A stretch of DNA of 64,000 bases from Candidatus Limnocylindria bacterium (GTDB lineage Bacteria > Desulfobacterota > Binatia > DP-6), in assembly GCA_035559675.1 (NCBI GenBank), contig DATMAZ010000220.1, positions 11,024 through 75,023 of the forward strand. Reading direction: 5' to 3'. The notes beneath the pieces are model-generated. The model saw only the letters and a program-made list of their open reading frames with translations, made no database searches and was not told the DNA's origin. Below are positions 1 to 64,000 of the stretch, one piece after another. A program made the position numbers and the translations under genes. The stretch's first letter is position 1. Each line of letters begins with the position of its first letter.

Positions 1-9
1 CGGCTGCGG

Positions 10-1248
10 TCACGCCCCTGCTCCGTGCGCGCTCGCCGGGACCGCGGCCGCCGCGGGTCCGGCCCACGCGAACGCCGGCGCCAGATCGGCGACGCCCTCG
101 AGCGTCGTGCTGCCCTCCACGATGAACGTGGCGAAGGTCGTGATCCAGTCGTAGACCACGTCTCCGGTGCGGCTGCCGGCGGCGACGCTCACCATGTAGG
201 CGCCGTTCGCCAGCGCCGCGGTGAACGGGATGCGCAGCTCGGCCCGCTCCCCGGGCGCGAAGCGCCGCGGCGGCAGGCCGGTCAGCGCACTGGTGGTCGA
301 GCACACCATCTGCCCCCCCGCCCAGACCACGAAGCCGAAGTTCGGATCGTCGACGGCGTCGTGCGCCTCGATCGCGAGCCGCAGCACGAGCCGCGTGCCC
401 GCCCGCACGCGCTTGGCCGGCGTGCCGTCTTCCTGCTCGAGCGCGCCGCCCGTGTAGCGGATGCGGCCGTCGCCGAGCCGCGGCGTCTCGCCGGCCTGCG
501 GCACCGTCACCTCGCTGCGCCCCTGCATGAAGGCGAGATAAAGGCTCACGACCTCCGGGGCCGGGCCCAGGTGGGCGACCCGGCCGCGGTCGAGCCAGCA
601 CACGCGCTCGCAGAAACGTTGAATCGTGGAGAGGTCGTGGCTCACGAGCACCAGCGTGCGGCCGGCGCGCCGCAGCTCCTCGAACACCGCGAAGCACTTG
701 CGCTGGAAGTGGGCGTCGCCCACCGCCAGCACCTCGTCGAGGAGCAGCGTGTCCGCGTCGGCCCGGAGCGCCGTCGCGAATGCCAGCCGAGCCGCCATGC
801 CGGAGGACAGGTTCTTCAGCTTGGCGTCGCGGAAGCGCTCGAGCTCGGCGAACGCGATGGCGGCCTCGGTGCGCGCCGCGAGCTCGGCCGGCGGGTAGCC
901 CAGCACGGCGCCGTACAGCTCGACGTTCTCCCGCACCGTGAGCTCGTGCTGGAAGCCGAGCCCCAGCTCGAGGAGCGGGGCCAGCGTGCCGGTCACCTGC
1001 ACGCGGCCGGTGTCCGGCACCAGCAGCCCGGCCATCACCTTCAGCAGCGTGGACTTGCCGGATCCGTTGGCGCCGATGATGCCGAACGTGCTGCCGCGCG
1101 GCACGGCGAGCGTGACGTCCTGGAGCGCGGCCAGCAGCTCGACCGGCACGGGCCGGAACGCCGCCAGCACGCCTTCGAGCAGCGTGGTGCGCCGTTCGTG
1201 CGGGATGCGGTAGGTTTTCGAGACCCCCGCGACCTCGATCGCGTTCAT
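10..1248 (-). CDS. wzt: Polysaccharide/O-antigen ABC transporter ATP-binding protein (Wzt/TagH-like) with a C-terminal carbohydrate-binding extension
   Basis: Walker A GANGSGKST, ABC signature LSSGM, Walker B LLLDE, and a ~170 aa C-terminal extension typical of Wzt. Its start abuts the stop of the upstream permease. Confidence 0.85.
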   Translation of the reverse strand: MNAIEVAGVSKTYRIPHERRTTLLEGVLAAFRPVPVELLAALQDVTLAVPRGSTFGIIGANGSGKSTLLKVMAGLLVPDTGRVQVTGTLAPLLELGLGFQHELTVRENVELYGAVLGYPPAELAARTEAAIAFAELERFRDAKLKNLSSGMAARLAFATALRADADTLLLDEVLAVGDAHFQRKCFAVFEELRRAGRTLVLVSHDLSTIQRFCERVCWLDRGRVAHLGPAPEVVSLYLAFMQGRSEVTVPQAGETPRLGDGRIRYTGGALEQEDGTPAKRVRAGTRLVLRLAIEAHDAVDDPNFGFVVWAGGQMVCSTTSALTGLPPRRFAPGERAELRIPFTAALANGAYMVSVAAGSRTGDVVYDWITTFATFIVEGSTTLEGVADLAPAFAWAGPAAAAVPASAHGAGA

Positions 1249-2007
1249 CTAATAGTGCTCGACCAGACGCGCCTGCAGGCGCCGGAAGGTGAGGGCGCCC
1301 ACGAGCAGCAGCAGGCCCACCATCACCGTCGTGCGGCCGACGGCCGCCCAGTCCGGCCATTGGCCGAGAATGACCACCTGGCGGCTGTGCTCGATGATGC
1401 GCGCCATGGGATTGTACTTGAGCAGCCAGCGCCAGCCGTCCGGCACGACGGTCTCGCGATAGATCACCGGGGTGAGCCAGAAGCCGATCTGCACCAGCAC
1501 GCCCCAGAGATAGCCCACGTCGTGGAAGCGCACGTGGAGCGGTGCCAGCAGCAGTGAGACGCCGAGCGTGAGCGCGATCAGATCCAGCAGCAGGACCGGG
1601 AAGGCGACGATCGGCGGGCGCACCGGCATGCCGGTCGCCGTCAAGACGATGACGAGCACGAGCAGGCTGATGGCGAAGGTCATGAGCGCGTTCAGCACGG
1701 CGGCGTAGACGATCACCTGGCGGGGAAAGGCCACCTTGGTCACGAGACTGGCGCGCGCCAGCAGCGAGGTCACGCCGTGCGCCGACCCGTCGGCGAAGAA
1801 CGTCCAGAGCACGATGCCGAGCAGCAGATAGGCGGCGTAGAAGGGAACGTCGAAGCGGATGAAGATCGAGAAGACGAGAAAGTACACCAGGGAGAAGATG
1901 AGCGGATTCACCACCGACCAGGCATAGCCCAGCACGGAGTGGGTGTAGCGGATCTTGAAGTCCTTGCGCGCCAGCTGCACCGTGAGATGCCAGTAGCGCC
2001 GGTCCAT
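1249..2007 (-). CDS. wzm: ABC-2 type polysaccharide transporter permease (Wzm/TagG-like)
   Basis: The 252 aa C-terminal part of ORF 1249..3276 (MDRRYWHLTVQLARKDFKIRY...) has six hydrophobic helices and an ABC-2 permease N-terminal motif. The in-frame ATG is at 2007; the remainder of the long ORF is antisense to the GT2 gene and was rejected. Confidence 0.85.
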   Translation of the reverse strand: MDRRYWHLTVQLARKDFKIRYTHSVLGYAWSVVNPLIFSLVYFLVFSIFIRFDVPFYAAYLLLGIVLWTFFADGSAHGVTSLLARASLVTKVAFPRQVIVYAAVLNALMTFAISLLVLVIVLTATGMPVRPPIVAFPVLLLDLIALTLGVSLLLAPLHVRFHDVGYLWGVLVQIGFWLTPVIYRETVVPDGWRWLLKYNPMARIIEHSRQVVILGQWPDWAAVGRTTVMVGLLLLVGALTFRRLQARLVEHY

Positions 2008-2133
2008 GGTCTCCGTCCCATAACAGGGAGGCCCGAGAAGCGGCAACTCGCGCGAAGCGCACGGCAGATGCCGTGTGCGTTGACCGTCCACGGACGGCCT
2101 GCGTAGGATTCCTCGGCGTCGACGCCTTCCGCC

Positions 2134-3375
2134 GTGCGGTTGCCTTTCGAACGTTTGCTCCCCGATCGGATTCGCCGCCGGCGACCCTGGCGGGAGTCCA
2201 CGCTGCCGCTCGCCGGACGCGACGTCTGGATCGTGGTGCTCAACTGGAACCGGCGGGACGAGACGCTCGCCTGCCTCGCGAGCCTGGCGCACGCGGCGCT
2301 CGACGGCGCCACCGTCGTCGTCGTGGACAACGGCTCGCGCGACGGCACGGTCGACGCCGTGCGCGCCGCGTACCCGGCGGTGCGGGTCGTGGCGCTGGGC
2401 GAGAACCGCGGCTTTGCGGGCGGCTGCAACGCCGGCATCCGGGCCGCGCTCGACGCCGGCGCGGGGGCCGTGTTGCTGCTCAACAACGACACCGAGGTCG
2501 CGCCAGACTTCCTGGCGCCGCTGCTCGAGGTGATGAACCACATGCCGCGCGCCGCGGCCGTGGCGGGCGCCGTGTTTCGGGCAGACTCCCCCGAGGTGCT
2601 CGACGTTGCCTGGCTCGACATCTACTTCGGCCACGGCATCGTGCGGCGCCGCGGGGTGAACGCACTCCCGGGGGAAGGCTACGACCAGGTGCGGCGCATC
2701 AGCGCCGGCGTAGGCTCGTTTCTCCTGCTGCGCGCGACGGCGCTGCGCCACGTCGGGCTCCTCGACGAGGCGTACTTCGCGTACCACGAGGAGGTCGACT
2801 GGTGCTATCGCGCGCAGCGTGCCGGCTACGTGATCGTCTACCAGCCGTACGCGCGTGTCTGGCATCGCGGATCGCGCAGCACCGCCGACCTCTCCCGCCC
2901 GCCGGCGCGGCGGTGGCGCGCCGACCGCCCGCAGCTCCCGAATCCCATCCCGCTCTCGTGGAATCCGGTGCGCACGTATCTCGGCGCGCGCAACTCGGTG
3001 CGCTTCGTGCGGCGCCACGGCACGTGGTGGCACAAGCTCTACTTCGTGGCCTCGAGCCTCTACGCCATTCCGCTCGATCTCCTGGCGGTGACCATGGGGC
3101 GCGAGGAGGAGGTGAAGCTCGGGCTCTGGACGTACCGCCGCGCGCTCGCGCTCTACTGCCTCGAGAACGAGCTGCGGGACGGCGAGCGCCCGACCTGGCG
3201 CACCTACGTGCGCGCTCTTTTGCACGCGCCGCGCCATCTCGTGGTCTCGCTGCCCGCCGACGTGCGCCGGGCGCACGCCGCCGGCATGACGGTCGAGGTC
3301 GTGGAGTGCCTGCGCGGTCTCCGAGACGGGTACTACGAGCGGCCGCTGCCGCTCGAGCGGCTGGGGCTTCGATGA
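2134..3375 (+). CDS. Family 2 glycosyltransferase (paralog A)
   Basis: Carries GT2 motifs (VVVDNGSRDGT, ENRGFAGGCNAGI, LLLNNDTEV). It is divergent from wzm and its stop overlaps the next start as ATGA. Confidence 0.85.
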   Translation: MRLPFERLLPDRIRRRRPWRESTLPLAGRDVWIVVLNWNRRDETLACLASLAHAALDGATVVVVDNGSRDGTVDAVRAAYPAVRVVALGENRGFAGGCNAGIRAALDAGAGAVLLLNNDTEVAPDFLAPLLEVMNHMPRAAAVAGAVFRADSPEVLDVAWLDIYFGHGIVRRRGVNALPGEGYDQVRRISAGVGSFLLLRATALRHVGLLDEAYFAYHEEVDWCYRAQRAGYVIVYQPYARVWHRGSRSTADLSRPPARRWRADRPQLPNPIPLSWNPVRTYLGARNSVRFVRRHGTWWHKLYFVASSLYAIPLDLLAVTMGREEEVKLGLWTYRRALALYCLENELRDGERPTWRTYVRALLHAPRHLVVSLPADVRRAHAAGMTVEVVECLRGLRDGYYERPLPLERLGLR

Positions 3376-4523
3376 ATCCCTCGCGCATCACCATCATCGT
3401 GCTCAACTGGAACCTGCGCGACGCGACGCTTGCGTGCCTCGCGAGCCTCGAGCGGGCGCAGCTCCACGGCGCGCATGTGCTCGTGGTCGACAACGGCTCG
3501 CGCGACGGCTCGGTCGACGCCATCCGGGCCCGCTTCCCGGCGGTCGAGGTGCTGGCGCTGCCCGAGAACCGGGGCTACGCGGGCGGCAACAACGCCGGCA
3601 TCCGGCTGGCGCTCGAGCGCGGCGCCGAAGGGGTGCTGCTACTCAACAACGACACCGAGGTGGCCCCGAACTTCCTGCCGCCGCTGCTGGCGGCCATGGA
3701 CTCGCTGCCCGGGACGGCGGTGGTGTCGAGCTCGATCCTGCGGCACGACCGGCCCGAGCTGCTCGATTGCGCGTACGCGGACGTGCGCTTCGACCGCCGC
3801 CACGTCGTGCAGCTCGTGGGCGTGAATGCGGTCGTGGGGGATGGGTTCGCGGGCCGGCTCGAAGTGCCCATCGCGATCGGCTGCAGCGTGCTGATCCGCG
3901 CCGAGGCCTTTCGTACTGCCGGGCTCTTCGACGAGGGATACTTCGCCTACCACGAGGACGTCGACTGGTGTCTGCGCGCCGCCAAGTGGGGCTATCGCAT
4001 GCTCTACGAGCCGGAGTCGCGCGTCTATCACCGTCGCTCGGCGAGCACCGGACGCCCGCGGCCCACCTACCGGTCGCCGCCGCGCCCCGCCGAGCCGGCC
4101 TTGCCGAACGCCGAGCCGGCGCCCTGGAATCCCGTGCGCGCCTATCTCGGCGCGCGCAACACGGTGCGTCTGCTGCGCGCGCACGCGACGACGCGCGAAA
4201 AGCGCGCGTTTCTCGCCGCCTGCGTCCGCGAGCTGCCGCTCGAGCTGCTCGCTGTCGTGTTCGGCCGCGAAGGGTGGCTCGTGCTCGGCCGCTGGGGGTG
4301 GCGGGACATGCTGCGCGACGCGACGGCCGGCCGGCACGCCGCCGGCACGGCCCGCCTCGCGCGCCTCGCCTGGCTGCCGTACGACCTCCTGATCGCCACG
4401 CCGCGCGACCTGTGGCGCGCTTGGCGGAGCGGCGCCTTGGAGCAGGTGGGCGCCGTGGTGCGCGGGCTGCGCGACGGCTATCTCCGCCGGCCGCTTCCGC
4501 TGGAACGGCTCGGCCTGCGCTGA
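3372..4523 (+). CDS. Family 2 glycosyltransferase (paralog B, tandem duplicate)
   Basis: The in-frame ATG at 3372 (MNPSRITIIVLNWN...) lies inside ORF 2073..4523. It has the same GT2 motifs and the same C-terminus (RPLPLERLGLR) as paralog A. Confidence 0.85.
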   Translation: MNPSRITIIVLNWNLRDATLACLASLERAQLHGAHVLVVDNGSRDGSVDAIRARFPAVEVLALPENRGYAGGNNAGIRLALERGAEGVLLLNNDTEVAPNFLPPLLAAMDSLPGTAVVSSSILRHDRPELLDCAYADVRFDRRHVVQLVGVNAVVGDGFAGRLEVPIAIGCSVLIRAEAFRTAGLFDEGYFAYHEDVDWCLRAAKWGYRMLYEPESRVYHRRSASTGRPRPTYRSPPRPAEPALPNAEPAPWNPVRAYLGARNTVRLLRAHATTREKRAFLAACVRELPLELLAVVFGREGWLVLGRWGWRDMLRDATAGRHAAGTARLARLAWLPYDLLIATPRDLWRAWRSGALEQVGAVVRGLRDGYLRRPLPLERLGLR

Positions 4524-4717
4524 GGCCCCTCCCGAAGACCCCCGGGCAGGGCGGCGGCCCGTTCCAAATGTCGAGAAGCCGCCCCGAGTGGCTTCGTAGC
4601 CGTGCAAGGCGCCGGCGCGCCGAAGGGCACTCCCAGCCGGCATGGATGATGCTTGCGTGTAAGCGTATGACGACCTCCGATACCGCATCGCCGTTGTTAC
4701 CGGTCCGCCGCATAGCC

Positions 4718-4918
4718 ATGGCGGCTCTCTTCAGCCTTCTGGTGGGCGTGGCGCTCGCCACCCGTCTCACGGGTCCGGGCCACGGCGTGGTCTGGGTCAT
4801 CACCGCCATGTTCATCGGTACCGGCTTCGCGCTCCTCGGCAGCCTCGGCGCCGCGCTGGTGCCCATGCGGCGTCGTCCGGACGCCGAGTCCGCCGCCGGC
4901 GTCAGTCGCGCCGCCTAA
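4718..4918 (+). CDS. Small two-helix membrane protein (hypothetical)
   Basis: MAALFSLLVGVALATRLTGPGHGVVWVITAMFIGTGFALLGSLGAAL is the C-terminal part of off-frame ORF 3434..4918. It has two hydrophobic helices; the start is uncertain. Confidence 0.35.
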   Translation: MAALFSLLVGVALATRLTGPGHGVVWVITAMFIGTGFALLGSLGAALVPMRRRPDAESAAGVSRAA

Positions 4919-5165
4919 CGGGCGCATCGCCACCCTCTCCCGTTCCCGCGTGCCGAGAGATCGGCTACGCGAACGAACGGTGAGGCCCGACGGCCGAAGC
5001 GGCCTTCAGTCGGGAATGGAGGGGACGGCGGCGAGATTCAGAGCACCCATGTCCTTGGGTGGATCGGCAGGCCCGGCGGCCCCAACAATGTGGACGCCCC
5101 GCCGACACCGCCGAGTAAGCAACCGCACTCGCAAGTCGGCCGCCTGACCGTTACAATCGCGTGTC

Positions 5166-6071
5166 ATGACGGGCAAGCGGTGGCGATGGAAACGGACGGC
5201 GGCAGGGGCGATCGCGCTATGCGTCATCACGGGATGCGGCGGAGAGCCGGAGAAGGCTCCGCCGCCGCCGACGCTGGCGTCTTTACCCGCGGCACCGGCC
5301 GCGGCTTCGCCAACCGGGCCTCAGGCAGCCCCGCCGACCACCGCTCCGCCCGCACCCGTCGCGCAGGCGCCCCGCGCCATTCCCACGGTCGAGGTGAAAG
5401 AACACGCCGACCTGGTGTCGTTCTCGAACTGGCGGTGGAAGGACGCCGAGCAAAGGCAGCTCGCGGTCGAGGTGAAGCTCCCCAAGGGACCGATTGCCTT
5501 CATCCGATACGACTTCAACACGGCGGACGGCTACGTTGCCTCCGGGTTCCTTCCCGGCAGTGCCTTCGTCGCCGGCGAGGCCACGCAGACGGCCTTCTTC
5601 CCGCCCGCCACGGGCGTCGCCGCGGGCGGTAAGACGATCGTTCCCGACGTGAGCCAGGCGACGCGGCTCACCATCTACGTCGATCCGCTGCCCACGGACG
5701 CCGTGCCCGCGGGGCAGCCGGCCTGGGTGGGTCCGCACGCCACGGCGTGCGAACAGGGCTCGGTCCCGGACTGCAAGACGCTCGCCGCCGCCTACCGGAC
5801 CGGCCGCAGCGATGAAGGCGCTGTCAAAGCCGACGAAACGCTCGCCACCCACTACCGCAATCGCTTCGTCGCGCTCGGTCAGACCACTTGCGCTCTCGGC
5901 GCCACCGAGACGTGTTTTCTTCTCGGCCTCGCCTTGGTCGGAGGCGACGATGCGCCCAAGGATCCCGATCGCGGCGTGGCGTTTGTCCAGAAGGCGTGCG
6001 GAATGGGCCTGCAGGCGGCCTGCGACTGGCAGGTGGCCAATCTGGACGCTATCCAGGCGCTTGCCGAGTGA
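5166..6071 (+). CDS. Lipoprotein with C-terminal Sel1-like repeats carrying paired cysteines (Hcp-like)
   Basis: Signal peptide plus lipobox (ALCVITGC) and a Pro/Ala-rich linker. The C-terminus has three Cys-X7-9-Cys pairs in Sel1-like helical repeats (ACEQGSVPDC, TCALGATETC, ACGMGLQAAC). Confidence 0.6.
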   Translation: MTGKRWRWKRTAAGAIALCVITGCGGEPEKAPPPPTLASLPAAPAAASPTGPQAAPPTTAPPAPVAQAPRAIPTVEVKEHADLVSFSNWRWKDAEQRQLAVEVKLPKGPIAFIRYDFNTADGYVASGFLPGSAFVAGEATQTAFFPPATGVAAGGKTIVPDVSQATRLTIYVDPLPTDAVPAGQPAWVGPHATACEQGSVPDCKTLAAAYRTGRSDEGAVKADETLATHYRNRFVALGQTTCALGATETCFLLGLALVGGDDAPKDPDRGVAFVQKACGMGLQAACDWQVANLDAIQALAE

Positions 6072-6357
6072 GCGCCCGGGCCCGGGGAAAGAGCCGGGGG
6101 CGGGTCGTGCAGGCCGAGATTGCCCAGCACGTCGATGATGGCCGCCACTACCAGGCGGGCAAGTCACTTGTGGTTGGCGGGGCAGTGGAGCCGGACCGCC
6201 GTGCAGCACGCCCCCCCTGCTCCCGAGACAGCTACGCCGCGCGCCGGGCACGGGGCCACTCACACGGGCTTGCGTTGCGCACGAGGACGGTCGCGGTCGG
6301 CGCGCGACGACGGCCGCCCAAGACGGGGCTGCCCGTTGCGCGTGCGGCGTCGAGTCG

Positions 6358-7305
6358 TCAGCGGGCACGGGCGATCACCGTGATGGTGCCGCACAAGAGC
6401 CACGGAACCCGGTGGATGAGGGGGCCGATGATCCGGGTCGCCAGGGGAGGCAGCACGAACAGCGTTGCCGGCGGCGTGGGCTTGAAGGGGTCGAAGATCA
6501 GGTTGTGATAGTCCACCCAGACGCCGACGTTCTTCGGCGGCTTGCGGTCGTTCGGGTGCGCCGAGATCGGCTCGAAGCCCGCCGCCTCGAGAAACCCCAG
6601 CACCTCGCGATGGGTGTAGCGGTATTCCGAGAAGCCCAGCGTCCAGCCGGCGCGCCGTCGGCGCGCCGTCACCCAGGTCTGCAGGTGATTCATCACCAGG
6701 CGGCGCAGCCAGTTGTCGTAGGGGACGTCCAGGATGAGCGTGCCGCCTGGCTTCAGCACCCGATGCAGCTCGCGCAGTGATGCGAGCGGGCCCTCCTCTT
6801 CGTGCTCGACGACGCCTTCGGAGAGCACGGCGTCGAGCACGTGGCTGCGCAGCGGCATGCACCGAGCATCGGCTACCACGAGGGGTACCGCCGGGTCCCG
6901 GTCGCGCGCCAGCTCGAGTGCCGCGCGGCTCAAATCGAGCCCGACGGCGTGATGTCCCAGGCGGCGGAGCGCGATCGGCCACTTGCCCATCCCGCATCCC
7001 GCGTCCACCACGCGGGCCTGGGGCGGCAGACTGGCGAGCACGACGTCGTAGGTTAGCTCGGCGTCGACGTCGTCCGCCGGCGCCTGGGACTCGACGCGCC
7101 AGGTCACCTGGCTCCACGCGATAGGGTCCAGCGCCGCAGGAAGTTCCAGCTTGTAGCTCAGGGACGCGATAGCTAGCGGCCGATCGGAAAGCGTGTCAAC
7201 GCCGCGCGCGGGGGGCAGGTTTTGCGGCAGGGGGGTTGACGCGGTGGGGCGCCGACTTACTGTCGACAACGGACATCGCGAAAGGAGGTGAAGATTGTAT
7301 GGCAC
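6358..7305 (-). CDS. Class I SAM-dependent methyltransferase
   Basis: Has motif I VVDAGCGMGKW and the post-I acidic motif, plus LKPGGTLIL. The start is uncertain: the maximal ORF start at 7305 would overlap the hsp20 start and RBS, so an internal GTG such as 7107 is the more likely start. Confidence 0.7.
   Translation of the reverse strand: MPYNLHLLSRCPLSTVSRRPTASTPLPQNLPPARGVDTLSDRPLAIASLSYKLELPAALDPIAWSQVTWRVESQAPADDVDAELTYDVVLASLPPQARVVDAGCGMGKWPIALRRLGHHAVGLDLSRAALELARDRDPAVPLVVADARCMPLRSHVLDAVLSEGVVEHEEEGPLASLRELHRVLKPGGTLILDVPYDNWLRRLVMNHLQTWVTARRRRAGWTLGFSEYRYTHREVLGFLEAAGFEPISAHPNDRKPPKNVGVWVDYHNLIFDPFKPTPPATLFVLPPLATRIIGPLIHRVPWLLCGTITVIARAR
7281..7290 (+). promoter_or_regulatory. 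Strong Shine-Dalgarno (AAAGGAGGTG) for hsp20
   Basis: Perfect RBS 8 nt upstream of the ATG at 7299. Confidence 0.6.
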
Positions 7306-7793
7306 TGCCCAGTCTCTGGAGGCGCGGCCGGAACGATCGTGACGTGACCGTCCGACGGGCCGAAAATCCTTTCCTGTCCCTGCAGCGGGAGATGAACAGC
7401 CTGTTCGAGGAGTTTTGGCGGGGATTCGACCTGCGCATGCCGTTCGGTGACGGTGAGTGGTCGACCTTCGAGCCGCGCATCGATCTCGAGGAGACGGCCG
7501 ACAGCCTGTTCGTGACCGCCGAGTTGCCGGGGCTCGACGAGAAGGATTTCGAGGTGAGCCTCGACGGCGATCTGCTGGTGCTCCGCGGCGAGAAGCGCGT
7601 GGAGCGTGAAGACAAGGCGGCCGGATGGCACGAGCGCAGCTACGGCTCGTTCCATCGCGCTATCGCGCTGCCCTGCGAAGTCGACGTCGACAAGGTGTCG
7701 GCGCGATTCAAGAACGGGGTGCTACGCGTGGACCTGCCGAAGGCCCCGCAGGCGCGCGAGCAGCGCAAGCGCATCCCGGTTTCGGCTAGCTGA
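7299..7793 (+). CDS. Small heat shock protein, Hsp20/alpha-crystallin family
   Basis: ACD domain motifs (EPRIDLEETADSLFVTAELPGLDEKDFEVSLDGDLLVLRGEK... GSFHRAIALP... NGVLRVDLPK). Confidence 0.9.
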   Translation: MALPSLWRRGRNDRDVTVRRAENPFLSLQREMNSLFEEFWRGFDLRMPFGDGEWSTFEPRIDLEETADSLFVTAELPGLDEKDFEVSLDGDLLVLRGEKRVEREDKAAGWHERSYGSFHRAIALPCEVDVDKVSARFKNGVLRVDLPKAPQAREQRKRIPVSAS

Positions 7794-7804
7794 CGGCCGC
7801 GGCG

Positions 7805-7830
7805 CCGGTTCCCGCCCGCGCGGGAGCCGG
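7805..7830 (+). terminator. GC-rich hairpin downstream of hsp20 (putative intrinsic terminator, no U-tract)
   Basis: ccggttcccgc-ccgc-gcgggagccgg forms an 11 bp stem (one G-U pair) with a 4 nt loop, 12 nt after the stop. Confidence 0.35.
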
Positions 7831-7887
7831 CGCGGCCCGCAAGGGCGCTTCCGCTAGCGGTGCGCTCCAAAGCGTGCCAAAGCGGGC

Positions 7888-9309
7888 GTGATGCGTGGCG
7901 TCTGCCTGCTGCTTCTGTTAGCGGCGATGGCTGCATGCCGCGGAGAGACGGCGCCTTCGCGACGCCCGAACGTGCTGCTGGTCGTTGCCGACACGCTGCG
8001 CGCTGACCGGCTCGGCGCATATGGCAACCGCCGCGGGCTCACGCCGTTTCTAGATGAGCTGGCGGCGCGGGGATGGGTGGCGCGGCGCGCGCGTGCCCAG
8101 GCGTCCTGGACCAATCCGTCCGTGGCGTCCATTCTGACGTCGCGCTATCAGTCGCAGCACGGCATCGTGGACTTCGCTTCGGTGCTGCCGTCGGCCGAGC
8201 TGACGCTGGCGGAGGTGCTGCAGTCGGCCGGGTATGCCACCGCTGCGTTCTCGGCCAACGGCCTGATCGGGGCGACCAACGGCTTCGCCCAAGGGTTCGA
8301 TCGCTTCGAGGCGCATCTGCTGGCACATGACGACGCGCCGGCGTATCTGCGCGTGCCGGTGCGCACCGATCGACTCGCCGCCGACGCCTTGGCCTGGCTC
8401 GACGGCGTCTGGCGCGAGGCGCCCGCGACACCGGTGTTTCTGTACGTACAGCCGATGGAGCCGCACTCGCCGTACGCGCCGCCGCCGGACGTGCTGGCGC
8501 GGGTGCGCGGCGCCAAGCCGCCCGTCGACTTGCGGCGCGCGAGCGAGACCATGTTCATCGACGCCACGAATCCGGTGGACCACGAGCAGCTCGACGAGAT
8601 CCTCGACGCCTACAACGCGTCGGTCGCGGCCATGGACGCAGCGCTGGCGGAGCTCTTCGCCGCGCTGGAGGCCCGGGGCTTCTTCGATCAGGCGGTCGTC
8701 GTGGTGACCGCCGATCACGGGGAGGAGTTCCAGGAGCACGGCGCTCGCGGACACGGCCGGACGCTGTTCGACGAGACGATCCACGTGCCGCTGATCATCG
8801 TGCCGCCCGGCGACGGGGGCCCGGGGGTCGTCGAGCACCTGGTATCGTCAATCGACATCGCGCCCACGATCCTCGAGCTAGCCGGCGTGCCGGTGCCGGC
8901 GCGCTTCGCGGGCCGATCCTTCGCGTCGAGCCTGCAGGGCGGTATCGGGGGCCGCGTGCGCCGCGCGCTGGTGTCGTGGCGGGGCGACCCGTCCCAGCCG
9001 GCGTCCTACAGCGAGCACCTGCGGCCGCCGGGCGAAGCGGTCGCACCCGCCACCTCCCACCAGCGCGCGCTGGTGGTGGACGATCTCAAGCTGATCGGCT
9101 GGCGCGATGGGGCGCGGCGCTTCTATGACTTGCGCGTGGACCCCGGCGAGCACGCGCCCAACACTGTAGAGGATGCCGATCGCGCCCGGCTGGAAGCCGC
9201 GCTGGCTGAGATGGAGGCGCGCGCCCGGCTCGACGCGTCGCCGCCCGAGACCCGCGCGCCGGATGCCCGCACGCTGCAGGCGCTCGAAGCGCTGGGATAC
9301 GTCCAGTGA
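7888..9309 (+). CDS. Sulfatase-family enzyme (arylsulfatase / phosphoglycerol-transferase-like), secreted or lipoprotein
   Basis: Signal peptide and sulfatase N-terminal motif (LLVVADTLRADRLGAYG, ASWTNPSVASILTS). The metal-site residues are conserved. Confidence 0.8.
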   Translation: MMRGVCLLLLLAAMAACRGETAPSRRPNVLLVVADTLRADRLGAYGNRRGLTPFLDELAARGWVARRARAQASWTNPSVASILTSRYQSQHGIVDFASVLPSAELTLAEVLQSAGYATAAFSANGLIGATNGFAQGFDRFEAHLLAHDDAPAYLRVPVRTDRLAADALAWLDGVWREAPATPVFLYVQPMEPHSPYAPPPDVLARVRGAKPPVDLRRASETMFIDATNPVDHEQLDEILDAYNASVAAMDAALAELFAALEARGFFDQAVVVVTADHGEEFQEHGARGHGRTLFDETIHVPLIIVPPGDGGPGVVEHLVSSIDIAPTILELAGVPVPARFAGRSFASSLQGGIGGRVRRALVSWRGDPSQPASYSEHLRPPGEAVAPATSHQRALVVDDLKLIGWRDGARRFYDLRVDPGEHAPNTVEDADRARLEAALAEMEARARLDASPPETRAPDARTLQALEALGYVQ

Positions 9310-10835
9310 CCGAGCGGCGACCGCGCATCGGCCGGTGGCAGGGCCTCGCGCTGCAGGTAGGCGCGGCGCTCATGGTCACCGTCGCGCTGCTCGCCGCAGG
9401 CGAAGGGCTGGCGCGGCTCGTCGTGGGCCCGGCGCCGGCGCGCCCGGCGGCGGTGCAGGCAGCCCACGGCGACGATTACGTCGCCACCACACTCACCGGT
9501 CTGGACATCGCTCCGGAGCTGAACCCCTCGCCGCTGATCGAGGATCCGTACGTGCTGTGGCGGAACAAGCCGTTGGCGCGGAAGACCCAGCCGGTGAACC
9601 CGGCGGTGTTCGGCCGCAGCGACACGTGGACCATCGAGAACGACTCGGCCGGCTACCGCGGGCCCGAGCGGCCGCCCGCCGGCGACGAGGACGCGGTGTA
9701 TCGCATCCTCTGCGTCGGCGATTCCGTCACCTTCGGCTTCAACGTCGATCAGCCCGACCCGTATCCGCGCCGGCTCGAGGCGCGTCTGCGCGAGCGCCAT
9801 CCAGGACGGCGGATCGAGGTCGTGAATGCCGGCGTGCCGGGCTGGACGTGGGTCCAGGGGTTGCGCTTTCTCGAGGCGTATGGGTTGCGCCTGCGCCCGG
9901 ATCTCGTAATCGCCGCGCACGGCACGAACGACCAGTTCTGGCGTGCGGTGATCACCGACCGCGAGCGCTTGCCAGGCGGCGGAGTGCCCGCACCCGAGAT
10001 GCGGCCCGCGACGGCGCTCGAGCGCACGAGCCTCTACCGACTGCTCGCGGGCGTGGGCCGGCGCTGGCGGGCTGCCGAGCCACCGCTCAGCCCCGTTTGC
10101 CGGGCCACCCAAGCGGGCGGCGAGACCTGCCGCCGCGTGCCGCTCGCCGACATCACCCGCACGGTGGGCGAAATGCACGATCGCCTCCGCTCGGCCGGCG
10201 CCGAGCTGATCGTGGCCAACATGGATTTCATGGAGACCAAGGCCGTCGAAGGTGTGCGGCGCGCGGCGGCGGAGCGGCAGCTACCGTATCTCGACCTGGT
10301 CGCGCACTTTCACGCCCTCGACGAGGCCGAGGACGCAGCGCGCGCCGCCGAGCTCGGGCTCCGGCCCGCCGGCGCGGGCGCGCCGGCCGCGCCGCGCCGC
10401 GTGCTCTTTCGCGTCCTCGTTCCCGCCTCGGCGAGCGAGCCGGTGTCGGTGCGCGGCGGCGGATACCTCCGCGACGACGTGCGCTTCGAGCTGCCGCTGC
10501 GCGACGACGGCGCCGGCGGCGACGAGCGTGCCGGTGACCGGATCTTCTCCGGCGTGCTCGAGGTGGGAGCGGACGTAGGCGCGCTGGAGTATGTCTTCTG
10601 GCTCGGCGACACGGCGGAGTTCACGCCGCTCCCGCCGCTGCGCTCCACGTCGGGCACGCGGCTCGTCCGGCTCGGGAGCGGCGAGACGGTGGCGCCGGTG
10701 GTGGTGTTCGCCGAGCGGCGGCGGATGGCCGAGCGGACGCATCCCAACGCGGCCGGTCAGGCGGAGATCGCCGAGCGGTTTGCCGAGGTGGTGGAGGCCC
10801 AGCCCTCATTCCGGGCCTGGCTCGACCGCTTGTAA
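9306..10835 (+). CDS. SGNH/GDSL-family hydrolase with an N-terminal membrane anchor
   Basis: GTG start overlaps the sulfatase stop as GTGA. Carries GDS block [11 protein letters not shown] and block V HGTNDQFW, with an N-terminal TM helix. Confidence 0.75.
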
Positions 10836-10866
10836 CGGCGGCGCGTCCGGGTCACTCTCCCGCGCC

Positions 10867-12060
10867 ATGGGACGCAAGGTATTCGTCGTTGGTGTCGGAA
10901 TGACCAAGTTCGAGAAGCCCGGATCGCGGGAGGGGTGGGATTACCCCGACATGGCGAAGGAAGCGGGCGAGAAGGCGCTGAAGGACGCCGGCATCTCGTA
11001 TACCGAGGTGGAGCAGGCGGCCGTCGGCTACTGCTACGGCGATTCCACGTGCGGGCAGCGCGCCGTCTACCAGCTCGGCATGACGGGCATCCCCGTCTAC
11101 AACGTGAACAACAACTGCTCGACGGGCTCGACGGCGCTCTTCATGGCGAAGCAGTTCATCGAGGGTGGGCTCGCCGACTGCGTCCTGGCCCTCGGCTTCG
11201 AGAAGATGGAGAAGGGCTCGCTCGGCATCAAGTACACCGATCGCACCAACCCGATGGACAAGCAGGCGACGCTCATGATCGAGCTGCGCGGCCTCGCCAA
11301 GGCGCCGTTCACGCCGCAGTTCTTCGGCAATGCCGGCCGCGAGCACATGGAGCGGTACGGCACCAAGCCCGAGCACTTCGCCAAGATCGGCTACAAGAAC
11401 CACAAGCACTCGGTGAACAACCCGTACTCGCAGTTCCAGGACGAGTACTCGCTCGAGGACATCCTGAACGCGCCGATGGTGTACGAGCCGCTCACCAAGC
11501 TGCAGTGCTGTCCCACCTCCGACGGCGCCGCCGCCGCGATCCTCGCCAGCGAGGACTTCGTGAAGAAGCACAACCTGCAAAAGCAGGCGGTCGAGATCGT
11601 CGGCCAGGCGATGACCACCGACTTGGAGAGCACGCTCTCCGAGCGGAGCTGCATCAAGCTGATCGGCGCGGACATGACGCGCAAGGCCGCGGAGAAGGTC
11701 TACGAGCAGTCGGGGCTCGGCCCGGAAAACGTCGACGTGATCGAGTTGCACGACTGCTTCTCGACCAACGAGCTCATCACCTACGAAGGCCTCGGGCTCT
11801 GCGAGCCGGGGAAGGGCGGGGAGCTGATCGACTCCGGCGCGGTCACCTACGGCGGCAAGTGGGTGGTGAATCCGTCCGGCGGCCTCATCTCGAAGGGCCA
11901 TCCGCTCGGCGCCACTGGGCTCGCGCAGTGCGCGGAGCTGAATTGGCAGCTGCGCGGCGAGGCCGGCAAGCGCCAGGTGCCGGGGGCAAAGGTCGCGCTG
12001 CAGCACAACCTGGGGCTGGGCGGGGCGGCCGTGGTGACGATGTACCGCAAGGCCGACTAG
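10867..12060 (+). CDS. SCP2/SCPx-type thiolase (non-specific lipid-transfer-protein thiolase domain)
   Basis: [26 protein letters not shown] (catalytic Cys) and C-terminal [28 protein letters not shown] match the SCPx thiolase family. Confidence 0.85.
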
Positions 12061-12100
12061 CCGTCCACCGCACACACGCGACGATTCTGAAAAGCGCAGC

Positions 12101-12709
12101 ATGGCGTATCGGTTGCACTACTTCCCCATTCGTGGCCGCGGCGAGCAGATCCGGCTCCTCTGTCACGCGTTCGCCATCCCGTTCGAGGACGTGCGTGTCG
12201 GACGGGCGGAGTTCGGCGAGCTGCGCGGAAGGGGCGTGAGCCCGCTGGCATTCGGATCGCTGCCGCTGCTCGAGGACGACGGTTTCTTCCTGGTGCAGGG
12301 CCCCGCCATCATGGCCTACCTCGGCACCAAGCATGGGGCGCGGCCGAAGGACCTCCGCGCGGGCGCGCGCTGCGATTCGTACGTGCTCGGCGCCGAGGAT
12401 CTCCGCATCCGTTACTTCCGCGCCTTCGGTGAGGATACCGAGAAGAAGGCCGAGTTCGTCCGGAGCGAGTGGGAAGGACGGTGGCGGCCGCGGCTCGAAG
12501 CGCTGCTGGAGGCGAACGGGAGCGACCGGCACTTCATCGGCGGCGAGCTCACTACCGCCGACGTCGCGATCTGGGACGTCGTGGATGCGGTGACGCACTT
12601 CATCCCCGGGGCGGCGCTCGACGGTGCCGGGCGGTTGCAGGCGTTCTACGAGGCGTTCGCGTCGCGGCCGGCGATCGCAAAGTACCTGGCGGAGCGGCCG
12701 AAGGACTAG
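12101..12709 (+). CDS. Glutathione S-transferase
   Basis: Thioredoxin-fold N-terminus (YFPIRGRGEQIRLLC) and an alpha-helical GST C-terminal domain. Confidence 0.75.
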   Translation: MAYRLHYFPIRGRGEQIRLLCHAFAIPFEDVRVGRAEFGELRGRGVSPLAFGSLPLLEDDGFFLVQGPAIMAYLGTKHGARPKDLRAGARCDSYVLGAEDLRIRYFRAFGEDTEKKAEFVRSEWEGRWRPRLEALLEANGSDRHFIGGELTTADVAIWDVVDAVTHFIPGAALDGAGRLQAFYEAFASRPAIAKYLAERPKD

Positions 12710-12711
12710 GC

Positions 12712-13233
12712 CTAGTCTCCGTCCAGCTGGTATGCGAGCTGTTCGACGCCGGCCAGCGCGTCCGGCTGGAGACGCGCCAACGCTTCCGCATCGTCCCGTA
12801 GCACCGCGTCCAGAAAGTTCACCGCGAGATAGTTCTCGACGTGCCGGCCGTGTCGCCGCGGGAGGAACTCCGGCTCGCAGGCCGCCGGCCTTCCGCGCGG
12901 TACCTCGGGCACCTCGCACAGATCGGCGAAGCTCGAATGCGCGGCGCGAACGAAATTCCCGTAGCCGACCAGCGCCGGACCCGGGGCCAGGGCGTCGAAC
13001 GATCTCGCGGGGTGTTCCACCTGCCGGCCGCCGGGGTTCAGCGGGGAGTGCAACTGCTGCACGAATGGTTGGCCCGACGCGCAGCTCGGCGTCGGCTGCT
13101 GCACCCCGTCGTAATTGTAGTCCAGCTGCTCGCAGAACTGCCGCTCGCTGCGCACGGTGTAGAGCGCGATCAGCAAACACGCCTTGAGCAGCCGCTCGGG
13201 CGGGACCGAGGGCCGGCCGCCATCGGCGTACAT
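12712..13233 (-). mobile_element. Degenerate IS5/IS1182-type transposase N-terminal remnant (pseudogene; no DDE domain)
   Basis: GGRPSVPPERLLKACLLIALYTVRSERQFCEQLDYN matches the DUF772/InsH N-terminal motif and then diverges. A later ...AHSSFADLCEV...NFLDAVLRDDAE resembles the HSxFSKNR / FFDAVL region. No catalytic domain follows. Confidence 0.5.
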
Positions 13234-13310
13234 CCGGCAACCTGCTAGGTCTCGGCTCGGGGACGCTCGGCCTGTCTGATCTCTCGTCCCGACATACTCG
13301 AGGACTCGGC

Positions 13311-13339
13311 TTGACCGCCGCGGCGTCGCTACGTATTGG
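13311..13339 (+). promoter_or_regulatory. Sigma70-like promoter (TTGACC - 17 nt - TATTGG) upstream of 13375 CDS
   Basis: Consensus-like -35, exact 17 nt spacer, and an AGGAGGGA RBS at 13357-13364. Confidence 0.4.
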
Positions 13340-13374
13340 CCGTCGTGTAGCCCGTTAGGAGGGAGAAGGACGCG

Positions 13375-13914
13375 ATGAGAGGTTCGAAGGGTGTCGCCGC
13401 GTTGCTCGCGGCGTGTGGGCTCGGGAGCGGATGCTTCAGTTTCGCTGCGGATCGCCCCGTCGTCATGGATGTCCTGATGTTGGTCCTTGGGGACGCTCTA
13501 CCCGAGCCGGTGGTGCTGCCGCGCAAGGCCCAGAAGCTCGAGGGGCAGGCCAACGTGACGGCGTCCGTTGCTATCGGCGGCCTCGACGGCACCTACGACG
13601 TGACGCTCGGCCCGTACGGCCGGTTCGCCGGTACGGCAAAGGTCGTCGGCAAGAAGGGCGCGAAGCTGGTGGTCAAGGACAGTCCCGAGCTGCTGGCGGC
13701 CGTGCAAGGGATCGTGCTCGACACGCTCGGCGTGGACGTCACCGTAAGCGGCGCCAAGGGAAAAGTCGTCGGCAAGCAGACCACCGGCGGCGTCAACAAG
13801 CGCTACAAGGGCAAGATCAAGTTCAAGGGAACGGTGGCATCCGGCCTGAGCGCGGGAGCGCGGGTGAAGGGCAAGATCACGACGTCGGGCGATCTTGAAG
13901 CGCCGCAGATCTAA
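13375..13914 (+). CDS. Secreted Lys/Gly-rich repeat protein (hypothetical)
   Basis: Signal peptide (AALLAACGLGSGC). Internal repeats of (A/V)KGK(V/I)xxK...TTGG/TTSG. Locally lower GC, and adjacent to the transposase remnant. Confidence 0.6.
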   Translation: MRGSKGVAALLAACGLGSGCFSFAADRPVVMDVLMLVLGDALPEPVVLPRKAQKLEGQANVTASVAIGGLDGTYDVTLGPYGRFAGTAKVVGKKGAKLVVKDSPELLAAVQGIVLDTLGVDVTVSGAKGKVVGKQTTGGVNKRYKGKIKFKGTVASGLSAGARVKGKITTSGDLEAPQI

Positions 13915-14009
13915 CGCCCGGCGCGCAAGGCCAGTCACGGTCGACGAGCGTCAGCGAGAGCACCGGCCCGGCCCACCCACGATGCACGGTCGTGCCGCGA
14001 GCGCCAGGC

Positions 14010-14693
14010 TCACCAGACGCCGCGGAACATCCGGTACCGGGTGACGCTCATGTAGGCCCGATACTCGTCGCCGCGGGCCCGCAGCAGCTGTCGCTCTTCG
14101 ATCGGAATGAAGCCGACGAAGGTGAGGCCGATGGCCGCCGCCCAGACGAGCTGCGCGGCGTTGGGATGGATCAGCAACGAGGACAGGCCCATGCACACGG
14201 CGCCCCGATACATTGGGTGGCGGACGCTCGCGTACGACCCGGTGGTGAGCAGCGGCGTCACGGCGGCGGCCGTGTGCGTCTGCTCCCCGCCCGGGATGCC
14301 GAGCAGGCCGCGCAGCGACTCGAAGGTCGCGCCTTCGAGGAAGGCGAGAAACGACAGGAGGAAGGCGCACGTGCCGGCGTAGACCACCCACCAGCTCGGC
14401 GTGTACGCCGGGCCCGGGAGCGGACGGTGCAGCGCGTAGAGCACCACCCAGGTGACCACCGCCACCGTGATGTAGGCGCGCCGTTCCGCCGGGGAGCCTT
14501 CCGGCCGACCGGTGACCGCTTTCTTGAAGGTCGGTGTCATCATCACGTAGTGAATCGTGACGTAGGCGAGGTACAGGAGCGCGTTCACCAGGTAGTTCCC
14601 GGCCGGAGCGGACGCGTCGTGGCGAAAGCCGAGCAGCAGCGACGCCGGGACTGTCATGAGGCCGAGGTACGCGAACCAACCGTATGCCACCAT
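14010..14693 (-). CDS. Isoprenylcysteine carboxyl methyltransferase (ICMT)/PEMT-family membrane methyltransferase
   Basis: 227 aa polytopic protein. The C-terminal ICMT motif (SYASVRHPMYRGAVCMGLSSLL...GFIPIEERQLLRARGDEYRAY) is taken from the C-terminal part of ORF 14010..15569. Confidence 0.75.
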   Translation of the reverse strand: MVAYGWFAYLGLMTVPASLLLGFRHDASAPAGNYLVNALLYLAYVTIHYVMMTPTFKKAVTGRPEGSPAERRAYITVAVVTWVVLYALHRPLPGPAYTPSWWVVYAGTCAFLLSFLAFLEGATFESLRGLLGIPGGEQTHTAAAVTPLLTTGSYASVRHPMYRGAVCMGLSSLLIHPNAAQLVWAAAIGLTFVGFIPIEERQLLRARGDEYRAYMSVTRYRMFRGVW

Positions 14694-14749
14694 AGGCGTC
14701 TTGTCTCCGGCGCCGTCTAGCGCAAAAGGTGCCGGGTGGCCAAGAGGCC

Positions 14750-15082
14750 TCAGGCGGCGCGCGCGCATCGCGCGGCGGCAGCCTCGCAGGCCTCGGTACA
14801 CCGCGCGTTCTGACAGAGGCTCGCGCACGCGAGCCCGAAGCCCTCGCAATGGTCTCGCGGCGCCTGGCGACAGGCGTCGTGCCCCGCCTCGCAGGCGCCA
14901 CGGCACTGCTCGGGGACGTAATCCCCGCCGCCGCCGCACCGTTCGATGCACGCCGTCCGCCCGTCGCCGCAGAACCGCTCGACCTGCGCCCGTTCGGGGC
15001 CGCCGGACCCGCAGGCGCAGGCCAGCAGCAGCGCCCAACCCAGCGTGCGGAGCGCACGCGTCCTGTCGGCTCGCCGGTTCAT
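14750..15082 (-). CDS. Cysteine-rich secreted mini-protein or lipoprotein (14 Cys in ~85 mature residues)
   Basis: Signal peptide plus lipobox (LLLACACG). Many CxxxC/CxC spacings, ending ...RCARAA. The ATG at 15082 overlaps the upstream gene's stop. Confidence 0.55.
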   Translation of the reverse strand: MNRRADRTRALRTLGWALLLACACGSGGPERAQVERFCGDGRTACIERCGGGGDYVPEQCRGACEAGHDACRQAPRDHCEGFGLACASLCQNARCTEACEAAAARCARAA

Positions 15083-16065
15083 CCCACCGCCGTCTCGGGG
15101 CGGTTCGCATCCGGATGCCGGACGTACGCCTGGTGGAGCAGCCGGATGAATGCTGGATCGCGCTCGGGGTCGTCGCCGGACGGTGGCGCCGCGATGCCGC
15201 GCGCAGCGAGATCCACGCGAAAGCGGCGCAGCACCTCGGCGAGGTCGATGTCGTCGGTGTGCTCCGCCCACCGGCGGCGCTCGGCGTCCGACTCGAACAC
15301 CAACGCCTTCCACGACACGCTGACGCGCAAGCGCTCCCGGGGCACCGCTGCCAGCTCGCGCCCGCCATCGACGATCGTCCAGGCGTTGCCGCCGCCTGTG
15401 AGCTCGCTCGCCATCGTGAGCGCGGGCATGCCATCGGCGAGCGCGCCGGTGGGCCGGACCCGATGCCACATGACGTCGTTGTCGCCGACGATGGCCGTGT
15501 TGTCGATTCGGCCCTCGTGAACGCGGGACGGGCGGTCGGGCCCGTCCGGCCAGTATTCGAATCCGCCATCCGCGCCGGCGTAGAACCATACCACGGCGGT
15601 GGCCACCTTCACGCGTACGTCCTCGAACAACCCGGAGAGGCCCATGATGGTGAGCAGCGTGATGGGATGGCGCGTGCGATCGAACCCCCGGAATACGGGG
15701 ACGTCGGTGTGGCCGGCGCCCTGCGGGAACGGGAGCTGATACGTGAGGTTCACGTACACGGTCGTCGGCACCACGATCTCGGCGTCGAAGAGCCGCCGGG
15801 CGGCCGCCACGAAACGCGGTGAGTGCAGGAGCGGTGCCACCCCCTCGCGCACCACGCCGTCGGCGGCCCAGTTGCCGCGAAACACCGGCGCTACGACCAT
15901 CCCGGCGGTCGCGTCGCGCCCCGACAGCGCGGCGTACTCGGCGTCGTTGGCGAAGTAGCGCTGGACCGGCCAGTACGGTGCGTGCGCGTCGATCAGGGAG
16001 TGCACCGCCGCCGGATCGTCCACCGCCGGGTCGAGAAGCACAGGCGCACGGGGCGACTGGGCCAT
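15079..16065 (-). CDS. Conserved hypothetical protein with an HxD...H motif (possible 2OG/Fe(II)-oxygenase or cupin-like), paralog A
   Basis: MAQSPRAPVLLDP... contains AGHTDVPVFRG and a later VMWHRV. It is clearly paralogous to 33541..34548 (ERLRVSVSWKALVFESDAERRRWAEHTDDIDLAEVLRRF versus EDLRFSVSWKAYCFADEAERRLWAEHRDDLTVDAVVERL). Confidence 0.6.
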   Translation of the reverse strand: MAQSPRAPVLLDPAVDDPAAVHSLIDAHAPYWPVQRYFANDAEYAALSGRDATAGMVVAPVFRGNWAADGVVREGVAPLLHSPRFVAAARRLFDAEIVVPTTVYVNLTYQLPFPQGAGHTDVPVFRGFDRTRHPITLLTIMGLSGLFEDVRVKVATAVVWFYAGADGGFEYWPDGPDRPSRVHEGRIDNTAIVGDNDVMWHRVRPTGALADGMPALTMASELTGGGNAWTIVDGGRELAAVPRERLRVSVSWKALVFESDAERRRWAEHTDDIDLAEVLRRFRVDLAARGIAAPPSGDDPERDPAFIRLLHQAYVRHPDANRPETAVG

Positions 16066-16183
16066 ATGCGCACCGTGGCATGTCGCCCTCCTGATGTCGA
16101 GACGGAACGGCGGCGCCGCGATGGGAATGCTGCGCCTGCATGCTGCCGACGAGCCGAGAGCGAGCGACACAGAGGCCGTGACC

Positions 16184-16873
16184 TCAATGCAGCCAGCGCA
16201 GCACGAGGAACCCAGCAACCAGCAGCACGACGAAGAGCGTCGTCATGAGGTTGAAGTTGCGCTCCAGCACCTCGCGCATGCGCGGCCCGAAGCGCGCGAT
16301 CAGGCTTGCTTCGATAAAGAAGCGCGCGCCGCGAGACAGGACGGAGGCGAAGAAAAAGGCCGGCACGTTCATGCCGAAGAGCCCGGAGGCGATGGTGAAG
16401 ACCTTGTAAGGGATCGGCGTAAAACCGGCGATCATGACCGCAACGATGCCCCATTCGTTGTAGAAGCCTTGCACCCGCTCGAACGCCTCGTGGCTGAAGC
16501 CCGGTACGTAGGTAAAGAACCAATCGTCGACGGCATGCCAGAACCCCCAGCCGATCAGATACCCGAGAAGGCCGCCGAGAGCGCTCGCCGCGGTGCAGAC
16601 GAACGCGTACCAGAAGGCGCGGGACGGCCTGGACACGCCGAGTGCGATCAGCAGCACGTCGGGCGGAATTGGAAAGAAGCTCGACTCCGCGAAGGACAGG
16701 CCGGCGAGTCCCGCCGTGCCATGGGGGCTGTCGGCCCAGCTCGTCACCCAGTCGTAGAGTCGCCGATGCATGCCCGGGCGCGGCGGCGGTTGCCAAGCCT
16801 GCGCGGTGGCCACGCCCTGGGCGGGCTTGCCAGGCCGGTCGTCGGTGGAATCCATCGGGGGTTTGTAACCCAT
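16184..16873 (-). CDS. DedA/YqaA (SNARE-associated) family membrane protein
   Basis: Carries the DedA core (FFPIPPDVLLIALG...GFTPIPYKVFTIASGLFGMN). Alternative starts exist at 16855 and 16930. Confidence 0.75.
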   Translation of the reverse strand: MGYKPPMDSTDDRPGKPAQGVATAQAWQPPPRPGMHRRLYDWVTSWADSPHGTAGLAGLSFAESSFFPIPPDVLLIALGVSRPSRAFWYAFVCTAASALGGLLGYLIGWGFWHAVDDWFFTYVPGFSHEAFERVQGFYNEWGIVAVMIAGFTPIPYKVFTIASGLFGMNVPAFFFASVLSRGARFFIEASLIARFGPRMREVLERNFNLMTTLFVVLLVAGFLVLRWLH

Positions 16874-17009
16874 GGGACGAAAAACGGCGAACGGGGGCGT
16901 ACTCTCGCGGCGACAGACGCGGTGGCGCATGTGATCGGGCCGCGATGGGTAGCTCGCCCGAGGTCCGTCCTCACGCGCGCCATGAGGTAGACGGCGCGCA
17001 AAGGGACAG

Positions 17010-17450
17010 TTAGGCCGCGCGCGGCAGACAGCTACGGTCGCAGGTGGCGGTCCGAACGTGCCAGCGCGAGCAGTAGACCACCCGCAGCGACGCCTGCGAG
17101 GACGCCCGCCCGAGCAGCGTGCGTGCCCGAACGCCGTCGATCGGGCAGGTCACCGTCCGGAACTCGTGTCCGGCGATGGTGAGGCGCGCTAGCAGGAAGA
17201 CCATGGCGCCGGCCAGCAGGATGGTCGCCACGGCGAGGGCTTCGAGCACCGACAGCGCGCCGAATGGATTCGTCAGCGGGATCGCCTCCGACGGGGGGAG
17301 CGGCCACACGAGCGACACCTCCTCGACATCTTCGGCAGCATGATTCGTGCCGCCGTCAGCGCCAACCGCCGCGAGCGGTCGTTCCGGCGGTTCGGATGCC
17401 CGTCGCGCCAGCCGTATCGACTTTGCGAACCGCAGGCCCGGCCGCCACAA
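17010..17450 (-). CDS. Hypothetical membrane-anchored protein with a C-terminal Cys4 cluster
   Basis: One TM helix followed by TCPIDG...YCSRWH...TCDRSC. GC3 is high in this frame. It overlaps the longest version of the neighbouring DUF99 ORF. Confidence 0.3.
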   Translation of the reverse strand: MWRPGLRFAKSIRLARRASEPPERPLAAVGADGGTNHAAEDVEEVSLVWPLPPSEAIPLTNPFGALSVLEALAVATILLAGAMVFLLARLTIAGHEFRTVTCPIDGVRARTLLGRASSQASLRVVYCSRWHVRTATCDRSCLPRAA

Positions 17451-17458
17451 TCGGGCGC

Positions 17459-18025
17459 GTGCGGCAGCGGGTGCTCGCGAACACCGTGGGGTTCGACGAC
17501 GCGCCGTTTGCGCGCGGGCATCGGGGAGCGGTCGCCGTCGTCGGGGCGGTCTTCGCGGCCAAGCGGCTCGACGGCGTCCTGATCGCGTCGGTGGAGAAAG
17601 ACGGCGACGACGCCACGCGCGTGCTCGCCGCCACGATCGCCGGCTCGCGCTTCCACGAGCACGTGAACCTCGTGCTGCTGCAGGGCGTGGCGCTCGCCGG
17701 TTTCAACGTGGTGGACGCGGCGGCGCTGCACGCGGCGCTTCGCCGGCCGGTCCTGGTGGTGGCACGGAAGCCGCCCGATCTGCCCGCCGTGCGCCGCGCG
17801 CTCGAACGGGTCCCGGGCGGGCGGGAGAAGTGGCGGCTGATCGAGCAGCTGGGTGCGATGGAGCCGTGTGCCGGCACGTACGTGCAGCGGGTCGGGCTCG
17901 ATGCGGGCGAGGCGCGCAGGGTCGTCGAGCGGCTGGCGATCCACGGCCGGATTCCCGAGCCGCTGCGCGTCGCACACCTGATCGCAGGCGCGGTCGCGCG
18001 CGGTGTCAGTCGCGGGCGCGTCTGA
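17459..18025 (+). CDS. DUF99 (UPF0215) family protein
   Basis: N-terminal VGFDDAPF is the DUF99 signature. A GTG at 17459 or an ATG at 17396 are both in frame. Confidence 0.6.
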   Translation: MRQRVLANTVGFDDAPFARGHRGAVAVVGAVFAAKRLDGVLIASVEKDGDDATRVLAATIAGSRFHEHVNLVLLQGVALAGFNVVDAAALHAALRRPVLVVARKPPDLPAVRRALERVPGGREKWRLIEQLGAMEPCAGTYVQRVGLDAGEARRVVERLAIHGRIPEPLRVAHLIAGAVARGVSRGRV

Positions 18026-18148
18026 CGAGTCTGCCGGCAGCGTCATGTCGGCCAGGGAACTCAAGGCGGTGCCAGCGGAAAAGGTGTCTGAGTGCACGCG
18101 AAAATCCTTGCCTGCACGGTTATCGTCGCTTTGCCCCGCGGCACTGCT

Positions 18149-18169
18149 CTTCAGAACCGTCTTCTGAAG
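18149..18169 (+). promoter_or_regulatory. Perfect 8 bp hairpin (CTTCAGAA-ccgtc-TTCTGAAG) in the 5' region of the LLM oxidoreductase gene
   Basis: Inverted repeat about 90 nt upstream of the ATG at 18259. A TTGACC -35-like hexamer follows at 18224-18229. Confidence 0.3.
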
Positions 18170-18258
18170 GCCATGTGGGAACCGAACGGCGCATGGCGGC
18201 GCGCTCGCGGCTGCTTGCCCTTGACCAGGTGAACGGGGCGGCGTAGCCGGAAGGCATC

Positions 18259-19104
18259 ATGAAGGTCGGCCTGGTCATGTTCGCCACCGACTACGCCATC
18301 CGACCCGACGAGCTGGCGCGCGCCGCCGAGGCGCGCGGCTTCGAATCGCTGTGGGTCCCCGAGCACACGCACATCCCGGTCTCGCGGCGCAGCCCGTGGC
18401 CCGGCGGGCCGAACCTGCCGAAGGAGTACTGGCACACGTACGATCCGTTCGTGGCGCTCGCCATGGCGGCCGCCGTCACCACCACGCTGCGGCTCGCCAC
18501 CGGCATCTGCCTCCTGGTCGAGCGGGATCCGATCACCACCGCCAAGGAGGTGGCGAGCCTGGACCATCTGTCCGGCGGCCGCGTGATCTTCGGCATCGGC
18601 GGCGGCTGGAACGCCGAGGAGATGGCCGACCACGGCACGGATTTCCGCACGCGCTGGGCGCTGCTGCGCGAGCGCGTGCTCGCCATGAAGGCGCTCTGGA
18701 CGCAGGAGGAGGCCGCGTTCGCCGGCAAGCTGGTGCGTTTCGAGCCGAGCTGGGCCTGGCCCAAGCCGGCGCAGCGGCCGCACCCGCCGATCGTGCTTGG
18801 CAGCAACGCCAAGCGCGCGCTCGAGCGCGTGGTCGACTACTGCGACGGCTGGATGCCCATCGCCGCGCGCACGCGCGACCTCGACGCCGACCTCGCGCGG
18901 CTCCGTGCGCTCGCGGCCGAGCGCGGCCGCGATCCGGGCGGCATCGAGGTCTCGCTCTACGGAGCGCCCGCCGACGCGGACGCGCTGCGGCGCCTCGCCG
19001 CTGCGGGCGTCCATCGCGCCGTGCTGCCGTTGCCGTCGGCCGCCCCCGACGTGGTGCTGCCGCTGCTCGATCGCTACGCTCCGCTGGTGGCCGCGGTCCG
19101 CTGA
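18259..19104 (+). CDS. LLM-class (luciferase-like) F420-dependent oxidoreductase
   Basis: Matches the TIGR03619-like F420 LLM family (SLWVPEHTHIP, LDHLSGGRVIFGIGGGW, KPAQRPHPPIVLG). Confidence 0.8.
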   Translation: MKVGLVMFATDYAIRPDELARAAEARGFESLWVPEHTHIPVSRRSPWPGGPNLPKEYWHTYDPFVALAMAAAVTTTLRLATGICLLVERDPITTAKEVASLDHLSGGRVIFGIGGGWNAEEMADHGTDFRTRWALLRERVLAMKALWTQEEAAFAGKLVRFEPSWAWPKPAQRPHPPIVLGSNAKRALERVVDYCDGWMPIAARTRDLDADLARLRALAAERGRDPGGIEVSLYGAPADADALRRLAAAGVHRAVLPLPSAAPDVVLPLLDRYAPLVAAVR

Positions 19105-19105
19105 C

Positions 19106-20281
19106 GTGAGCCGGCGCCAGCAGCCGGGCGCGGTCACGCTCCGCGTGGTGGACGGTCTCCGCGCGGTGCCCGCCGCCGCGTGGAACGCGCTCGTCGGGGA
19201 GGGCTCGCCGTTCCTCGAATGGGAATGGCTCGCGTCGCTCGAAGACGCCGGCACCGTGCGGCCCGAGACCGGCTGGCTGCCGCAGCATCTCACGGTGTGG
19301 CGCGGCGAGCGGCTGATCGGTGCGTGCCCGCTCTACCTGAAGGGCCACAGCATGGGCGAATTCGTGTTCGACCACGGCTGGGCCGCGGCGGCCGAGCGCG
19401 CGGGCATGGCATACTATCCGAAGCTCCTGGTCGGCGTGCCGTTCACGCCGGTGACGGGGGCGCGTTTGCTGGCCGCGTCCGGCGAGGCGGGGGTCGTGGT
19501 CCCGCTGCTCGCCGAAGCGCTCGAGCAGGTGTGCACCGAGCAGCGGCTCTCCTCGGTCCACGTGAACTTCTGCCTGCCGGAGGAAGCCGCGCTGCTGCGC
19601 GCGCGCGGCTGGCTCGTGCGCACCGGCTGGCAGTACCACTGGACGAACGCCGGCTACCGGAGCTTCGAGGACTGGCTGCAGGCGCTGCGCAGCAAGCGGC
19701 GCAACCAGACGCGCCGCGAGCAGCGCGAGCTGGCGGCCCAGGGCGTGACGCTCGAGACGCTCGCCGGCGACGCCGCGCCACCGGAGCTGGCGCCCACCAT
19801 GTACGCGCTCTATCGGTCCACCATCGACGACAACCCGTGGGGCCGGCCGTACCTCACCGAGCGCTTCTTCACGCTCGCCTTCGAACGGCTGCGCTCGCGG
19901 CTCTGTCTCGTCCTGGCGCGCCAGCGCGGCGAGATCGTGGCCGGCACCTTCAACGTCCAGAAGGGCGAGGCGCTCTACGGCCGCTACTGGGGGACGCTGC
20001 GACCGCTGCGCTACCTGCACTTCAACGTCTGCTACTACGCGGCGGTCGAGCACTGCATCGCCCACGGGCTCGCACGCTTCGAGCCGGGCGCAGGCGGCGA
20101 GTTCAAGCACATGCGCGGCTTCGACGCCCGCAAGACGCTGAGCGTGCACTTCGTGCGCGATCCCCGGCTGCGGGTCGCGATCGCCGATTTTCTCGCGCGC
20201 GAGGGAGCGGCGGTCGAGGAGGAGATCGCCTGGTTCGACGCCCGCACGGCGCTCAAGCGCAATCGGCCGCGCGACGCCTGA
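19106..20281 (+). CDS. DUF482/FemAB-like GNAT-fold acyltransferase (BioF2-like)
   Basis: GTG start 2 nt after the LLM stop. Conserved motifs: WEWLASLEDAG, LYLKGHSMGEFVFDHGWA, YYPKLLVGVPFTP, FEPGAGGEFK. Confidence 0.75.
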   Translation: MSRRQQPGAVTLRVVDGLRAVPAAAWNALVGEGSPFLEWEWLASLEDAGTVRPETGWLPQHLTVWRGERLIGACPLYLKGHSMGEFVFDHGWAAAAERAGMAYYPKLLVGVPFTPVTGARLLAASGEAGVVVPLLAEALEQVCTEQRLSSVHVNFCLPEEAALLRARGWLVRTGWQYHWTNAGYRSFEDWLQALRSKRRNQTRREQRELAAQGVTLETLAGDAAPPELAPTMYALYRSTIDDNPWGRPYLTERFFTLAFERLRSRLCLVLARQRGEIVAGTFNVQKGEALYGRYWGTLRPLRYLHFNVCYYAAVEHCIAHGLARFEPGAGGEFKHMRGFDARKTLSVHFVRDPRLRVAIADFLAREGAAVEEEIAWFDARTALKRNRPRDA

Positions 20282-20295
20282 GCGCCGGCGGCTCG

Positions 20296-22170
20296 CTACG
20301 CCGCGCGGCGGGCGTGCTGGTCGCCGGCCGGGACCACGGGAAGCGCCACCCGGAAAGTGGCGCCGCGGCCCGGCGCGCTCTCGAGCTCGATCGAGGCCCC
20401 GAGCTGCTCGGCGAAGCGCCGCACGATGTAGAGCCCGAGCCCGGTGCCGCCGAAGCGGCGGGCGTCCGAGCCGTCGCCCTGACGGAACATCTCGAAGATG
20501 ACTTGCTGGTCTTCGGGACGGATGCCGATGCCCGTGTCGGCGACGGACACCACGAGGCGGTCGCCCGCGACGTGCAGCGCGGCGCGGACGTGGCCCTGGG
20601 GCGTGAACTTGAGGGCGTTGCCCACGAGATTGCGGATGATGACGCGGAGCTTGTGCGGATCGGTACTGATCGTGAGGTTCGGGACGGGTCCGCCCCATTC
20701 GAGCCGCACGCCCTCCTGGCGCGGGATGGCGGCGCAGGTCTGCCCGAGGTCCGCCCAGAACGCCGGCAGCCGCACGGTCTCGATGCGCACCGGCGAGCGC
20801 TGGGCCTCAAGCTTGCCGACCTCCAGCGTGCTTTCGATCAACGTCAGCAGCTCGCGCCCGGCTGCTTCGATGCGATCGAGGCAGCGCATGCGCTCGGCCG
20901 GCTCGAAGCCGGGGTCGCGTGCCATGTCGGCGAAGCCCAGGATCACGTTGAGCGGCGTGCGCAGCTCGTGGGAGACCGTCGACACGAACTCCGACTTGAG
21001 CCGGCTCGTTTCCCGCAGATCGGCGAGCAGCCGCGCTGTCTGGAGGGCCAGGGCGGCGGGATCGGCCAGCCGCTCGGCCAGCTCTCGCTCCATGTCGGCG
21101 AACGGCCACCGCCGCGTCCAGACGATCACGCCGAGCCTCTCGATGCCGCGCTGCAGCGCCAGGTACAGGGCCCGCACGTCCGGCTGCAGGGCGAAGACGC
21201 GGCCGAGCTCGCTGTCCGACGCATCGCCGGGCATCGACAGTACGCCGCGGCCGAAAACGTCTGCAAGCAACGGCGAGTCGCACGGCACCTCGAAGCCGAG
21301 GAACTGCTCGGCGAGCGCGGGCGCATCCCCGCCTGCATGCGTCACGCGGACCACGCGGGAGCCGTCGGCGGCGGACGTCACCTGCGCCACGAGGCAGACG
21401 TCGGCCGGGATGAGCGTGCCGGCGTGCGCGAGCAGGCGGGCGGCAACGTCAGACGGCTGCGCTTGCTCCGTCAGCTCGTGGCCGAACGCCGCGAGACGGG
21501 CCTGCTGCCAGGCCTGCACGTAGCAGGTACGCCGGTAGCGATCGAGGTGCGCAGCGCCTACCACGCCGACGAGCGATGCGCTTACCACCATCGACAGCAG
21601 CGCGGAGCTGTCGCCCAGGCTGCCGAGCCAGAGGCCGCCGTACACGACGACCACCGCCCCCCCGAGAATTGCCTGCGGCACGGCGCCCCACGGCACGAGG
21701 ATGGCGAGACCCATCACGGTGGCGCAGAGCGCCGCGACCGTGATCGCGATGCCGTCGGGGATCATCCTGCCGTACACGCTGAGCGTGAGCGTGATGCCGA
21801 TGCCGAAGGCGACGGCGATGGGACGCGGATGGCGACGCCCCACGGGCGAGAGCGTCGCGAGCCCGATGCCGACGCTGAGCGCGAGGAACACGCCCAGGAA
21901 CTTGAGGCGCAGCGCTTCGGCCTCCGGCCGCGCCAGCGCCACGTCGGCGCACGCGACCACCAGACAAAGCACGCACAGCGCCGCGGCCCAGCGCGTGCGC
22001 CAGGCGATGGCCGCGCCGCGCTCGGCCTCGTAGGCTGCGTCCCAGGCGGTCGCTCGTGTGCGCCCCGGCATCTCGCGGCGAACACAGCAATGCACGTGCC
22101 ACGGCGTGCGGCGGATCGGCGTGGCCATGCGGCCGCGATCCTCGCGGTGCACGCGCGCGGCGGGCGTCAC
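20296..22170 (-). CDS. Membrane-bound sensor histidine kinase
   Basis: N-terminal multi-TM region, then HisKA (FVSTVSHELRTPLN) and HATPase_c (N, G1 DTGIGI, G2 GGTGLGL) boxes. The start is ambiguous among 22170, 22128 and 22071. Confidence 0.8.
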   Translation of the reverse strand: MTPAARVHREDRGRMATPIRRTPWHVHCCVRREMPGRTRATAWDAAYEAERGAAIAWRTRWAAALCVLCLVVACADVALARPEAEALRLKFLGVFLALSVGIGLATLSPVGRRHPRPIAVAFGIGITLTLSVYGRMIPDGIAITVAALCATVMGLAILVPWGAVPQAILGGAVVVVYGGLWLGSLGDSSALLSMVVSASLVGVVGAAHLDRYRRTCYVQAWQQARLAAFGHELTEQAQPSDVAARLLAHAGTLIPADVCLVAQVTSAADGSRVVRVTHAGGDAPALAEQFLGFEVPCDSPLLADVFGRGVLSMPGDASDSELGRVFALQPDVRALYLALQRGIERLGVIVWTRRWPFADMERELAERLADPAALALQTARLLADLRETSRLKSEFVSTVSHELRTPLNVILGFADMARDPGFEPAERMRCLDRIEAAGRELLTLIESTLEVGKLEAQRSPVRIETVRLPAFWADLGQTCAAIPRQEGVRLEWGGPVPNLTISTDPHKLRVIIRNLVGNALKFTPQGHVRAALHVAGDRLVVSVADTGIGIRPEDQQVIFEMFRQGDGSDARRFGGTGLGLYIVRRFAEQLGASIELESAPGRGATFRVALPVVPAGDQHARRAA

Positions 22171-22205
22171 GTTTTCGACACCCGGCTCGCGCGAATGGCC
22201 GGCGC

Positions 22206-24505
<2,300 letters not shown>

Positions 24506-24506
<1 letters not shown>

Positions 24507-24826
24507 TAATCTTCCTCCATGGAGCAGCGCAGCGGGAACTCGTGCTGGCGGGCCAGGCGCTCCACCTGCGAGACCCGGGCCTCGGCGATCTCGCGCGGAT
24601 AGACCCCCGCGACGCCGATGCCGGTGCGGTGCACGTGAAGCATGATCTGCATGGCGGTGGCTTCGTCGTGGTGGAAGACGCTCTGGAGCACCCAGACGAC
24701 GAACTCCATGGTGGTGTAATCGTCGTTGTGCAGCAACACCTTGTAGCGCTTCGGCCGTTCGACGACCGGCGCCCGTCGCGTCTTCGTGACGACTCCGACG
24801 TCACGCTCTTGGTCATGCTGGGCCAT
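24506..24826 (-). CDS. clpS: ATP-dependent Clp protease adaptor ClpS
   Basis: YKVLLHNDDYTTMEFVVWVLQSVFHHDEATAMQIMLHVHRTGIGVAGVY is the canonical ClpS core. The internal ATG at 24826 is chosen. Confidence 0.88.
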
Positions 24827-24879
24827 CGCCCCCTCCAAAGTAGAGAAGGCGGTCGCGTCCCGCAATCACTACCCGTCGG

Positions 24880-25899
24880 CTACAGGCGGGCCGGATCGTC
24901 GGGGGTGCGCAGCCGGGCGAGCGCGCCGCCGCGCCGCCACATCCAGCAGGAATCGGGGCGCCCGCCCATGCCGAGCAGCCAGCGGTCGCGGGCCGCGGTG
25001 CTGGCCCAGTCAGCGACGGCGGCGAACACCTGGATCAGGGTGGGCGCGAGCATGAGTGCCGCGTCGAGGTGCGGCCGGTCGTCGCCCGGCTCGCCGAAGC
25101 GCGCGAGCAACGTCGCCGTCGCCCCGCGCAGCAGCGAGATGCCGTCCAGGTGCGCCGCCACGTCGGGACGCGGGCGCCACGGAACGTCGAGGCACGACGG
25201 GTCGCGCCGGCGCTCGGCCACCGCCACGCCGGTGGTGGCGAACTCGGGCGCGCGCAGCGTGAGCTGGATGCGCATTTCGAGGTGCTCGCCGAGCCGCTGC
25301 ATGGCGGGCACCACGCCGTCGACGGGCGCGAACAGCATGTCGGTGAGCTGCAGCCCCAGCACGAGGCCGCCGTCCGGGAGCTGCGCGCCGTCGATCACGA
25401 CGTCGCGCCGGTAGACCCGCTGCCCGGCGGCGCGCGCAACGCCCGCGAAGCGCGCCCGCTCGCGCCCGAGCGCCCAGGCGGTGGTGCCGCCGAGAAAGTG
25501 CGCGAGCGTGAAGACGTGGAAGCACGCCTTCGGGCCGCCGAGCGCGTCGCCGACGCGCTCGGGCCAGCCGCGGGCGACGTTGCCGCCGACGAGCGCGCCG
25601 GCCGTGGCGATGGGATCGCGACAGCTCTCGCCCTCGGTGGCCGCCGACGCCTCGAACGCCACCGACGGCTGGCGGGCGCTCGCCGCCTCGACGCGGCCGC
25701 TCGCCGGGTCGACCACCACGTCGAGCAGCATGTGGTGCACGATGCCGGAGCCGTGGAGGTCGCCGCCGACCGGCACGAAGCCGCGCTTGCGGAGATCGAG
25801 CAGCGTGCCGGCGACGTCGAGCCGCCCGTCCGCCCGCTGCGCGATCCCGATGCCGAGCGCTCGCGAGTGAAGCGGGTGGCCGCGGAGGTCGAGATCCAT
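24880..25899 (-). CDS. Conserved hypothetical protein (possibly DUF2889-like)
   Basis: 339 aa embedded in artefactual ORF 24880..28470, with ATG at 25899. Motifs: GIVHHMLLDVVVDP...GESCRD...PKACFHVFTL. Confidence 0.55.
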   Translation of the reverse strand: MDLDLRGHPLHSRALGIGIAQRADGRLDVAGTLLDLRKRGFVPVGGDLHGSGIVHHMLLDVVVDPASGRVEAASARQPSVAFEASAATEGESCRDPIATAGALVGGNVARGWPERVGDALGGPKACFHVFTLAHFLGGTTAWALGRERARFAGVARAAGQRVYRRDVVIDGAQLPDGGLVLGLQLTDMLFAPVDGVVPAMQRLGEHLEMRIQLTLRAPEFATTGVAVAERRRDPSCLDVPWRPRPDVAAHLDGISLLRGATATLLARFGEPGDDRPHLDAALMLAPTLIQVFAAVADWASTAARDRWLLGMGGRPDSCWMWRRGGALARLRTPDDPARL

Positions 25900-25940
25900 C
25901 GGCTCCTTCTTCCGGGAGTCTCCGAGCCATCGCAAGCGCG

Positions 25941-27698
25941 TCAGCGTACGACGCGGCGTGCGGGGTCGTAGCGGTAACGCGCGTGGAGCACCGGGTCGAG
26001 CATGAAGCCGGCGGCGAGATCGCCCTCGCGCCGCCAGCGCAGCGCGGGATTCGGATACGGCGTGCACGGCAGCGGCGCGGCGCCGCAGGCCTCGATGCCG
26101 AGCGGGACGTTCACCACGCCGCCGGTCTCGAGGCGCCGGGGCTCCCAGCGGATCGGGCTGGTCACCTCGAAGTCGCGGAGGTCGAGCCAGAGCGGGTCGA
26201 GCCCGGCGCGCAGCGTGGCGGCGGTGGCGACGGCGGCCACCGCGAGCAGCACCGGGCGAAGGGGGCTCCGCGCCCGCCAGGCGCGCTCGCCGGCCGCGAG
26301 CAGGATGCCGATCGCCGCCAGCACCCACACGGTGGCGCCCGCGTACCGCGGCACGGGGGACATGACGAGGCAGAAGACGAGCGAAGCGAGCGCGGGCACC
26401 ACGAGCGCGATGGGCAGCGCCGGCGCCGGCAAGCCACCGAGCCGACGCGCGAGCCGCACGGCAAGCGCGTAGCCGCACCCGGCGAGGCCGACGACGATGG
26501 GGCCGAGCACGTCCGGGGCCTGCCATCCCCAGTTGCGCAGAATGCCGGCGAACCACATCGGCGAGCGCACGATGGCGCGCCAGCCGCCGACGTACACGGT
26601 GTTGCGCAGCCAGCCCTCGACGTCGGTGCCGACCCGCCAGTCGACCGGCAGCGCGATCACCGCGCTCGGATAGAAGGGCAGCCCGCTCATGATGACGTTG
26701 CGGACGATCCAGGGGACGATCGCGGCGAGCCCGATGCCGGTGAGCACGGCGATTTGGCGGGCGCCGTCCCGCGCGCGGGGGCGCTCGGCCGCCAGGTAGA
26801 GGCCGAGGCCCACCAGCAGCGCGCCCGCGGCGAAGCCCGCGAACGAGAGCTTCACGGTGACGCCCGTCACGGCGAGCAGCGTGGCCGCGCGCAGGTGGAC
26901 GAGGCGCCGCGACGGCGCGTCGACCGCCAGCGCCAGCAGCTCCGCGGCGACCACGGTCCCGAGCGCGAAGACGCCGACGTCGGGATTGGGGCTGGTGAGC
27001 CAGATGCTCACCACCAGCGCGAAGATGCCGGGGGCGACGAGCACGTAGAAGACGTCGACCGGCCCCGTGGCGCGTCCGAGGCGCAGCGTGCGCCAGGCGG
27101 CGAGCGCCACGCGCAGACCGAGCGCCAGCGCGAGCAGCCCGTTTGCCAGGTGGTGCGAGCGTCCGGCGAACGGCCCGGCCTCGAGTGCGGCGACGTAGCC
27201 GAAGTACGACTGGTTGAGCGCATAGTGCGCGTGGAGGTTCCCCAGCCCCGGCACGATCCGCTGCTCCACCAGCCAGCGGACCGTAGGGACGAAGTAGGCC
27301 GCGACGTCGCCGTAGCGGGCGCCGGCGAGCGCGTGGTTCGACACCCACACCGCGAGCAGCACGGCCGCGGCCAGCGCCGGCGCGTCGCGGACGGCGCCGC
27401 GCGCGAGCGCGCGCCACGGCGTAAGGCCGCCGGCGACGAGCCCGATCGCGCCCGCGAGCAGGCAGGCGGCGCGTGCCGCGTCGTCGATGGGACGGGCCAG
27501 GTGCCAGACCTGCAACCCGAGCAGCAGCGCCGCCCAGCCGAGCCAGAAGCAGTCGAGCAGCTCCCCCGCATCCCGCGCCGCGGCCCCGGCCGCCCGCCGA
27601 ACCAGCAACCCGATCCCGACGAGGACGAGCGCCACCACCGCCCACGCCTCCAGTACCAGCAGCTGCGCGCCGGCCAGCACGGCGGGGAAGCCTACCAT
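25941..27698 (-). CDS. Large polytopic integral membrane protein of unknown function
   Basis: 585 aa with more than 12 predicted hydrophobic helices and a periplasmic-looking C-terminal domain. It lies directly upstream of the DUF2889-like gene. Confidence 0.55.
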   Translation of the reverse strand: MVGFPAVLAGAQLLVLEAWAVVALVLVGIGLLVRRAAGAAARDAGELLDCFWLGWAALLLGLQVWHLARPIDDAARAACLLAGAIGLVAGGLTPWRALARGAVRDAPALAAAVLLAVWVSNHALAGARYGDVAAYFVPTVRWLVEQRIVPGLGNLHAHYALNQSYFGYVAALEAGPFAGRSHHLANGLLALALGLRVALAAWRTLRLGRATGPVDVFYVLVAPGIFALVVSIWLTSPNPDVGVFALGTVVAAELLALAVDAPSRRLVHLRAATLLAVTGVTVKLSFAGFAAGALLVGLGLYLAAERPRARDGARQIAVLTGIGLAAIVPWIVRNVIMSGLPFYPSAVIALPVDWRVGTDVEGWLRNTVYVGGWRAIVRSPMWFAGILRNWGWQAPDVLGPIVVGLAGCGYALAVRLARRLGGLPAPALPIALVVPALASLVFCLVMSPVPRYAGATVWVLAAIGILLAAGERAWRARSPLRPVLLAVAAVATAATLRAGLDPLWLDLRDFEVTSPIRWEPRRLETGGVVNVPLGIEACGAAPLPCTPYPNPALRWRREGDLAAGFMLDPVLHARYRYDPARRVVR

Positions 27699-27774
27699 GG
27701 CGGCGTCCGGCAGGTGAACGGGAGACGCCCGCGCGACCGTGGCGCTGCCGAGCCGCGTACGGTACTAATCGCGA

Positions 27775-28542
27775 ATGCGACTGAGTGAGGTTCGGGCGAT
27801 GGTAACCGGCGGGGCGTCGGGCCTCGGAGGTGCCACGACGCGCCGGCTGGTCGAGGCGGGCGGGCGCGTGACGATCTGCGACCTGCCGACCTCGAAGGGC
27901 GCCGAGCTGGCGCGCGAGCTCGGCGAGCGGGCGCAGTTCGTGCCGACGGACGTCACGGACGAAGCACAGGTGCAGGCGGCGGTGGATGCCACCGTGCAGC
28001 GCTTCGGCGGGGTCAACGTGCTGGTGAACTGCGCCGGCATGGGCATGGCGGGTCGCACCATCTCGAGGCAGGGCCCGTTTCCGCTCGACCCCTTCACCAA
28101 GACCATCCAGGTGAACCTGATCGGCACCTTCAACTGCATCCGCCTGGCGGCGTTCCGCATGTCGCAGGCCGAGCCCAACCAGGAGGGCGAACGGGGCGTG
28201 ATCGTCAACACCGCCTCCGTGGCCGCCTTCGACGGGCAGATCGGCCAGGCGGCGTACTCCGCGTCGAAGGGCGGGGTGGTGGGCATGACGCTGCCGATCG
28301 CGCGCGATCTGTCGTCGGTCGGCATCCGCGTGTGCACGATCGCGCCGGGCACGTTCGATACGCCGATGCTGGGGATGGCGCCCGAGGAGATGCGACAAGC
28401 GCTGGCGGCGCAGATCCCGTTTCCGAAGCGGCTCGGGCGTCCGAGCGAGTTCGCCGCGCTCGCCGCGCACATCATCGAGAATCCGATGCTGAACGGCGAG
28501 ACCATCCGGCTCGACGGCGCCATCCGCATGGCACCCAAGTAG
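27775..28542 (+). CDS. SDR-family 3-hydroxyacyl-CoA dehydrogenase type II (HSD17B10-like)
   Basis: TGGASGLG Rossmann motif, [28 protein letters not shown] catalytic motif, and end-to-end similarity to type-2 HADH. Confidence 0.85.
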
Positions 28543-28550
28543 GAGGCGCG

Positions 28551-29453
28551 ATGAGCACGGGCGAGCGCGTCGGCGTCGTCGGGCTCGGCAACATCGGCCG
28601 AGCGATCGCCGCCAACCTGGTGGCCGACGGCTACCACGTCTCGGTGTACGACCTCGACCAGAACCGCGTGCAGAGCCTGGTCGGCGCGGGCGCCCGGGCG
28701 GCCGCGAACGCCGCGCAGGTGGGGGAGCGGAGCGCCGTCACCTTCCTCTCGCTGCCGACGCCGAGCGCCATGGAGGCGGTGGCCGACGAGTGGCTCGCCG
28801 GCGCGGCCCGCGGCGCGATCCTGGTCGACCTCACCACCAACGCGCCGGTGGTCGTCGAGCGCGTGGGCGCGCGGCTGGCCGCCGCGGGACGGCATCTGCT
28901 CGAGTGCCCGCTCACCGGCGGCGCCCCGGGCGCCCAGGCGCGCATGCTGGTGTTCATGGTGGGCGGCGAGCCCGTCGTCTACGAGCGCGTGCGCCCGCTG
29001 CTCGCCAAGCTCGGCCGGGCGAGCTTCCACATGGGCGGGCTCGGGCTCGGCAACGTGGCGAAGCTGGTGAACAGCCTGATCGCCTTCCAGGCCACCTGGG
29101 GCACGCTCGAGGTGCTGGCGGTGGCCGCCAAGGTGGGCATCGACCTTCGCACCATGATCGACGTCATCCGGGCGGGAGGCGCCGGCAACGTCTTCACGGA
29201 GCGCATGGTCGAGGGGCTGAACCAGCGCCAGCGTCCGACGCAGTTCGCGCTCGGGTTGGCGGCCAAGGACGCCGGACTGTTCGTCGACCTGGCGCGCCAG
29301 GCGGGCGTGCCCGTGCCGGTCTCGGCGCAGGTCGCCCAGGCGTTGGTGGCGGCGGTGGCCGCCGGCCTGGCCGAGCGCGATTTCACCGATCTCGTGGAAG
29401 TGGTCGAGCGCGCAGCCGGCGTGAAGCTCGTGCTCGCACCGCCGAGGACGTAG
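28551..29453 (+). CDS. NAD(P)-dependent 3-hydroxyisobutyrate dehydrogenase-family oxidoreductase (MmsB/GarR-like)
   Basis: GVVGLGNIGRAIAANL Rossmann fold and conserved catalytic Lys region (GGLGLGNVAKLVNSL). AGGAGG RBS at 28541. Confidence 0.8.
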   Translation: MSTGERVGVVGLGNIGRAIAANLVADGYHVSVYDLDQNRVQSLVGAGARAAANAAQVGERSAVTFLSLPTPSAMEAVADEWLAGAARGAILVDLTTNAPVVVERVGARLAAAGRHLLECPLTGGAPGAQARMLVFMVGGEPVVYERVRPLLAKLGRASFHMGGLGLGNVAKLVNSLIAFQATWGTLEVLAVAAKVGIDLRTMIDVIRAGGAGNVFTERMVEGLNQRQRPTQFALGLAAKDAGLFVDLARQAGVPVPVSAQVAQALVAAVAAGLAERDFTDLVEVVERAAGVKLVLAPPRT

Positions 29454-29462
29454 CCCGCCCGT

Positions 29463-30188
29463 GTGCGAGGCGCGATGCGGGTACGAGGAGGACACGCCGC
29501 GCTGCTGCTCGCCGCGCTCCTCGCCTGCGGCCCAACGGAGCGCTCGCCCGTGACCTCGACCGACGCCACCGCGGCGGCCCGCGAGGCGATGGTCGCCGAG
29601 CAGATCGAGCGCCGGGGCGTGCGCGATCCGGAGGTGCTGCGCGCCATGCGCGTCGTGCCGCGGCACGAGTTCGTGCCGGTCTCGGAGCGCGCGGAAGCCT
29701 ACGACGACCACCCCCTGCCGATCGGGCACGGGCAGACGATCAGCCAGCCCTACATCGTGGCGTTCATGACCGAGGCCGCAGCCGTGAGGCCGGGAGCGCG
29801 GGTGCTCGAGATCGGCACCGGCTCGGGCTACCAGGCGGCGGTGCTCGCGGAAGTGGGGGCCGAGGTCTACACGATCGAGATCGTGCCCGAGCTCGCCGCC
29901 GCCGCCCGCGCGGCGCTCACGCGCACGGGCTACGAGCGCGTGCACACGCGCACGGGCGACGGACACAAAGGCTGGCCCGAGGCGGCGCCGTTCGAGGCCA
30001 TCATCGTGACGGCGGCCGCGCCCCGGGTGCCGCCGGCGCTGCTCGAGCAGCTCGCGGTCGGTGGGCGGCTGGTCATGCCGGTGGGCAGCGTCTGGCAGGA
30101 GATCGAGATCCACCACCGCACCCAGGACGGCATCTCGGTAGAGCGCGTGCTGCCGGTGCGGTTCGTGCCGCTGGTCGGCGGCCCCTGA
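29463..30188 (+). CDS. pcm: Protein-L-isoaspartate O-methyltransferase, exported/lipoprotein form
   Basis: [34 protein letters not shown] and GGRLVMPVG motifs. It has an N-terminal signal peptide with an AALLACG lipobox. Confidence 0.85.
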
Positions 30189-30239
30189 GCGCGATCCGAT
30201 CGCTTGAACCCGCGCGCGAGCGTGCGGTAGGTCGGGCCC

Positions 30240-31397
30240 ATGACGCCCGACGGGCTGCGGGTCATGGACAGCGACATGCACGTGCTGGAGCCGCCCGACC
30301 TCTGGCAGCGCTACATCGACCCGGCGTTCGCTCACGTGGCGCCCGTCGGTCTCACCGAGATGCCGCGCGACATGCGGGTGCGGGTGAAGTCGCACGTCAT
30401 GCTGAAGCTCGGGCCGGTGCGGCCGCGCGCCGCCGGTGCCAAGGCGTGGAGCAGCGAGCAGGACCGGGTGTTCGCCGACGCCGAGCGGCGCGGCTGGGAC
30501 GCCGACTCGCAGTGCCATGCGATGGACGCGGAGGGCCTCGACCAGGCGGTCCTCTTTCCGAGCCGCGGGCTCTTCGTGCTCGGCCTCGACCTCCCGCAGG
30601 TGGTGGGACTCGACGGCCTCGAGCCCGAGTTCGCCGCCGCCATCGCGCGCGCCTACAACGACTGGCTCCACGACTTCTGCCGCCGCGATCCCGCCCGCCT
30701 CCTCGGCGCGGGCATGGTGGCCCCCCACGACGTGACCAGCGCGGTGGCCGAGACGCGCCGCTGCGCGGAGACGCTCGGCATGAAGACCGTGTTCCTGGCG
30801 CCCGGCTGCGTCGGCCGGCGGCCCTGGCACGATCCGTACTACGACCCGCTCTGGGCGGAGTGCGAGCGGCTCGGCATCGCGCTCACCTTCCACGGCGGCG
30901 GCCAGACCAACTTGAAGCCCGACTTCTCGCTGGAAGTGCTCGACAAGCTCATGATGTGGCACACCTTCAACCAGCCACTCGGCATCATGGCCGTGGCCGT
31001 GAGCCTGACGGCTGGCGGCGTCCTCGAGCGCTTTCCCCAGCTGCGCGTCGGGCTGCTGGAGGGCAACTGCGGCTGGGCGCCCTGGCTGCTGCAGCGCCTC
31101 GACGAGCACTGGGAATGGGTGGGGGCGTACGAGGCGCCGGAGCTCACCATGAAGCCGTCCGAGTATTTCCGCCGCAACTGTTACCTCTCCGTCGAGGCGG
31201 ACGAGCAGTCGGTGAAGTACTACGTCGACGCCTACGGCGACGAGAACCTGGTCTTCTCGACCGACTACCCGCACGCCGACTCGAAGTACCCGCGCTCGGT
31301 GGCGACGTTCCGCACGCTGCCCCTGTCCCCGGACTCGCAGCGAAAGATCCTCTGGGACAACTGCCGGCGCCTCTACGGCCTTCCGGTCGGCCCATGA
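30240..31397 (+). CDS. Amidohydrolase-2 family metal-dependent hydrolase (ACMSD-like)
   Basis: MDSDMHVLEP...HGG...STDYPHAD shows the PF04909 fold signature. Its stop overlaps the next start as ATGA. Confidence 0.7.
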   Translation: MTPDGLRVMDSDMHVLEPPDLWQRYIDPAFAHVAPVGLTEMPRDMRVRVKSHVMLKLGPVRPRAAGAKAWSSEQDRVFADAERRGWDADSQCHAMDAEGLDQAVLFPSRGLFVLGLDLPQVVGLDGLEPEFAAAIARAYNDWLHDFCRRDPARLLGAGMVAPHDVTSAVAETRRCAETLGMKTVFLAPGCVGRRPWHDPYYDPLWAECERLGIALTFHGGGQTNLKPDFSLEVLDKLMMWHTFNQPLGIMAVAVSLTAGGVLERFPQLRVGLLEGNCGWAPWLLQRLDEHWEWVGAYEAPELTMKPSEYFRRNCYLSVEADEQSVKYYVDAYGDENLVFSTDYPHADSKYPRSVATFRTLPLSPDSQRKILWDNCRRLYGLPVGP

Positions 31398-33544
31398 CCG
31401 GGCTCGGCGCCGCCGTCGCGCTGGCAGCCGCGCTGCTGGCCGGACCCGCGGCGGCGACGGCGGTTGCGCCCGTGGTGACGGTCACCACGCGCGGCCCGAA
31501 GATCGTCGTGCGCAGCGAGGCCGCGGAAGCCGTCGTGCGGCGCAAGCACGTGCGGCTCGTCGTGCGGGACCGCTCCACCCGCAAGCGGCTGCTTCGCGAG
31601 CGGGCGCAGGGCGGCCTCTTCTACGAACGCGCCGGGGTGGTCCACGAGCTCGGCCGCGTGACGGCAGCGGAGGTGGTGCCGGGCGGGGTGGCGCTCGTGG
31701 TCGAGACGGACGAGGGCGCGCCCGCCACGCTCACGCTGCGCTTTCAGACGGCGCGCACCCTCGTGGTGGCGCTCGATCCGCCCGATCCCGAGACCGTGGA
31801 GGCGTTCGGCGAGCGGCTGCGCTCGCCGCGCAACGAGGCGATCTACGGGCTGACCTCGCGGCTCCGCGACTCGCCGCCGCTGGTGCCGGGCGTGATCGAC
31901 ATCCCGGCCGACGACGTGATGCCGCCGGAGGTGGGCTCGCTCGACCGGCGCGGCGAGAGCATCGAGATGCGGATCATGCCGACGTTCAGCCTCTACGCGC
32001 CGTTCTTCCAGTCGTCGCGCGGCTACGGGCTCGCGGTGGAGGGCACCACCTTCGGGCGCTTCGACGTGGCACAGAGCGACCCGCGCATCGTGAGCTTCCG
32101 CTTCGAGGCCGGGACGACCCCCGCCTCGCGGCGCCTCGTGTATCGAGTGTTCGTCGGCCCCGAATACGCCACGATACTCGACGAGTACACGAACGCCACG
32201 GGCCGGCCGATCGTGCCCCCGGACTGGACCTTCCTCCATTGGCGCTGGCGCGGCGAACTCACCTTGGGCCCGACGGCGCTGCTCGATGGGCTCCCGGTGA
32301 ACGCCGACGTCGCCGACGACGTGCTGAGCTACGAGGCCTACGGCATCCCGCCGGGTGTCTACCTCTTCGATCGTCCGGTGATGCCCGGCAACTTCGGCTT
32401 CGCCCGCTTCGAGTGGGACGAGGTGCGGCTGCCGAACCCCACCCACATGCTGGACGCGCTCCGGCGGCGCGGCTACCGCTTGGCCGTCTGGAGCAGCACC
32501 TGGGCCTGCGGCGCCGGGCCGGGCGACAACGGCACCGAGGCGCAAGCGCTGGGCTTCCTCGCGCCCGACCCCACCGAGCCGCCCCCGCCTCCCAACTGCG
32601 CCGACGTCGGCGGCACGAGCTTCATCCTGGACGTCACCAACCCGGCAGCGCGAAGCTGGTTCGCCGGCAAGCTCGCCGCCTTCCTCGCCGCCTACGGCCT
32701 CCAGGGCGTGAAGCTCGATCGCGGCGAGGAGCACATTCCGTCCGAGGCGAGCGACATCTGGGCCGATGGGCGCACGGGCCGCGAGGTCCGCAACGACTAT
32801 CCGCGGCTGCAGGCCATGCTGCACCACGAGGCGCTGTCGAGCGCGTTCCCGGACGGCGACTTCTTCCTGGTGACGCGCTCGGCGTACACGGGTACCGCGC
32901 CGTGGGCCGTGTTCTGGGGCGGCGACATCCCGGCCAGCGAGAACTTCGGCGCCGGGGCGGGGACCGACCTCGGGCTGCGCAGCGCGATCATCAGCCAGCA
33001 GCGGGCGGCCTTCATGGGGCTGCCCATCTGGGGCTCGGACACCGGCGGCTACTACGAGTTCAAGGACCGGGAGGTCTTCGCGCGCTGGATCGAGTTCAGC
33101 TGCTTCTCGGGCCTGATGGAGATCGGCGGGGTGGGCGAGCACGCGCCGTGGCGCATGCCGACGACGCCGGCCCTCGACACGGAGCTGATCGACATCTACC
33201 GTCGCTACACGGTGCTCCGCCACACACTCCAGCCGTACATCGTGGCCGCGGCCACCGAGGCGGCCCGCGGCATGCCGATCGTGCGGCCGATGCCGTTCGA
33301 GGATCGGCGGGACCGCCGGCTGCGGGACCGCTGGGACCAGTACCTCTTCGGGCCCGATCTGCTGGTCGCGCCGGTGTGGCGGACGGGCGAGCGCCAGCGC
33401 GAGGTCTACCTGCCGCGCGGGCGGTGGCGGAACTACTTCGACCGCGCGCAGGCGATCGACGGGCCGGCGTTTCGCACCGTGGACGTGCCGCTCGACGCGA
33501 TCGCCGTGTACGTGCGCGACGGCGCCGAGGTGCCCGGCCCATGA
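31394..33544 (+). CDS. Glycoside hydrolase family 31 (alpha-glucosidase/alpha-xylosidase-like), secreted
   Basis: Signal peptide. GH31 catalytic region (VKLDRGEE, WGGDIPAS, IWGSDTGGYY). It is embedded in the artefactual 1584 aa ORF 28790..33544. Confidence 0.8.
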   Translation: MTGLGAAVALAAALLAGPAAATAVAPVVTVTTRGPKIVVRSEAAEAVVRRKHVRLVVRDRSTRKRLLRERAQGGLFYERAGVVHELGRVTAAEVVPGGVALVVETDEGAPATLTLRFQTARTLVVALDPPDPETVEAFGERLRSPRNEAIYGLTSRLRDSPPLVPGVIDIPADDVMPPEVGSLDRRGESIEMRIMPTFSLYAPFFQSSRGYGLAVEGTTFGRFDVAQSDPRIVSFRFEAGTTPASRRLVYRVFVGPEYATILDEYTNATGRPIVPPDWTFLHWRWRGELTLGPTALLDGLPVNADVADDVLSYEAYGIPPGVYLFDRPVMPGNFGFARFEWDEVRLPNPTHMLDALRRRGYRLAVWSSTWACGAGPGDNGTEAQALGFLAPDPTEPPPPPNCADVGGTSFILDVTNPAARSWFAGKLAAFLAAYGLQGVKLDRGEEHIPSEASDIWADGRTGREVRNDYPRLQAMLHHEALSSAFPDGDFFLVTRSAYTGTAPWAVFWGGDIPASENFGAGAGTDLGLRSAIISQQRAAFMGLPIWGSDTGGYYEFKDREVFARWIEFSCFSGLMEIGGVGEHAPWRMPTTPALDTELIDIYRRYTVLRHTLQPYIVAAATEAARGMPIVRPMPFEDRRDRRLRDRWDQYLFGPDLLVAPVWRTGERQREVYLPRGRWRNYFDRAQAIDGPAFRTVDVPLDAIAVYVRDGAEVPGP

Positions 33545-34548
33545 GCTGGGGCGGCGTGACAACCTTTACGCCGCTGTTCCCCGCGGACACGGCGGCGGCC
33601 ATGGTGGCGCTCTGCGAGCGCTTCGGCAGTTACGGGATGTATTCGGAGGAGCCGACGTTCGCCGGCCTGGGCGAGGGCCTGCCCGCCCGCTGGGACGCCG
33701 TGCGCAACTTCCTCAAGACCGGCGATCGAGTGGGGCGCCGGGAGCCGCTCGAGGTGCTGGCGGCGCGCACGAACTACTTCCGGGAGACGTACGCCTACGG
33801 GGCCGCGCCCGCCATCGACGGCATCGAGCCGTTCCTCTTCCACGAGGGCTTCGTCGAGGCGGCCCGCCGGCTCCACGGCCGGCCCGTGGTCGAGCCGGCC
33901 ATCGTGTTCGCGAACCTGCTCGTCCCCGGCCAGGAGCTCGCCGTCCACACCGACGTCCCCGAGTTCCGCGGCGTGAGTCGCAAGAGCCATCCCCAGTGGC
34001 TGATCGTGGTGATGCGGCACAGCGGCCTCTTCGAGGCCTGGCGCATGCCGATCGCCACCGCGGTCGCCTGGTTCCACGACTGCACGGGCGGGGAGTTCGT
34101 CTACTACCCGGACGGCCCCGAGGCGCCCCCGGTGGCGCATCCCGTTCGCTACAACACGGCGCTGCTGCTCGATACCGACAGCGTCTTTCACGGCGTGGCC
34201 CCCCTCGCCGAGCCGGGGACCGAGATCGCACCGCTCCGCCCCGGGATGCGGCTCACCGCCGCCGGCGGGGGCTGGTGGGAGGTCCGGGACGGCGAGCGGC
34301 GCGTCGCGCGCTACCGCTGGGAGGATCTGCGCTTCTCCGTCTCGTGGAAGGCCTACTGCTTCGCCGACGAGGCGGAGCGTCGCCTGTGGGCCGAGCACCG
34401 GGACGATCTCACGGTCGACGCCGTGGTCGAGCGCCTCCTCGAGGACCTCCGCGCCCGCGGCGTGGTCGGCGCCGACGTGCCGCGCGGCAACGAGCTGGTG
34501 GACCTGTTGATCGACACGTACGTGCGCTACCCGAAGCCCACCGCCTGA
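33541..34548 (+). CDS. Conserved hypothetical protein with an HxD...H motif, paralog B
   Basis: ATGA-coupled to the GH31 gene. Contains AVHTDVPEFRG...VFHGVAP and the FVYYPDGPE and SVSWKAYCFADEAERRLWAEH blocks shared with 15079..16065. Confidence 0.65.
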   Translation: MSWGGVTTFTPLFPADTAAAMVALCERFGSYGMYSEEPTFAGLGEGLPARWDAVRNFLKTGDRVGRREPLEVLAARTNYFRETYAYGAAPAIDGIEPFLFHEGFVEAARRLHGRPVVEPAIVFANLLVPGQELAVHTDVPEFRGVSRKSHPQWLIVVMRHSGLFEAWRMPIATAVAWFHDCTGGEFVYYPDGPEAPPVAHPVRYNTALLLDTDSVFHGVAPLAEPGTEIAPLRPGMRLTAAGGGWWEVRDGERRVARYRWEDLRFSVSWKAYCFADEAERRLWAEHRDDLTVDAVVERLLEDLRARGVVGADVPRGNELVDLLIDTYVRYPKPTA

Positions 34549-34666
34549 GCGGCGAGCGGTGGTGTCCGGATGGTGGTCCGTCGCGCGCTCCGCACCCGGC
34601 GCTCGCGGGAAAAAGTGCGTGCACCCCGTTGATATCGGTGCGCGCGACGACTAAAGAGCGAAGTCA

Positions 34667-36613
34667 GTGGGCGTCGCCCGGATGAAGGGACCGGAGCCAG
34701 CGCGCGCGAACGGAGTGCGCGCTCCGTGGACGATCGAGCGGAGCGTCGAGCTCTACCAGGTGCGTGGCTGGGGTGACCCGTACTTCAGCGTGAACGAGCG
34801 CGGGCACGTCTCGGTGCGCCCCGACCCGCAGCGCGAGACCACCATCGACCTCGCCGACCTGGTAAACGACCTCGAGGCCCGCGGGCTGCAGCTGCCGCTG
34901 CTTGTGCGCTTCTCGGACATCGTCGACGATCGCATCCGCACCATCAACGAGTGCTTCCGGCGCGCCATCGAGGAGTACGGCTACGAGGGACGCTACAAGG
35001 GCGTCTACCCGGTGAAGGTCAATCAGCAGCGCCATCTGATCGAGGAGGTGGTGCGCTACGGGCAGCGCTGGGAGTTCGGCCTCGAGGCCGGCAGCAAGCC
35101 CGAGCTGCTGATCGCGCTCGCCATGGCCGAGGGCTCGGGGCTGATCGTCTGCAACGGCTACAAGGACCTCAACTACATCGAGACGGCGCTGATCGCGCAG
35201 CGCTTCGACAAGACGGTCATCGTCGTCCTCGAGCGCATCGAGGAGCTCGACCTGCTGTTCAAGGCGGCCGACCGCCTCGGCATCACGCCCATCGTCGGCG
35301 TGCGCGCCAAGCTGTCGGCCCGCGGGGTCGGGCGCTGGGCCGACTCGACGGGCGACCGCGCCAAGTTCGGGCTCACCAGCCAGGAGATCGTCGAGGTGGT
35401 CGACCGGCTGGCGGCCCGCAACATGCTCGGCTCGCTGCAGCTGCTGCACTTCCACATCGGCAGCCAGATCTCGAGCATCATCCCGGTGAAGAACGCCATC
35501 CGGGAGGCCGCGCAGTACTTCGTCGAGCTCTCCAAGATGGGCGCGCCCATGCGCTACCTCGATGTGGGCGGCGGCCTCGCCGTCGACTACGACGGCTCGC
35601 GCACCGACTTCCACGCGTCGCGCAACTACGGGGTGCAGGAGTACGCCAACGACGTCGTCTCCGGCATCCAGGAGGCCTGCGGGCGGGCCAAGCTGCCCGT
35701 GCCCACCATCGTCAGCGAGAGCGGACGCGCGATCGCCGCCTATCAGGCGGTCCTGGTCTTCGAGGTGCTGGGGTCCAACGAGGCGCGCGTCGAGGAGCCC
35801 ACGCCCCCGCCGCCCGACGCGCACCCCCTCCTGCACACGCTCTACGACACCTACAACGGCATCCAGCCGAAGAACGTGCAGGAGGCGTGGCACGACGCCA
35901 GCCAGGCGCGCGACGAGGCGGAAAGCCTCTTCCAGTACGGCTACATGGGGCTGCGCGAGCGGGCGGCCGCCGAGAAGCTGGTGATCGCCTGCGGGCGCAA
36001 GATCCTGGCCACGGCCCAGCGCATGGGGCCGCTCCCCGAGGATCTGCTCGCGCTCGAGCGGCTGCTCTCAAGCATCTACTACTGCAACTTCTCCGTCTTC
36101 CAGTCGGCGCCCGACACCTGGGCGATCGATCAGCTCTTTCCGATCATGCCGATCCAGCGGCTCGACGAGGAGCCCACCGAGCAGGTGACGCTCGGCGACC
36201 TCACCTGCGACAGCGATGGGGTAATCGACCACTTCATCGACGTGGAAGAGGTGAAGGACGTGCTCCGCGTGCACCGGCTCCGCGAGAACGAGTCGTACCG
36301 TATGGGCATGTTCCTCATGGGCGCCTACCAGGAGATCCTGGGCGACCTGCACAACCTCTTCGGCGACACCAACGCCGTGCACGTGCGGGTGAACGACCAC
36401 GGCTACGACGTGACGCACGTGATCAAGGGCGACTCGATGAACCAGGTGCTGCGCTACGTGCAGTACGACCCCGAGGTGCTGACCGAGCGCATCCGTCAGC
36501 AGGCCGAGCGTGCGTTGGCGGCCGGCCGCATCACGCTCAACCAGATGAAGCTGCTGCTCGAGCACTACGAGCAGAGTCTCCGCAGCTACACCTACCTCAC
36601 CGACGAGGAGTGA
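34667..36613 (+). CDS. speA: Biosynthetic arginine decarboxylase
   Basis: Full-length similarity to SpeA (VYPVKVNQQRH, PLP Lys, HFHIGSQI, EPGRAIAA). A GTG at 34667 or an ATG at 34682 could start it. Confidence 0.9.
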   Translation: MGVARMKGPEPARANGVRAPWTIERSVELYQVRGWGDPYFSVNERGHVSVRPDPQRETTIDLADLVNDLEARGLQLPLLVRFSDIVDDRIRTINECFRRAIEEYGYEGRYKGVYPVKVNQQRHLIEEVVRYGQRWEFGLEAGSKPELLIALAMAEGSGLIVCNGYKDLNYIETALIAQRFDKTVIVVLERIEELDLLFKAADRLGITPIVGVRAKLSARGVGRWADSTGDRAKFGLTSQEIVEVVDRLAARNMLGSLQLLHFHIGSQISSIIPVKNAIREAAQYFVELSKMGAPMRYLDVGGGLAVDYDGSRTDFHASRNYGVQEYANDVVSGIQEACGRAKLPVPTIVSESGRAIAAYQAVLVFEVLGSNEARVEEPTPPPPDAHPLLHTLYDTYNGIQPKNVQEAWHDASQARDEAESLFQYGYMGLRERAAAEKLVIACGRKILATAQRMGPLPEDLLALERLLSSIYYCNFSVFQSAPDTWAIDQLFPIMPIQRLDEEPTEQVTLGDLTCDSDGVIDHFIDVEEVKDVLRVHRLRENESYRMGMFLMGAYQEILGDLHNLFGDTNAVHVRVNDHGYDVTHVIKGDSMNQVLRYVQYDPEVLTERIRQQAERALAAGRITLNQMKLLLEHYEQSLRSYTYLTDEE

Positions 36614-36701
36614 CCGGCGCGGCCGCCGCGTCCACCGCGCCGGCGGCTGCTCGGCCCGCTGCCCCTTGCCAACCCGGTCGCCGTCCGCATAGCACGGGGC
36701 C

Positions 36702-38510
36702 GTGGCACTCGACATTCTAACTCGCCTACGGGGGCGTGCGGGTGACGCGCCGGACGGGCCGCCGACGCTGCCGCTCGCGCCGGCGGCGCCCTTCGCCTTT
36801 TTGCCGATCGCCGGGGTGGACGGCGCGGTCGAGCTCGTCGTGCGCGGGCGGGTGTACGCGCCGCTCGTCCCGGAGCTGCGCCGGGCGTTCGAGCGGCGTC
36901 GCGATGCGGGCGCACGCCACCTGGTGGTCGACGCCACCGCCTTGGAGCAGGTCGATTTCGCCGGCATCGGTTTGCTGGCCGACATGCTGGGCGACGTGTG
37001 GGCCGCGGGCGGCGGCATGGTCATCTACGGGCTCGACCCGCGGATCGAGCGGATGCTCGAGATCACCCAGCTGCGCAGCGTCATGCCGACCGCGGCCGAT
37101 CGCACGCAGGCGCTGGCCCGCATCGGCGACGCGCCGGCCGGCGTCGATCCGGCGACCTTCGACCGCATCCGGCGGCACATCCGGGTGGTGGCCAATGCCG
37201 GGGCCGAGCAGCCCCCCGGCGAGGAGTTGCCGCGGCAGGCGCTCGCGCGCGTGGCGTACGACTACTTCGTGCGGTGGGTGACCGAGCGCGGCATCCCGAA
37301 TCGCGACGACGCATGGGACCGGCTTCGCGCCGAGGCCACGGTGCTGGTGCAGCGGCTGGCGCGCGACGCCGGCTTTGCTTGCTCCCCGGAGGACTGCGCT
37401 CAGGTGGCGGCGCTGCTGGTCTCCGATCTCTGCGGCTTGGGGCCGATCCAGGCCTTCCTCGACGATCCGCTGGTGACGGAGGTCATGGTGAGCGGCGCCG
37501 GCGACGTGCTGATCGAGCGCGCCGGGGCGCTCGAACGAACGGACGTCCGGTTCCGCGACAACGAGCACCTGATGCACACCATCCGCCGCATCGCCGAGCG
37601 GGTCGGTCGCCGCATCGACTTCGCCAACCCGTCGCTCGACGCGCGGCTCGACGACGGCTCGCGCGTGCACGCGCTCGTGCCGCCGGTCGCCATCGACGGC
37701 CCCACGCTCAGCATCCGGAAGTTCGGCGTGCAGTTCCGGCAGCTCGAGGATCTCATCGTGGGCGACATGCTGAGCCCGGACATCGCCTACTATCTCGGCG
37801 CCTGCGTGAAATCGCGCTTGAACGTCGTCATCGGCGGGCCGGCGGCGTCGGGCAAGACGACGCTGCTGCAGGCGCTGGCGGCGCAGGTGCCGCTGCGGGA
37901 GCGGCTGGTGACCATCGAGGAGATCACCGAGCTCGATCTGTCCGAGGTCCACCCGAACGTCGTGCGGCTGCAGGCTCGGCAGGCGAACACCGAAGGGAAG
38001 GGCGAGGTGACGATCCGGCAGCTGGTGCGCGAGGCGCTGCGCATGCGAGCCGATCGCATCCTGGTGGGCGAGGCGCGGGGCGCCGAGATGATCGAGGTGC
38101 TGCAGGCCATGCGCTGCGGGCACGACGGCTCGATGACCACGATCCACGCGTCGTCGCCGTCCGATTTGATCGAACGCGCCACCACCATCGCGCTGTTCGC
38201 CAACCTCGGCCTGTCCGACGATGCGGTCCGGCGAATGGTGATCGACGCGCTCGACGTGATCGTCTTCCTCTACCGGTTCGCCGACGGCCATCGCCGCGTC
38301 GTGCGCGTGACCGAGCCGTACCGTACGGCGCAGGGCGACGTCGCGCTGAACGACGTGTTCACGTTCGACCACGAGGGCTACGACGCCGCGGGGCGCGTGC
38401 AGGGTGGGTTCCGGCTGATCGGCCCGTCCCGCTTCGACGATCGTTTCCGCCGCCAGGGCATCGAGGTGCCGTGGGCGGTCTTCGCGCGGGGCGTGCCGGC
38501 CGCGGACTGA
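36702..38510 (+). CDS. CpaF/TadA-type secretion ATPase with an N-terminal STAS (anti-sigma-antagonist-like) domain
   Basis: GTG start. Residues ~20-125 form a STAS fold (HLVVDATALEQVDFAGIGLLADM...MVIYGLDPRIERMLEIT). Residues 260-602 carry the CpaF core (GGPAASGKTT Walker A, DRILVGEARG Walker B, His box MRCGHDGSMTTIHA). Confidence 0.8.
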   Translation: MALDILTRLRGRAGDAPDGPPTLPLAPAAPFAFLPIAGVDGAVELVVRGRVYAPLVPELRRAFERRRDAGARHLVVDATALEQVDFAGIGLLADMLGDVWAAGGGMVIYGLDPRIERMLEITQLRSVMPTAADRTQALARIGDAPAGVDPATFDRIRRHIRVVANAGAEQPPGEELPRQALARVAYDYFVRWVTERGIPNRDDAWDRLRAEATVLVQRLARDAGFACSPEDCAQVAALLVSDLCGLGPIQAFLDDPLVTEVMVSGAGDVLIERAGALERTDVRFRDNEHLMHTIRRIAERVGRRIDFANPSLDARLDDGSRVHALVPPVAIDGPTLSIRKFGVQFRQLEDLIVGDMLSPDIAYYLGACVKSRLNVVIGGPAASGKTTLLQALAAQVPLRERLVTIEEITELDLSEVHPNVVRLQARQANTEGKGEVTIRQLVREALRMRADRILVGEARGAEMIEVLQAMRCGHDGSMTTIHASSPSDLIERATTIALFANLGLSDDAVRRMVIDALDVIVFLYRFADGHRRVVRVTEPYRTAQGDVALNDVFTFDHEGYDAAGRVQGGFRLIGPSRFDDRFRRQGIEVPWAVFARGVPAAD

Positions 38511-38545
38511 GCGTTCCTACCGGCGAGCCCCGTTCGCCGGCCCGT

Positions 38546-39895
38546 TCACCGGCCGGCGCTCGTCCCGGAGGGCGCCTCCCAGAGGTGCTCGCGCGTCTCG
38601 GCGGCGATCACGCCGCTCAGCGCGAGCAGCGCCACGAGATTCGGGACGGCCATGAGCCCGTTGGCAATGTCGGCGAACGCCCAGACGGCCCGCAGGGAGG
38701 CGACCGAGCCCACCATCACGGCGAGCACCCACAGCACCCGGTACGGGCGGATGGCGGCGACGCCGAAGAGATACTCGGCGGCCTTCTCCCCGTAGTAGGA
38801 CCAGCCAAGGATGGTGGAGAACACGAAGGTGAGCAGCCCTATGGTGAGCACGATGGGGCCGACCACGGGCAGGTCGGCGAAGGCCGCCGTGGTGAGCGCC
38901 GCGCCGCCGATCCCCTGGGTCCATTCGCCCGAGTTCACCACCACGAGCCCGGTAAGCGCGCACACCACCACGGTGTCCCAGAACGTGCCGGTGGCCGACA
39001 CCAGCGCCTGGCGCACCGGGGTCGTGGTCCGGGCGGCGGCGGCGACGATGGGCGCGCTGCCGAGCCCCGACTCGTTCGAGAAGAGGCCGCGCGCCACGCC
39101 GTAGCGGATGGCGTCGCGCATGGCGGCGCCGGCGAAGCCGCCGACCGCCGCCTGCCCGGTGAACGCGCTCGAGACGATCAGCCGCAGCGTGTCGGGGAGC
39201 GCGGCGGCGTTGGTGACCAGCAGCACGGTGCAGCCGACGACGTAGAAGAGCGCCATGAACGGCACCAGCGCCTCGCACACGCGCGCGATCGAGCGGATGC
39301 CGCCCAGGGTGACGACGGCGGTGGCGACGGTCATGAGGGCGCCCGAGATCCAGGGGCTCACCTGGAACGTCTCGTGCGCCAAGGACGCGATGGCGTTGGC
39401 CTGCACCATGTTGCCGATGCCAAAGGCGGCGACGGCGGTGAACGCGGCGAACGCGACGCCGAGCCAGCGCTGCCCGAGCCCGCGCTCGAGCACGTACATC
39501 GGCCCGCCGGCCATCGTCCCTGCCGGCGTGCGGATGCGGTATTTGATGGCGAGCACCGCCTCGCCGTACTTGGTAGCGATGCCGAACACGCCGGTGAGCC
39601 ACATCCACAGCACCGCGCCCGGGCCGCCGGAGGCGACGGCGGTCGCCACGCCGACGATGTTGCCGGTGCCGATCGTGGCGGCGAGCGCGGTGACGAGCGC
39701 GCCGAAGTGGCTCACGTCGCCTTCGCCCTCGGGATCGCGCTGCACCGAAAGGCGGATCGCGCGCCCCATGTAGCGCTGGATGAAGCGCAGGCGAACCGTG
39801 AGGAAGAGGTGCGTGCCGACCAGCAGCACGAGCAGCGGTGGGCCCCACACGAGGTCGCTCACGCGGCCGAGAAACTGCTCGAGCCCCTGCATCAT
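38546..39895 (-). CDS. Alanine/glycine:cation symporter (AGCS family)
   Basis: MMQGLEQFLGRVSDLVWGPPLL...GTGNIVGVATA...GGPGAVLWMW are AGCS signature blocks, with 11 TM helices. Confidence 0.85.
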   Translation of the reverse strand: MMQGLEQFLGRVSDLVWGPPLLVLLVGTHLFLTVRLRFIQRYMGRAIRLSVQRDPEGEGDVSHFGALVTALAATIGTGNIVGVATAVASGGPGAVLWMWLTGVFGIATKYGEAVLAIKYRIRTPAGTMAGGPMYVLERGLGQRWLGVAFAAFTAVAAFGIGNMVQANAIASLAHETFQVSPWISGALMTVATAVVTLGGIRSIARVCEALVPFMALFYVVGCTVLLVTNAAALPDTLRLIVSSAFTGQAAVGGFAGAAMRDAIRYGVARGLFSNESGLGSAPIVAAAARTTTPVRQALVSATGTFWDTVVVCALTGLVVVNSGEWTQGIGGAALTTAAFADLPVVGPIVLTIGLLTFVFSTILGWSYYGEKAAEYLFGVAAIRPYRVLWVLAVMVGSVASLRAVWAFADIANGLMAVPNLVALLALSGVIAAETREHLWEAPSGTSAGR

Positions 39896-39949
39896 CCCCA
39901 CCTCCGACGTTTCGGCTCCTACCACGGCAGACAGCCGCGTAAAACCCGC

Positions 39950-40906
39950 TCAGCCGGAGAAAACGTCCGCGGGCAGGCGCACGGTCGCACGTCCGCTGAG
40001 CGCGGCGGGATCGAACTCGCGCACGAGATCGCGCGCGGCGATCGGCGCCGGTGCCGGGCGAAGCCCGAGCGTGTACGCGAGCACGCCGACCACCGCTTCC
40101 GGCGGCCGGCCGGCACGGCGCCACGCCCCCAGCGTCGTGCCGCCGGCTCGCTTGGCGAGCCGTGTGCCGTCACTCGACACGACGAGCGGCAGGTGCGCGA
40201 ACGCGGGCGGCGTGCCGCCGAGCGCCCGCGCCAGCAGCACCTGCCGCGGCGCGGAGGCAAGCAGGTCGTGGCCGCGGACCACCTCGGTGATCCCCATCGC
40301 GAGATCGTCGACCACGCAGGCGAGCTGATAGCTCCAGACGCCGTCGCCGCGGCGGAGCACCACGTCGCCGACGGTCGCTGCCGGGTCCTGCACGAACGCG
40401 CCTTGCCAGGCGTCGTAAACGGTCACCGGCCCCGGCGGCAGCACGACCCGGACGGCCGGCGCGCGCCGCCAGGGCCGCTCCTGCATGCCGAAGCGCCGGC
40501 AGGTGCCCGGATAGCGGGGGCCGTCCTCGCCGGCGTGCGGTGCGCTCGCCACCCGCGCGATCTCGCTGCGCGAGCAGTCGCAGCGGAAGAGCAGCCCGCG
40601 CGCCTCGAGCAGCTCCAGCGCCGCGACGTAGCGCTCGCTCCGCTTGGACTGCCGGTAGGGTGCGTGGGGCCCGCCCACATCCGGGCCCTCGTCCCAGTCG
40701 AGGCCGAGCCAGCGCAGCTCGTCGAGCTGGCGCGCCTCCGCGCCGGGCACCACGCGCGGGCGGTCGATGTCCTCGACGCGCACGACGAAGGTGCCGCCGG
40801 CCGCCCGCGCTCGGAGCCAGGCCACGAGCGCGGCGGCCGCGGAGCCGAGGTGCAGGTCGCCGGTGGGCGAGGGGGCGAACCGCCCGCGATAGGCCGCCCC
40901 GATCAC
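39950..40906 (-). CDS. gluQ: tRNA glutamyl-Q(34) synthetase (GluQRS/YadB)
   Basis: GRFAPSPTGDLHLGS (HIGH motif) and four-Cys zinc site CDCSR...C. GTG start overlaps the qor stop as GTGA. It is the C-terminal 318 aa of ORF 39950..41698. Confidence 0.8.
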   Translation of the reverse strand: MIGAAYRGRFAPSPTGDLHLGSAAAALVAWLRARAAGGTFVVRVEDIDRPRVVPGAEARQLDELRWLGLDWDEGPDVGGPHAPYRQSKRSERYVAALELLEARGLLFRCDCSRSEIARVASAPHAGEDGPRYPGTCRRFGMQERPWRRAPAVRVVLPPGPVTVYDAWQGAFVQDPAATVGDVVLRRGDGVWSYQLACVVDDLAMGITEVVRGHDLLASAPRQVLLARALGGTPPAFAHLPLVVSSDGTRLAKRAGGTTLGAWRRAGRPPEAVVGVLAYTLGLRPAPAPIAARDLVREFDPAALSGRATVRLPADVFSG

Positions 40907-41889
40907 GCCACGCGGAGCACGATCTTGCCGAAGTGGTCGCTGCGCTTCATCAGGCGGTGTGCCTCGGCCGCCTCGGCCAGCGGCAGCACGGTGTGGACGA
41001 CGGGCCTGAGCCGCCCCGCCTCGAGCGCGTCGCCGAAGCGCGCGAGGAAGCCACGGACGATGGCGGCCTTCTCCGCCGTCGGCCGGGTGCGGAGCGTGGA
41101 GCCGATCACGGAGAGCCGGCGGGTAAGCAGCAGCCCGAGGTTGATCTCGCTCTTGGCGCCGCCCATGAGACCGATCTCGACCAGGCGCCCGCCAGTGGCG
41201 AGCACGTCGAGGTTCCGCGCGAGATACGATGCGCCGATGTGGTCGAGGATGACGTCCACGCCGCGTCCGCCGGTGAGTTCCCGGATTTGCGCCACGAAGT
41301 CCTCGGAGCGGTAGTCGATGGCGGCGGTCGCCCCGAGGGCGACGCACCGCTCGGCCTTCTCCGCGCTGCCGACCGTCACGTAGCAGGCGTGCCCGGCTTC
41401 GCGCAGCAGCGTGATGGCCGCCGTGCCGACCCCGCCGCCGCCGCCGTGCACCAGCACGGAGTCGCCGGGCGCCAGCGCGCCGAGCCCCGGCATGAACAGG
41501 TTCGAGTAGGCGGTGAGAAAGACCTCGGGGAAGGCGCCGGCTTCCTCGTCGCTCATGCCGGCAGGCACGGGGAGCACCGAGCCCGCGTCGACCGCGACCT
41601 CCTCGGCGTAGCCGCCGCCCGCCAGAAGCGCCATGACGCGCTGGCCGACCCGAACGCCTGCCACCGCCGGTCCGACCTCGATCACCTCGCCCGCGCACTC
41701 GAGCCCGAGGATGTCGGAGGCGCCCGGCGGCGGGGGATAAAGTCCCATGCGCTGCAGCAGGTCGGCCCGGTTCACCGCCGTCGCGCGCACGCGGATCCGC
41801 ACGTCAGATGGGCCGAGCGGCGGTGCCGGCGCCTCGCCGTAGGCGAGGCGGTCTTCGTCGCCGGGTGCCGTCACCAGGATGGCGCGCAT
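40903..41889 (-). CDS. qor: NAD(P)H:quinone oxidoreductase (zeta-crystallin/PIG3-type MDR)
   Basis: DVRIRVRATAVNRADL...GLECAGEV...VHGGGGGVGTAA show the MDR fold without zinc ligands. Confidence 0.85.
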   Translation of the reverse strand: MRAILVTAPGDEDRLAYGEAPAPPLGPSDVRIRVRATAVNRADLLQRMGLYPPPPGASDILGLECAGEVIEVGPAVAGVRVGQRVMALLAGGGYAEEVAVDAGSVLPVPAGMSDEEAGAFPEVFLTAYSNLFMPGLGALAPGDSVLVHGGGGGVGTAAITLLREAGHACYVTVGSAEKAERCVALGATAAIDYRSEDFVAQIRELTGGRGVDVILDHIGASYLARNLDVLATGGRLVEIGLMGGAKSEINLGLLLTRRLSVIGSTLRTRPTAEKAAIVRGFLARFGDALEAGRLRPVVHTVLPLAEAAEAHRLMKRSDHFGKIVLRVA

Positions 41890-41941
41890 GGTCGTTCGCT
41901 GTCATGGCGGGCGATAGCAGTCAACGCTATGATCCCGGGTC

Positions 41942-42838
41942 ATGACGACGGCGCTTGTTGTGCTGGCCGGGCTCGCGGCCGTTGCCGCCGGCGTGTGGCT
42001 CGGCCGGCGGCTCACGGAGGTGGAGCGGCAGCTCCCGGAGATCCGTCGTATTCGCCGGGAGCTCGGCGAGCTGCGCGAGGAGCTCGAGCGCGCGCTGGCG
42101 GTCACCCGCGACCACTTGGCGCGCACGATCGCCGGCGAGCCGCCGGAGCCCGACGTCGCACGCCGCGGGCAGGCGTGGACGGATCTCCAGGCGGCCCCGG
42201 CGCTGGTGCTCTACGAGCGCAACCCCGACCTGTTCGTCCTCGACGTGCGCACGGAGGCCGAGTTCGCCCGCGGTCACATCCCGCGCGCCACGCTCATCCC
42301 GGTCGACGAGCTTGAGGACCGGCTCCGCGAGCTGCCGGCACGGGACGTGCCGATGCTGGTCACGTGCGCGGCGGGCGGCCGCAGCCAGGCGGCCTGCCAG
42401 ACGCTGGCGCGACACGGCTATACCCGGCTCTACAACCTGGTGGGCGGCATGCATGCCTGGGCCGGCCCGCGCGTCGAGGCCGAGCCCGAAGCGCCGCCGC
42501 CCGGCATGCTGGAGGGCACGAGGATCACGCATCGAGGGGGCCCGATCTCGGCCGAGCAGGTCGTGGCGGCGCTCCGCGAGTGCTACGATCCCGAGATCCC
42601 GCTCAACATCTTCGACCTCGGGCTTGTCTACGACATCGACATCCAGGACGCTGGCATCGCCATTACCATGACGCTCACTTCCGAGAGCTGCCCCTCGGCG
42701 CGGACCATCCCCGAGGACGTCCGCCGGCGCGTGAGCGCGCTCGGCCAGCCCAACGTCACCGTCGACGTCGTCTTCGCCCCCCCGTGGCACCCCGCCCGCA
42801 TCAGCCCCGACGGCAAGCAACGCCTCGGTCTCGCGTAG
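41942..42838 (+). CDS. Membrane-anchored rhodanese-domain sulfurtransferase fused to a DUF59/MIP18 (SufT-like) Fe-S assembly domain
   Basis: N-terminal TM helix and coiled-coil. Rhodanese active-site loop VTCAAGGRSQ, then DUF59 (VVAALRECYDPEIPLNIFDLGLVYDIDI...ITMTLTSESCP). Confidence 0.7.
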   Translation: MTTALVVLAGLAAVAAGVWLGRRLTEVERQLPEIRRIRRELGELREELERALAVTRDHLARTIAGEPPEPDVARRGQAWTDLQAAPALVLYERNPDLFVLDVRTEAEFARGHIPRATLIPVDELEDRLRELPARDVPMLVTCAAGGRSQAACQTLARHGYTRLYNLVGGMHAWAGPRVEAEPEAPPPGMLEGTRITHRGGPISAEQVVAALRECYDPEIPLNIFDLGLVYDIDIQDAGIAITMTLTSESCPSARTIPEDVRRRVSALGQPNVTVDVVFAPPWHPARISPDGKQRLGLA

Positions 42839-42932
42839 ACTGGACGGAAACGCCGCCCCCGCATGCCGAGACGGTCCAGCGATCGCTGCCGCGGGTTGGC
42901 GCGGCAGACGTGCTGTGTTACGTTGCGCGGCC

Positions 42933-43151
42933 TTGGCTCGCGACGATCTCATCCAGATAAAAGGCACCATCGTCGAGGCGCTCGCCGGCGGGAACTACCG
43001 CGTGAAGGGCGACAACGGCATGGAGTTTCTCGCCAAGATCGGCGGACGCATGCGGCGCTATCACATCCGGGTGATTCCCGGCGATCGCGTCACGATCGCC
43101 GTGTCGCCCTACGACCCGACGCACGGTCTGATCGTTTTCCGAGGCGGCTGA
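42933..43151 (+). CDS. infA: Translation initiation factor IF-1
   Basis: S1-like fold matching IF-1 (GRMRRYHIRVIPGDRVTIAVSPYD...IVFR). With TTG at 42933 the product is the canonical 72 aa (M-ARDDLIQIKG...). The ORF track starts at an upstream GTG at 42915. Confidence 0.8.
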   Translation: MARDDLIQIKGTIVEALAGGNYRVKGDNGMEFLAKIGGRMRRYHIRVIPGDRVTIAVSPYDPTHGLIVFRGG

Positions 43152-43169
43152 GCTGGCCCCGCTCGGGCG

Positions 43170-45254
43170 CTACGCGTGGGCGCGGGTCGGCTTGGCGGCG
43201 GACGTCGCGCGGGCCGTCCGGGCCTGGAGCCCGGCGAGGCAGCTGCGGAGCGCATCGAGGCCGAACGGCTTCTGCAGGAAGTGCAGCGAGGTGTGCTGCG
43301 CCAGCCGGCGGCTCAGATCCTGGGTGGCGTAGCCGCTCATGACGACGATGGGCAGCAACGGCCAGCGCTGACGGACGGTGGCGGCCAGGTCCTCGCCGCT
43401 CATGCCGGGCATCGCCATGTCGAGCAGCACGACGTGCAGGGCGGCCGCGTTGGCGTCCAGGATCGCGAGCGCCGCCTCCCCGTCGCTCGCCGGCACCACC
43501 TCGCAGCCGAGCCGGCGCAGCATGTGGGCGGTCGTGAGCCGCACACCCTCGTCGTCGTCGACCAGCAGCGCGCGCAGCGGGCGCTCGAGCACCGGGCCGG
43601 GGGCGGGGCGGGTGGGGGCGCGCGCCGGCTCGTCGCTGCCGGCCGGGAAGCTCACTGTGAACTCGGTCCCCACCCGCGGCGTGCTGCGCACCGTGATGGT
43701 GCCGCGGTGGGCGTCGACCAGCTTGCGCACGATCGCGAGCCCGATGCCGCGCCCGCGCGCCTTGGTGGTGAACGCCGGCTCGAAGATGCGCGCCTGCATG
43801 GCCGGGGTCATACCGACGCCGGTGTCGCTCACCGTGAGCTGAAGCCAACCGGCGCAGCCATTGGCGCCTCGGCCGACGCGCACCTGTACGCGGCCTGGAC
43901 GGTCGCCGACGGCTTCGCCCGCGTTCAAGAGGAGGTTCATCACGATCTGCCGCAGCTGCGTCGGGTTGCCGCGCATCGGCGGCAGGCCCGGCTCGACGTC
44001 GAATTCGACGCGGACGTTTGGCGGGATCGCGGGGCCGAGGAGCGCGGCCGTCTCGTGCGCGAGCGCACCGAGGTCGACCGGCTCGTCGCTGCTGCGCCGC
44101 GAGTCCGCCGCGTCGAGCATGTCGCGCGCCAGGTCGGCCGCGCGCTGGGCCGTCGCCTGGATCGCTTCGAGGCGCACCCGCAGTGCCTCGGGTGTGGAAA
44201 GCTCATGGAGCGCGAGGTCGCTGTGGGCGAGAATGCCTGTCAGCAGGTTATTGAAGTCGTGCGCCACCTCGCCGGGGAGCAGCGTGCGCTCGGTCGGCGG
44301 CCGCCGGGCGGCGCGCAGCCGCTCGATCTCTTTGGCCGCCAGCGACGCCAGCACGTGCAAGAGCGGGAAGGACCGCAGGCCCTCGTGCAGCGGGCGGTTG
44401 TGCAGCACGCCTACGTGCCCGATGGGCTGCCCGTGGCGATCGTGCAGCGCCACGCCCAGGTACGCCTGCGCGCCGGTGCGCTGTACGTGGGCGTCCCGCG
44501 GGTAGAGCCGCTGCAGGTCGCGCGTGTGGAGCACCACGTCGCGCTCGTAGACGAGCGCGCATGGCGTGTCGGCGAGCGCGTACTCGACGTTGGGGGCGAG
44601 CCCGTCGCGTTCCCAGATCGCCAGCGTGCGGGCATGGCGCGGCGGGTCGTCGAGCAGCTCGGAGACGAAGGCGGTGTGCACGTCGAGGGCGCGCGCGAGC
44701 TGTTCGACGAGGCGCAACAGCGCGTCGTTCGAGCGCGCGGCCGCGGCCGTTTCCGTCAGCAGGCGCTGCTCCCGCTGCACCCGCCGGAGCTCGAGGTCGC
44801 CGCTGGCGCGGGCGCGCACCCCGAGCAGCATGCGGCGGACGTGCTCCGGGTGGCGGAACGGCCTGGTGTCGAGCACGCCCAGCAGGCCGAGCGGACGCCC
44901 GTCGTCGTCGCTCAGCCGCAGACACGCGATGCTCTCGATGCCGAGCGCCTCGTAGATCGGGACGCCGGGAAAGCGCGTGCGCGCATGCTCCGGGCACCAG
45001 TGGAAGCCGTCGGCGTCCGGCGGCTCGGCGGCTGGAGTGCCGTCGAGCTCGTACACGTACGGCGTGTGGTCGATCGCGTGCGTGTCCTCGCTGGTGGCGA
45101 GCACGTGCAGCCGCGTTGCGTCGTCGCCGGTGAACTCACCGATGAACGCGTAGCGGACATCGAGGGCTTCACGCAGCCGCGTGACCAGCCAGTGGAAGAA
45201 CGGCGTGCCGGGCGCGCACCGCAACCCGTCGACGAGCGCGTCGGGATGGGTCAT
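43170..45254 (-). CDS. Hybrid sensor histidine kinase/response regulator with tandem GAF domains
   Basis: Two GAF-like regions, HisKA (VAHDFNNLL), HATPase_c (NLLLNAGEA, DTGVGM, GRGIGL), and a C-terminal REC domain (LLVDDDEGV...D...LDMAMPGMSG...K). Confidence 0.85.
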   Translation of the reverse strand: MTHPDALVDGLRCAPGTPFFHWLVTRLREALDVRYAFIGEFTGDDATRLHVLATSEDTHAIDHTPYVYELDGTPAAEPPDADGFHWCPEHARTRFPGVPIYEALGIESIACLRLSDDDGRPLGLLGVLDTRPFRHPEHVRRMLLGVRARASGDLELRRVQREQRLLTETAAAARSNDALLRLVEQLARALDVHTAFVSELLDDPPRHARTLAIWERDGLAPNVEYALADTPCALVYERDVVLHTRDLQRLYPRDAHVQRTGAQAYLGVALHDRHGQPIGHVGVLHNRPLHEGLRSFPLLHVLASLAAKEIERLRAARRPPTERTLLPGEVAHDFNNLLTGILAHSDLALHELSTPEALRVRLEAIQATAQRAADLARDMLDAADSRRSSDEPVDLGALAHETAALLGPAIPPNVRVEFDVEPGLPPMRGNPTQLRQIVMNLLLNAGEAVGDRPGRVQVRVGRGANGCAGWLQLTVSDTGVGMTPAMQARIFEPAFTTKARGRGIGLAIVRKLVDAHRGTITVRSTPRVGTEFTVSFPAGSDEPARAPTRPAPGPVLERPLRALLVDDDEGVRLTTAHMLRRLGCEVVPASDGEAALAILDANAAALHVVLLDMAMPGMSGEDLAATVRQRWPLLPIVVMSGYATQDLSRRLAQHTSLHFLQKPFGLDALRSCLAGLQARTARATSAAKPTRAHA

Positions 45255-45384
45255 GGGGGGCCTGCTACGTAGCGCTTCCCGCGTCGCAGCGTCAACGGGT
45301 CGATAGGGCGACTGCCCGCGGGTCGACGTTCGGGGTGCAGCGATCGCCGCGCGGGCGACTATCGCAGGTGCGCTGCCGAGCGGC

Positions 45385-47394
45385 TCACGCGTCGGGGATG
45401 GCGCGCGCGGCCTCGAGCCAGGCGGCGGCGGACGCGTCGGCGGGCATGCGCCAGTCGCCGCGCGGCGAGAGCGAGCCGCCCGAGCCGACCTTCGGGGAGT
45501 CCGGCACGCAGTCTCGCTTGAACTGGCTGGCGAAGAAGCGCTCGAGGAAGACGATCAGCCAGCGCTTGATCGTGGCGAGGTCGTAGCGGGGCGCAAACGC
45601 GGCCAGCGCCAGCCGCGCCAGCCGCTCGGGGCGGAGGCCGAACCGCACGAAATGATAGAGGAAGAAGTCGTGCAGCTCGTAGGGCCCGACGACCTCCTCG
45701 GAGCGCTGCACGATGGCCCCGTCGGCGGCGGGGCGGAGCAGCTCCGGGCTGATCGGTAGCGCCAGCACCTCCCGCAGCGTGCGCGCGACCTCGGGCTCCC
45801 CGGCGAACACCCGCTCGCCCGCCCAGGCGATCAGCGCCGAGATGAGCGTCTTCGGCACTCCGGCGTTCACCCCGTAGTGGGACATGTGGTCGCCGCCGTA
45901 GGTGGCGAACCCGAGCGCCAGCTCCGAGAGGTCGCTGGTGCCGAGATCGATGGCTCCGGCCTGGCCGGCCGCGGCGAACAGCAGGAGCTTGCGGCTCCAG
46001 GCCTGCACGTTCTCGAAGGTGAGGTCCTCGACCTGGGGGTCGTGCCCCAGGGCGGCGAAGGCCTCCTGCGCCATCCGGCGAATGTCGGTTTCCCGGAGCG
46101 TGGCGCCGAGCGCGCGCACGAGCCGGCACGCGATCTGATAGGTGCGATCCGACGTCCCGAAGCCGGGCATGGTGAGACCGATCACGCCGGTGCGCGGCAG
46201 CCCGAGCAGATCCATGGCGTGCACGGCCACGAGGAGCGCGTGCGTGGAGTCGCGGCCGCCGGACACCCCGAGCACTACCTGTCTGCGCCCTTCCGGCAGC
46301 GCGATCAGCCGGCGGGCGAGCGAGGTGGCCTGGATGAGGAACAGCTCGCGGCAGCGCCGGTCGAGCTCGGCGGGGTCGGTGGGCACGAACGGCGTGGGCG
46401 TCACCCGGCGCTCGAGCGACGTCCAGGTGGACACGGGCCGGCGCTCGGCCTCCGCCGGCGCCTCCACGCGCCGCACGGCCGGCGCGCAGTCGGCGGCATT
46501 GGCGGCGAACGACGTCTGGCGCGCCCGGTCGCTGGCGAGCGCGGCCAGGTCGACGTCGGCGACCACGTGGCTGCCGCCCGTGGTGAAGCGCTCGGTCTCG
46601 ACCAGCACCTCGCCGCGATCGGCGATGAGTCCGTGCCCGTCCCACGCGAGGTCGGCGGTCGACTCGCCGAATCCGGCGGCGGTGTAGAGCTGCACGGCGA
46701 GGTTCTTCGCGGACGACATGCGCACGAGGTCGCGCCGGTACTCGAACTTGCCGACGGTCACGTTGGACGCCGAGAGGTTGGCGAGCACGGTGGCGCCCGC
46801 AAGCGCGGCGAGCGTGCTCGGCGGCACGGGCACCCAGATGTCCTCGCAGATCTCCGTGTGCAGCACGAAGCCCGGCAGCTCGGGCAGCGCGATCAGCAGA
46901 TCGGTGCCGAACGGCACCTCCTCGCCGAGCAGCGTGATCGTCTCGGCGTCGGCATGGCGAGCCGGCTGGAACCAGCGCAGCTCGTAGAATTCGCGGTAGT
47001 TCGCCGGATAGGCCTTGGGTGCGACGGCCAGCGGACGGCCGTTGGCGAGCGTCACGGCGCAGTTGTAGAGCCCGCCGCCGACGCGCAGCGGGAGCCCGAC
47101 GGAGAACACGAAGCTCCAGGTGCGGGTGGCGTCGGCCAGCGCCGCCAGCGCCGCCAGCGCGCCGTCGAGCAGGCGATCCTGGAAGAAGAGGTCGCCGCAG
47201 GTGTAGCTCGAAAGCCCGAGCTCGGGGCAGAGCGCGTAGTGCGCGCCGCGCTCGTAGGCGCCGCGCAGCTCGGCGAGGTGTGCCTCGGCGTTGAAGGCCG
47301 GGTCGGCCACCCGGACGGCCGGCACGCACACGGCCACCCGGGCGAAGCCGTGCCGGCGCACGTCGAGGAACGCTTCGGTCACGCCTCGCATCAT
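45385..47394 (-). CDS. nadE: Glutamine-dependent NAD+ synthetase (large NadE, nitrilase plus synthetase domains)
   Basis: N-terminal CN-hydrolase domain (VAVCVPAVRVADPAFN..CPELGLSSYTCGDLF). C-terminal PP-loop SGGRDST. Confidence 0.88.
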   Translation of the reverse strand: MMRGVTEAFLDVRRHGFARVAVCVPAVRVADPAFNAEAHLAELRGAYERGAHYALCPELGLSSYTCGDLFFQDRLLDGALAALAALADATRTWSFVFSVGLPLRVGGGLYNCAVTLANGRPLAVAPKAYPANYREFYELRWFQPARHADAETITLLGEEVPFGTDLLIALPELPGFVLHTEICEDIWVPVPPSTLAALAGATVLANLSASNVTVGKFEYRRDLVRMSSAKNLAVQLYTAAGFGESTADLAWDGHGLIADRGEVLVETERFTTGGSHVVADVDLAALASDRARQTSFAANAADCAPAVRRVEAPAEAERRPVSTWTSLERRVTPTPFVPTDPAELDRRCRELFLIQATSLARRLIALPEGRRQVVLGVSGGRDSTHALLVAVHAMDLLGLPRTGVIGLTMPGFGTSDRTYQIACRLVRALGATLRETDIRRMAQEAFAALGHDPQVEDLTFENVQAWSRKLLLFAAAGQAGAIDLGTSDLSELALGFATYGGDHMSHYGVNAGVPKTLISALIAWAGERVFAGEPEVARTLREVLALPISPELLRPAADGAIVQRSEEVVGPYELHDFFLYHFVRFGLRPERLARLALAAFAPRYDLATIKRWLIVFLERFFASQFKRDCVPDSPKVGSGGSLSPRGDWRMPADASAAAWLEAARAIPDA

Positions 47395-47482
47395 AACGCG
47401 CCGAATCGGCTGCGCCCAGCAGGGCGCGTTTCCCCCCGGCGGCGCCCCAGTCGCCGGGGCGACAAAGTTGCTTGCTAGCTGC

Positions 47483-49309
47483 TCAGCCGGGCGGGGTGCC
47501 GACGATCCCGTGGGCGATCTTGAGCGACACGGCGATCAGCGTGAGCGTCGGGTTCCAGCCGCCGCCGGTGGGAAACGTGCTGCTGTCGCAGCAATAGAGG
47601 TTGTCGACGTCGTGGAAGCGGCCGTCCGGGCGCGTCACCGAGGTCGACGGATCGGTGCCCATCCGCAGCGTGCCCTTCTGATGACGGGAGGTGGGCGGCC
47701 CACCGAGCAGCGAGTCGCAGGGCGTGAGAAAGACCCGGTCGGTGCCGGCGTTGGCCACCACCTCGCGCATCACCGGCACGTAGAACCGGCGGGCCTCCAG
47801 CTCGAAGGTGTGGCTCTTGTAGGTGATGCGCGGCACCGGAAGCCCGAAGACGTCGCGGACGGTCGGGTCGAGCGTCACGTTGTTCGAGCGCACGGGCGCG
47901 TCCTCGCCCTGCATCAAAAGACCGAACAGATGCTGGCCGAGCGGCAGCTCCCGGAGCGCGGTCTTCAAGTTGGGGCCGAGCCCCGCCACCGGCAGCTCCT
48001 CGGTGTAGACCGCGCCGTCCTCGGTGATGAGGTTGCCCTGCGAGCCGACGAACTCGCACACGCCGCCCATGTAGGCGCGCGCCCCGAGCGGCGTCTCGAC
48101 TACGCGGATCTCGGCTCCGCCGGGCTCGACGCCGCGGAAGTCGGCGAGCCCGCTGGTCACCGCCTGGCCGCGCTGGCCGTGCACGCGGCGGGGAAAGAAC
48201 CCGTTCACGTTGGTCTGGAAGTGGAACATCAGGTTCTGGCCGAGCTGGCCGCTCGAGTTGCCGAGCGCCTCGCCGCTCGGCGTCTCCGAGAGGAGACAGA
48301 TGCGCGGCGACTCGATGGCGGCGGCCGCGAGCACGTAGGCATCGGCCACCGCGGTGCGCTTGGCGCCCGTGCCGTCGATGTATTCGACCGCGCTCACGTG
48401 GCCCCCGTCGTTCAGGAGCCGCGTCACCTGACAGTTGTAGCGGAGCTGGCAGCGGCCGGTGAGCAGCGCGCGGCGCAGCGTGGTCACCGCCGAGGACCCC
48501 TTGGCGTGCGTCGGGCAGCCGTAGCCGCTGCACGGTCCGCACTGGTTGCACGGCGGCCGCTGCAGCGCCGGCTCCGAGGGATAGAAACGCGAGTTGATGC
48601 AGGACGGATACTTGTGGGGGAAGAGCGGCCCGCCGAGAAAGGTCGTCTTGCTCGCGCCCTCGCGCAAGAGCAGCGCCAGGTACATGTCGGGGTGCGGCGG
48701 CATCGGGTACGGGTTGGAGCGGGGCGGCGCGAACGGGTTGGAATCGTCGCCCGCCACCCCCATCAGCCGCTCCGCCTCGTCGTAGAACGGCTCGAGGTCG
48801 CCGTATCGGAACGGCCAATCGGCCCAGTTGGCGCTGGCGGCGTCGCCGAAGAACCCAGGCACCTCGAGCGACGGGAAGCGGTCCTTCGCGCGCTGCATGG
48901 CGGAGACCATCTCGAAGTCGACGCCCGTGAAGCGGGGCACCTTCATGTCGGCGTGCGACCAGGCGCCGCCCACGCACTTCGGGAGTACGTTCACGTCGTC
49001 GTGGATGGTTGCCGTCTCCGCCTCGCTGGTGCGAAACGTGCGGGGCTCGAGCGCGGCGAAGGGGGTGATGAAGCCGCGCACGCCGTACTTGAGCTCGTCG
49101 TTGCTGTGACGCCCGGGGCGCAGCGGACCCGGGCGGTCGAGCCCCGGGAACGGATTCGGCCCCGCCTCGAGCACGAGCACGTTCTTGCCCGCGGCCGTGA
49201 GCACGTGGGCGGCGGCGCCGCCGCCAGCGCCACTGCCGATGATGCAGAAGTCGAAGGTCGTCAGCCTGCGCTCGCCCAGCACGTCGTCGTCGGATCGCTT
49301 CTTCGCCAC
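47483..49309 (-). CDS. GMC-family FAD-dependent oxidoreductase (gluconate 2-dehydrogenase flavoprotein-like)
   Basis: FDFCIIGSGAGGGAAA FAD motif and a C-terminal GMC_oxred_C (TLRMGTDP...DNLYCCDSSTFPT). Confidence 0.8.
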   Translation of the reverse strand: MAKKRSDDDVLGERRLTTFDFCIIGSGAGGGAAAHVLTAAGKNVLVLEAGPNPFPGLDRPGPLRPGRHSNDELKYGVRGFITPFAALEPRTFRTSEAETATIHDDVNVLPKCVGGAWSHADMKVPRFTGVDFEMVSAMQRAKDRFPSLEVPGFFGDAASANWADWPFRYGDLEPFYDEAERLMGVAGDDSNPFAPPRSNPYPMPPHPDMYLALLLREGASKTTFLGGPLFPHKYPSCINSRFYPSEPALQRPPCNQCGPCSGYGCPTHAKGSSAVTTLRRALLTGRCQLRYNCQVTRLLNDGGHVSAVEYIDGTGAKRTAVADAYVLAAAAIESPRICLLSETPSGEALGNSSGQLGQNLMFHFQTNVNGFFPRRVHGQRGQAVTSGLADFRGVEPGGAEIRVVETPLGARAYMGGVCEFVGSQGNLITEDGAVYTEELPVAGLGPNLKTALRELPLGQHLFGLLMQGEDAPVRSNNVTLDPTVRDVFGLPVPRITYKSHTFELEARRFYVPVMREVVANAGTDRVFLTPCDSLLGGPPTSRHQKGTLRMGTDPSTSVTRPDGRFHDVDNLYCCDSSTFPTGGGWNPTLTLIAVSLKIAHGIVGTPPG

Positions 49310-49319
49310 GGCGTGCTCC

Positions 49320-50333
49320 TCAGCAGCCCTCGGGAAAGACGTTCGAGCCCGCCACGATCACCTGCTGGATGGTGTTGGAGATGGGCGAGAGCGGCAGCGG
49401 CCCGGCGATCTCGTCCGGGTTCGGCGTGGACAGCGGATGATCGGCGCGCTCCTTGTAGGTGTCGTCCGCGCGCGAGTAGAGCGCGTAGCCGAGCGGCTGA
49501 CTGTCGCCCTCGACGCCGGCGAGCGCCCAGCCGCCGCCCTTGCGGTTGCCGCCGTACTCCGGCGCGGCGAACAGCCCCTCGATCGTGTGCTGGACGACGA
49601 GCCCGATGAAGTTCTTGCCGCGCCGCGGGTCGACCGGCAGCGTGGTCCGCGCCGCCTCGCGCACCCGCGCCCGTGCCTCGGCGTCGAGCGCGGCGAACGG
49701 GGCGCCTTCGCGCTCGCGGGCGAGCGCGTCGAGCTGCTCGAGACCCTCGCGGTAGCGTTCGCGCAGCCCGACCAGCGGCCCGCCGCCGAGCTGCGCGTCG
49801 AGGGGCTCTACGAGCGCGCGCTCCGCGGCGGCGAGGCCCGCCGTGCCGAGGAGCTGCCAGCGCCAGTAGAGCGTCTGGAGCCGGCTCGGCGCGACGAACT
49901 TCTTGAACGCGTTGCGCGGACGCTTCGTCGCCGGGGTGCCGGTGTCGTAGTCGATGAAGGGGTTGCGGTTGCTGTACGGGCCGCCGGCGTAGAGACGCGG
50001 GTGGCGCCCGTCGAACATCGTGAGCAGCCCCTCGATGTAGCGCACCACGCCGAGGTCGGCGGCGCCGGGCGTGTCGTCGGGCGGGACGATGCTGTCGACC
50101 AGCGCGGCCAGCGCGGCCCGCTCGCGCTTGGTAAAGAAGCGGCCGCGCGCGCCCGCCCAGACGCGCTCGATGCGGAACCACGGCGTGAGCACCACGACCG
50201 ACGCCGCCCCGAGCGCTTGCAGAAACGCTCGGCGTCCGAGCAGCACGCGCACTGCGCGGGTCGCGGTGGGAGGCGGCTCGGCCGGGGCCGGCGGCCGCGC
50301 GAACGCCAGGTTCGGAAGGCGGAGCCGACTCAT
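49320..50333 (-). CDS. Gluconate 2-dehydrogenase subunit 3-family protein (Tat-exported small subunit)
   Basis: Twin-arginine signal (LGRRAFLQALGAASVV). Located directly upstream of the GMC flavoprotein. It is the C-terminal 337 aa of ORF 49320..50753. Confidence 0.65.
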   Translation of the reverse strand: MSRLRLPNLAFARPPAPAEPPPTATRAVRVLLGRRAFLQALGAASVVVLTPWFRIERVWAGARGRFFTKRERAALAALVDSIVPPDDTPGAADLGVVRYIEGLLTMFDGRHPRLYAGGPYSNRNPFIDYDTGTPATKRPRNAFKKFVAPSRLQTLYWRWQLLGTAGLAAAERALVEPLDAQLGGGPLVGLRERYREGLEQLDALAREREGAPFAALDAEARARVREAARTTLPVDPRRGKNFIGLVVQHTIEGLFAAPEYGGNRKGGGWALAGVEGDSQPLGYALYSRADDTYKERADHPLSTPNPDEIAGPLPLSPISNTIQQVIVAGSNVFPEGC

Positions 50334-50384
50334 GGACGCGCCGGCTGTAGCACGGCTGGTCGCTCGGGTGCTAGGGCGCGAGCG

Positions 50385-50819
50385 ATGCGCTGGATCCTTC
50401 CGATGCTCCTCCTCGCGTGCGGGCACGCGCCGGCCCCCGCGCCGACGCCGCCCGCGCCACCCCCCGAGCCGCATGGCCTCACGGTGACGCTCGAATGGCA
50501 GGCGCCGGTGGACCTCGACCTCTACGTGACCGATCCGAGCTGGGCGACCGTCTACTACGCGCGACCCGACGGCCACTTCGCCCGTGACGCGCGCTGCGAG
50601 GGCGGGGCGCCCTCGGCGCAGTGGGAGCGCGCGTACTGGACCGATCCCCCGCACGGACGTTACCGTGTCGGCGTGGACTTCCCGGAAGCGTGCGGCGCCG
50701 CGCCCGACCGCGTTCCGTATCGCGTGATCGTCGCCGTCGACGGGGTCACCCACGAGACGCAGGGCACGGCCCGGCTCGGCCGCCGCGAGCCGCTGGTGCT
50801 GGAGTTCACGGTTCCGTGA
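50385..50819 (+). CDS. Small lipoprotein (hypothetical)
   Basis: MRWILPMLLLACG lipobox and a Pro/Ala-rich linker. Beta-rich body with two Cys. Confidence 0.5.
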   Translation: MRWILPMLLLACGHAPAPAPTPPAPPPEPHGLTVTLEWQAPVDLDLYVTDPSWATVYYARPDGHFARDARCEGGAPSAQWERAYWTDPPHGRYRVGVDFPEACGAAPDRVPYRVIVAVDGVTHETQGTARLGRREPLVLEFTVP

Positions 50820-51439
50820 CGCTGGTGGTCGCGTCGGCGTCGCCGCGCCGCCACGAGCTGCTCGCGGCCCTTGGGCTCCGCTTCGAGGTGGCGCCGGCCG
50901 ACATCGACGAGGAGGCGGCGGCCGGGACGCTCGCTCCGGCCGACGCCGCGCTCGCCGTGGCGACAGCCAAGGCCGCCGCAGTGCCGCGCCCAGACGCGCT
51001 CGTGCTCGCCGCCGACACGCTGGTCGTGCTCGACGGCGAGCTGCTCGGCAAGCCGGCGTCGCCGGCCGAGGCCCGGCGCATGCTGGCGCGGCTGCGGGCG
51101 CGCACGCATCGCGTGTTCACGGCCGTCTGCCTGGCTGCGCCCGACGGCACGCGAACTGCCGTGGTGGAGAGCGAGGTGCGCATGCGCGCCTACCGCGACG
51201 AGGAGATCGAGGCCTACGTCGCCGCGGGCGGTGGATTGGACAAGGCGGGCGCGTATGGCATCCAGGACGAGCCGCTGCGTCCCGTCGAGGCGATCGGTGG
51301 CTGCTGGTGCAACGTCATGGGGCTACCGCTCTGGACCACGTGGAGCATGCTGCGGAGCGCCGGGCTCCTCCCGCCGCGCGCGCCGGACGAGGCGTTCGCG
51401 CGCTGCGCCGCCTGCCCGTTGCGGGAGCGTGCCGCGTGA
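50816..51439 (+). CDS. maf: Maf-like nucleoside triphosphate pyrophosphatase
   Basis: VVASASPRRHELL...LAADTLVVLDGELLGKP...YRDEEIEAYV...DKAGAYGIQ. GTG start overlaps the lipoprotein stop as GTGA. Confidence 0.8.
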   Translation: MTLVVASASPRRHELLAALGLRFEVAPADIDEEAAAGTLAPADAALAVATAKAAAVPRPDALVLAADTLVVLDGELLGKPASPAEARRMLARLRARTHRVFTAVCLAAPDGTRTAVVESEVRMRAYRDEEIEAYVAAGGGLDKAGAYGIQDEPLRPVEAIGGCWCNVMGLPLWTTWSMLRSAGLLPPRAPDEAFARCAACPLRERAA

Positions 51440-53388
51440 GGCGCTGGCTCGTCGCCGCCGGCCTGGCGCTGGCCGTCCATGCGCGCGCCGCGATCGTGCT
51501 CACCGGCGAGGTGCGGGACGAAGCCGGCCGGCCGGTGGCCGGCGCATGGGTCACGGCGCGCAGCGTGGAGGCGGCGCGCGAGACCACCGTGTACACCGCC
51601 GACGACGGCAGCTTCCGCACGCCGCCGCTCGACGCGGGCCTGCTGCAGCTGCGCGCGCGCGCCTACGGCTACCAGGACCATGCCATCACGCTGGAGCCGT
51701 CGCGGCGCGAGGTTGCCCGCACCGTGACGCTCACGCTCACGCCCGAGACCGACGGCCGCGCGCTCGCCTGGCAGCTGCCCGCCCACCGCTGGCTCGACCT
51801 GGCGCTCGCCAAGATGCCGGACGACGCCATGCGCGAAGAGTTCGTGCGGCAGTGCACCTTCTGCCACCAGCAGGGCAGCTGGGCGACGCGCGTGCAGCGC
51901 GAGGAGGCCGAGTGGCGCAAGCTGATGGCGCTCATGGCGCGCATGGGCGGCGTGCTCTCGCCGGCCTTGCGCGAGCAGCTGCCCGCCATCCTGAACGCTG
52001 CCTGGGACGACGCCTCCTACGTGCCCGCGCTGGCCGAGCGCTTCGCGCCGCCGCCCCCGCCCCCGCCCGAGGCGCGCCGCGCCGTCATCACCGAATGGGA
52101 CGTCGGCATCACGGGATCGATGCCGCACGACGCGGCCGTCGGCCCCGGTGGCATCGTCTACGCCGTCGACATGACGCAGGACCGGCTCTACCGGCTCGAT
52201 CCGCGCACGGGCGAGCGCCGGGAGTTCACCATCCCGGGCGGCGGGCTGCCGCTCGGTGGCGTCTTTGCGGGCCGCCAGCCCATCCCGGCCAACGCCAACG
52301 CCCACGTCGGGCCCCACAGTCTGCAGGTCGCGCCCGACGGCGGGGTGTGGATCACGCTCGCGCTCGGTAACCAGCTCGCCCGCTTCGACCCCGGCACCGA
52401 GCGCTTCGAGATCGTCGCGCTGCCCGACGGGTACTACCCGCACACGCTGCGCTTCGATGCCGCGGGACGCATCTGGTACACGCTCGCCATCTCGAACCAC
52501 GTCGCGATGTACGATCCGCGCACGAGGGAGCATCGCACCTACCGGCTACCGGCACGCACCTGGGGGCAGGAGCTGGTGGTCCGGGCCATCCCGTTCGTGC
52601 TCTGGCTGCAGCGCAAGGTGGACCTCGATCCGGAGCGTGCGGGCGACGGCCCCCAGCTGCCCATCCCCTACGGGATCGACATCGCGCCCGACGGCGGCGT
52701 GTGGTTCGCGCAGCTGAACGAGCGGCGCATCGGACGCCTCGACCCCGAGACCGGCGACGTCCGCATGATCGACACGCCGTTTCCCGCGCCGCGCCGGCTG
52801 CGCTTCGACTCCAAGGGGCACCTCTGGATCCCGAGCTTCTCCAGCGGCACGCTGGCGCGCTTCGATCCCGCCACCGGCGAGTTCCGCAGCTGGACGCTGC
52901 CCACCGAGGAGACCGGCACCGAGACGCCCTACGCGCTCGCGGTCGATCGGCGCACCGACACCGTGTGGGTATGCGGCACGCAGTCCGACTCGCTCATCCG
53001 CTTCTCGCCGGCGGACGAGCGCTTCACCGTCTATCCGCTACCCAACCGGGTGACGTATACGCGCGAGATCGATTTCGACGAGCAGGGTGCCGTCTGGACC
53101 TGTAACTCGAACCTGCCCGCCTGGCAGATCGAGCGCGGCACGCCGACGCTCATCCGCCTCCAGCCCGCCGGAGAACCGCTTGTTCCTCGGAATCTTGCGA
53201 AAGGGGATGAGCCAGCGGACCTTGTGCTTCACGCGACGGACGAAGGCCTTGACCTCGGGGTGGGGGCCCGTGGCGCGGTAGAGGACGACGACGATGCCGC
53301 TCGCCGCCAGCCAGGCGACGAAGAGCGACGTCCACACCAACAGCCAGCGCCGGTCGCTCTGGACGGACTCCCGCCGATGGGCGGCTGA
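51436..53388 (+). CDS. Secreted multi-domain protein: CarbopepD_reg-like N-domain, CXXCH motif, and NHL/SMP-30/Vgb-like beta-propeller
   Basis: GTG start overlaps the maf stop. Signal peptide. TGEVRDEAGRPVAGAWV is carboxypeptidase-regulatory-like. CTFCHQ is a potential heme-c site. The body has repeated ...D-x-x-G-x-hW... blades. Coding signal (GC3) degrades after about 53160, so the last ~75 aa are doubtful. Confidence 0.6.
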   Translation: MRRWLVAAGLALAVHARAAIVLTGEVRDEAGRPVAGAWVTARSVEAARETTVYTADDGSFRTPPLDAGLLQLRARAYGYQDHAITLEPSRREVARTVTLTLTPETDGRALAWQLPAHRWLDLALAKMPDDAMREEFVRQCTFCHQQGSWATRVQREEAEWRKLMALMARMGGVLSPALREQLPAILNAAWDDASYVPALAERFAPPPPPPPEARRAVITEWDVGITGSMPHDAAVGPGGIVYAVDMTQDRLYRLDPRTGERREFTIPGGGLPLGGVFAGRQPIPANANAHVGPHSLQVAPDGGVWITLALGNQLARFDPGTERFEIVALPDGYYPHTLRFDAAGRIWYTLAISNHVAMYDPRTREHRTYRLPARTWGQELVVRAIPFVLWLQRKVDLDPERAGDGPQLPIPYGIDIAPDGGVWFAQLNERRIGRLDPETGDVRMIDTPFPAPRRLRFDSKGHLWIPSFSSGTLARFDPATGEFRSWTLPTEETGTETPYALAVDRRTDTVWVCGTQSDSLIRFSPADERFTVYPLPNRVTYTREIDFDEQGAVWTCNSNLPAWQIERGTPTLIRLQPAGEPLVPRNLAKGDEPADLVLHATDEGLDLGVGARGAVEDDDDAARRQPGDEERRPHQQPAPVALDGLPPMGG

Positions 53389-53427
53389 AACGGTGGGCTC
53401 GCGAGGATCGATCGCCATCCGCGGCAC
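53038..53427 (-). CDS. Small membrane protein (hypothetical), convergent with and overlapping the 3' end of the beta-propeller gene
   Basis: One TM helix (WLLVWTSLFVAWLAASGIVVVLY), then a basic tail. GC3 is high in this frame over 53130-53427, while the opposite plus frame has low GC3 there. Confidence 0.4.
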   Translation of the reverse strand: MPRMAIDPREPTVSAAHRRESVQSDRRWLLVWTSLFVAWLAASGIVVVLYRATGPHPEVKAFVRRVKHKVRWLIPFRKIPRNKRFSGGLEADERRRAALDLPGGQVRVTGPDGTLLVEIDLARIRHPVG

Positions 53428-53472
53428 TCAGGATAACGCGCCCGGCAAGCCGGCAAAAGCGTGCCTCGCGGC

Positions 53473-54279
53473 ATGACAATTCCGCGCTTCTCCCTGAGCC
53501 AGATCACCACGCTCGGCTGGACCCTCGAGCAGGACCTCGAGGCTTACGTGGCGGCCGGCGTACCGGCGCTCGGTGTCTCGCTCGCAAAGCTGCGCACTGC
53601 CGGCATGGCGCGCGGCGTGCGCCTCCTCCGCGCATGTGGCCTCCCCGTCTCGTGTGTCACCTCGTCGGGGCCGATCCCGCTCGACGATCCGGCGCGCGCA
53701 GCCGGCGCGGTCGCCGCGGCGCGCGAGCACCTGGCCGTGGCCGCGGAGCTGGGTGCCGCCTGTCTCATGCTGCTTCCCGGCGCGGCGCCGGGGCTCCCGT
53801 GGGACGAGGCCGCGCGCCGGGCTCGCGAGCACGTGGAGGCCCTTCGGGCCGATGCCCGTCGCCTCGGCGTCCGCCTCGCGCTCGAGCCCGTGAGCCAGCT
53901 TCGCATGGACCTCTGCTTCCTGCAGTCCTTCCACGACGCGCTCGACTTTGCCGACGCCATCGGCGCGCCCGAGGTGGGTGTCGTGCTCGAGCTGAACAAC
54001 GCCTGGATCGAGCGGCATCTCGACGCCGACATCCGCGAGCGCAGCGCGCGCATCGCCGTGGTGCAGGTGAGCGATTTCAAGGTGGGGACGCTGCGGGCGA
54101 GCGAGCGCGTGATGATCGGCGACGGCGACATCCCGCTCCGCCGGCTCTGCGGCGCGCTGGCCGCGGCGGGGTACGACGGCTGGTACGACATCGAGATCCT
54201 CGGCCCGGCCATCGAGGCGGCCGGCTACGCGCAGGTGGTCCCGCAGGCGCTCGCGCGGTTCCGGGGGCTCTGGACGTGA
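53473..54279 (+). CDS. Sugar phosphate isomerase/epimerase (xylose-isomerase-like TIM barrel)
   Basis: AP-endonuclease-2/TIM-barrel pattern (LALEP...VVLELNNAW...VQVSDF). Stop overlaps the next gene as GTGA. Confidence 0.65.
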   Translation: MTIPRFSLSQITTLGWTLEQDLEAYVAAGVPALGVSLAKLRTAGMARGVRLLRACGLPVSCVTSSGPIPLDDPARAAGAVAAAREHLAVAAELGAACLMLLPGAAPGLPWDEAARRAREHVEALRADARRLGVRLALEPVSQLRMDLCFLQSFHDALDFADAIGAPEVGVVLELNNAWIERHLDADIRERSARIAVVQVSDFKVGTLRASERVMIGDGDIPLRRLCGALAAAGYDGWYDIEILGPAIEAAGYAQVVPQALARFRGLWT

Positions 54280-55145
54280 ACGGCGAGCTGCACGCGGGGC
54301 TCCGGCCGCGTCGCGAGCGGGTGCGTGGCGCGGGTGTGGAGCTGTCCTGTCTCGTGTGGGGGGATGACGCCGCGCCGAGCGTGCTGCTCGTCCACGGCAA
54401 CGGCGGGCACGCGCGCTGGTGGGATCCGCTCGTCCCCTACCTGGTGCCCGGCTGGCGGCTGGTCGTGCCGGATCTGCGCGGCCACGGCGAGAGCGCCTGG
54501 GCCGAGCCGCCGCGCTATCTACTCGAGGACTTCGCGCGGGATCTCGTGGCGGTCGCCGACGCGCTCGCACCCGGGCGGATCCCGCTCGTCGGCCATTCGA
54601 TGGGCGGGCGGGTGGCGGTCGCCGTCGCCGCGGAGCGTCCCGAGCGGGTGGCCGCGCTCGCCGTGCTCGACTCGCGCTTCGATCCGATCGATCCCGCGTT
54701 TGCGGCCAAGTACCGCAAGACGAACGTCGGCAAACGCGAGGGCCGCGGCTATTCGACCCGGGAAGACGCGATCGCCGCCTTCCGCTTCATCCCGCACGAG
54801 CCCGACGTCGACCCGCGCATCACGGCGCACCTCGCCGCCCACGCGGTGTGCGAGCGTCGGCCGGGCGACTGGACCTTCCGCTTCGACCGCGGCGTGCTGT
54901 CGCTCGAAGGCGACGGCGCGGGCGATCTCCGCGAGCGCATCCCGCGCATCCGCTGCCCCGTGTTCGTCGGCGCCGGCTCGCAGAGCTGGGTCATGCCGCC
55001 CCGCGAGATCGAGTGGGTTCAAAGCGTGCTGCCGCAGGTCGAGACCCACGTGTTTCCGGGCGCGCATCACTTCCTGGTGCGCTGTCCCGAACGGCTCGGG
55101 CCCGTGCTGCGCCGCTTTCTCGACGCCACCACCGAAAGGCGCTAG
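54276..55145 (+). CDS. Alpha/beta-fold hydrolase
   Basis: VLLVHGNGGHARWW, nucleophile elbow GHSMGG, and C-terminal His (GAHHF). Confidence 0.8.
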   Translation: MNGELHAGLRPRRERVRGAGVELSCLVWGDDAAPSVLLVHGNGGHARWWDPLVPYLVPGWRLVVPDLRGHGESAWAEPPRYLLEDFARDLVAVADALAPGRIPLVGHSMGGRVAVAVAAERPERVAALAVLDSRFDPIDPAFAAKYRKTNVGKREGRGYSTREDAIAAFRFIPHEPDVDPRITAHLAAHAVCERRPGDWTFRFDRGVLSLEGDGAGDLRERIPRIRCPVFVGAGSQSWVMPPREIEWVQSVLPQVETHVFPGAHHFLVRCPERLGPVLRRFLDATTERR

Positions 55146-55156
55146 AGACCCCGCCC

Positions 55157-55933
55157 ATGCGACTGCAGAACAAGGTGGCCGTCATCACCGGAGCCGGGCA
55201 GGGAATCGGCGAGGCCTACGCCCGTCGTTTCGCCCGCGAAGGCGCGACCGTCGTGGTCGCCGACATCAACGAGGAAAAGGGCCGCGCCGTGGCGGCGTCG
55301 CTCGGCGCCCCGCACGTCTTCGAGCGCGTCGACGTCTCGAGCCAGGCGGACACCGAGCGCCTCGCCAAGGCGGTGGCCGACCGCTTCGGGAAGATCGACG
55401 TGCTGATCAACAACGCCGCCATCTTCTACGGCATCGACCACCAGAACCAGTCGTTCGAGTACCTGAAGAAGATCTTCGACGTGAACTACTTCGGCACCTG
55501 GCTCATGTGCCGCGCGGTCTTCCCGTACATGCGCAGCGGCGGCGGCGGCTCGGTCATCAATCAGTCGTCGTCGGCCGCCTGGCTGCATCCCGAGATGCCG
55601 ATGGCCAATCCGGACAGCGACCCGCTGCCCTCGTTCCACTACAGCCTGACCAAAGCGTCCATCAACGCCATGACGCACTTCATGGCCGGCAACGTCGGCC
55701 GCTTCGGCATCCGCGTGAACGCCATCGCGCCCGGGCCGACCATGACCGACGCCACCAAGACGGGCGTGCCGCAGGAGATCCTGCAGATGATCGTCGCCTT
55801 CCAGATGGCGATCCACCGGCCGCTCGAGCCCGAAGATCTCACCGGCACGGCCGTCTGGCTCGCCTCCGACGACTCCGCCATGGTGACGGGGCAGGTGATC
55901 CCGGTGGACGGCGGCATGATCATGCTTGGCTGA
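55157..55933 (+). CDS. SDR-family oxidoreductase
   Basis: TGAGQGIG, NNAA, and YSLTKASINAMT catalytic tetrad region. Confidence 0.85.
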   Translation: MRLQNKVAVITGAGQGIGEAYARRFAREGATVVVADINEEKGRAVAASLGAPHVFERVDVSSQADTERLAKAVADRFGKIDVLINNAAIFYGIDHQNQSFEYLKKIFDVNYFGTWLMCRAVFPYMRSGGGGSVINQSSSAAWLHPEMPMANPDSDPLPSFHYSLTKASINAMTHFMAGNVGRFGIRVNAIAPGPTMTDATKTGVPQEILQMIVAFQMAIHRPLEPEDLTGTAVWLASDDSAMVTGQVIPVDGGMIMLG

Positions 55934-56064
55934 TCGTCCGCCGCGCGTTCGTTGCGGGGTTTCGGTGTGGGGTGCGTGCGGGCGAGGGGGGCGTCTCGAG
56001 GACCCAAGTGAAGCGCACCCCCCGTGCGGCCCGACACCCCAAACGCCCGGTCCGACGGCCGACC

Positions 56065-57276
56065 TCAGATCACCCCGGCGTCACGCAACCGGCCGATGTC
56101 GTCCCACGAGTAGCCGAGCACGTCGATGAGGATTTCCTCGGTGTGCTGCCCGAACTCGGGCGCCGGCAAGCGAATGGAGCCGGGCGTCTCCGAGAGCCGC
56201 ACCGGCATCCCGACCACGCGCGTCGGCCCGAACGCCGGGTGCTCGAAGGTGGTGACGTAGCCGTTCGCCTGCACCTGCGGATCGTCGGGGAGGTCGTCGA
56301 CCGAGTTGACGATCGACACGATGAAGTCGCCGCTCGGGGCGAGTCGCGCGATCCACTCGGCGCGCGGGCGGGTGGCGAAGGTCTGGTCGAGCAGCGCCAC
56401 GCAGGCCGCGGCGTTGGCGGCGCGCGTCGCCATGTCGACGAAGCGCGGGTCGGTGGCCGCGCCCGGAATGCCGAGGGCCTCGCACAGCTTCGCCCAGTAA
56501 CGGTCGGGCTGCAGCATGGAGAGCGCGAGCCATTTGTCGTCCTGGCAGCGGTAGTGATTCCAGAGCGGGTTCACCGCCTGCGCGCGCGGCATGCGCGGCA
56601 GCGCGAAGCCCAGCATGAGCTTGGCGGAGAGCGAGAGACCCTGCAGCCAGGCCATCGAGCCCAGGTGCGAGGCATCGACTTCCTGGCCGCGGCCGGTCTT
56701 CTCGCGTGCCAGCAGCGCCGCAAGCACGCCGTAGGCGAGCATGACGGCGCCCATCTGGTCGGCGATGCCGCCAGCGATGGCGAGCGGCGGCTGGTCGGGC
56801 TCGCCCGCGGCGAGCATGATCCCCGAGCGCGCGATGCCGAGGTAATCGAAGGACGGCGCGGCGCGCTCGGCGCCCTCCGGCCCGTAGCCGGTGGCGCTGG
56901 CGTAGATGAGGCGCGGGTTGCGGGCGCGCAGCGTCGCCGCGTCGAGGCCGAGCCGCGCCGCCACGCCGTAGCGGAAGTTCTGCACGAACACGTCGGCGCG
57001 GTCGGCGAGCCGGCGCACGATCTCGACGCCTTCGGGCTTCTTCAGATCGACCGTCAGGCTCTTCTTGTTGCGGTTGTTCGCCTCGAAATAGAAGTTCGGC
57101 CGGTCCGAGAGGTCCATTCCCTGTGCCCGTAGCACGCCGCGTCCCGGGTCGCCGCCGGTGCGCTCCTCGATCTTGAACACCTCGGCGCCGAGGTCGCCGA
57201 GCATAACGGACGCGACCGGGCCCTGCTGCCAGATCGTCCAGTCGACGACTCGGATCCCCTCGAGCGGCATCGTCAT
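56065..57276 (-). CDS. CoA-transferase family III (CaiB/BaiF/Frc-like)
   Basis: LEGIRVVDWTIWQQGPVASVMLGDLGAEV and the conserved Asp region (IADQMGA). It is the C-terminal 403 aa of ORF 56065..57948. Confidence 0.85.
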   Translation of the reverse strand: MTMPLEGIRVVDWTIWQQGPVASVMLGDLGAEVFKIEERTGGDPGRGVLRAQGMDLSDRPNFYFEANNRNKKSLTVDLKKPEGVEIVRRLADRADVFVQNFRYGVAARLGLDAATLRARNPRLIYASATGYGPEGAERAAPSFDYLGIARSGIMLAAGEPDQPPLAIAGGIADQMGAVMLAYGVLAALLAREKTGRGQEVDASHLGSMAWLQGLSLSAKLMLGFALPRMPRAQAVNPLWNHYRCQDDKWLALSMLQPDRYWAKLCEALGIPGAATDPRFVDMATRAANAAACVALLDQTFATRPRAEWIARLAPSGDFIVSIVNSVDDLPDDPQVQANGYVTTFEHPAFGPTRVVGMPVRLSETPGSIRLPAPEFGQHTEEILIDVLGYSWDDIGRLRDAGVI

Positions 57277-57366
57277 GCCCGGACCCCTTGCACACGTCGC
57301 CGTTCGACGGCAAGGCGCTTGGGTCCAATGGGTCTGCATGGTACGCGGCCCGGCGGGAGGGACTAC

Positions 57367-58248
57367 ATGCACGTGTTGGTGACGGGGGCGACGGGTCTCA
57401 TCGGGCGGGCGCTGCTGCGCGCGCTTGCGGCGGCGGGCCACAGGATCACGCTCGTCAGCCGGACGCCGGGCCGCGCGCCGATGCGTGCCGTCGGCTGGGA
57501 CGGCCTTTCCGACGTGCTGGGGGACGTGGATGCGGTGGTGAACCTGGCCGGCGAACCGATCACCGCCGGCCGCTGGACCGAGGCGCGCAAGCAGGCGATT
57601 CGCGCGAGCCGCGTCGACGCCACGCGCGCCATCGTCGAGGCGATGCGGCATGCCAGCCGGCGGCCGTCGGTGCTCGTGAACGCCTCGGCGACCGGCTATT
57701 ACGGCCCGTGCGGCGACGAGACGGTCGACGAGTCGCATCCCGCGGGCTCGGACTTCCTGGCGAGCGTCTGCAAGGCCTGGGAGGCCGAGGCCATCGCCGC
57801 CGAGGCGCTCGGCGTGCGCGTGGTGCGGCTGCGCACGGGCATCGTGCTCGCTCCCGAAGGCGGGGCGCTCGGCCGCATGCTGATCCCGTTTAGGGCCTGC
57901 CTCGGCGGTCCGATGGGCAGCGGCAAGCAGTGGATGCCGTGGATCCACCTCGACGACGAGTGCGGGTTGATCGTCGCCGCGCTCGCCGGCGAGGGCTGGC
58001 AGGGCGCGGTCAACGCGACGGCGCCGGAGCCGGTCCGCAATCGCGACTTCGCGCGTGCGCTCGGCGATGCGCTCTACCGGCCGGCGATCCTACCGATCCC
58101 GGCGTTCGTGCTTCGATTGGCGTTCGGCGAGATGGCGGACATCCTGCTGAGCGGCCAGCGCGCCGTCCCCGCCGCGGCGCAGGCGCAGGGCTACGACTTC
58201 AAGCATCCGACGCTGCCCGAGGCGCTGGCCGATCTGCTGGCGCGCTAG
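57367..58248 (+). CDS. TIGR01777/YfcH-family NAD-dependent epimerase (with DUF1731 C-terminal domain)
   Basis: VLVTGATGLIGRAL...VVNLAGEPI...RWT...K pattern of the YfcH family. Confidence 0.8.
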   Translation: MHVLVTGATGLIGRALLRALAAAGHRITLVSRTPGRAPMRAVGWDGLSDVLGDVDAVVNLAGEPITAGRWTEARKQAIRASRVDATRAIVEAMRHASRRPSVLVNASATGYYGPCGDETVDESHPAGSDFLASVCKAWEAEAIAAEALGVRVVRLRTGIVLAPEGGALGRMLIPFRACLGGPMGSGKQWMPWIHLDDECGLIVAALAGEGWQGAVNATAPEPVRNRDFARALGDALYRPAILPIPAFVLRLAFGEMADILLSGQRAVPAAAQAQGYDFKHPTLPEALADLLAR

Positions 58249-58910
58249 ACCGCGGCGCGCTTCCGCGCCAGCGTCACGCCGTCGGCCACCGGCAGCATGA
58301 CGGCTTCGACCCGCTGGTCGGCCGCCAGCGCGTCGTTCAGCGCGCGGATGGCGACGGTCGACTCGTCCTGGTTGGCCGGGTTGGCCACCTCGCCCATCCA
58401 CAGCACGTTGTCGAAGACGAAGAGCCCGCCAGGGCGCACGCGCGGCAGCAGCGTCTCGTAGTAGTTGCGGTAGTTCGTCTTGTCGGCGTCGATGAAGACG
58501 AGGTCGATCTCCGGGCGCTCGGGCAGCGCGCGCAGCGTCTCGAGCGCAGGCGCGATGCGCAGCTCGATGCGGTCGGCGAGCCCGGCGCGCGCGAAGTAGC
58601 GGCGCGCGATCGCCGTCCACTCCTCGCTCACGTCGCAGCAGAGCAACCGGCCTCCCGGGGCGAGCCCGCGCGCGAGGCAGATGGCGCTGTAGCCGGTGAA
58701 GGTGCCGACCTCGACGATGGTGCGCGCGCCTACCAGCCGCGCCAGCAGCGTCAGGAACGCGCCCTGCTCGTGGGCGATCTGCATGACGGCCCAATCGCCG
58801 AGCGCGGCGGTCTCGGCCGCCAGGTCGGCCAGCACGGCGTCCCGCGGCGGGTTGTGGGCGAGCAGATACGCGTAGAGCTCCGGCGTGAGCCGCGTGAACT
58901 TGTCGTCCAT
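58245..58910 (-). CDS. Class I SAM-dependent O-methyltransferase (caffeoyl-CoA OMT-like)
   Basis: IVEVGTFTGYSAICLA (motif I) and DLVFIDADKTNYRNYYE. Its stop overlaps the yfcH-like stop region. Confidence 0.8.
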   Translation of the reverse strand: MDDKFTRLTPELYAYLLAHNPPRDAVLADLAAETAALGDWAVMQIAHEQGAFLTLLARLVGARTIVEVGTFTGYSAICLARGLAPGGRLLCCDVSEEWTAIARRYFARAGLADRIELRIAPALETLRALPERPEIDLVFIDADKTNYRNYYETLLPRVRPGGLFVFDNVLWMGEVANPANQDESTVAIRALNDALAADQRVEAVMLPVADGVTLARKRAAV

Positions 58911-59210
58911 GCGAGTCTGGAGATTGACGAAAAACCATCCCGCTGCCAAGGCTCGAACATGAGGCACACCGCTCTCAGCTTCGCCGCGGTGGGCGCGCTG
59001 GTCGGGGTCGCGGCGGCGGCGCAGGACAACATGCAGGACGCGCTGGAGGATCTGCGGCGCGCCCGCCAATCGCTGCAGCAAGCCTCCGAGAACAAGAGCG
59101 GCCATCGCGCTGGCGCCATCGATCACGTCGACAAGGCGATCGACGGGGTCGAGGAAGGCATGACGGCCGGGGCGCGAGGATCGCCGCTAGGCGAGCCGTC
59201 GCGCGGACGC

Positions 59211-60959
59211 TCAGGGCAGGGTGACGGCCGTGGCATCGCCCGCGGTGGTCGCGGCGACGAGCGTCACCGGCCCGGCGGGCGCCACCGGCACGTCGAAGCG
59301 GCCGTCGGGGTCGAGCGGCGCCGCGACGCCGTCGACCAACAGCGAGGGCTCCGGCGGACCCATCTGACGCCCTTGCCAGTCGAACCAGGCGAGCGCGGCG
59401 GTGGCGAGCAGCCGATCGTGCTGGTTGAGGCCGGTCACCACCGTGAAGCCCGCGTCGAGCACCACGTAGAGCCGCTTGCCGTGGACGTTCAGCCCGAGAT
59501 GCGGGCAGAACGCGATGTCGGCGGTGAGAAACGGCCCGAGACAGGCGAGCAGCGTAGGCAGGTCGACGGCCGGGCGCGGCGCCGCCACCTGGGGGCCGAG
59601 CACGTCGGCCAGCACCACGTTCGGCGGCCGCACGTGGCCCTGCACGTGGCGGGCGCCGTCCACGTCGACCAGCCGGAGATCGTGGAACGAGGGCTTGAGC
59701 GCGCGCAGCAGATCGCGCGCCAGGCGCGCTTCGGCGAGGTGCGCGCGCAGCTCGTCCACCCAGGGCGCGATCTCCATCCCGAGCGTCGAACCGCCGAGGA
59801 CGGCCTCGATGCCGTCGGCGGCGCTTTGCTGCCGCCCGATCTCCGCGTCCAGCGCGGCGACGGCGGCGGACCAGTGGGATCCCGCATAGGTGGCCGCGAC
59901 CGCATCGACCGCCGCGGTGAGCGCGTGCGCGTCGGTGAGGTCGAGCGCCGAGCTGCGCGTCTGCTCGGCGAGCACGTCGAGCGTGCCGGGTGGGGCCAGC
60001 GCGTGGAGGGCGGCGCGCCAGGCGGCCTCGGCGTCGTAGCCTGCGGGATCGGCGAAGTAGGCGGCGGCCGCGCCGAGCGCCACCAGGCTGGCGTGCGCCT
60101 GCGTCATCGGGTTCAATAGGTGGCCGCCGCCGAGCGCAGGGCCGAGGTCGGCGGCGCGGCCGGTAAACGGGCCGAGGTGCAGGTTCGACGACAGCACCGT
60201 GTCGTTCACCGGGAAGTTGTCCCACAAGAGCAGGCGCCGTCCGCCGAGGCAGTCGCGGCGGAGCCGCGCCTGCTCGGCGGTGACGGTGGCCGGGATGACG
60301 CCGGTGCCCGTCCAGCCGACGATCGTCGAGCGCGGCAGCGTCTCGTCGAGCGCGGTGAGATACGGCGAGCAGGCCGTGCCGAAGTAGTCGGTCGGCACCA
60401 TGAAGACGAGCGCGGGAAGGCCGCGTCGGCGCAGCCAGGCATTGGTGCGGCGGACGATCCGCGCCTGCGCGCGGGCGAGCGCGTCCGGCCCGTCGCCGCC
60501 GAAGCGCGCGACGTCGTCGGGATGGGAGAGCCGCAGCGGGGCGTCGTCGAAGAAGAGCGCGAAGCGCCGGATGCCGGCACGGGCGAGCTGACGGAGCTTG
60601 CGGCGTAGCGCACGCGTGTCGTCCGGGCAGCTGTAGCAGATGTCGAGCGCGGGGCTCAGCGCATAGACGAAGCGCACCTTGGCGCGGCGCGCCTCGCGCG
60701 CGGTGAACGCCAGCTCGGACAGCTCCGCCTCGGGGTAGGGCGTGCGCCACTCGTCGCGATGAAACGGATCGTTCTTCGGCCCGTAGACGAAGGTCGTCAG
60801 GCGCTTGGCGCCGAGGAAGCGGATGACGTCGCGGCGCGCCTCGTGCGTCCAGGGGCGCCCGTAGTACCCTTCGACCACGCCGGTCATGAAGCGGGCGGCA
60901 TGCGCCATGGTCGCGGTGAGGAGCAGGGTGGCGCCGACGAGCGAGAGACGGCGACCCAT
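59211..60959 (-). CDS. Glycoside hydrolase family 84-like beta-N-acetylglucosaminidase (O-GlcNAcase/hyaluronidase-type), secreted
   Basis: Signal peptide, then GVVEGYYGRPW, FVYGPKNDPFHR and LWDNFPVND, all GH84 catalytic-domain signatures. The ATG at 60959 (MGRRLSLVG...) lies inside ORF 59211..61016. Confidence 0.75.
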   Translation of the reverse strand: MGRRLSLVGATLLLTATMAHAARFMTGVVEGYYGRPWTHEARRDVIRFLGAKRLTTFVYGPKNDPFHRDEWRTPYPEAELSELAFTAREARRAKVRFVYALSPALDICYSCPDDTRALRRKLRQLARAGIRRFALFFDDAPLRLSHPDDVARFGGDGPDALARAQARIVRRTNAWLRRRGLPALVFMVPTDYFGTACSPYLTALDETLPRSTIVGWTGTGVIPATVTAEQARLRRDCLGGRRLLLWDNFPVNDTVLSSNLHLGPFTGRAADLGPALGGGHLLNPMTQAHASLVALGAAAAYFADPAGYDAEAAWRAALHALAPPGTLDVLAEQTRSSALDLTDAHALTAAVDAVAATYAGSHWSAAVAALDAEIGRQQSAADGIEAVLGGSTLGMEIAPWVDELRAHLAEARLARDLLRALKPSFHDLRLVDVDGARHVQGHVRPPNVVLADVLGPQVAAPRPAVDLPTLLACLGPFLTADIAFCPHLGLNVHGKRLYVVLDAGFTVVTGLNQHDRLLATAALAWFDWQGRQMGPPEPSLLVDGVAAPLDPDGRFDVPVAPAGPVTLVAATTAGDATAVTLP

Positions 60960-61045
60960 CGCGCCGTGTGTAGTCGGCCCACGGGCACGGGCGCAAGCGC
61001 CGTGTCGTCTGGACACGAGCGGCGCCGCTCGGGCAAAGTGCCCGG

Positions 61046-62470
61046 ATGCACGAGCTGGCCTTCGTTCCCGCTCACGAGCTGGCGCGCCGCATCCGGTCCC
61101 GCGAGCTGTCCGCGCGCGAGGCCGTACGCGCCTGCCTCGATCGCATCGCGCGCTTCGACGGCGAGCTGCGGGCGTTCGCGTGCCTGCGCGAGCGCGAGGC
61201 GCTGGCCGAGGCGGAAGCCGTCGATGCCGCCGTGGCGCGCGGCGACGCCGTCGGCCCGCTCGGGGGCGTGCCGTTCGGCGTGAAGGACGAGCAGGACGTG
61301 GCGGGGCTGCCCACCACCTACGGCTCGGTCCCGTTCCGCACCCACGTCCCGGAGCGCGACTCGACGCTGGTGGCGCGGCTGCGGGCCGCCGGCGCCATTC
61401 CGCTCGGCAAGACCAACATGCCGGAGTTCGGCGCCACGGCGTTCACCAAGAACCTGCTCTTCGGCGTGACGCGCAACCCGTGGAATACCGCGCGCACGCC
61501 CGGCGGATCGAGCGGGGGCTCGGCCGCCGCGGTGGCGGCGGGCCTGGTGCCGTTCGCCACCGGCGGCGACGGCGGCGGCTCGATCCGCATTCCAGCGAGC
61601 TACACGGGGCTGTTCGGTTTGAAGCCCACGTTCGGGCGCATCTCGCGGGCGCCGTTCTGGTTCCGCGACTGGGTCGACACCATCTGCAAGGGGCCGCTCA
61701 CCCGCTCGGTGCGCGACGCGGCGCTCTTCATGGACGCGGTGGTGGGCTACGATCCGCTCGACCCCGACTCGCTGCCGCATCCGGGCTACGCGTACGCCGA
61801 GGTGCTGGAGTCGGTGCCGCGGGGTCTCCGCATCGCCTACAGCCCGACGCTCGGCTACGCGCGCGTCGCGCGCATGGTGAGCGCCGTGGTGGAGCCGGCG
61901 GTCGAGCGGCTCGGCCAGGTGCTCGAGCGGCCGATCGAGGTGATCGACGATCACCTGACCGACGGCGGGCTCGCCTGGGCGATGCTCAACAGCTTCGAAA
62001 CGCACGCCAAGCTCGGGCCCATGCTCGAGCAACACCGTGACGAGTGGGGTCGCGGGTTTCTAAAGGGGCTCGAGTTCGGCGCCAAGGTGACGGCCAAGCA
62101 GATCGGCGACCACATGCGCACCCGGCTGCGCCTCATCACCGAGGTGGCGGCGATCTTCGCGCGCTACGACCTCCTGGTGACGCCCACGCTGCCCACGACC
62201 GCCTTCGACGCCAAGGGGCCGATGCCGTCCGACGTGGACGGCGTGCCGTTCGACTCGCCCATCCATCCCGTCGCCTTCTCCTATCCGTTCAACCTGACCG
62301 GGCACCCGGCGTGTACGGTGCCGGCGGGCCTCGCGAGCGACGGGCTGCCGGTCGGCCTGCAGCTCGTGGCCGACCGCGGGCGCGAGGATCTCCTGCTGCG
62401 CGTGGCCCACGCGTGGGAGACCGCGTACTCGTTCCCGGCCTATCCCGCGACGCCGCGCTCGCCCGCATGA
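61046..62470 (+). CDS. Amidase-signature family amidase
   Basis: [33 protein letters not shown] is the amidase signature with the Ser-cisSer-Lys triad context. Confidence 0.88.
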
Positions 62471-64000
62471 GCGGCGGGCCGGCCACGCTGCCGGCGCTGC
62501 TCGCCGACCTCGCGACCCGCCACGGCAGCCGCGAGGCACTCATCTCGGCGCGCGGCCGGCTGCGCTTCGAGGCGCTGGCGGAGCGCGTGGAGCAGGTCGC
62601 CGCGGGGCTCGCCGTGCACGGCGTCGGGCGCGGCACGCACGTCGGGCTGCTCGCGCCCAACTGGCCCGAGTGGATGGTGATCGCGTTCGCCGTCTGGAGC
62701 CGGGGCGCGCTGCTCGTTCCGCTGAACACGCTCTACACGTCGCGCGAGCTCGCGCACGCGCTCGACCACGCCGACGTGCGGCTGCTGATCGCGGTTCGCT
62801 CTTTTCTGCGCCACGACTACGTGGCCGCGCTCGACGGCGTGCGCGCTCCGTGGCTGCGGGAGATCGTGTGGCTCGACCCCCCGCCGCCCGGAGCGCCGGT
62901 CGACCTCACGCCGCTCGACGGGCACGTCGTCCCGCCCCCCGCCGGGCCTGTGGTGCAGCCGGCCGATCCGGCGACGATTCTGTTCACCTCGGGCTCGACC
63001 GCGGCGCCGAAGGGCGTCGTCCACACGCACGAGGCGCTGGTGCGGGCGGCGCTCGGGAACGCCGCGGTGCTCGGCATCACGCCCGACGACCGCACGTGGG
63101 GCTACCTGCCGTTCTTTTTCGCCGGCGGGCTCGTGGCCGTGGCGCTCGGCACGCTCGCCGCCGGCGCGGCGGTCGTGCTGCAGGAGGTGTTCGAGGCGGG
63201 CGAGACGCTCCGGCTGCTCGGGGCCGAGCGCGTGTCGGTCTTCTTCGCCTGGCCGCACCAGGCCGAGGCGCTGCTGGCGCACCCCGATTTCCCGCGGACG
63301 ACGCTGCACCTGCGCAAGGGCGTCGGCGCCAACACGAAGTGGGCGGCGGCGCTCTATCCGCCCGATCACCAGGCCGTGTCCAGCTTCGGCATGACCGAGA
63401 CGCCGCCGCTCTGCACGGCGTGGCCGTGGCATGCGCCGCTCGCCAAGCGGGCGGGCAGCCACGGCCCGGCGGTGGGCGCACGGCAGCTGCGGATCGTGGA
63501 CCCGGAGAGCAGGCATCCCGTGACGACCGGCGCCATCGGCGAGATCTGCGTGCGGGGCCCGGAGCTGCTCGCCGGCTACTACAAGGAGAGCAAGCCGCCG
63601 TTCGACGCCGACGGATTCTTCCACACGGGCGACCTCGGCTGGCTCGACGACGACGGCGCGCTCCACTTCGTCGGGCGAACGAAGGACATGGTGAAGACGG
63701 CCGGTGCCAACGTCGCCACCGCCGAAGTCGAGGCGGTGCTGCTGGAGCACGCCGCGGTCGGTGCGGCCTACGTGGTGGGCGTGCCGGATCCCGTGCGGGG
63801 CGAGAACGTGGCGGCGTTCGTGGTGCCGAAGATGCCGGTCGAGGAGGCGGCGCTGCTGGCCCACTGCCGCGCGCGGCTGGCGAGCTACAAGGTGCCGCGG
63901 CACCTCTGGCTCGTCCGCGAGGAGGACCTGCCGCAGAAGGGCAGCGGCAAGGCCGACAAGCCGGCGCTGCGGGCGCTGGCGGCGCGGCTCGCGGGCGCTA
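62467..64000 (+). CDS. AMP-dependent acyl-CoA synthetase/ligase (partial, runs off the window end)
   Basis: ATG overlaps the amidase stop as ATGA. AMP-binding motif ILFTSGSTAAPKGV, then TGDLG...DDGALHFVGR and KVPR. It is not in the ORF track because no stop falls within the window. Confidence 0.85.
   Translation, partial: MSGGPATLPALLADLATRHGSREALISARGRLRFEALAERVEQVAAGLAVHGVGRGTHVGLLAPNWPEWMVIAFAVWSRGALLVPLNTLYTSRELAHALDHADVRLLIAVRSFLRHDYVAALDGVRAPWLREIVWLDPPPPGAPVDLTPLDGHVVPPPAGPVVQPADPATILFTSGSTAAPKGVVHTHEALVRAALGNAAVLGITPDDRTWGYLPFFFAGGLVAVALGTLAAGAAVVLQEVFEAGETLRLLGAERVSVFFAWPHQAEALLAHPDFPRTTLHLRKGVGANTKWAAALYPPDHQAVSSFGMTETPPLCTAWPWHAPLAKRAGSHGPAVGARQLRIVDPESRHPVTTGAIGEICVRGPELLAGYYKESKPPFDADGFFHTGDLGWLDDDGALHFVGRTKDMVKTAGANVATAEVEAVLLEHAAVGAAYVVGVPDPVRGENVAAFVVPKMPVEEAALLAHCRARLASYKVPRHLWLVREEDLPQKGSGKADKPALRALAARLAGA

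Follow-up and report, generated by a model that had tools for sequence, protein, structure and literature searches.

Fe(II)/2-oxoglutarate (2OG) oxygenases of the P4H-like group (PF13640, 2OG-FeII_Oxy_3), represented by the Pseudomonas putida prolyl hydroxylase PPHD (4j25 and 4iw3) and human PHD2, are built on a double-stranded beta-helix core with an HxD...H triad and, on the last core strand, an Arg followed by a small hydroxyl residue and Trp. Pseudomonas PPHD modifies EF-Tu. Two proteins, copies A and B, encoded in the window (the whole 64-kb stretch of DNA analyzed here) are predicted to have the same core, with the triad at equivalent strands and the same Arg-hydroxyl-Trp arrangement. 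AlkB and ALKBH proteins likewise have this fold and triad and account for many of the fold matches of copy A. PhyH enzymes share the superfamily chemistry expected of A and B, and PhyH genes adjoin B-type genes in one clade.

Two paralogs with a predicted 2OG oxygenase fold

The initial annotation described two paralogous open reading frames (ORFs), both of which we recovered:

15079 to 16065, minus strand: copy A, Fe(II)/2OG oxygenase-fold protein of the A-type subfamily, 328 aa (ORF, translation, AlphaFold, and Foldseek)
33541 to 34548, plus strand: copy B, Fe(II)/2OG oxygenase-fold protein of the B-type subfamily, 335 aa (translation, AlphaFold, and Foldseek)

Paralogy was upheld by pairwise alignment (BLASTP, 43% identity over 247 aa, E = 4e-54), and the conserved blocks quoted in that annotation occur in both copies, for example GGFEYWPDGP (A) versus GEFVYYPDGP (B), and RVSVSWK...AERRRWAEHTDD in A with RFSVSWK...AERRLWAEHRDD in B. 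No further copies were found in the 64-kb window by tblastn. For copy A, which has a PYWPVQRYF motif at its N terminus, the annotated ATG at 16065 is better supported than the database start (GTG at 16041), since P5, R6, and P8 are conserved in homologs. DNA identity between A and B was only ~67%, in patches, and their N-terminal 75 to 90 residues gave no BLAST alignment, the local alignment beginning at A74/B93. Family clustering placed the two in different top-level clusters. Judged from sequence, the two paralogs separated long ago and not by a recent duplication, and each sits on its own deep branch of the family. A B-type and an A-like copy also occur together in a second MAG. Since the N-terminal ~90 residues cannot be aligned by BLAST, the two proteins presumably act on different substrates.

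The AlphaFold models had pLDDT values of 85.3 for copy A and 89.8 for copy B (pTM 0.88). In Foldseek searches against the PDB, the best 50 listed matches for each copy were all Fe(II)/2OG oxygenases (probability 0.99 to 1.00), including P. putida P4H 4j25, 6n1f, PHD2, SnoN/SnoK, AlkB, PiuC, PolD, and AsqJ, at E values of about 1e-6 to 1e-4 and target-normalized TM scores of up to 0.65. AsqJ and FtmOx1, the only PhyH-type structures among the listed fold matches, appeared for copy A alone, from rank 24 downward. Neither cupin nor JmjC structures appeared in the top 50 fold matches of either copy, and neither gave a Pfam match. The residues proposed for the active site are as follows:

15703 to 15711, minus strand: copy A H119-T-D121, proximal His and Asp of the triad, invariant in 39 A-type sequences
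15463 to 15465, minus strand: copy A H201, distal His of the triad, invariant in 39 A-type sequences
15307 to 15327, minus strand: copy A R247-V-S-V-S-W-K253, putative 2OG C5-carboxylate-binding strand (beta VIII), from conservation and strand prediction
33946 to 33954, plus strand: copy B H136-T-D138, proximal His and Asp of the triad at the end of strand 133-136, from conservation
34189 to 34191, plus strand: copy B H217, distal His, on strand 216-219, from conservation
34330 to 34350, plus strand: copy B R264-F-S-V-S-W-K270, putative 2OG-binding strand, from conservation and strand prediction

R247, S251, W252, and K253 of copy A were also invariant across the 39 A-type sequences, and the models predict strands at residues 247 to 257 (A) and 264 to 274 (B). 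In B numbering, H136, D138, H217, R264, S268, and K270 were invariant in 77 sequences; among 106 diverse representatives (24 to 59% identity), H136 and R264 were invariant and D138 and H217 were at least 90% conserved. As placed in the model, R264 would start the last core strand, 47 residues past the distal His compared to about 10 typically, and is preceded by a three-strand insertion at 236 to 259 (~37 residues extra compared to P4H 6iuq). From their conservation and strand positions, the triad and R264 probably meet at one site. The initial annotation had likened the H-T-D...H arrangement to a 2OG/Fe(II) or cupin facial triad and had named PhyH, 2OG oxygenase, and cupin folds as candidates. 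The 2OG/Fe(II)-type triad on a double-stranded beta-helix is borne out by AlphaFold, Foldseek, and conservation, but neither cupin nor PhyH is the closest fold or family; the nearest is the P4H-like PF13640 group. A jelly-roll fold was predicted, and homologs retained the H/D/H residues, the two points on which that annotation had made its proposal depend. At the level of sequence and predicted structure, both copies thus far show the expected fold together with a conserved triad and a conserved Arg.

An unnamed family at the edge of PF13640

A total of 572 homologs of copy A and more than 2,851 homologs of copy B were retrieved, all of them unnamed and carried in the databases as "hypothetical protein." The family comprises 1,324 clusters at 50% identity (E ≤ 1e-3), hosted mostly by uncultured Binatia, Myxococcota, and Acidimicrobiia, and orthologs are 60 to 72% identical between these three lineages. 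Scanned against Pfam and NCBIfam, A and B stayed below every threshold. PF13640 scored 12.9 bits (E = 0.22) against copy B, compared to a gathering threshold of 27 bits, and did not match copy A; it matched 16 of 106 family representatives at E ≤ 0.01, of which one (P0309, 29 bits) passed the gathering score. The family is therefore an outlying relative of PF13640 and not a member as that model now stands. PhyH (PF05721) matched neither A nor B at E ≤ 1 and none of the 106 members at E ≤ 0.01, and the AlkB model PF13532 matched neither copy and none of the 106 members. Two family profiles searched against PDB sequences found no significant match; the top one was prolyl 4-hydroxylase 6iuq (E = 0.27), around the distal His, where H217 of copy B aligns weakly with its counterpart. 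Alignment of the family profile to PHD2 and AlkB with hhalign gave probabilities below 1%, with only short canonical motifs aligned; for E. coli AlkB, the probability was 0.45% (E = 0.13). One distant family member (cluster P0340) is fused to TfuA and lies directly after YcaO, and a second 762-aa representative (P0363) had no TfuA match. Literature searches on 6IUQ, on TfuA/YcaO/2-oxoglutarate, and on the N. aromaticivorans locus tag yielded nothing useful on the family.

Gene neighborhoods of copies A and B

Copy A lies in a Cys-peptide/ICMT/DedA cluster, its genes as first annotated:

14750 to 15082, minus strand: Cys-rich putative lipoprotein ORF, 110 aa, with an ATGA overlap with the stop of A; not a conserved partner
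14010 to 14693, minus strand: PEMT/ICMT-like membrane methyltransferase (weak Pfam matches); not a conserved partner
16184 to 16873, minus strand: DedA/VTT-domain membrane protein, upstream of A (Pfam); not a conserved partner

The 110-aa ORF, downstream of A and overlapping it at its own start codon, has 14 Cys residues, a signal peptide, and a lipobox. Three of the four Pfam matches of the methyltransferase were below gathering scores, and the fourth, DUF1295 (21.1), was just over its cutoff of 20.4. A transposase fragment near copy A suggests local rearrangement. DedA, the ICMT-like gene, and the Cys-rich ORF were found in 0 of 82 A-type loci, including relatives at 80 to 83% identity. No Cys-rich ORFs were present downstream of 64 A-type homologs, and the Cys-rich ORF had no detectable relationship to the DUF4215/LamG protein beside the closest A relative.

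Copy B is ATGA-coupled to a GH31 gene near an amidohydrolase gene, as the initial annotation had it: the start of B overlaps the GH31 stop, and the start of GH31, which has a signal-peptide-like N terminus, overlaps the Amidohydro_2 gene. The flanking features are the following:

27799 to 33544, plus strand: operon upstream of B (SDR, HIBADH-like dehydrogenase, PCMT, Amidohydro_2, and GH31); lineage specific
34667 to 36613, plus strand: arginine decarboxylase downstream of B; adjacent in close relatives only

The GH31/amidohydrolase operon was kept only in one very close relative (L169; B 83% identical), minus the PCMT gene and with operon genes 82 to 92% identical to those of the window, and was already missing in L173 (79% identity) and L172 (74%). 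GH31 was found in 0 of 80 species-level B-type loci and Amidohydro_2 in 3 of 80, never adjacent to the oxygenase gene. The arginine decarboxylase was 92 to 94% identical in L169 and L173; in the wider B-type loci it occurred in 1 of 80, where it was not adjacent. Signal peptides are absent from both oxygenases, while the Cys-rich lipoprotein and GH31 appear exported.

Partners were sought in three ways: every protein of the window was compared by tblastn with 86 loci (mostly B type) and 82 A-type loci, neighbors were clustered de novo, and 140 non-redundant adjacent genes were assigned to Pfam families. None of the three recovered a conserved gene partner; only clade-level synteny was found, and the 140 non-redundant immediate neighbors were spread over 136 Pfam families. 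In these comparisons, each copy behaves as a free-standing gene whose neighbors change between lineages. The most common immediate neighbors were SDR, luciferase-like monooxygenase, ACAD, CoA-transferase, thiolase, and MFS genes, at frequencies of 2 to 4% that may merely mirror genomes rich in such genes. A P450 gene lies directly downstream of the family gene in one locus (L001) and a Rieske oxygenase gene upstream in another (L170), and in several clades PhyH, nitronate monooxygenase, CoA-ligase, and TetR genes adjoin family members. On sphingomonad megaplasmids, distant homologs lie beside genes for TonB receptors, TetR regulators, CoA ligase, ACAD, enoyl-CoA hydratase, and BVMO, and one sphingomonad plasmid record has up to seven places matching the family. 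A UDG-family gene adjoins the B-type gene in ~18 Acidimicrobiia species, even where gene order changes. This adjacency and that of sdhCAB (succinate being a product of 2OG turnover) were considered as functional links and rejected, since the whole block is syntenic in one Acidimicrobiia clade. No translation-related or protein-substrate gene recurred near family members in the neighborhood surveys.

Probable chemistry and comparison with known systems

Copies A and B are probably soluble cytoplasmic Fe(II)/2OG-dependent dioxygenases. Both come from the same large unnamed family, a distant satellite of PF13640, and their chemistry is proposed by analogy with the superfamily. Fe(II) would be held by H119/D121/H201 in A and H136/D138/H217 in B and chelated by 2OG, whose C5 carboxylate would be bound by the invariant Arg of RxSxSWK (R247 in A and R264 in B). 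O2-driven decarboxylation of 2OG would then yield succinate, CO2, and an Fe(IV)=O species, which would oxidize, most likely hydroxylate, a C-H bond of the primary substrate. There is about an even chance that this substrate belongs to the small organic metabolites (such as lipid-like, alicyclic, or acyl-CoA compounds) handled in peripheral or catabolic pathways. This suggestion draws on redox and CoA enzymes found in a loose but repeated association with homologs and on the catabolic islands in which distant members lie in cultured sphingomonads. A more speculative proposal, which we consider unlikely, is that uncultured soil phyla (Binatia, Acidimicrobiia, and Myxococcota) use these proteins as housekeeping protein hydroxylases, each placing a novel hydroxyl mark on a conserved cellular protein, with the family-specific three-strand insertion and the N-terminal domain serving as a substrate-recognition module. 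Such a role would account for the free-standing genes and the high cross-phylum conservation and, if true, would extend the oxygen-dependent modification of bacterial proteins by a new branch.

Among the alternatives to a small-metabolite substrate, P4H/PHD-type hydroxylation of a conserved cellular protein or a ribosomally made peptide is a less likely possibility. The best Foldseek matches of copy B are P. putida prolyl 4-hydroxylase, alone and with EF-Tu, and PHD2; P4H-like PF13640 is the only Pfam family touched; and the family profile weakly matches a solved prolyl 4-hydroxylase. The absence of a conserved metabolic partner beside these free-standing genes, orthologs at 60 to 72% identity across phyla, and the TfuA fusion after YcaO, a peptide thioamidation pair and thus a peptide-modifying context, point the same way. 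However, SnoN/K, PolD, AviO1, ColD, AsqJ, and AlkB give about equal fold scores, the fusion is confined to the single cluster P0340, with P0363 lacking a TfuA match, and sphingomonad replicons carry many paralogs within catabolic islands. Nearby genes for translation or protein substrates do not recur, nor is the Cys-rich ORF that overlaps A retained beside A-type homologs. That last point also bears on the proposal of the initial annotation that one paralog acts on a peptide and the other on a carbohydrate or small molecule, in which A would modify the Cys-rich peptide of the ICMT/DedA cluster and B a sugar or small molecule of the GH31/amidohydrolase operon. In its favor, A and the Cys-rich ORF, like GH31 and B, may be translationally coupled through their ATGA overlaps, and the B operon is conserved in L169. 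This division of labor is nevertheless improbable: the local partners are absent across the 82 A-type and 80 B-type loci (GH31 from all 80, with Amidohydro_2 in 3 and not adjacent; DedA, ICMT-like, and Cys-rich genes from all 82), the B operon is already lost at 79% and 74% identity, and the partners of A are absent at 80 to 83%. The oxygenases, moreover, lack the signal peptides that GH31 and the Cys-rich ORF have, and the transposase fragment by A suggests local rearrangement.

Oxidative demethylation or repair of nucleic acids by AlkB-like enzymes is a still weaker candidate. AlkB/ALKBH structures are prominent among the fold matches, above all for copy A, the R...K spacing of RxSxSWK presumably recalls the RxNxTxR of AlkB, and hhalign sets the family segment N-L-x-P-G-x-x-x-A-x-H-T-D on AlkB INRYAPGAKLSLHQD. 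That alignment, however, is not significant (probability 0.45%), PF13532 does not match, and the neighbor census found no recurrent repair genes elsewhere. The UDG adjacency, in ~18 Acidimicrobiia species, is limited to one syntenic clade and is probably plain synteny, since the same clade also keeps sdhCAB and PLP enzymes. Least credible, to the point of being remote, is that A and B are non-catalytic or non-2OG proteins, either cupin/jelly-roll binding proteins or enzymes with another cosubstrate, in which HxD...H is coincidental. The lack of a significant sequence match of A or B to any curated oxygenase model and the unusual ~37-residue insertion between the distal His and the Arg strand are consistent with this, but the triad and Arg are conserved over 106 sequences at identities down to 24%, every one of the 50 best structural matches listed for A, and likewise for B, is an Fe(II)/2OG enzyme, and the family representative P0309 passes the PF13640 threshold.

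With A and B as probable 2OG dioxygenases, a fold and a probable chemistry can be assigned, from models and sequence, to a family that numbers several thousand "hypothetical proteins," occurs commonly in soil lineages that have received little study, and is covered by no Pfam or NCBIfam model. The gain beyond annotation is modest, 2OG oxygenases being a very well known enzyme class: the family is new, and the class to which it belongs is ordinary. Tempting operon-based guesses for A and B fail once other genomes are compared, and neighboring genes, as far as sequence comparison goes, give nothing reliable on their function. Distant members occur in cultured hosts, among them Novosphingobium aromaticivorans (homolog WP_011906954.1, on pNL2) and Rhodococcus jostii RHA1, which brings the family within experimental reach.

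In comparison with known systems, PhyH is set apart by the lack of a PhyH Pfam match in A, B, or the other 104 members. The AlkB beta I-II motif (N-x-Y/L-x-P-G...H-x-D) aligns locally with the family, but the sequence relationship is not significant (probability 0.45%), there is no PF13532 match, and no nucleotide-recognition lid was identified. Small-molecule 2OG oxygenases from natural-product pathways (SnoN/SnoK, AviO1, PolD, ColD, AsqJ, FtmOx1, and MysH) have fold scores comparable to those of other A and B matches and, like distant family members, occur among tailoring or catabolic redox enzymes; in contrast, A and B lie outside any recognizable biosynthetic cluster and are ~10 to 13% identical to them. 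The Burkholderia pseudomallei structure 6n1f, titled "2OG-Fe(II) oxygenase family oxidoreductase," ranked first in Foldseek for A and second for B (target-normalized TM score, 0.5 to 0.6; identity, 14 to 15%) and is, by its PDB title, functionally uncharacterized, as are A and B; it has ~205 aa, compared to 328 to 335 aa, and lacks their N- and C-terminal extensions. Of the P4H-like proteins, PHD2 has a GGILRIFP segment that aligns in hhalign with the GGxF/L..xP strand of the family, at a structure-based sequence identity of 9 to 15% between A and B and the group. A and B exceed these enzymes in length by ~100 residues: their N-terminal region (~115 aa) is helical/beta, and there are three helices at the C terminus. 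In addition, three strands (~37 residues) are inserted after the distal His and before the Arg strand.

Two old paralogs and their family

Copies A and B, the two paralogous HxD...H proteins, are encoded on a contig with 72% GC in a MAG deposited as "Candidatus Limnocylindria bacterium" (locus tags VNO26_15755 and VNO26_15835, respectively). Both have third-position GC at the level expected of real genes.

15079..16065, minus strand: copy A, intact ORF, 328 aa, third-position GC 0.89
33541..34548, plus strand: copy B, intact ORF, 335 aa, third-position GC 0.95
16065 (ATG, initial annotation) versus 16041 (GTG, deposited, 320 aa), minus strand: alternative starts of copy A

The sequence observation of two paralogs sharing conserved blocks was confirmed: BLASTP aligned A and B at 43% identity across 247 aa (E = 4e-54), and all of the blocks originally quoted were found in both copies, with coordinates checked. 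No third copy was detected in the window by tblastn. The N-terminal 75 to 90 residues of A and B gave no BLAST alignment and DNA identity was ~67% in patches, so the duplication is an old one. Since homologs conserve P5, R6, and P8, which lie upstream of the deposited GTG, the ATG at 16065 is the better start for copy A. A strong AGGAGG-N6-ATG was also observed at 16079..16093 (minus strand), 14 nt ahead of the start of copy A and out of frame with A. It shares its frame with a long alternative ORF (14750..16141) and with a neighboring Cys-rich ORF, and may be either coincidental or indicative of unusual translation initiation.

Neither protein matched any Pfam or NCBIfam model; the sole Pfam trace was PF13640 (2OG-FeII_Oxy_3) in copy B, at an E value of 0.22. 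Word-indexed searches returned >2,851 homologs for B and 572 for A, every one named "hypothetical protein," and an exhaustive profile search placed 1,324 clusters (50% identity) in the family at E ≤ 1e-3. In a collection of 185,579 bacterial and archaeal species, each represented by a single genome, 490 stretches encoded a relative; the best 80 of these were all from MAGs, belonging to Binatia, "delta proteobacteria"/Myxococcota, and Acidimicrobiia and other Actinomycetota. A-type homologs had 64 to 84% identity to A and 33 to 43% to B, with the converse for B-type homologs, and average-linkage clustering of 106 representatives placed A and B in separate top-level groups of ~26 members each. 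An N-terminal PYWxVQRYF motif was present in A-type proteins and absent from B. One MAG (locus-tag prefix ACI8TX) held both a B-type protein (P0092) and an A-like protein (P0248; 42% identity to A, PYWxVQRYF present), so the co-occurrence of several family members in one genome is recurrent and not unique to the window.

Predicted fold and active site

The 2OG/Fe(II) fold suggested in the initial annotation proved right. For each copy, all 50 of the best Foldseek matches in the PDB to the AlphaFold model (pLDDT 89.8 and pTM 0.88 for B; pLDDT 85.3 for A) were Fe(II)/2OG oxygenases, with E values of ~1e-6 to 1e-4 at 6 to 15% identity. These included Pseudomonas putida prolyl 4-hydroxylase, the uncharacterized Burkholderia protein 6n1f, PHD2, SnoN/SnoK, AlkB, PiuC, PolD, AviO1, ColD, and AsqJ. 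Six residues—H136, D138, H217, R264, S268, and K270 in B numbering—were invariant in 77 aligned sequences; across the 106 representatives, which have only 24 to 59% identity to B, H136 and R264 were invariant and D138 and H217 were at least 90% conserved. In the model of B, HxD lies at the end of strand 133-136, strand 216-219 carries the distal His, and the last core strand (264-274) begins with the Arg. These modeled positions fit those that a 2OG oxygenase would need, and the triad and Arg probably converge on one site. We consider the assignment of A and B to the Fe(II)/2OG oxygenases well supported. Reasoning from the superfamily, the HxD...H triad would bind Fe(II), the invariant Arg would hold 2OG, and an Fe(IV)=O intermediate would oxidize a substrate C-H bond.

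Gene neighborhoods and candidate substrates

29475..30188, plus strand: PCMT (protein-L-isoaspartate O-methyltransferase) gene, inside the B operon
14750..15082, minus strand: Cys-rich ORF, 110 aa, 14 Cys, signal peptide, lipobox LLLACACGSG
12712..13233, minus strand: DUF772 transposase fragment, ~0.8 kb from the ICMT-like gene and 1.8 kb from copy A

Copy B is the last gene of a tight operon (SDR, HIBADH-like dehydrogenase, PCMT, Amidohydro_2, GH31, and then B), whose last two junctions are ATGA overlaps. The order is kept in one close relative, locus L169 (B 83% identical, neighbors 82 to 92%), which is otherwise syntenic and lacks PCMT. Locus L173 (B homolog 79% identical) keeps only the downstream arginine decarboxylase among the B neighbors, and L172 (74% identical) has no neighbors in common with the window. 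A GH31 homolog was found in none of 80 species-level B-type loci, and an Amidohydro_2 gene was found in 3 of the 80, in non-adjacent positions. Thus, the B operon arrangement is lost quickly with distance. In the window, arginine decarboxylase is followed by STAS-T2SSE ATPase and Na/alanine symporter genes (36801..39925) and then by a GluQ-RS-like gene; the ATPase and symporter genes are both missing from L173, a syntenic relative.

The ATG of the Cys-rich ORF, which had no Pfam match, overlaps the copy A stop codon (ATGA); the next gene is weakly PEMT/ICMT-like, and A is preceded by DedA. No homologs of these three neighbors were found in 82 A-type loci (42 longer than 4 kb), and a Cys-rich ORF of any kind was downstream of 0 of 64 A-type homologs. 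In a relative 81% identical to A, the upstream neighbor is instead a Rieske oxygenase and the downstream one a DUF4215/LamG protein. The transposase fragment near the A cluster hints at local rearrangement.

Across the family, synteny was clade specific, with no partner gene common to several clades. Among 140 non-redundant genes directly flanking family members, a Pfam census counted 136 different families; SDR (5) was the most common, followed by luciferase-like monooxygenase, MFS, and acyl-CoA dehydrogenase (3 each). Approximately 25 Acidimicrobiia and other Actinomycetota species (loci L027, L032-L044, L057-L066, L081, and others; near position 6001 of each locus) have a common gene arrangement: PALP, a Cys/Met PLP enzyme, a DUF1330-like ORF of 100 aa, oxygenase, and UDG, with sdhB-sdhA-sdhC-GH2 following on the opposite strand. 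UDG is upstream, not downstream, of the DUF1330-like ORF-oxygenase pair in L035, L044, and L049. The initial annotation had tentatively assigned A to peptides and B to carbohydrates or small molecules from operon context. Neither A nor B has a signal peptide, while GH31 and the Cys-rich ORF do, and no partner crosses clades; together with the zero counts for GH31 and for the A neighbors, this leaves that split without comparative support.

We lean weakly toward small organic molecules as substrates, a call that could go either way, because the loosely recurring neighbors are enzymes of small-molecule redox and CoA metabolism (SDR, ACAD, CoA ligase, CoA transferase, thiolase, nitronate monooxygenase, PhyH, P450, and Rieske oxygenase, along with TetR regulators), at frequencies that may simply reflect genomes rich in such genes. 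The same leaning follows from distant members (~30% identity, "hypothetical protein") in cultured Novosphingobium and Sphingobium (L174, N. aromaticivorans pNL2 348419..349471; L175; L176), which sit in catabolic islands among TonB-dependent receptors, TetR regulators, CoA-dependent catabolic genes (CoA ligase, ACAD, and enoyl-CoA hydratase), FAD oxidoreductases, and a Baeyer-Villiger monooxygenase. Distant members also occur on Rhodococcus jostii RHA1 pRHL1 and an Embleya replicon. Finally, some plasmid or megaplasmid records have several matching places (up to 7), and many copies per replicon are typical of substrate-diversifying catabolic families.

The main rival, a protein or peptide hydroxylase, is possible but distinctly less probable. 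It is favored by the nearest fold and Pfam relatives, which are prolyl hydroxylases, by the free-standing nature of the family genes, and by one distant member, P0340 (762 aa; L167, 173..3723), in which TfuA, a middle region without assigned identity, and the oxygenase domain are fused and whose start overlaps the end of an upstream YcaO gene. This arrangement suggests a module that would combine peptide thioamidation with oxidation. An AlkB-like role, to which fold resemblance and the UDG adjacency point, the latter in one clade only, seems very unlikely.

Comparison with known prolyl hydroxylases

A and B belong to an uncharacterized, Pfam-less family within a very well known superfamily; its value lies in annotation and as a reasonable enzymology target, and its existence is not surprising. 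PF13640 was matched at E ≤ 0.01 by 16 of the 106 representatives, one of them above the gathering score, and the family profile matched the solved prolyl 4-hydroxylase 6iuq weakly, around the distal His. The gap from the distal His to the Arg strand is 47 residues in the family, compared with ~10 in the 6iuq alignment, owing to the insertion of a three-strand element (236-259). Also present in A and B are a ~115-residue N-terminal region and three helices at the C terminus; the reference enzymes, at ~200 residues, are too short to contain all of the N-terminal region, the insertion, and the C-terminal helices.

Follow-up and report, generated by a model that had tools for sequence, protein, structure and literature searches.

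A CpaF-like ATPase fused to a SpoIIAA-type STAS domain: probable remnant of a partner-switching module, no longer dependent on phosphorylation, in Candidatus Limnocylindria

The window (the whole 64-kb stretch analysed here, from Candidatus Limnocylindria, an uncultured Chloroflexota bacterium) contains a gene whose product carries a STAS domain ahead of a CpaF-like secretion ATPase. Our preferred reading, to which we give a probability of about 0.6, is that this protein unites, in a single covalent chain, an ATPase of a sister clade of CpaF/TadA and the STAS domain cognate to it. It would be the relic of a partner-switching module, now independent of phosphorylation, with direct binding between the STAS domain and the ATPase. 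The data point to a combination of STAS switch protein and motor ATPase that is rare and so far undescribed.

Results

Gene and protein architecture

The open reading frame starts with GTG, ends with TGA and gives a product identical to HWP67369.1, recorded at NCBI as an "ATPase, T2SS/T4P/T4SS family" from Candidatus Limnocylindria bacterium. It is considered a real gene because its GC3 reaches 0.93 in a window of 72% GC and because its N-terminus is conserved in the homolog P0002. The two proteins share the N-terminal sequence VALDIL(T/S)RLR, which supports the GTG start. A promoter scan returned no promoter-like site, and the sole match of the terminator scan lies inside the reading frame, at chance level. 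The full-length AlphaFold (AF2) model has a mean pLDDT of 89.5 and a pTM of 0.68. The features are as follows.

36702..38510, + strand: whole gene, 602-aa STAS, three-helix bundle and CpaF-like ATPase (GC3, Pfam, AF2)
36702..36791, + strand: N-terminal leader, residues 1-30, a short helix (2-10) then a Pro/Ala-rich low-confidence stretch (pLDDT 46-71)
36792..37121, + strand: STAS domain, residues 31-140 (Pfam, hhalign, Foldseek, matches of standalone cassette STAS proteins)
36954..36971, + strand: degenerate phospho-site motif D85-F86-A87-G88-I89-G90 (alignments; Phe86 codon TTC at 36957-36959)
37122..37148, + strand: short linker, residues 141-149, IGDAPAGVD (pLDDT dip; split ATPases align from about residue 150)
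37149..37370, + strand: three-helix bundle, residues 150-223, helices 150-167, 177-196 and 204-223 (AF2 secondary structure, subfamily alignment)
37386..37736, + strand: ATPase N-terminal domain (NTD), residues 229-345 (aligns to CpaF 8rjf/9e24 from residue 233; Foldseek match to CpaF)
37737..38486, + strand: ATPase catalytic C-terminal domain, residues 346-595 (motif comparison with canonical CpaF, PDB alignment)
37836-37862, + strand: Walker A, GPAASGKTT, residues 379-387
37908-37934, + strand: Asp box, residues 403-411
38052-38072, + strand: Walker B, DRILVGE, residues 451-457
38118-38147, + strand: His box, GHDGSMTTIH, residues 473-482

The linker joins the end of the STAS domain to what corresponds, in loci where the two genes are split, to the N-terminus of the separate ATPase, and the three-helix bundle that follows is conserved in the unfused ATPases of the subfamily. 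With the 4-nt overlap of the split genes, one wrong base could be enough to join them, and the protein might thus result from a mis-assembly, a frameshift or a gene-calling error that merged two adjacent genes. The probability of such an artefact is negligible. Uninterrupted reading frames of the same architecture occur in independent assemblies: Logan contig L001 encodes the very same protein, and JGI, ENA and Logan contigs carry fused homologs with 53-69% identity. The fused proteins moreover form a coherent clade with a phospho-site signature of its own. It is the recurrence across independent datasets that refutes the artefact.

The STAS domain in the N-terminal part is genuine and of the anti-sigma-antagonist type. 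Pfam STAS (PF01740) matches residues 38-134 with 41.9 bits, well over the gathering threshold (22.6), and a STAS_2 match was obtained as well. The family STAS profile aligns to SpoIIAA by hhalign over 99 columns (97.4% probability, E 1e-11), and a phmmer comparison with PDB sequences relates the domain to SpoIIAA 1th8_B (E 2e-4). Residues 29-150 are modelled with a pLDDT of 92.7 and a pTM of 0.85; the best Foldseek matches of this model are the SpoIIAA structures 1th8_B/1tid_B (TM 0.83-0.87, rmsd 1.7-2.2 A), followed by RsbV, and MlaB is also found among the structural matches (7ch8_L, E 6.5e-5). The topology, b1-b2-a1-b3-a2-b4-a3-b5-a4, is that of SpoIIAA/RsbV. An earlier sequence-only reading of this DNA had proposed a STAS domain of about 110 aa fused to a CpaF-type ATPase with intact Walker A/B and His boxes, and had suggested a comparison of the N-terminus with STAS/SpoIIAA, a missing STAS fold being the outcome that would contradict it. 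Pfam, hhalign, PDB sequences, Foldseek and motif comparison agree with this architecture, and the STAS fold was found. The placement needs one correction, as the domain does not strictly begin the protein but occupies residues 31-140 or so, behind the 30-residue low-confidence leader.

The ATPase belongs to a sister clade of canonical CpaF

Pfam T2SSE matches residues 245-521 (E 7e-45). The nearest relative of solved structure is Caulobacter CpaF 8rjf/9e24, both by sequence (E 2e-85) and by Foldseek (E 4e-45). Walker A, Asp box, Walker B and His box are all intact, so that the ATPase appears catalytically competent; it is presumably hexameric. In the NCBIfam collection the best ATPase model, TIGR03819, scores 293.5 for a cut-off of 373.15, and the other ATPase models also remain below theirs. 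In a neighbour-joining tree the protein falls in a discrete and rare subfamily that is sister to canonical CpaF (100% bootstrap). Identity is 54-76% within this subfamily and 40-43% to canonical CpaF, and 17 diagnostic substitutions separate the two groups (for example MRCGHDG versus MNTGHDG). The phylogeny suggested by the sequence-only reading therefore upholds the CpaF-like nature of the ATPase domain while placing it outside the canonical CpaF clade. Among 1.84 billion representatives clustered at 50%, the one that stands for the fused form is the window protein itself.

Canonical CpaF proteins also carry N-terminal additions, either FHA (P0216, P0298, P0204) or ParA-like (P0198, P0201, P0205, P0226). 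STAS as an N-terminal addition was seen only in the subfamily of the window protein.

Genomic context and the missing tad genes

The gene lies between speA (34667-36613, + strand) and an AgcS-type Na+/alanine symporter (38546-39925, - strand), and annotation of these flanking genes agrees with the neighbours named earlier. Pfam scans of the 55 genes called in the window detected no T2SSF, CpaB/RcpC, secretin, Flp pilin, A24 peptidase or TadE, and an iterated TadB/C profile search of the 64 kb was equally negative; the orphan status attributed to the gene within the window thus holds. The same is true of its relatives. A TadB/C-like reading frame lies near the ATPase in none of 26 subfamily loci (the whole 64-kb window included) versus 66 of 77 canonical CpaF loci. 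When only long distinct loci are retained, the counts become 0 of 12 and 45 of 52, respectively (Fisher p = 1.5e-8). A whole clade without adjacent tad genes leaves room for a role in trans or for a non-pilus role.

These data bear on a simpler explanation, in which the protein would be the ordinary Tad/Flp pilus motor of a tad locus lying outside the window and its STAS domain a minor lineage-specific decoration. CpaF is indeed the best solved homolog, no catalytic motif is damaged, canonical CpaF proteins commonly carry FHA or ParA/MinD-like domains fused at the N-terminus, and the part of the genome examined is the 64-kb window. However, this explanation fits poorly with a separate clade of 100% bootstrap and 17 diagnostic substitutions, with the failure of the protein to reach the threshold of any NCBIfam ATPase model and with the contrast between 0 of 26 and 86% of loci with TadB/C nearby. 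Canonical tad-linked CpaF genes are furthermore present in other Planctomycetota and Chloroflexota genomes, an observation made across genomes and not within a single one. We consider the ordinary pilus motor unlikely.

No neighbour is common to the fused loci, whose contexts are unrelated, and the machinery or substrate of the ATPase is not encoded near any subfamily member examined. Two candidate associations were rejected. An Amidohydro_2 gene occurs near STAS/ATPase in loci L008/L097 and 5.3 kb upstream of the gene in the window, but these proteins are only 28-30% identical and the proximity was judged coincidental. A defence-system reading was also dropped, as neither the window protein nor the four cassette proteins described below gave a PADLOC match. 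Elsewhere in the window, AT skew becomes extreme at 26-28 kb, which is accounted for by a Leu/Ala/Val-rich polytopic membrane protein encoded on the minus strand.

Unfused relatives form a four-gene cassette

The unfused relatives, those named coming from Planctomycetota metagenome-assembled genomes, are encoded in a conserved operon with the order PP2C (SpoIIE-type) phosphatase, STAS, ATPase and RsbW-like (HATPase_c_2) serine kinase. The full cassette was seen in loci L006, L007, L009, L010, L011, L012, L093/L101, L095, L096 and L098, and the kinase also lies downstream of the ATPase in the truncated loci L099, L100, L102 and L103. In 12 of 14 split loci the end of the STAS gene runs 4 or 8 nt into the start of the ATPase gene, and the kinase gene directly adjoins the ATPase gene in the cassette loci. 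The standalone cassette STAS proteins match the STAS stretch of the window protein with E 1e-21 and 38-45% identity, and are thus taken as orthologous to the fused domain. The cassette includes no conserved fifth gene; what the loci with a phospho-serine STAS have in common is limited to synteny at the level of the lineage and to Hanks kinases nearby. The sequence-only reading was right to draw a link to partner switching, since orthologous, unfused STAS and ATPase pairs sit in such operons.

Phospho-site, kinase and phosphatase are absent together

Phe86 aligns on SpoIIAA Ser58 and RsbV Ser56, is followed by Ala87 and opens helix alpha2 in the AF2 models. None of 10 fused proteins has Ser or Thr at this position; all carry F, Y, C or A. 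The phospho-serine (DSSGL) is kept in the STAS of 10 of 10 distinct kinase-bearing loci, and Ala replaces it in 4 of 4 split loci without kinase. This correlation between phospho-site and architecture spans three clades and hence few independent evolutionary events. Among 28 clusters of standalone STAS, the residue is Ala in 24, Ser in 3 and Thr in 1. A search of a database of 5.8 billion clusters with the STAS profile covers standalone STAS only, as the word index missed the fused forms, and gives no count of fusions. The remnants of DSSGL differ between the two kinase-less lineages (D-F-A-G and D-A-x-A), which argues for separate losses.

The enzymes are missing as well. Pfam scans of the 55 window genes yielded no HATPase_c_2 kinase, SpoIIE/PP2C phosphatase or second STAS, and tblastn of the cassette proteins against the 64-kb window gave no kinase or phosphatase (best E > 0.3). 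A SpoIIE or HATPase_c_2 gene is absent from every fused or split-Ala locus examined.

The phosphorylation-type input that had been proposed for the window protein is consequently not borne out. With Phe86 at the acceptor position in helix alpha2, Ser/Thr missing in all 10 fused proteins and no kinase or phosphatase gene in 64 kb, this type of input belongs to the sister cassette clade and not to the fused protein. It might be argued that the fused STAS is still controlled by phosphorylation, a kinase and a phosphatase encoded elsewhere in the genome toggling the motor. Sister-clade loci carry exactly such a pair of enzymes beside STAS and ATPase, and the genome was inspected over 64 kb. However, the canonical acceptor is Phe followed by Ala, none of the 10 fused proteins offers Ser/Thr, neither the window nor any of the fused and split-Ala loci carries a SpoIIE/HATPase_c_2 gene, and the loss of the site tracks the loss of the enzymes perfectly. 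Such control is very unlikely and, for the canonical site, already largely refuted. The STAS domain of the window protein is best understood as a subunit in permanent attachment to the ATPase, and we infer phosphorylation-dependent exchange of binding partners for the sister cassette clade only.

The fusion arose at least twice

The main fused clade is supported by a bootstrap of 90%. A second fused protein, P0015/L094, is nested in the split-Ala clade (100% bootstrap), where its nearest relatives, at about 80% identity, are unfused. The fusion therefore arose at least two times. On the neighbour-joining topology, (Fused,(Ala,Ser)), it would be just as parsimonious for the Ser clade to have gained kinase and PP2C once.

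Discussion

Proposed mechanism

In the ancestral module, unphosphorylated STAS would bind the ATPase directly; phosphorylation of its serine by the kinase would release the ATPase and the PP2C phosphatase would restore binding. STAS would thus be the output of the switch and the ATPase its target. In the Limnocylindria lineage, kinase, phosphatase and phospho-acceptor would have been lost and STAS tethered to the motor as a hard-wired switch, the fused domain now acting as a permanent, phosphorylation-independent subunit. By analogy with MlaB, which is needed by MlaF, the fused STAS is more likely to be required for stability, assembly or activity than to be inhibitory, since a permanent inhibitor would be at odds with strictly conserved catalytic motifs. 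The bulky Phe or Tyr found at the phospho-site is not the classic S-to-A "locked-on" change. We infer direct STAS-ATPase binding from gene order and fusion, which are also compatible with an ATPase and a STAS merely sharing one pathway. As for what the ATPase acts on, the candidates are a Tad-like apparatus whose genes lie in another part of the genome and a target unrelated to pili.

In RsbV-RsbW-SigB and SpoIIAA-SpoIIAB-SigF, it is the kinase that binds and inhibits the output directly. Following this canonical logic, the RsbW-like kinase could bind and inhibit the ATPase instead of a sigma factor, with STAS doing no more than titrate the kinase, and the adjacency of the kinase and ATPase genes in the cassettes agrees with it. 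However, STAS would then be useless without the kinase, yet no kinase-less lineage has dropped it, its translational coupling to the ATPase persists and the two were fused on at least two occasions. Sequestration by the kinase is accordingly quite unlikely, and direct binding of STAS to the ATPase is preferred.

A bolder extension of the preferred reading is possible but doubtful. The subfamily would represent a non-pilus class of hexameric ATPases of the T2SSE superfamily, devoid of a TadB/C platform and gated by direct STAS binding, with the window protein as a natural "locked-on" single chain. If true, this would be the first partner-switching system with a motor ATPase as its immediate output.

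Comparison with known systems

The protein shares with Caulobacter CpaF (PDB 8rjf, 8rkd, 9e24) and TadA the same fold and domain order, namely a three-helix bundle, an NTD and a RecA-like CTD. However, its subfamily is only 40-43% identical to them, is never found beside TadB/TadC and is always paired with or fused to STAS. FHA-CpaF and ParA/MinD-TadZ-like-CpaF proteins resemble it by an extra domain fused ahead of the three-helix bundle and the ATPase, but they belong to the canonical CpaF group, the STAS addition being restricted to the window subfamily.

The RsbU-RsbV-RsbW and SpoIIE-SpoIIAA-SpoIIAB systems have in common with the sister loci a PP2C phosphatase, a DSSGL STAS and a HATPase_c_2 kinase, and the STAS fold of the window protein is of the SpoIIAA/RsbV type. 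In contrast, no sigma factor is present and a secretion-type ATPase is inserted between STAS and kinase. The window protein departs further from partner-switching systems by its Phe in place of the phospho-serine and by the absence of kinase and phosphatase from the window.

In several other switches (Nostoc HmpU-V-W, Vibrio SypA/SypE, Bordetella BtrU-V-W and Rhodobacter RbaV), it is STAS and not the kinase that signals to a non-sigma effector (reviewed in PMC8256260). In Nostoc, the STAS protein HmpV is the partner-switch output and Hmp controls type-IV-pilus-dependent motility (PMC6495340). The direct effector of the Hmp, Syp, Btr and Rba switches is mostly undefined and lies outside the operon, whereas here the ATPase is a candidate within the operon, nominated by gene order, translational coupling and two fusions.

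A functional analogy exists with MlaB, a STAS-only protein that binds the ATPase MlaF directly via its alpha2 face; the residue equivalent to the phospho-site is central to the interface and MlaB is required for the stability and assembly of MlaF (PMC7367683). The analogy is functional only, MlaF being an ABC NBD and the window ATPase of the T2SSE/PilB type. MlaB is also a minimal STAS, devoid of the last strand and helix and unfused to MlaF, whereas the window STAS is fused and would bind its ATPase.

Significance for the family

Literature searches for a link between STAS or partner switching and CpaF, Tad, type IV pilus or secretion ATPases returned nothing relevant. The "STAS" of a preprint on Caulobacter Tad cryo-ET stands for subtomogram averages, and "CPAF" designates a chlamydial protease. 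Members of the subfamily are now annotated as "pilus assembly protein CpaF", a label that their genomic context does not support.

Partner-switching modules are widespread and the STAS target is unknown for most non-sigma systems (HmpV, SypA, BtrV, RbaV). The CpaF-like ATPase provides one concrete candidate target in this subfamily, in which the Ser cassette, the kinase-less Ala pair and the Phe/Tyr fusions form a natural series of ready-made mutants. If the preferred reading is true, the MlaB-MlaF precedent of STAS as an ATPase subunit would extend to an unrelated ATPase fold, and PilB/CpaF/VirB11 motors would have a new mode of post-translational control beside c-di-GMP, FHA and TadZ-type inputs.

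Domain architecture

The gene at 36702-38510 (+) starts with GTG and encodes a 602-residue protein. Long chance ORFs are frequent in the window because its GC content is about 72%, and this ORF carries the codon-position signature of a genuine gene (GC3 0.93, GC2 0.47). Its N-terminus, VALDIL(T/S)RLR, is also kept in a 69%-identical homolog. NCBI lists an identical protein, encoded in the MAG of a Candidatus Limnocylindria bacterium, as HWP67369.1 ("ATPase, T2SS/T4P/T4SS family"), the Limnocylindria being a class of Chloroflexota. Pfam identifies STAS (PF01740) at residues 38-134 (41.9 bits, gathering score 22.6), together with STAS_2, and T2SSE at residues 245-521 (E 7e-45). The full-length AlphaFold model (mean pLDDT 89.5, pTM 0.68) delimits the domains, and all ATPase catalytic motifs are intact.

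Architecture of the STAS-ATPase protein (domains from the full-length AlphaFold model)
31-140, STAS domain
directly after the STAS domain, nine-residue linker
150-223, three-helix bundle
C-terminal to the bundle, ATPase NTD, then CTD
379-387, Walker A, GPAASGKTT
403-411, Asp box
451-457, Walker B, DRILVGE
473-482, His box, GHDGSMTTIH

The assignment of the N-terminal domain to the STAS fold, made in the sequence-only reading, is supported by profile, sequence and predicted-structure comparisons. The family STAS profile matches B. subtilis SpoIIAA with 97.4% probability (E 1e-11, 99 columns aligned), and the protein itself matches SpoIIAA directly (phmmer against PDB sequences, E 2e-4). The AlphaFold model of residues 29-150 (pLDDT 92.7, pTM 0.85) adopts a b-b-a-b-a-b-a-(b)-a topology; its top Foldseek matches are SpoIIAA chains 1th8_B and 1tid_B (TM 0.83-0.87, rmsd 1.7-2.2 A), followed by RsbV and other anti-sigma antagonists, with MlaB further down. 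By structure, the domain therefore belongs with the anti-sigma antagonists.

A distinct CpaF-like clade decoupled from Tad loci

The closest solved relative of the ATPase is Caulobacter CpaF (8rjf, 8rkd, 9e24; sequence E 2e-85, structure E 4e-45), followed by archaeal GspE, FlaI and VirB11. No curated NCBIfam ATPase threshold is reached (best TIGR03819, 293.5 for a cut-off of 373.15). Relatives among 5.8 billion protein clusters fall into three tiers: nine STAS-fused homologs (53-69% identity, bit score 576-885); about 50 unfused proteins of ~455 aa (55-61% over the ATPase part, ~550 bits), of which those bearing names are Planctomycetota MAGs; and canonical CpaF (~45%, ~350 bits). Only three loci of the upper two tiers occur among 185,579 species-representative genomes, all in Planctomycetota, and beyond them identity falls to <=47%. 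When 1.84 billion 50%-identity representatives are scanned exhaustively with HMMER, 4,467 T2SSE relatives emerge at E <= 1e-30, of which essentially two constitute the subfamily: the window protein (fused form) and P0059 (split form, with STAS and ATPase as separate genes). In a neighbour-joining tree (437 ATPase columns, 200 bootstraps) the subfamily is monophyletic (100%), and it is set apart from canonical CpaF by fixed differences at 17 positions, among them those in MRCGHDG versus MNTGHDG and GGPxxSGKT versus SGGTGxGKT.

The earlier claims that no tad/cpa genes flank the ATPase gene, and that speA and a symporter are its neighbours, are borne out within the 64-kb window. speA (biosynthetic arginine decarboxylase) lies 88 nt upstream and an AgcS-type symporter gene is convergent on the other side; other window genes are housekeeping and metabolic. 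Pfam scanning of all 55 called genes detects no T2SSF, CpaB/RcpC, secretin, Flp pilin, A24 peptidase or TadE, and no SpoIIE phosphatase, HATPase_c_2 kinase or second STAS protein. Downstream of canonical CpaF genes, Pfam finds T2SSF in 58/85 ORFs. An iterated TadB/C profile finds a TadB/C gene within ~6 kb of 66/77 canonical loci but in none of 26 subfamily loci, the whole window included (253 kb across 14 loci of >=9 kb). Restricted to canonical loci with full flanks and long distinct subfamily loci, the counts are 45/52 versus 0/12 (p = 1.5e-8). The "orphan" status is therefore a trait of the family and not peculiar to this genome. The protein is predicted to work like a CpaF-type motor, whereas its context and phylogeny place it outside CpaF/TadA.

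Several other window genes were recorded. Neither of the two sensor histidine kinases is related to the RsbW-type kinase found in the cassette described below; the ORF matching DUF772 is probably a transposase remnant; and the extreme AT skew of the 26-28 kb region (0.31) is explained by the 585-aa membrane protein gene.

Other genes of the window
12712-13233 (-), short ORF, match to the DUF772 transposase domain confined to its first 35 positions
20296-22170 (-), 624-aa HisKA-HATPase_c sensor histidine kinase
25941-27698 (-), 585-aa polytopic membrane protein, Leu/Ala/Val-rich, no Pfam match
33541-34548 (+), 335-aa protein, no Pfam match, directly upstream of speA, 4-nt overlap with the stop of a GH31 glycosidase gene
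41942-42838 (+), rhodanese and FeS_assembly_P (DUF59-type) domains in one protein
43170-45254 (-), hybrid GAF-HisKA-HATPase_c-REC sensor histidine kinase

A predicted partner-switching cassette in unfused relatives

Unfused members show a conserved operon order: SpoIIE-type PP2C (~350 aa), STAS (~114 aa), ATPase (~455 aa) and HATPase_c_2 RsbW-like kinase (~140 aa). A census of 26 loci with custom HMMs distinguishes three architectures. The full cassette occurs at ten distinct loci (L006, L007, L009, L010, L011, L012, L093/L101, L095, L096, L098), and four truncated contigs also show the kinase after the ATPase. At L008 and L097, STAS and ATPase are paired but kinase and phosphatase are both lacking; L091 and L092 carry the pair with neither enzyme up to the contig ends. 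Fused genes are those of the window, L002-L004, L005, L090 and L094, in contexts unrelated to each other. No conserved fifth gene was found at these loci. Standalone STAS proteins match the N-terminal domain of the window protein (E 1e-21), which identifies the latter domain as the ortholog of the operon STAS. The STAS stop and ATPase start codons overlap in 12/14 split loci (ATGA or GTGA, or an 8-nt overlap), an arrangement that implies translational coupling and from which one nucleotide change is enough for fusion.

The cassette PP2C proteins (L006:8580-9650, L007:8573-9658, L009:8629-9663) have an N-terminal region of ~110 aa without Pfam match, conserved between loci (ALPEIAVL...GVIAV...) and possibly an input module of sensory or pseudo-receiver type. 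An aspartyl-tRNA synthetase gene immediately upstream of PP2C (L009:6899-8629, L012:1895-4624, L096:1933-3513) looks like lineage-level synteny. Amidohydro_2 genes lie upstream of STAS/ATPase in L008 (6872-8077) and L097 (1326-2528), and 5.3 kb upstream of the window gene (30240-31397); the copies share only 28-30% identity and the recurrence is probably coincidental. Every Ser-type cassette has Hanks-type Ser/Thr kinase genes no more than a few kb away, and L006 also has a gene for an FHA protein nearby. Such kinases are abundant in Planctomycetota, and their recurrence may only reflect this.

Hanks-type kinase genes near cassettes (Pfam Pkinase)
L006: 7207-8463, 16967-18787
L007: 3577-5874, 18168-20426
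L009: 2126-4135, 16235-19990
L010: 32-2908
L011: 8394-10589
L012: 1-1734, 8352-10343, 10193-12502
L096: 7261-9090, 9114-11237
L098: 1-1566

Probable loss of the phosphorylation site

The phosphorylated residues SpoIIAA Ser58 and RsbV Ser56 belong to a D-S-S/T-G-L-G motif located where helix alpha2 begins. The phosphorylation-type input proposed from sequence alone is not supported for the window protein, where this position is Phe86 (VD-F-A-G-I-G; codon TTC, 36957-36959). Unlike partner-switching systems, it has neither the phosphorylation site nor cognate enzymes in the window. Kinase-bearing loci carry QIDS[SA]GL (10/10 distinct loci), kinase-less split loci Ala (ID-A-x-A-L, 4/4), and the remaining fused proteins F, Y, C or A. 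The association of site and kinase is perfect among distinct loci of known context (10/10 versus 0/8, Fisher p = 2e-5), although it is clade-structured and represents few independent events. Among 28 close standalone STAS clusters Ala is found in 24, Ser in three and Thr in one, which makes the split form lacking a phosphorylatable residue the most frequent. No lineage of the subfamily has Asp or Glu, the phosphorylation mimics, at this position.

In the neighbour-joining tree the cassette-Ser and split-Ala clades (both 100%) are sisters (92%), and the main fused clade is supported at 90%. A second fused lineage (P0015/L094, present in both ENA and JGI data) is nested within the split-Ala clade, its nearest relatives (~80% identity) being unfused; at least two fusion events therefore occurred. 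Simple parsimony on this topology is also compatible with a single gain of kinase, PP2C and serine. However, the Ser clade nearly matches the universal DSSGLG motif and the two kinase-less lineages hold different motif remnants (D-F-A-G versus D-A-x-A), which argues for loss of all three as opposed to late gain.

Proposed role of the STAS domain

One scheme that would fit the cassette treats the ATPase like a sigma factor, bound and inhibited by the RsbW-like kinase, with STAS merely titrating that kinase. This makes no sense of a STAS that, wherever the kinase is lost, is still kept, still translationally coupled and was twice fused. These features favour direct STAS-ATPase binding, in which unphosphorylated STAS would bind the ATPase and kinase and PP2C would toggle the interaction. 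Replacing Ser by Ala classically gives a STAS that cannot be phosphorylated but is still able to bind. Because the fused ATPase has kept its catalytic motifs strictly conserved, STAS, if permanently bound, would more probably serve as a required or activating subunit than act as an inhibitor. MlaB, a STAS protein whose alpha2 face binds the MlaF ATPase, provides a precedent for direct binding: its Thr52, the phospho-site equivalent, is at the centre of the interface, MlaF stability depends on MlaB, and T52E lowers binding (PMC7367683). Partner switches with STAS as output are reviewed in PMC8256260 and include Nostoc HmpV, which steers type-IV-pilus motility via an undefined effector (PMC6495340).

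Canonical CpaF-type ATPases often carry fused domains: N-terminal FHA (P0216, P0298, P0204), N-terminal ParA/MinD-like, resembling TadZ/CpaE (P0198, P0201, P0205, P0226), and in one case a C-terminal Ribonuc_L-PSP/RidA-like domain (P0315). Chains of 816-1605 aa with two to four tandem CpaF-like modules, seen as 2-4 matched stretches, also exist (P0013, P0014, P0179-P0189). As N-terminal FHA and ParA/MinD-like additions are common, regulated CpaF is not new as a general idea; a full-text search of 8 million papers found neither STAS as a CpaF partner nor a partner-switching cassette around a secretion-type ATPase. The window protein appears to be a degenerate, hard-wired form, and its cassette-bearing relatives hold the more informative biology.
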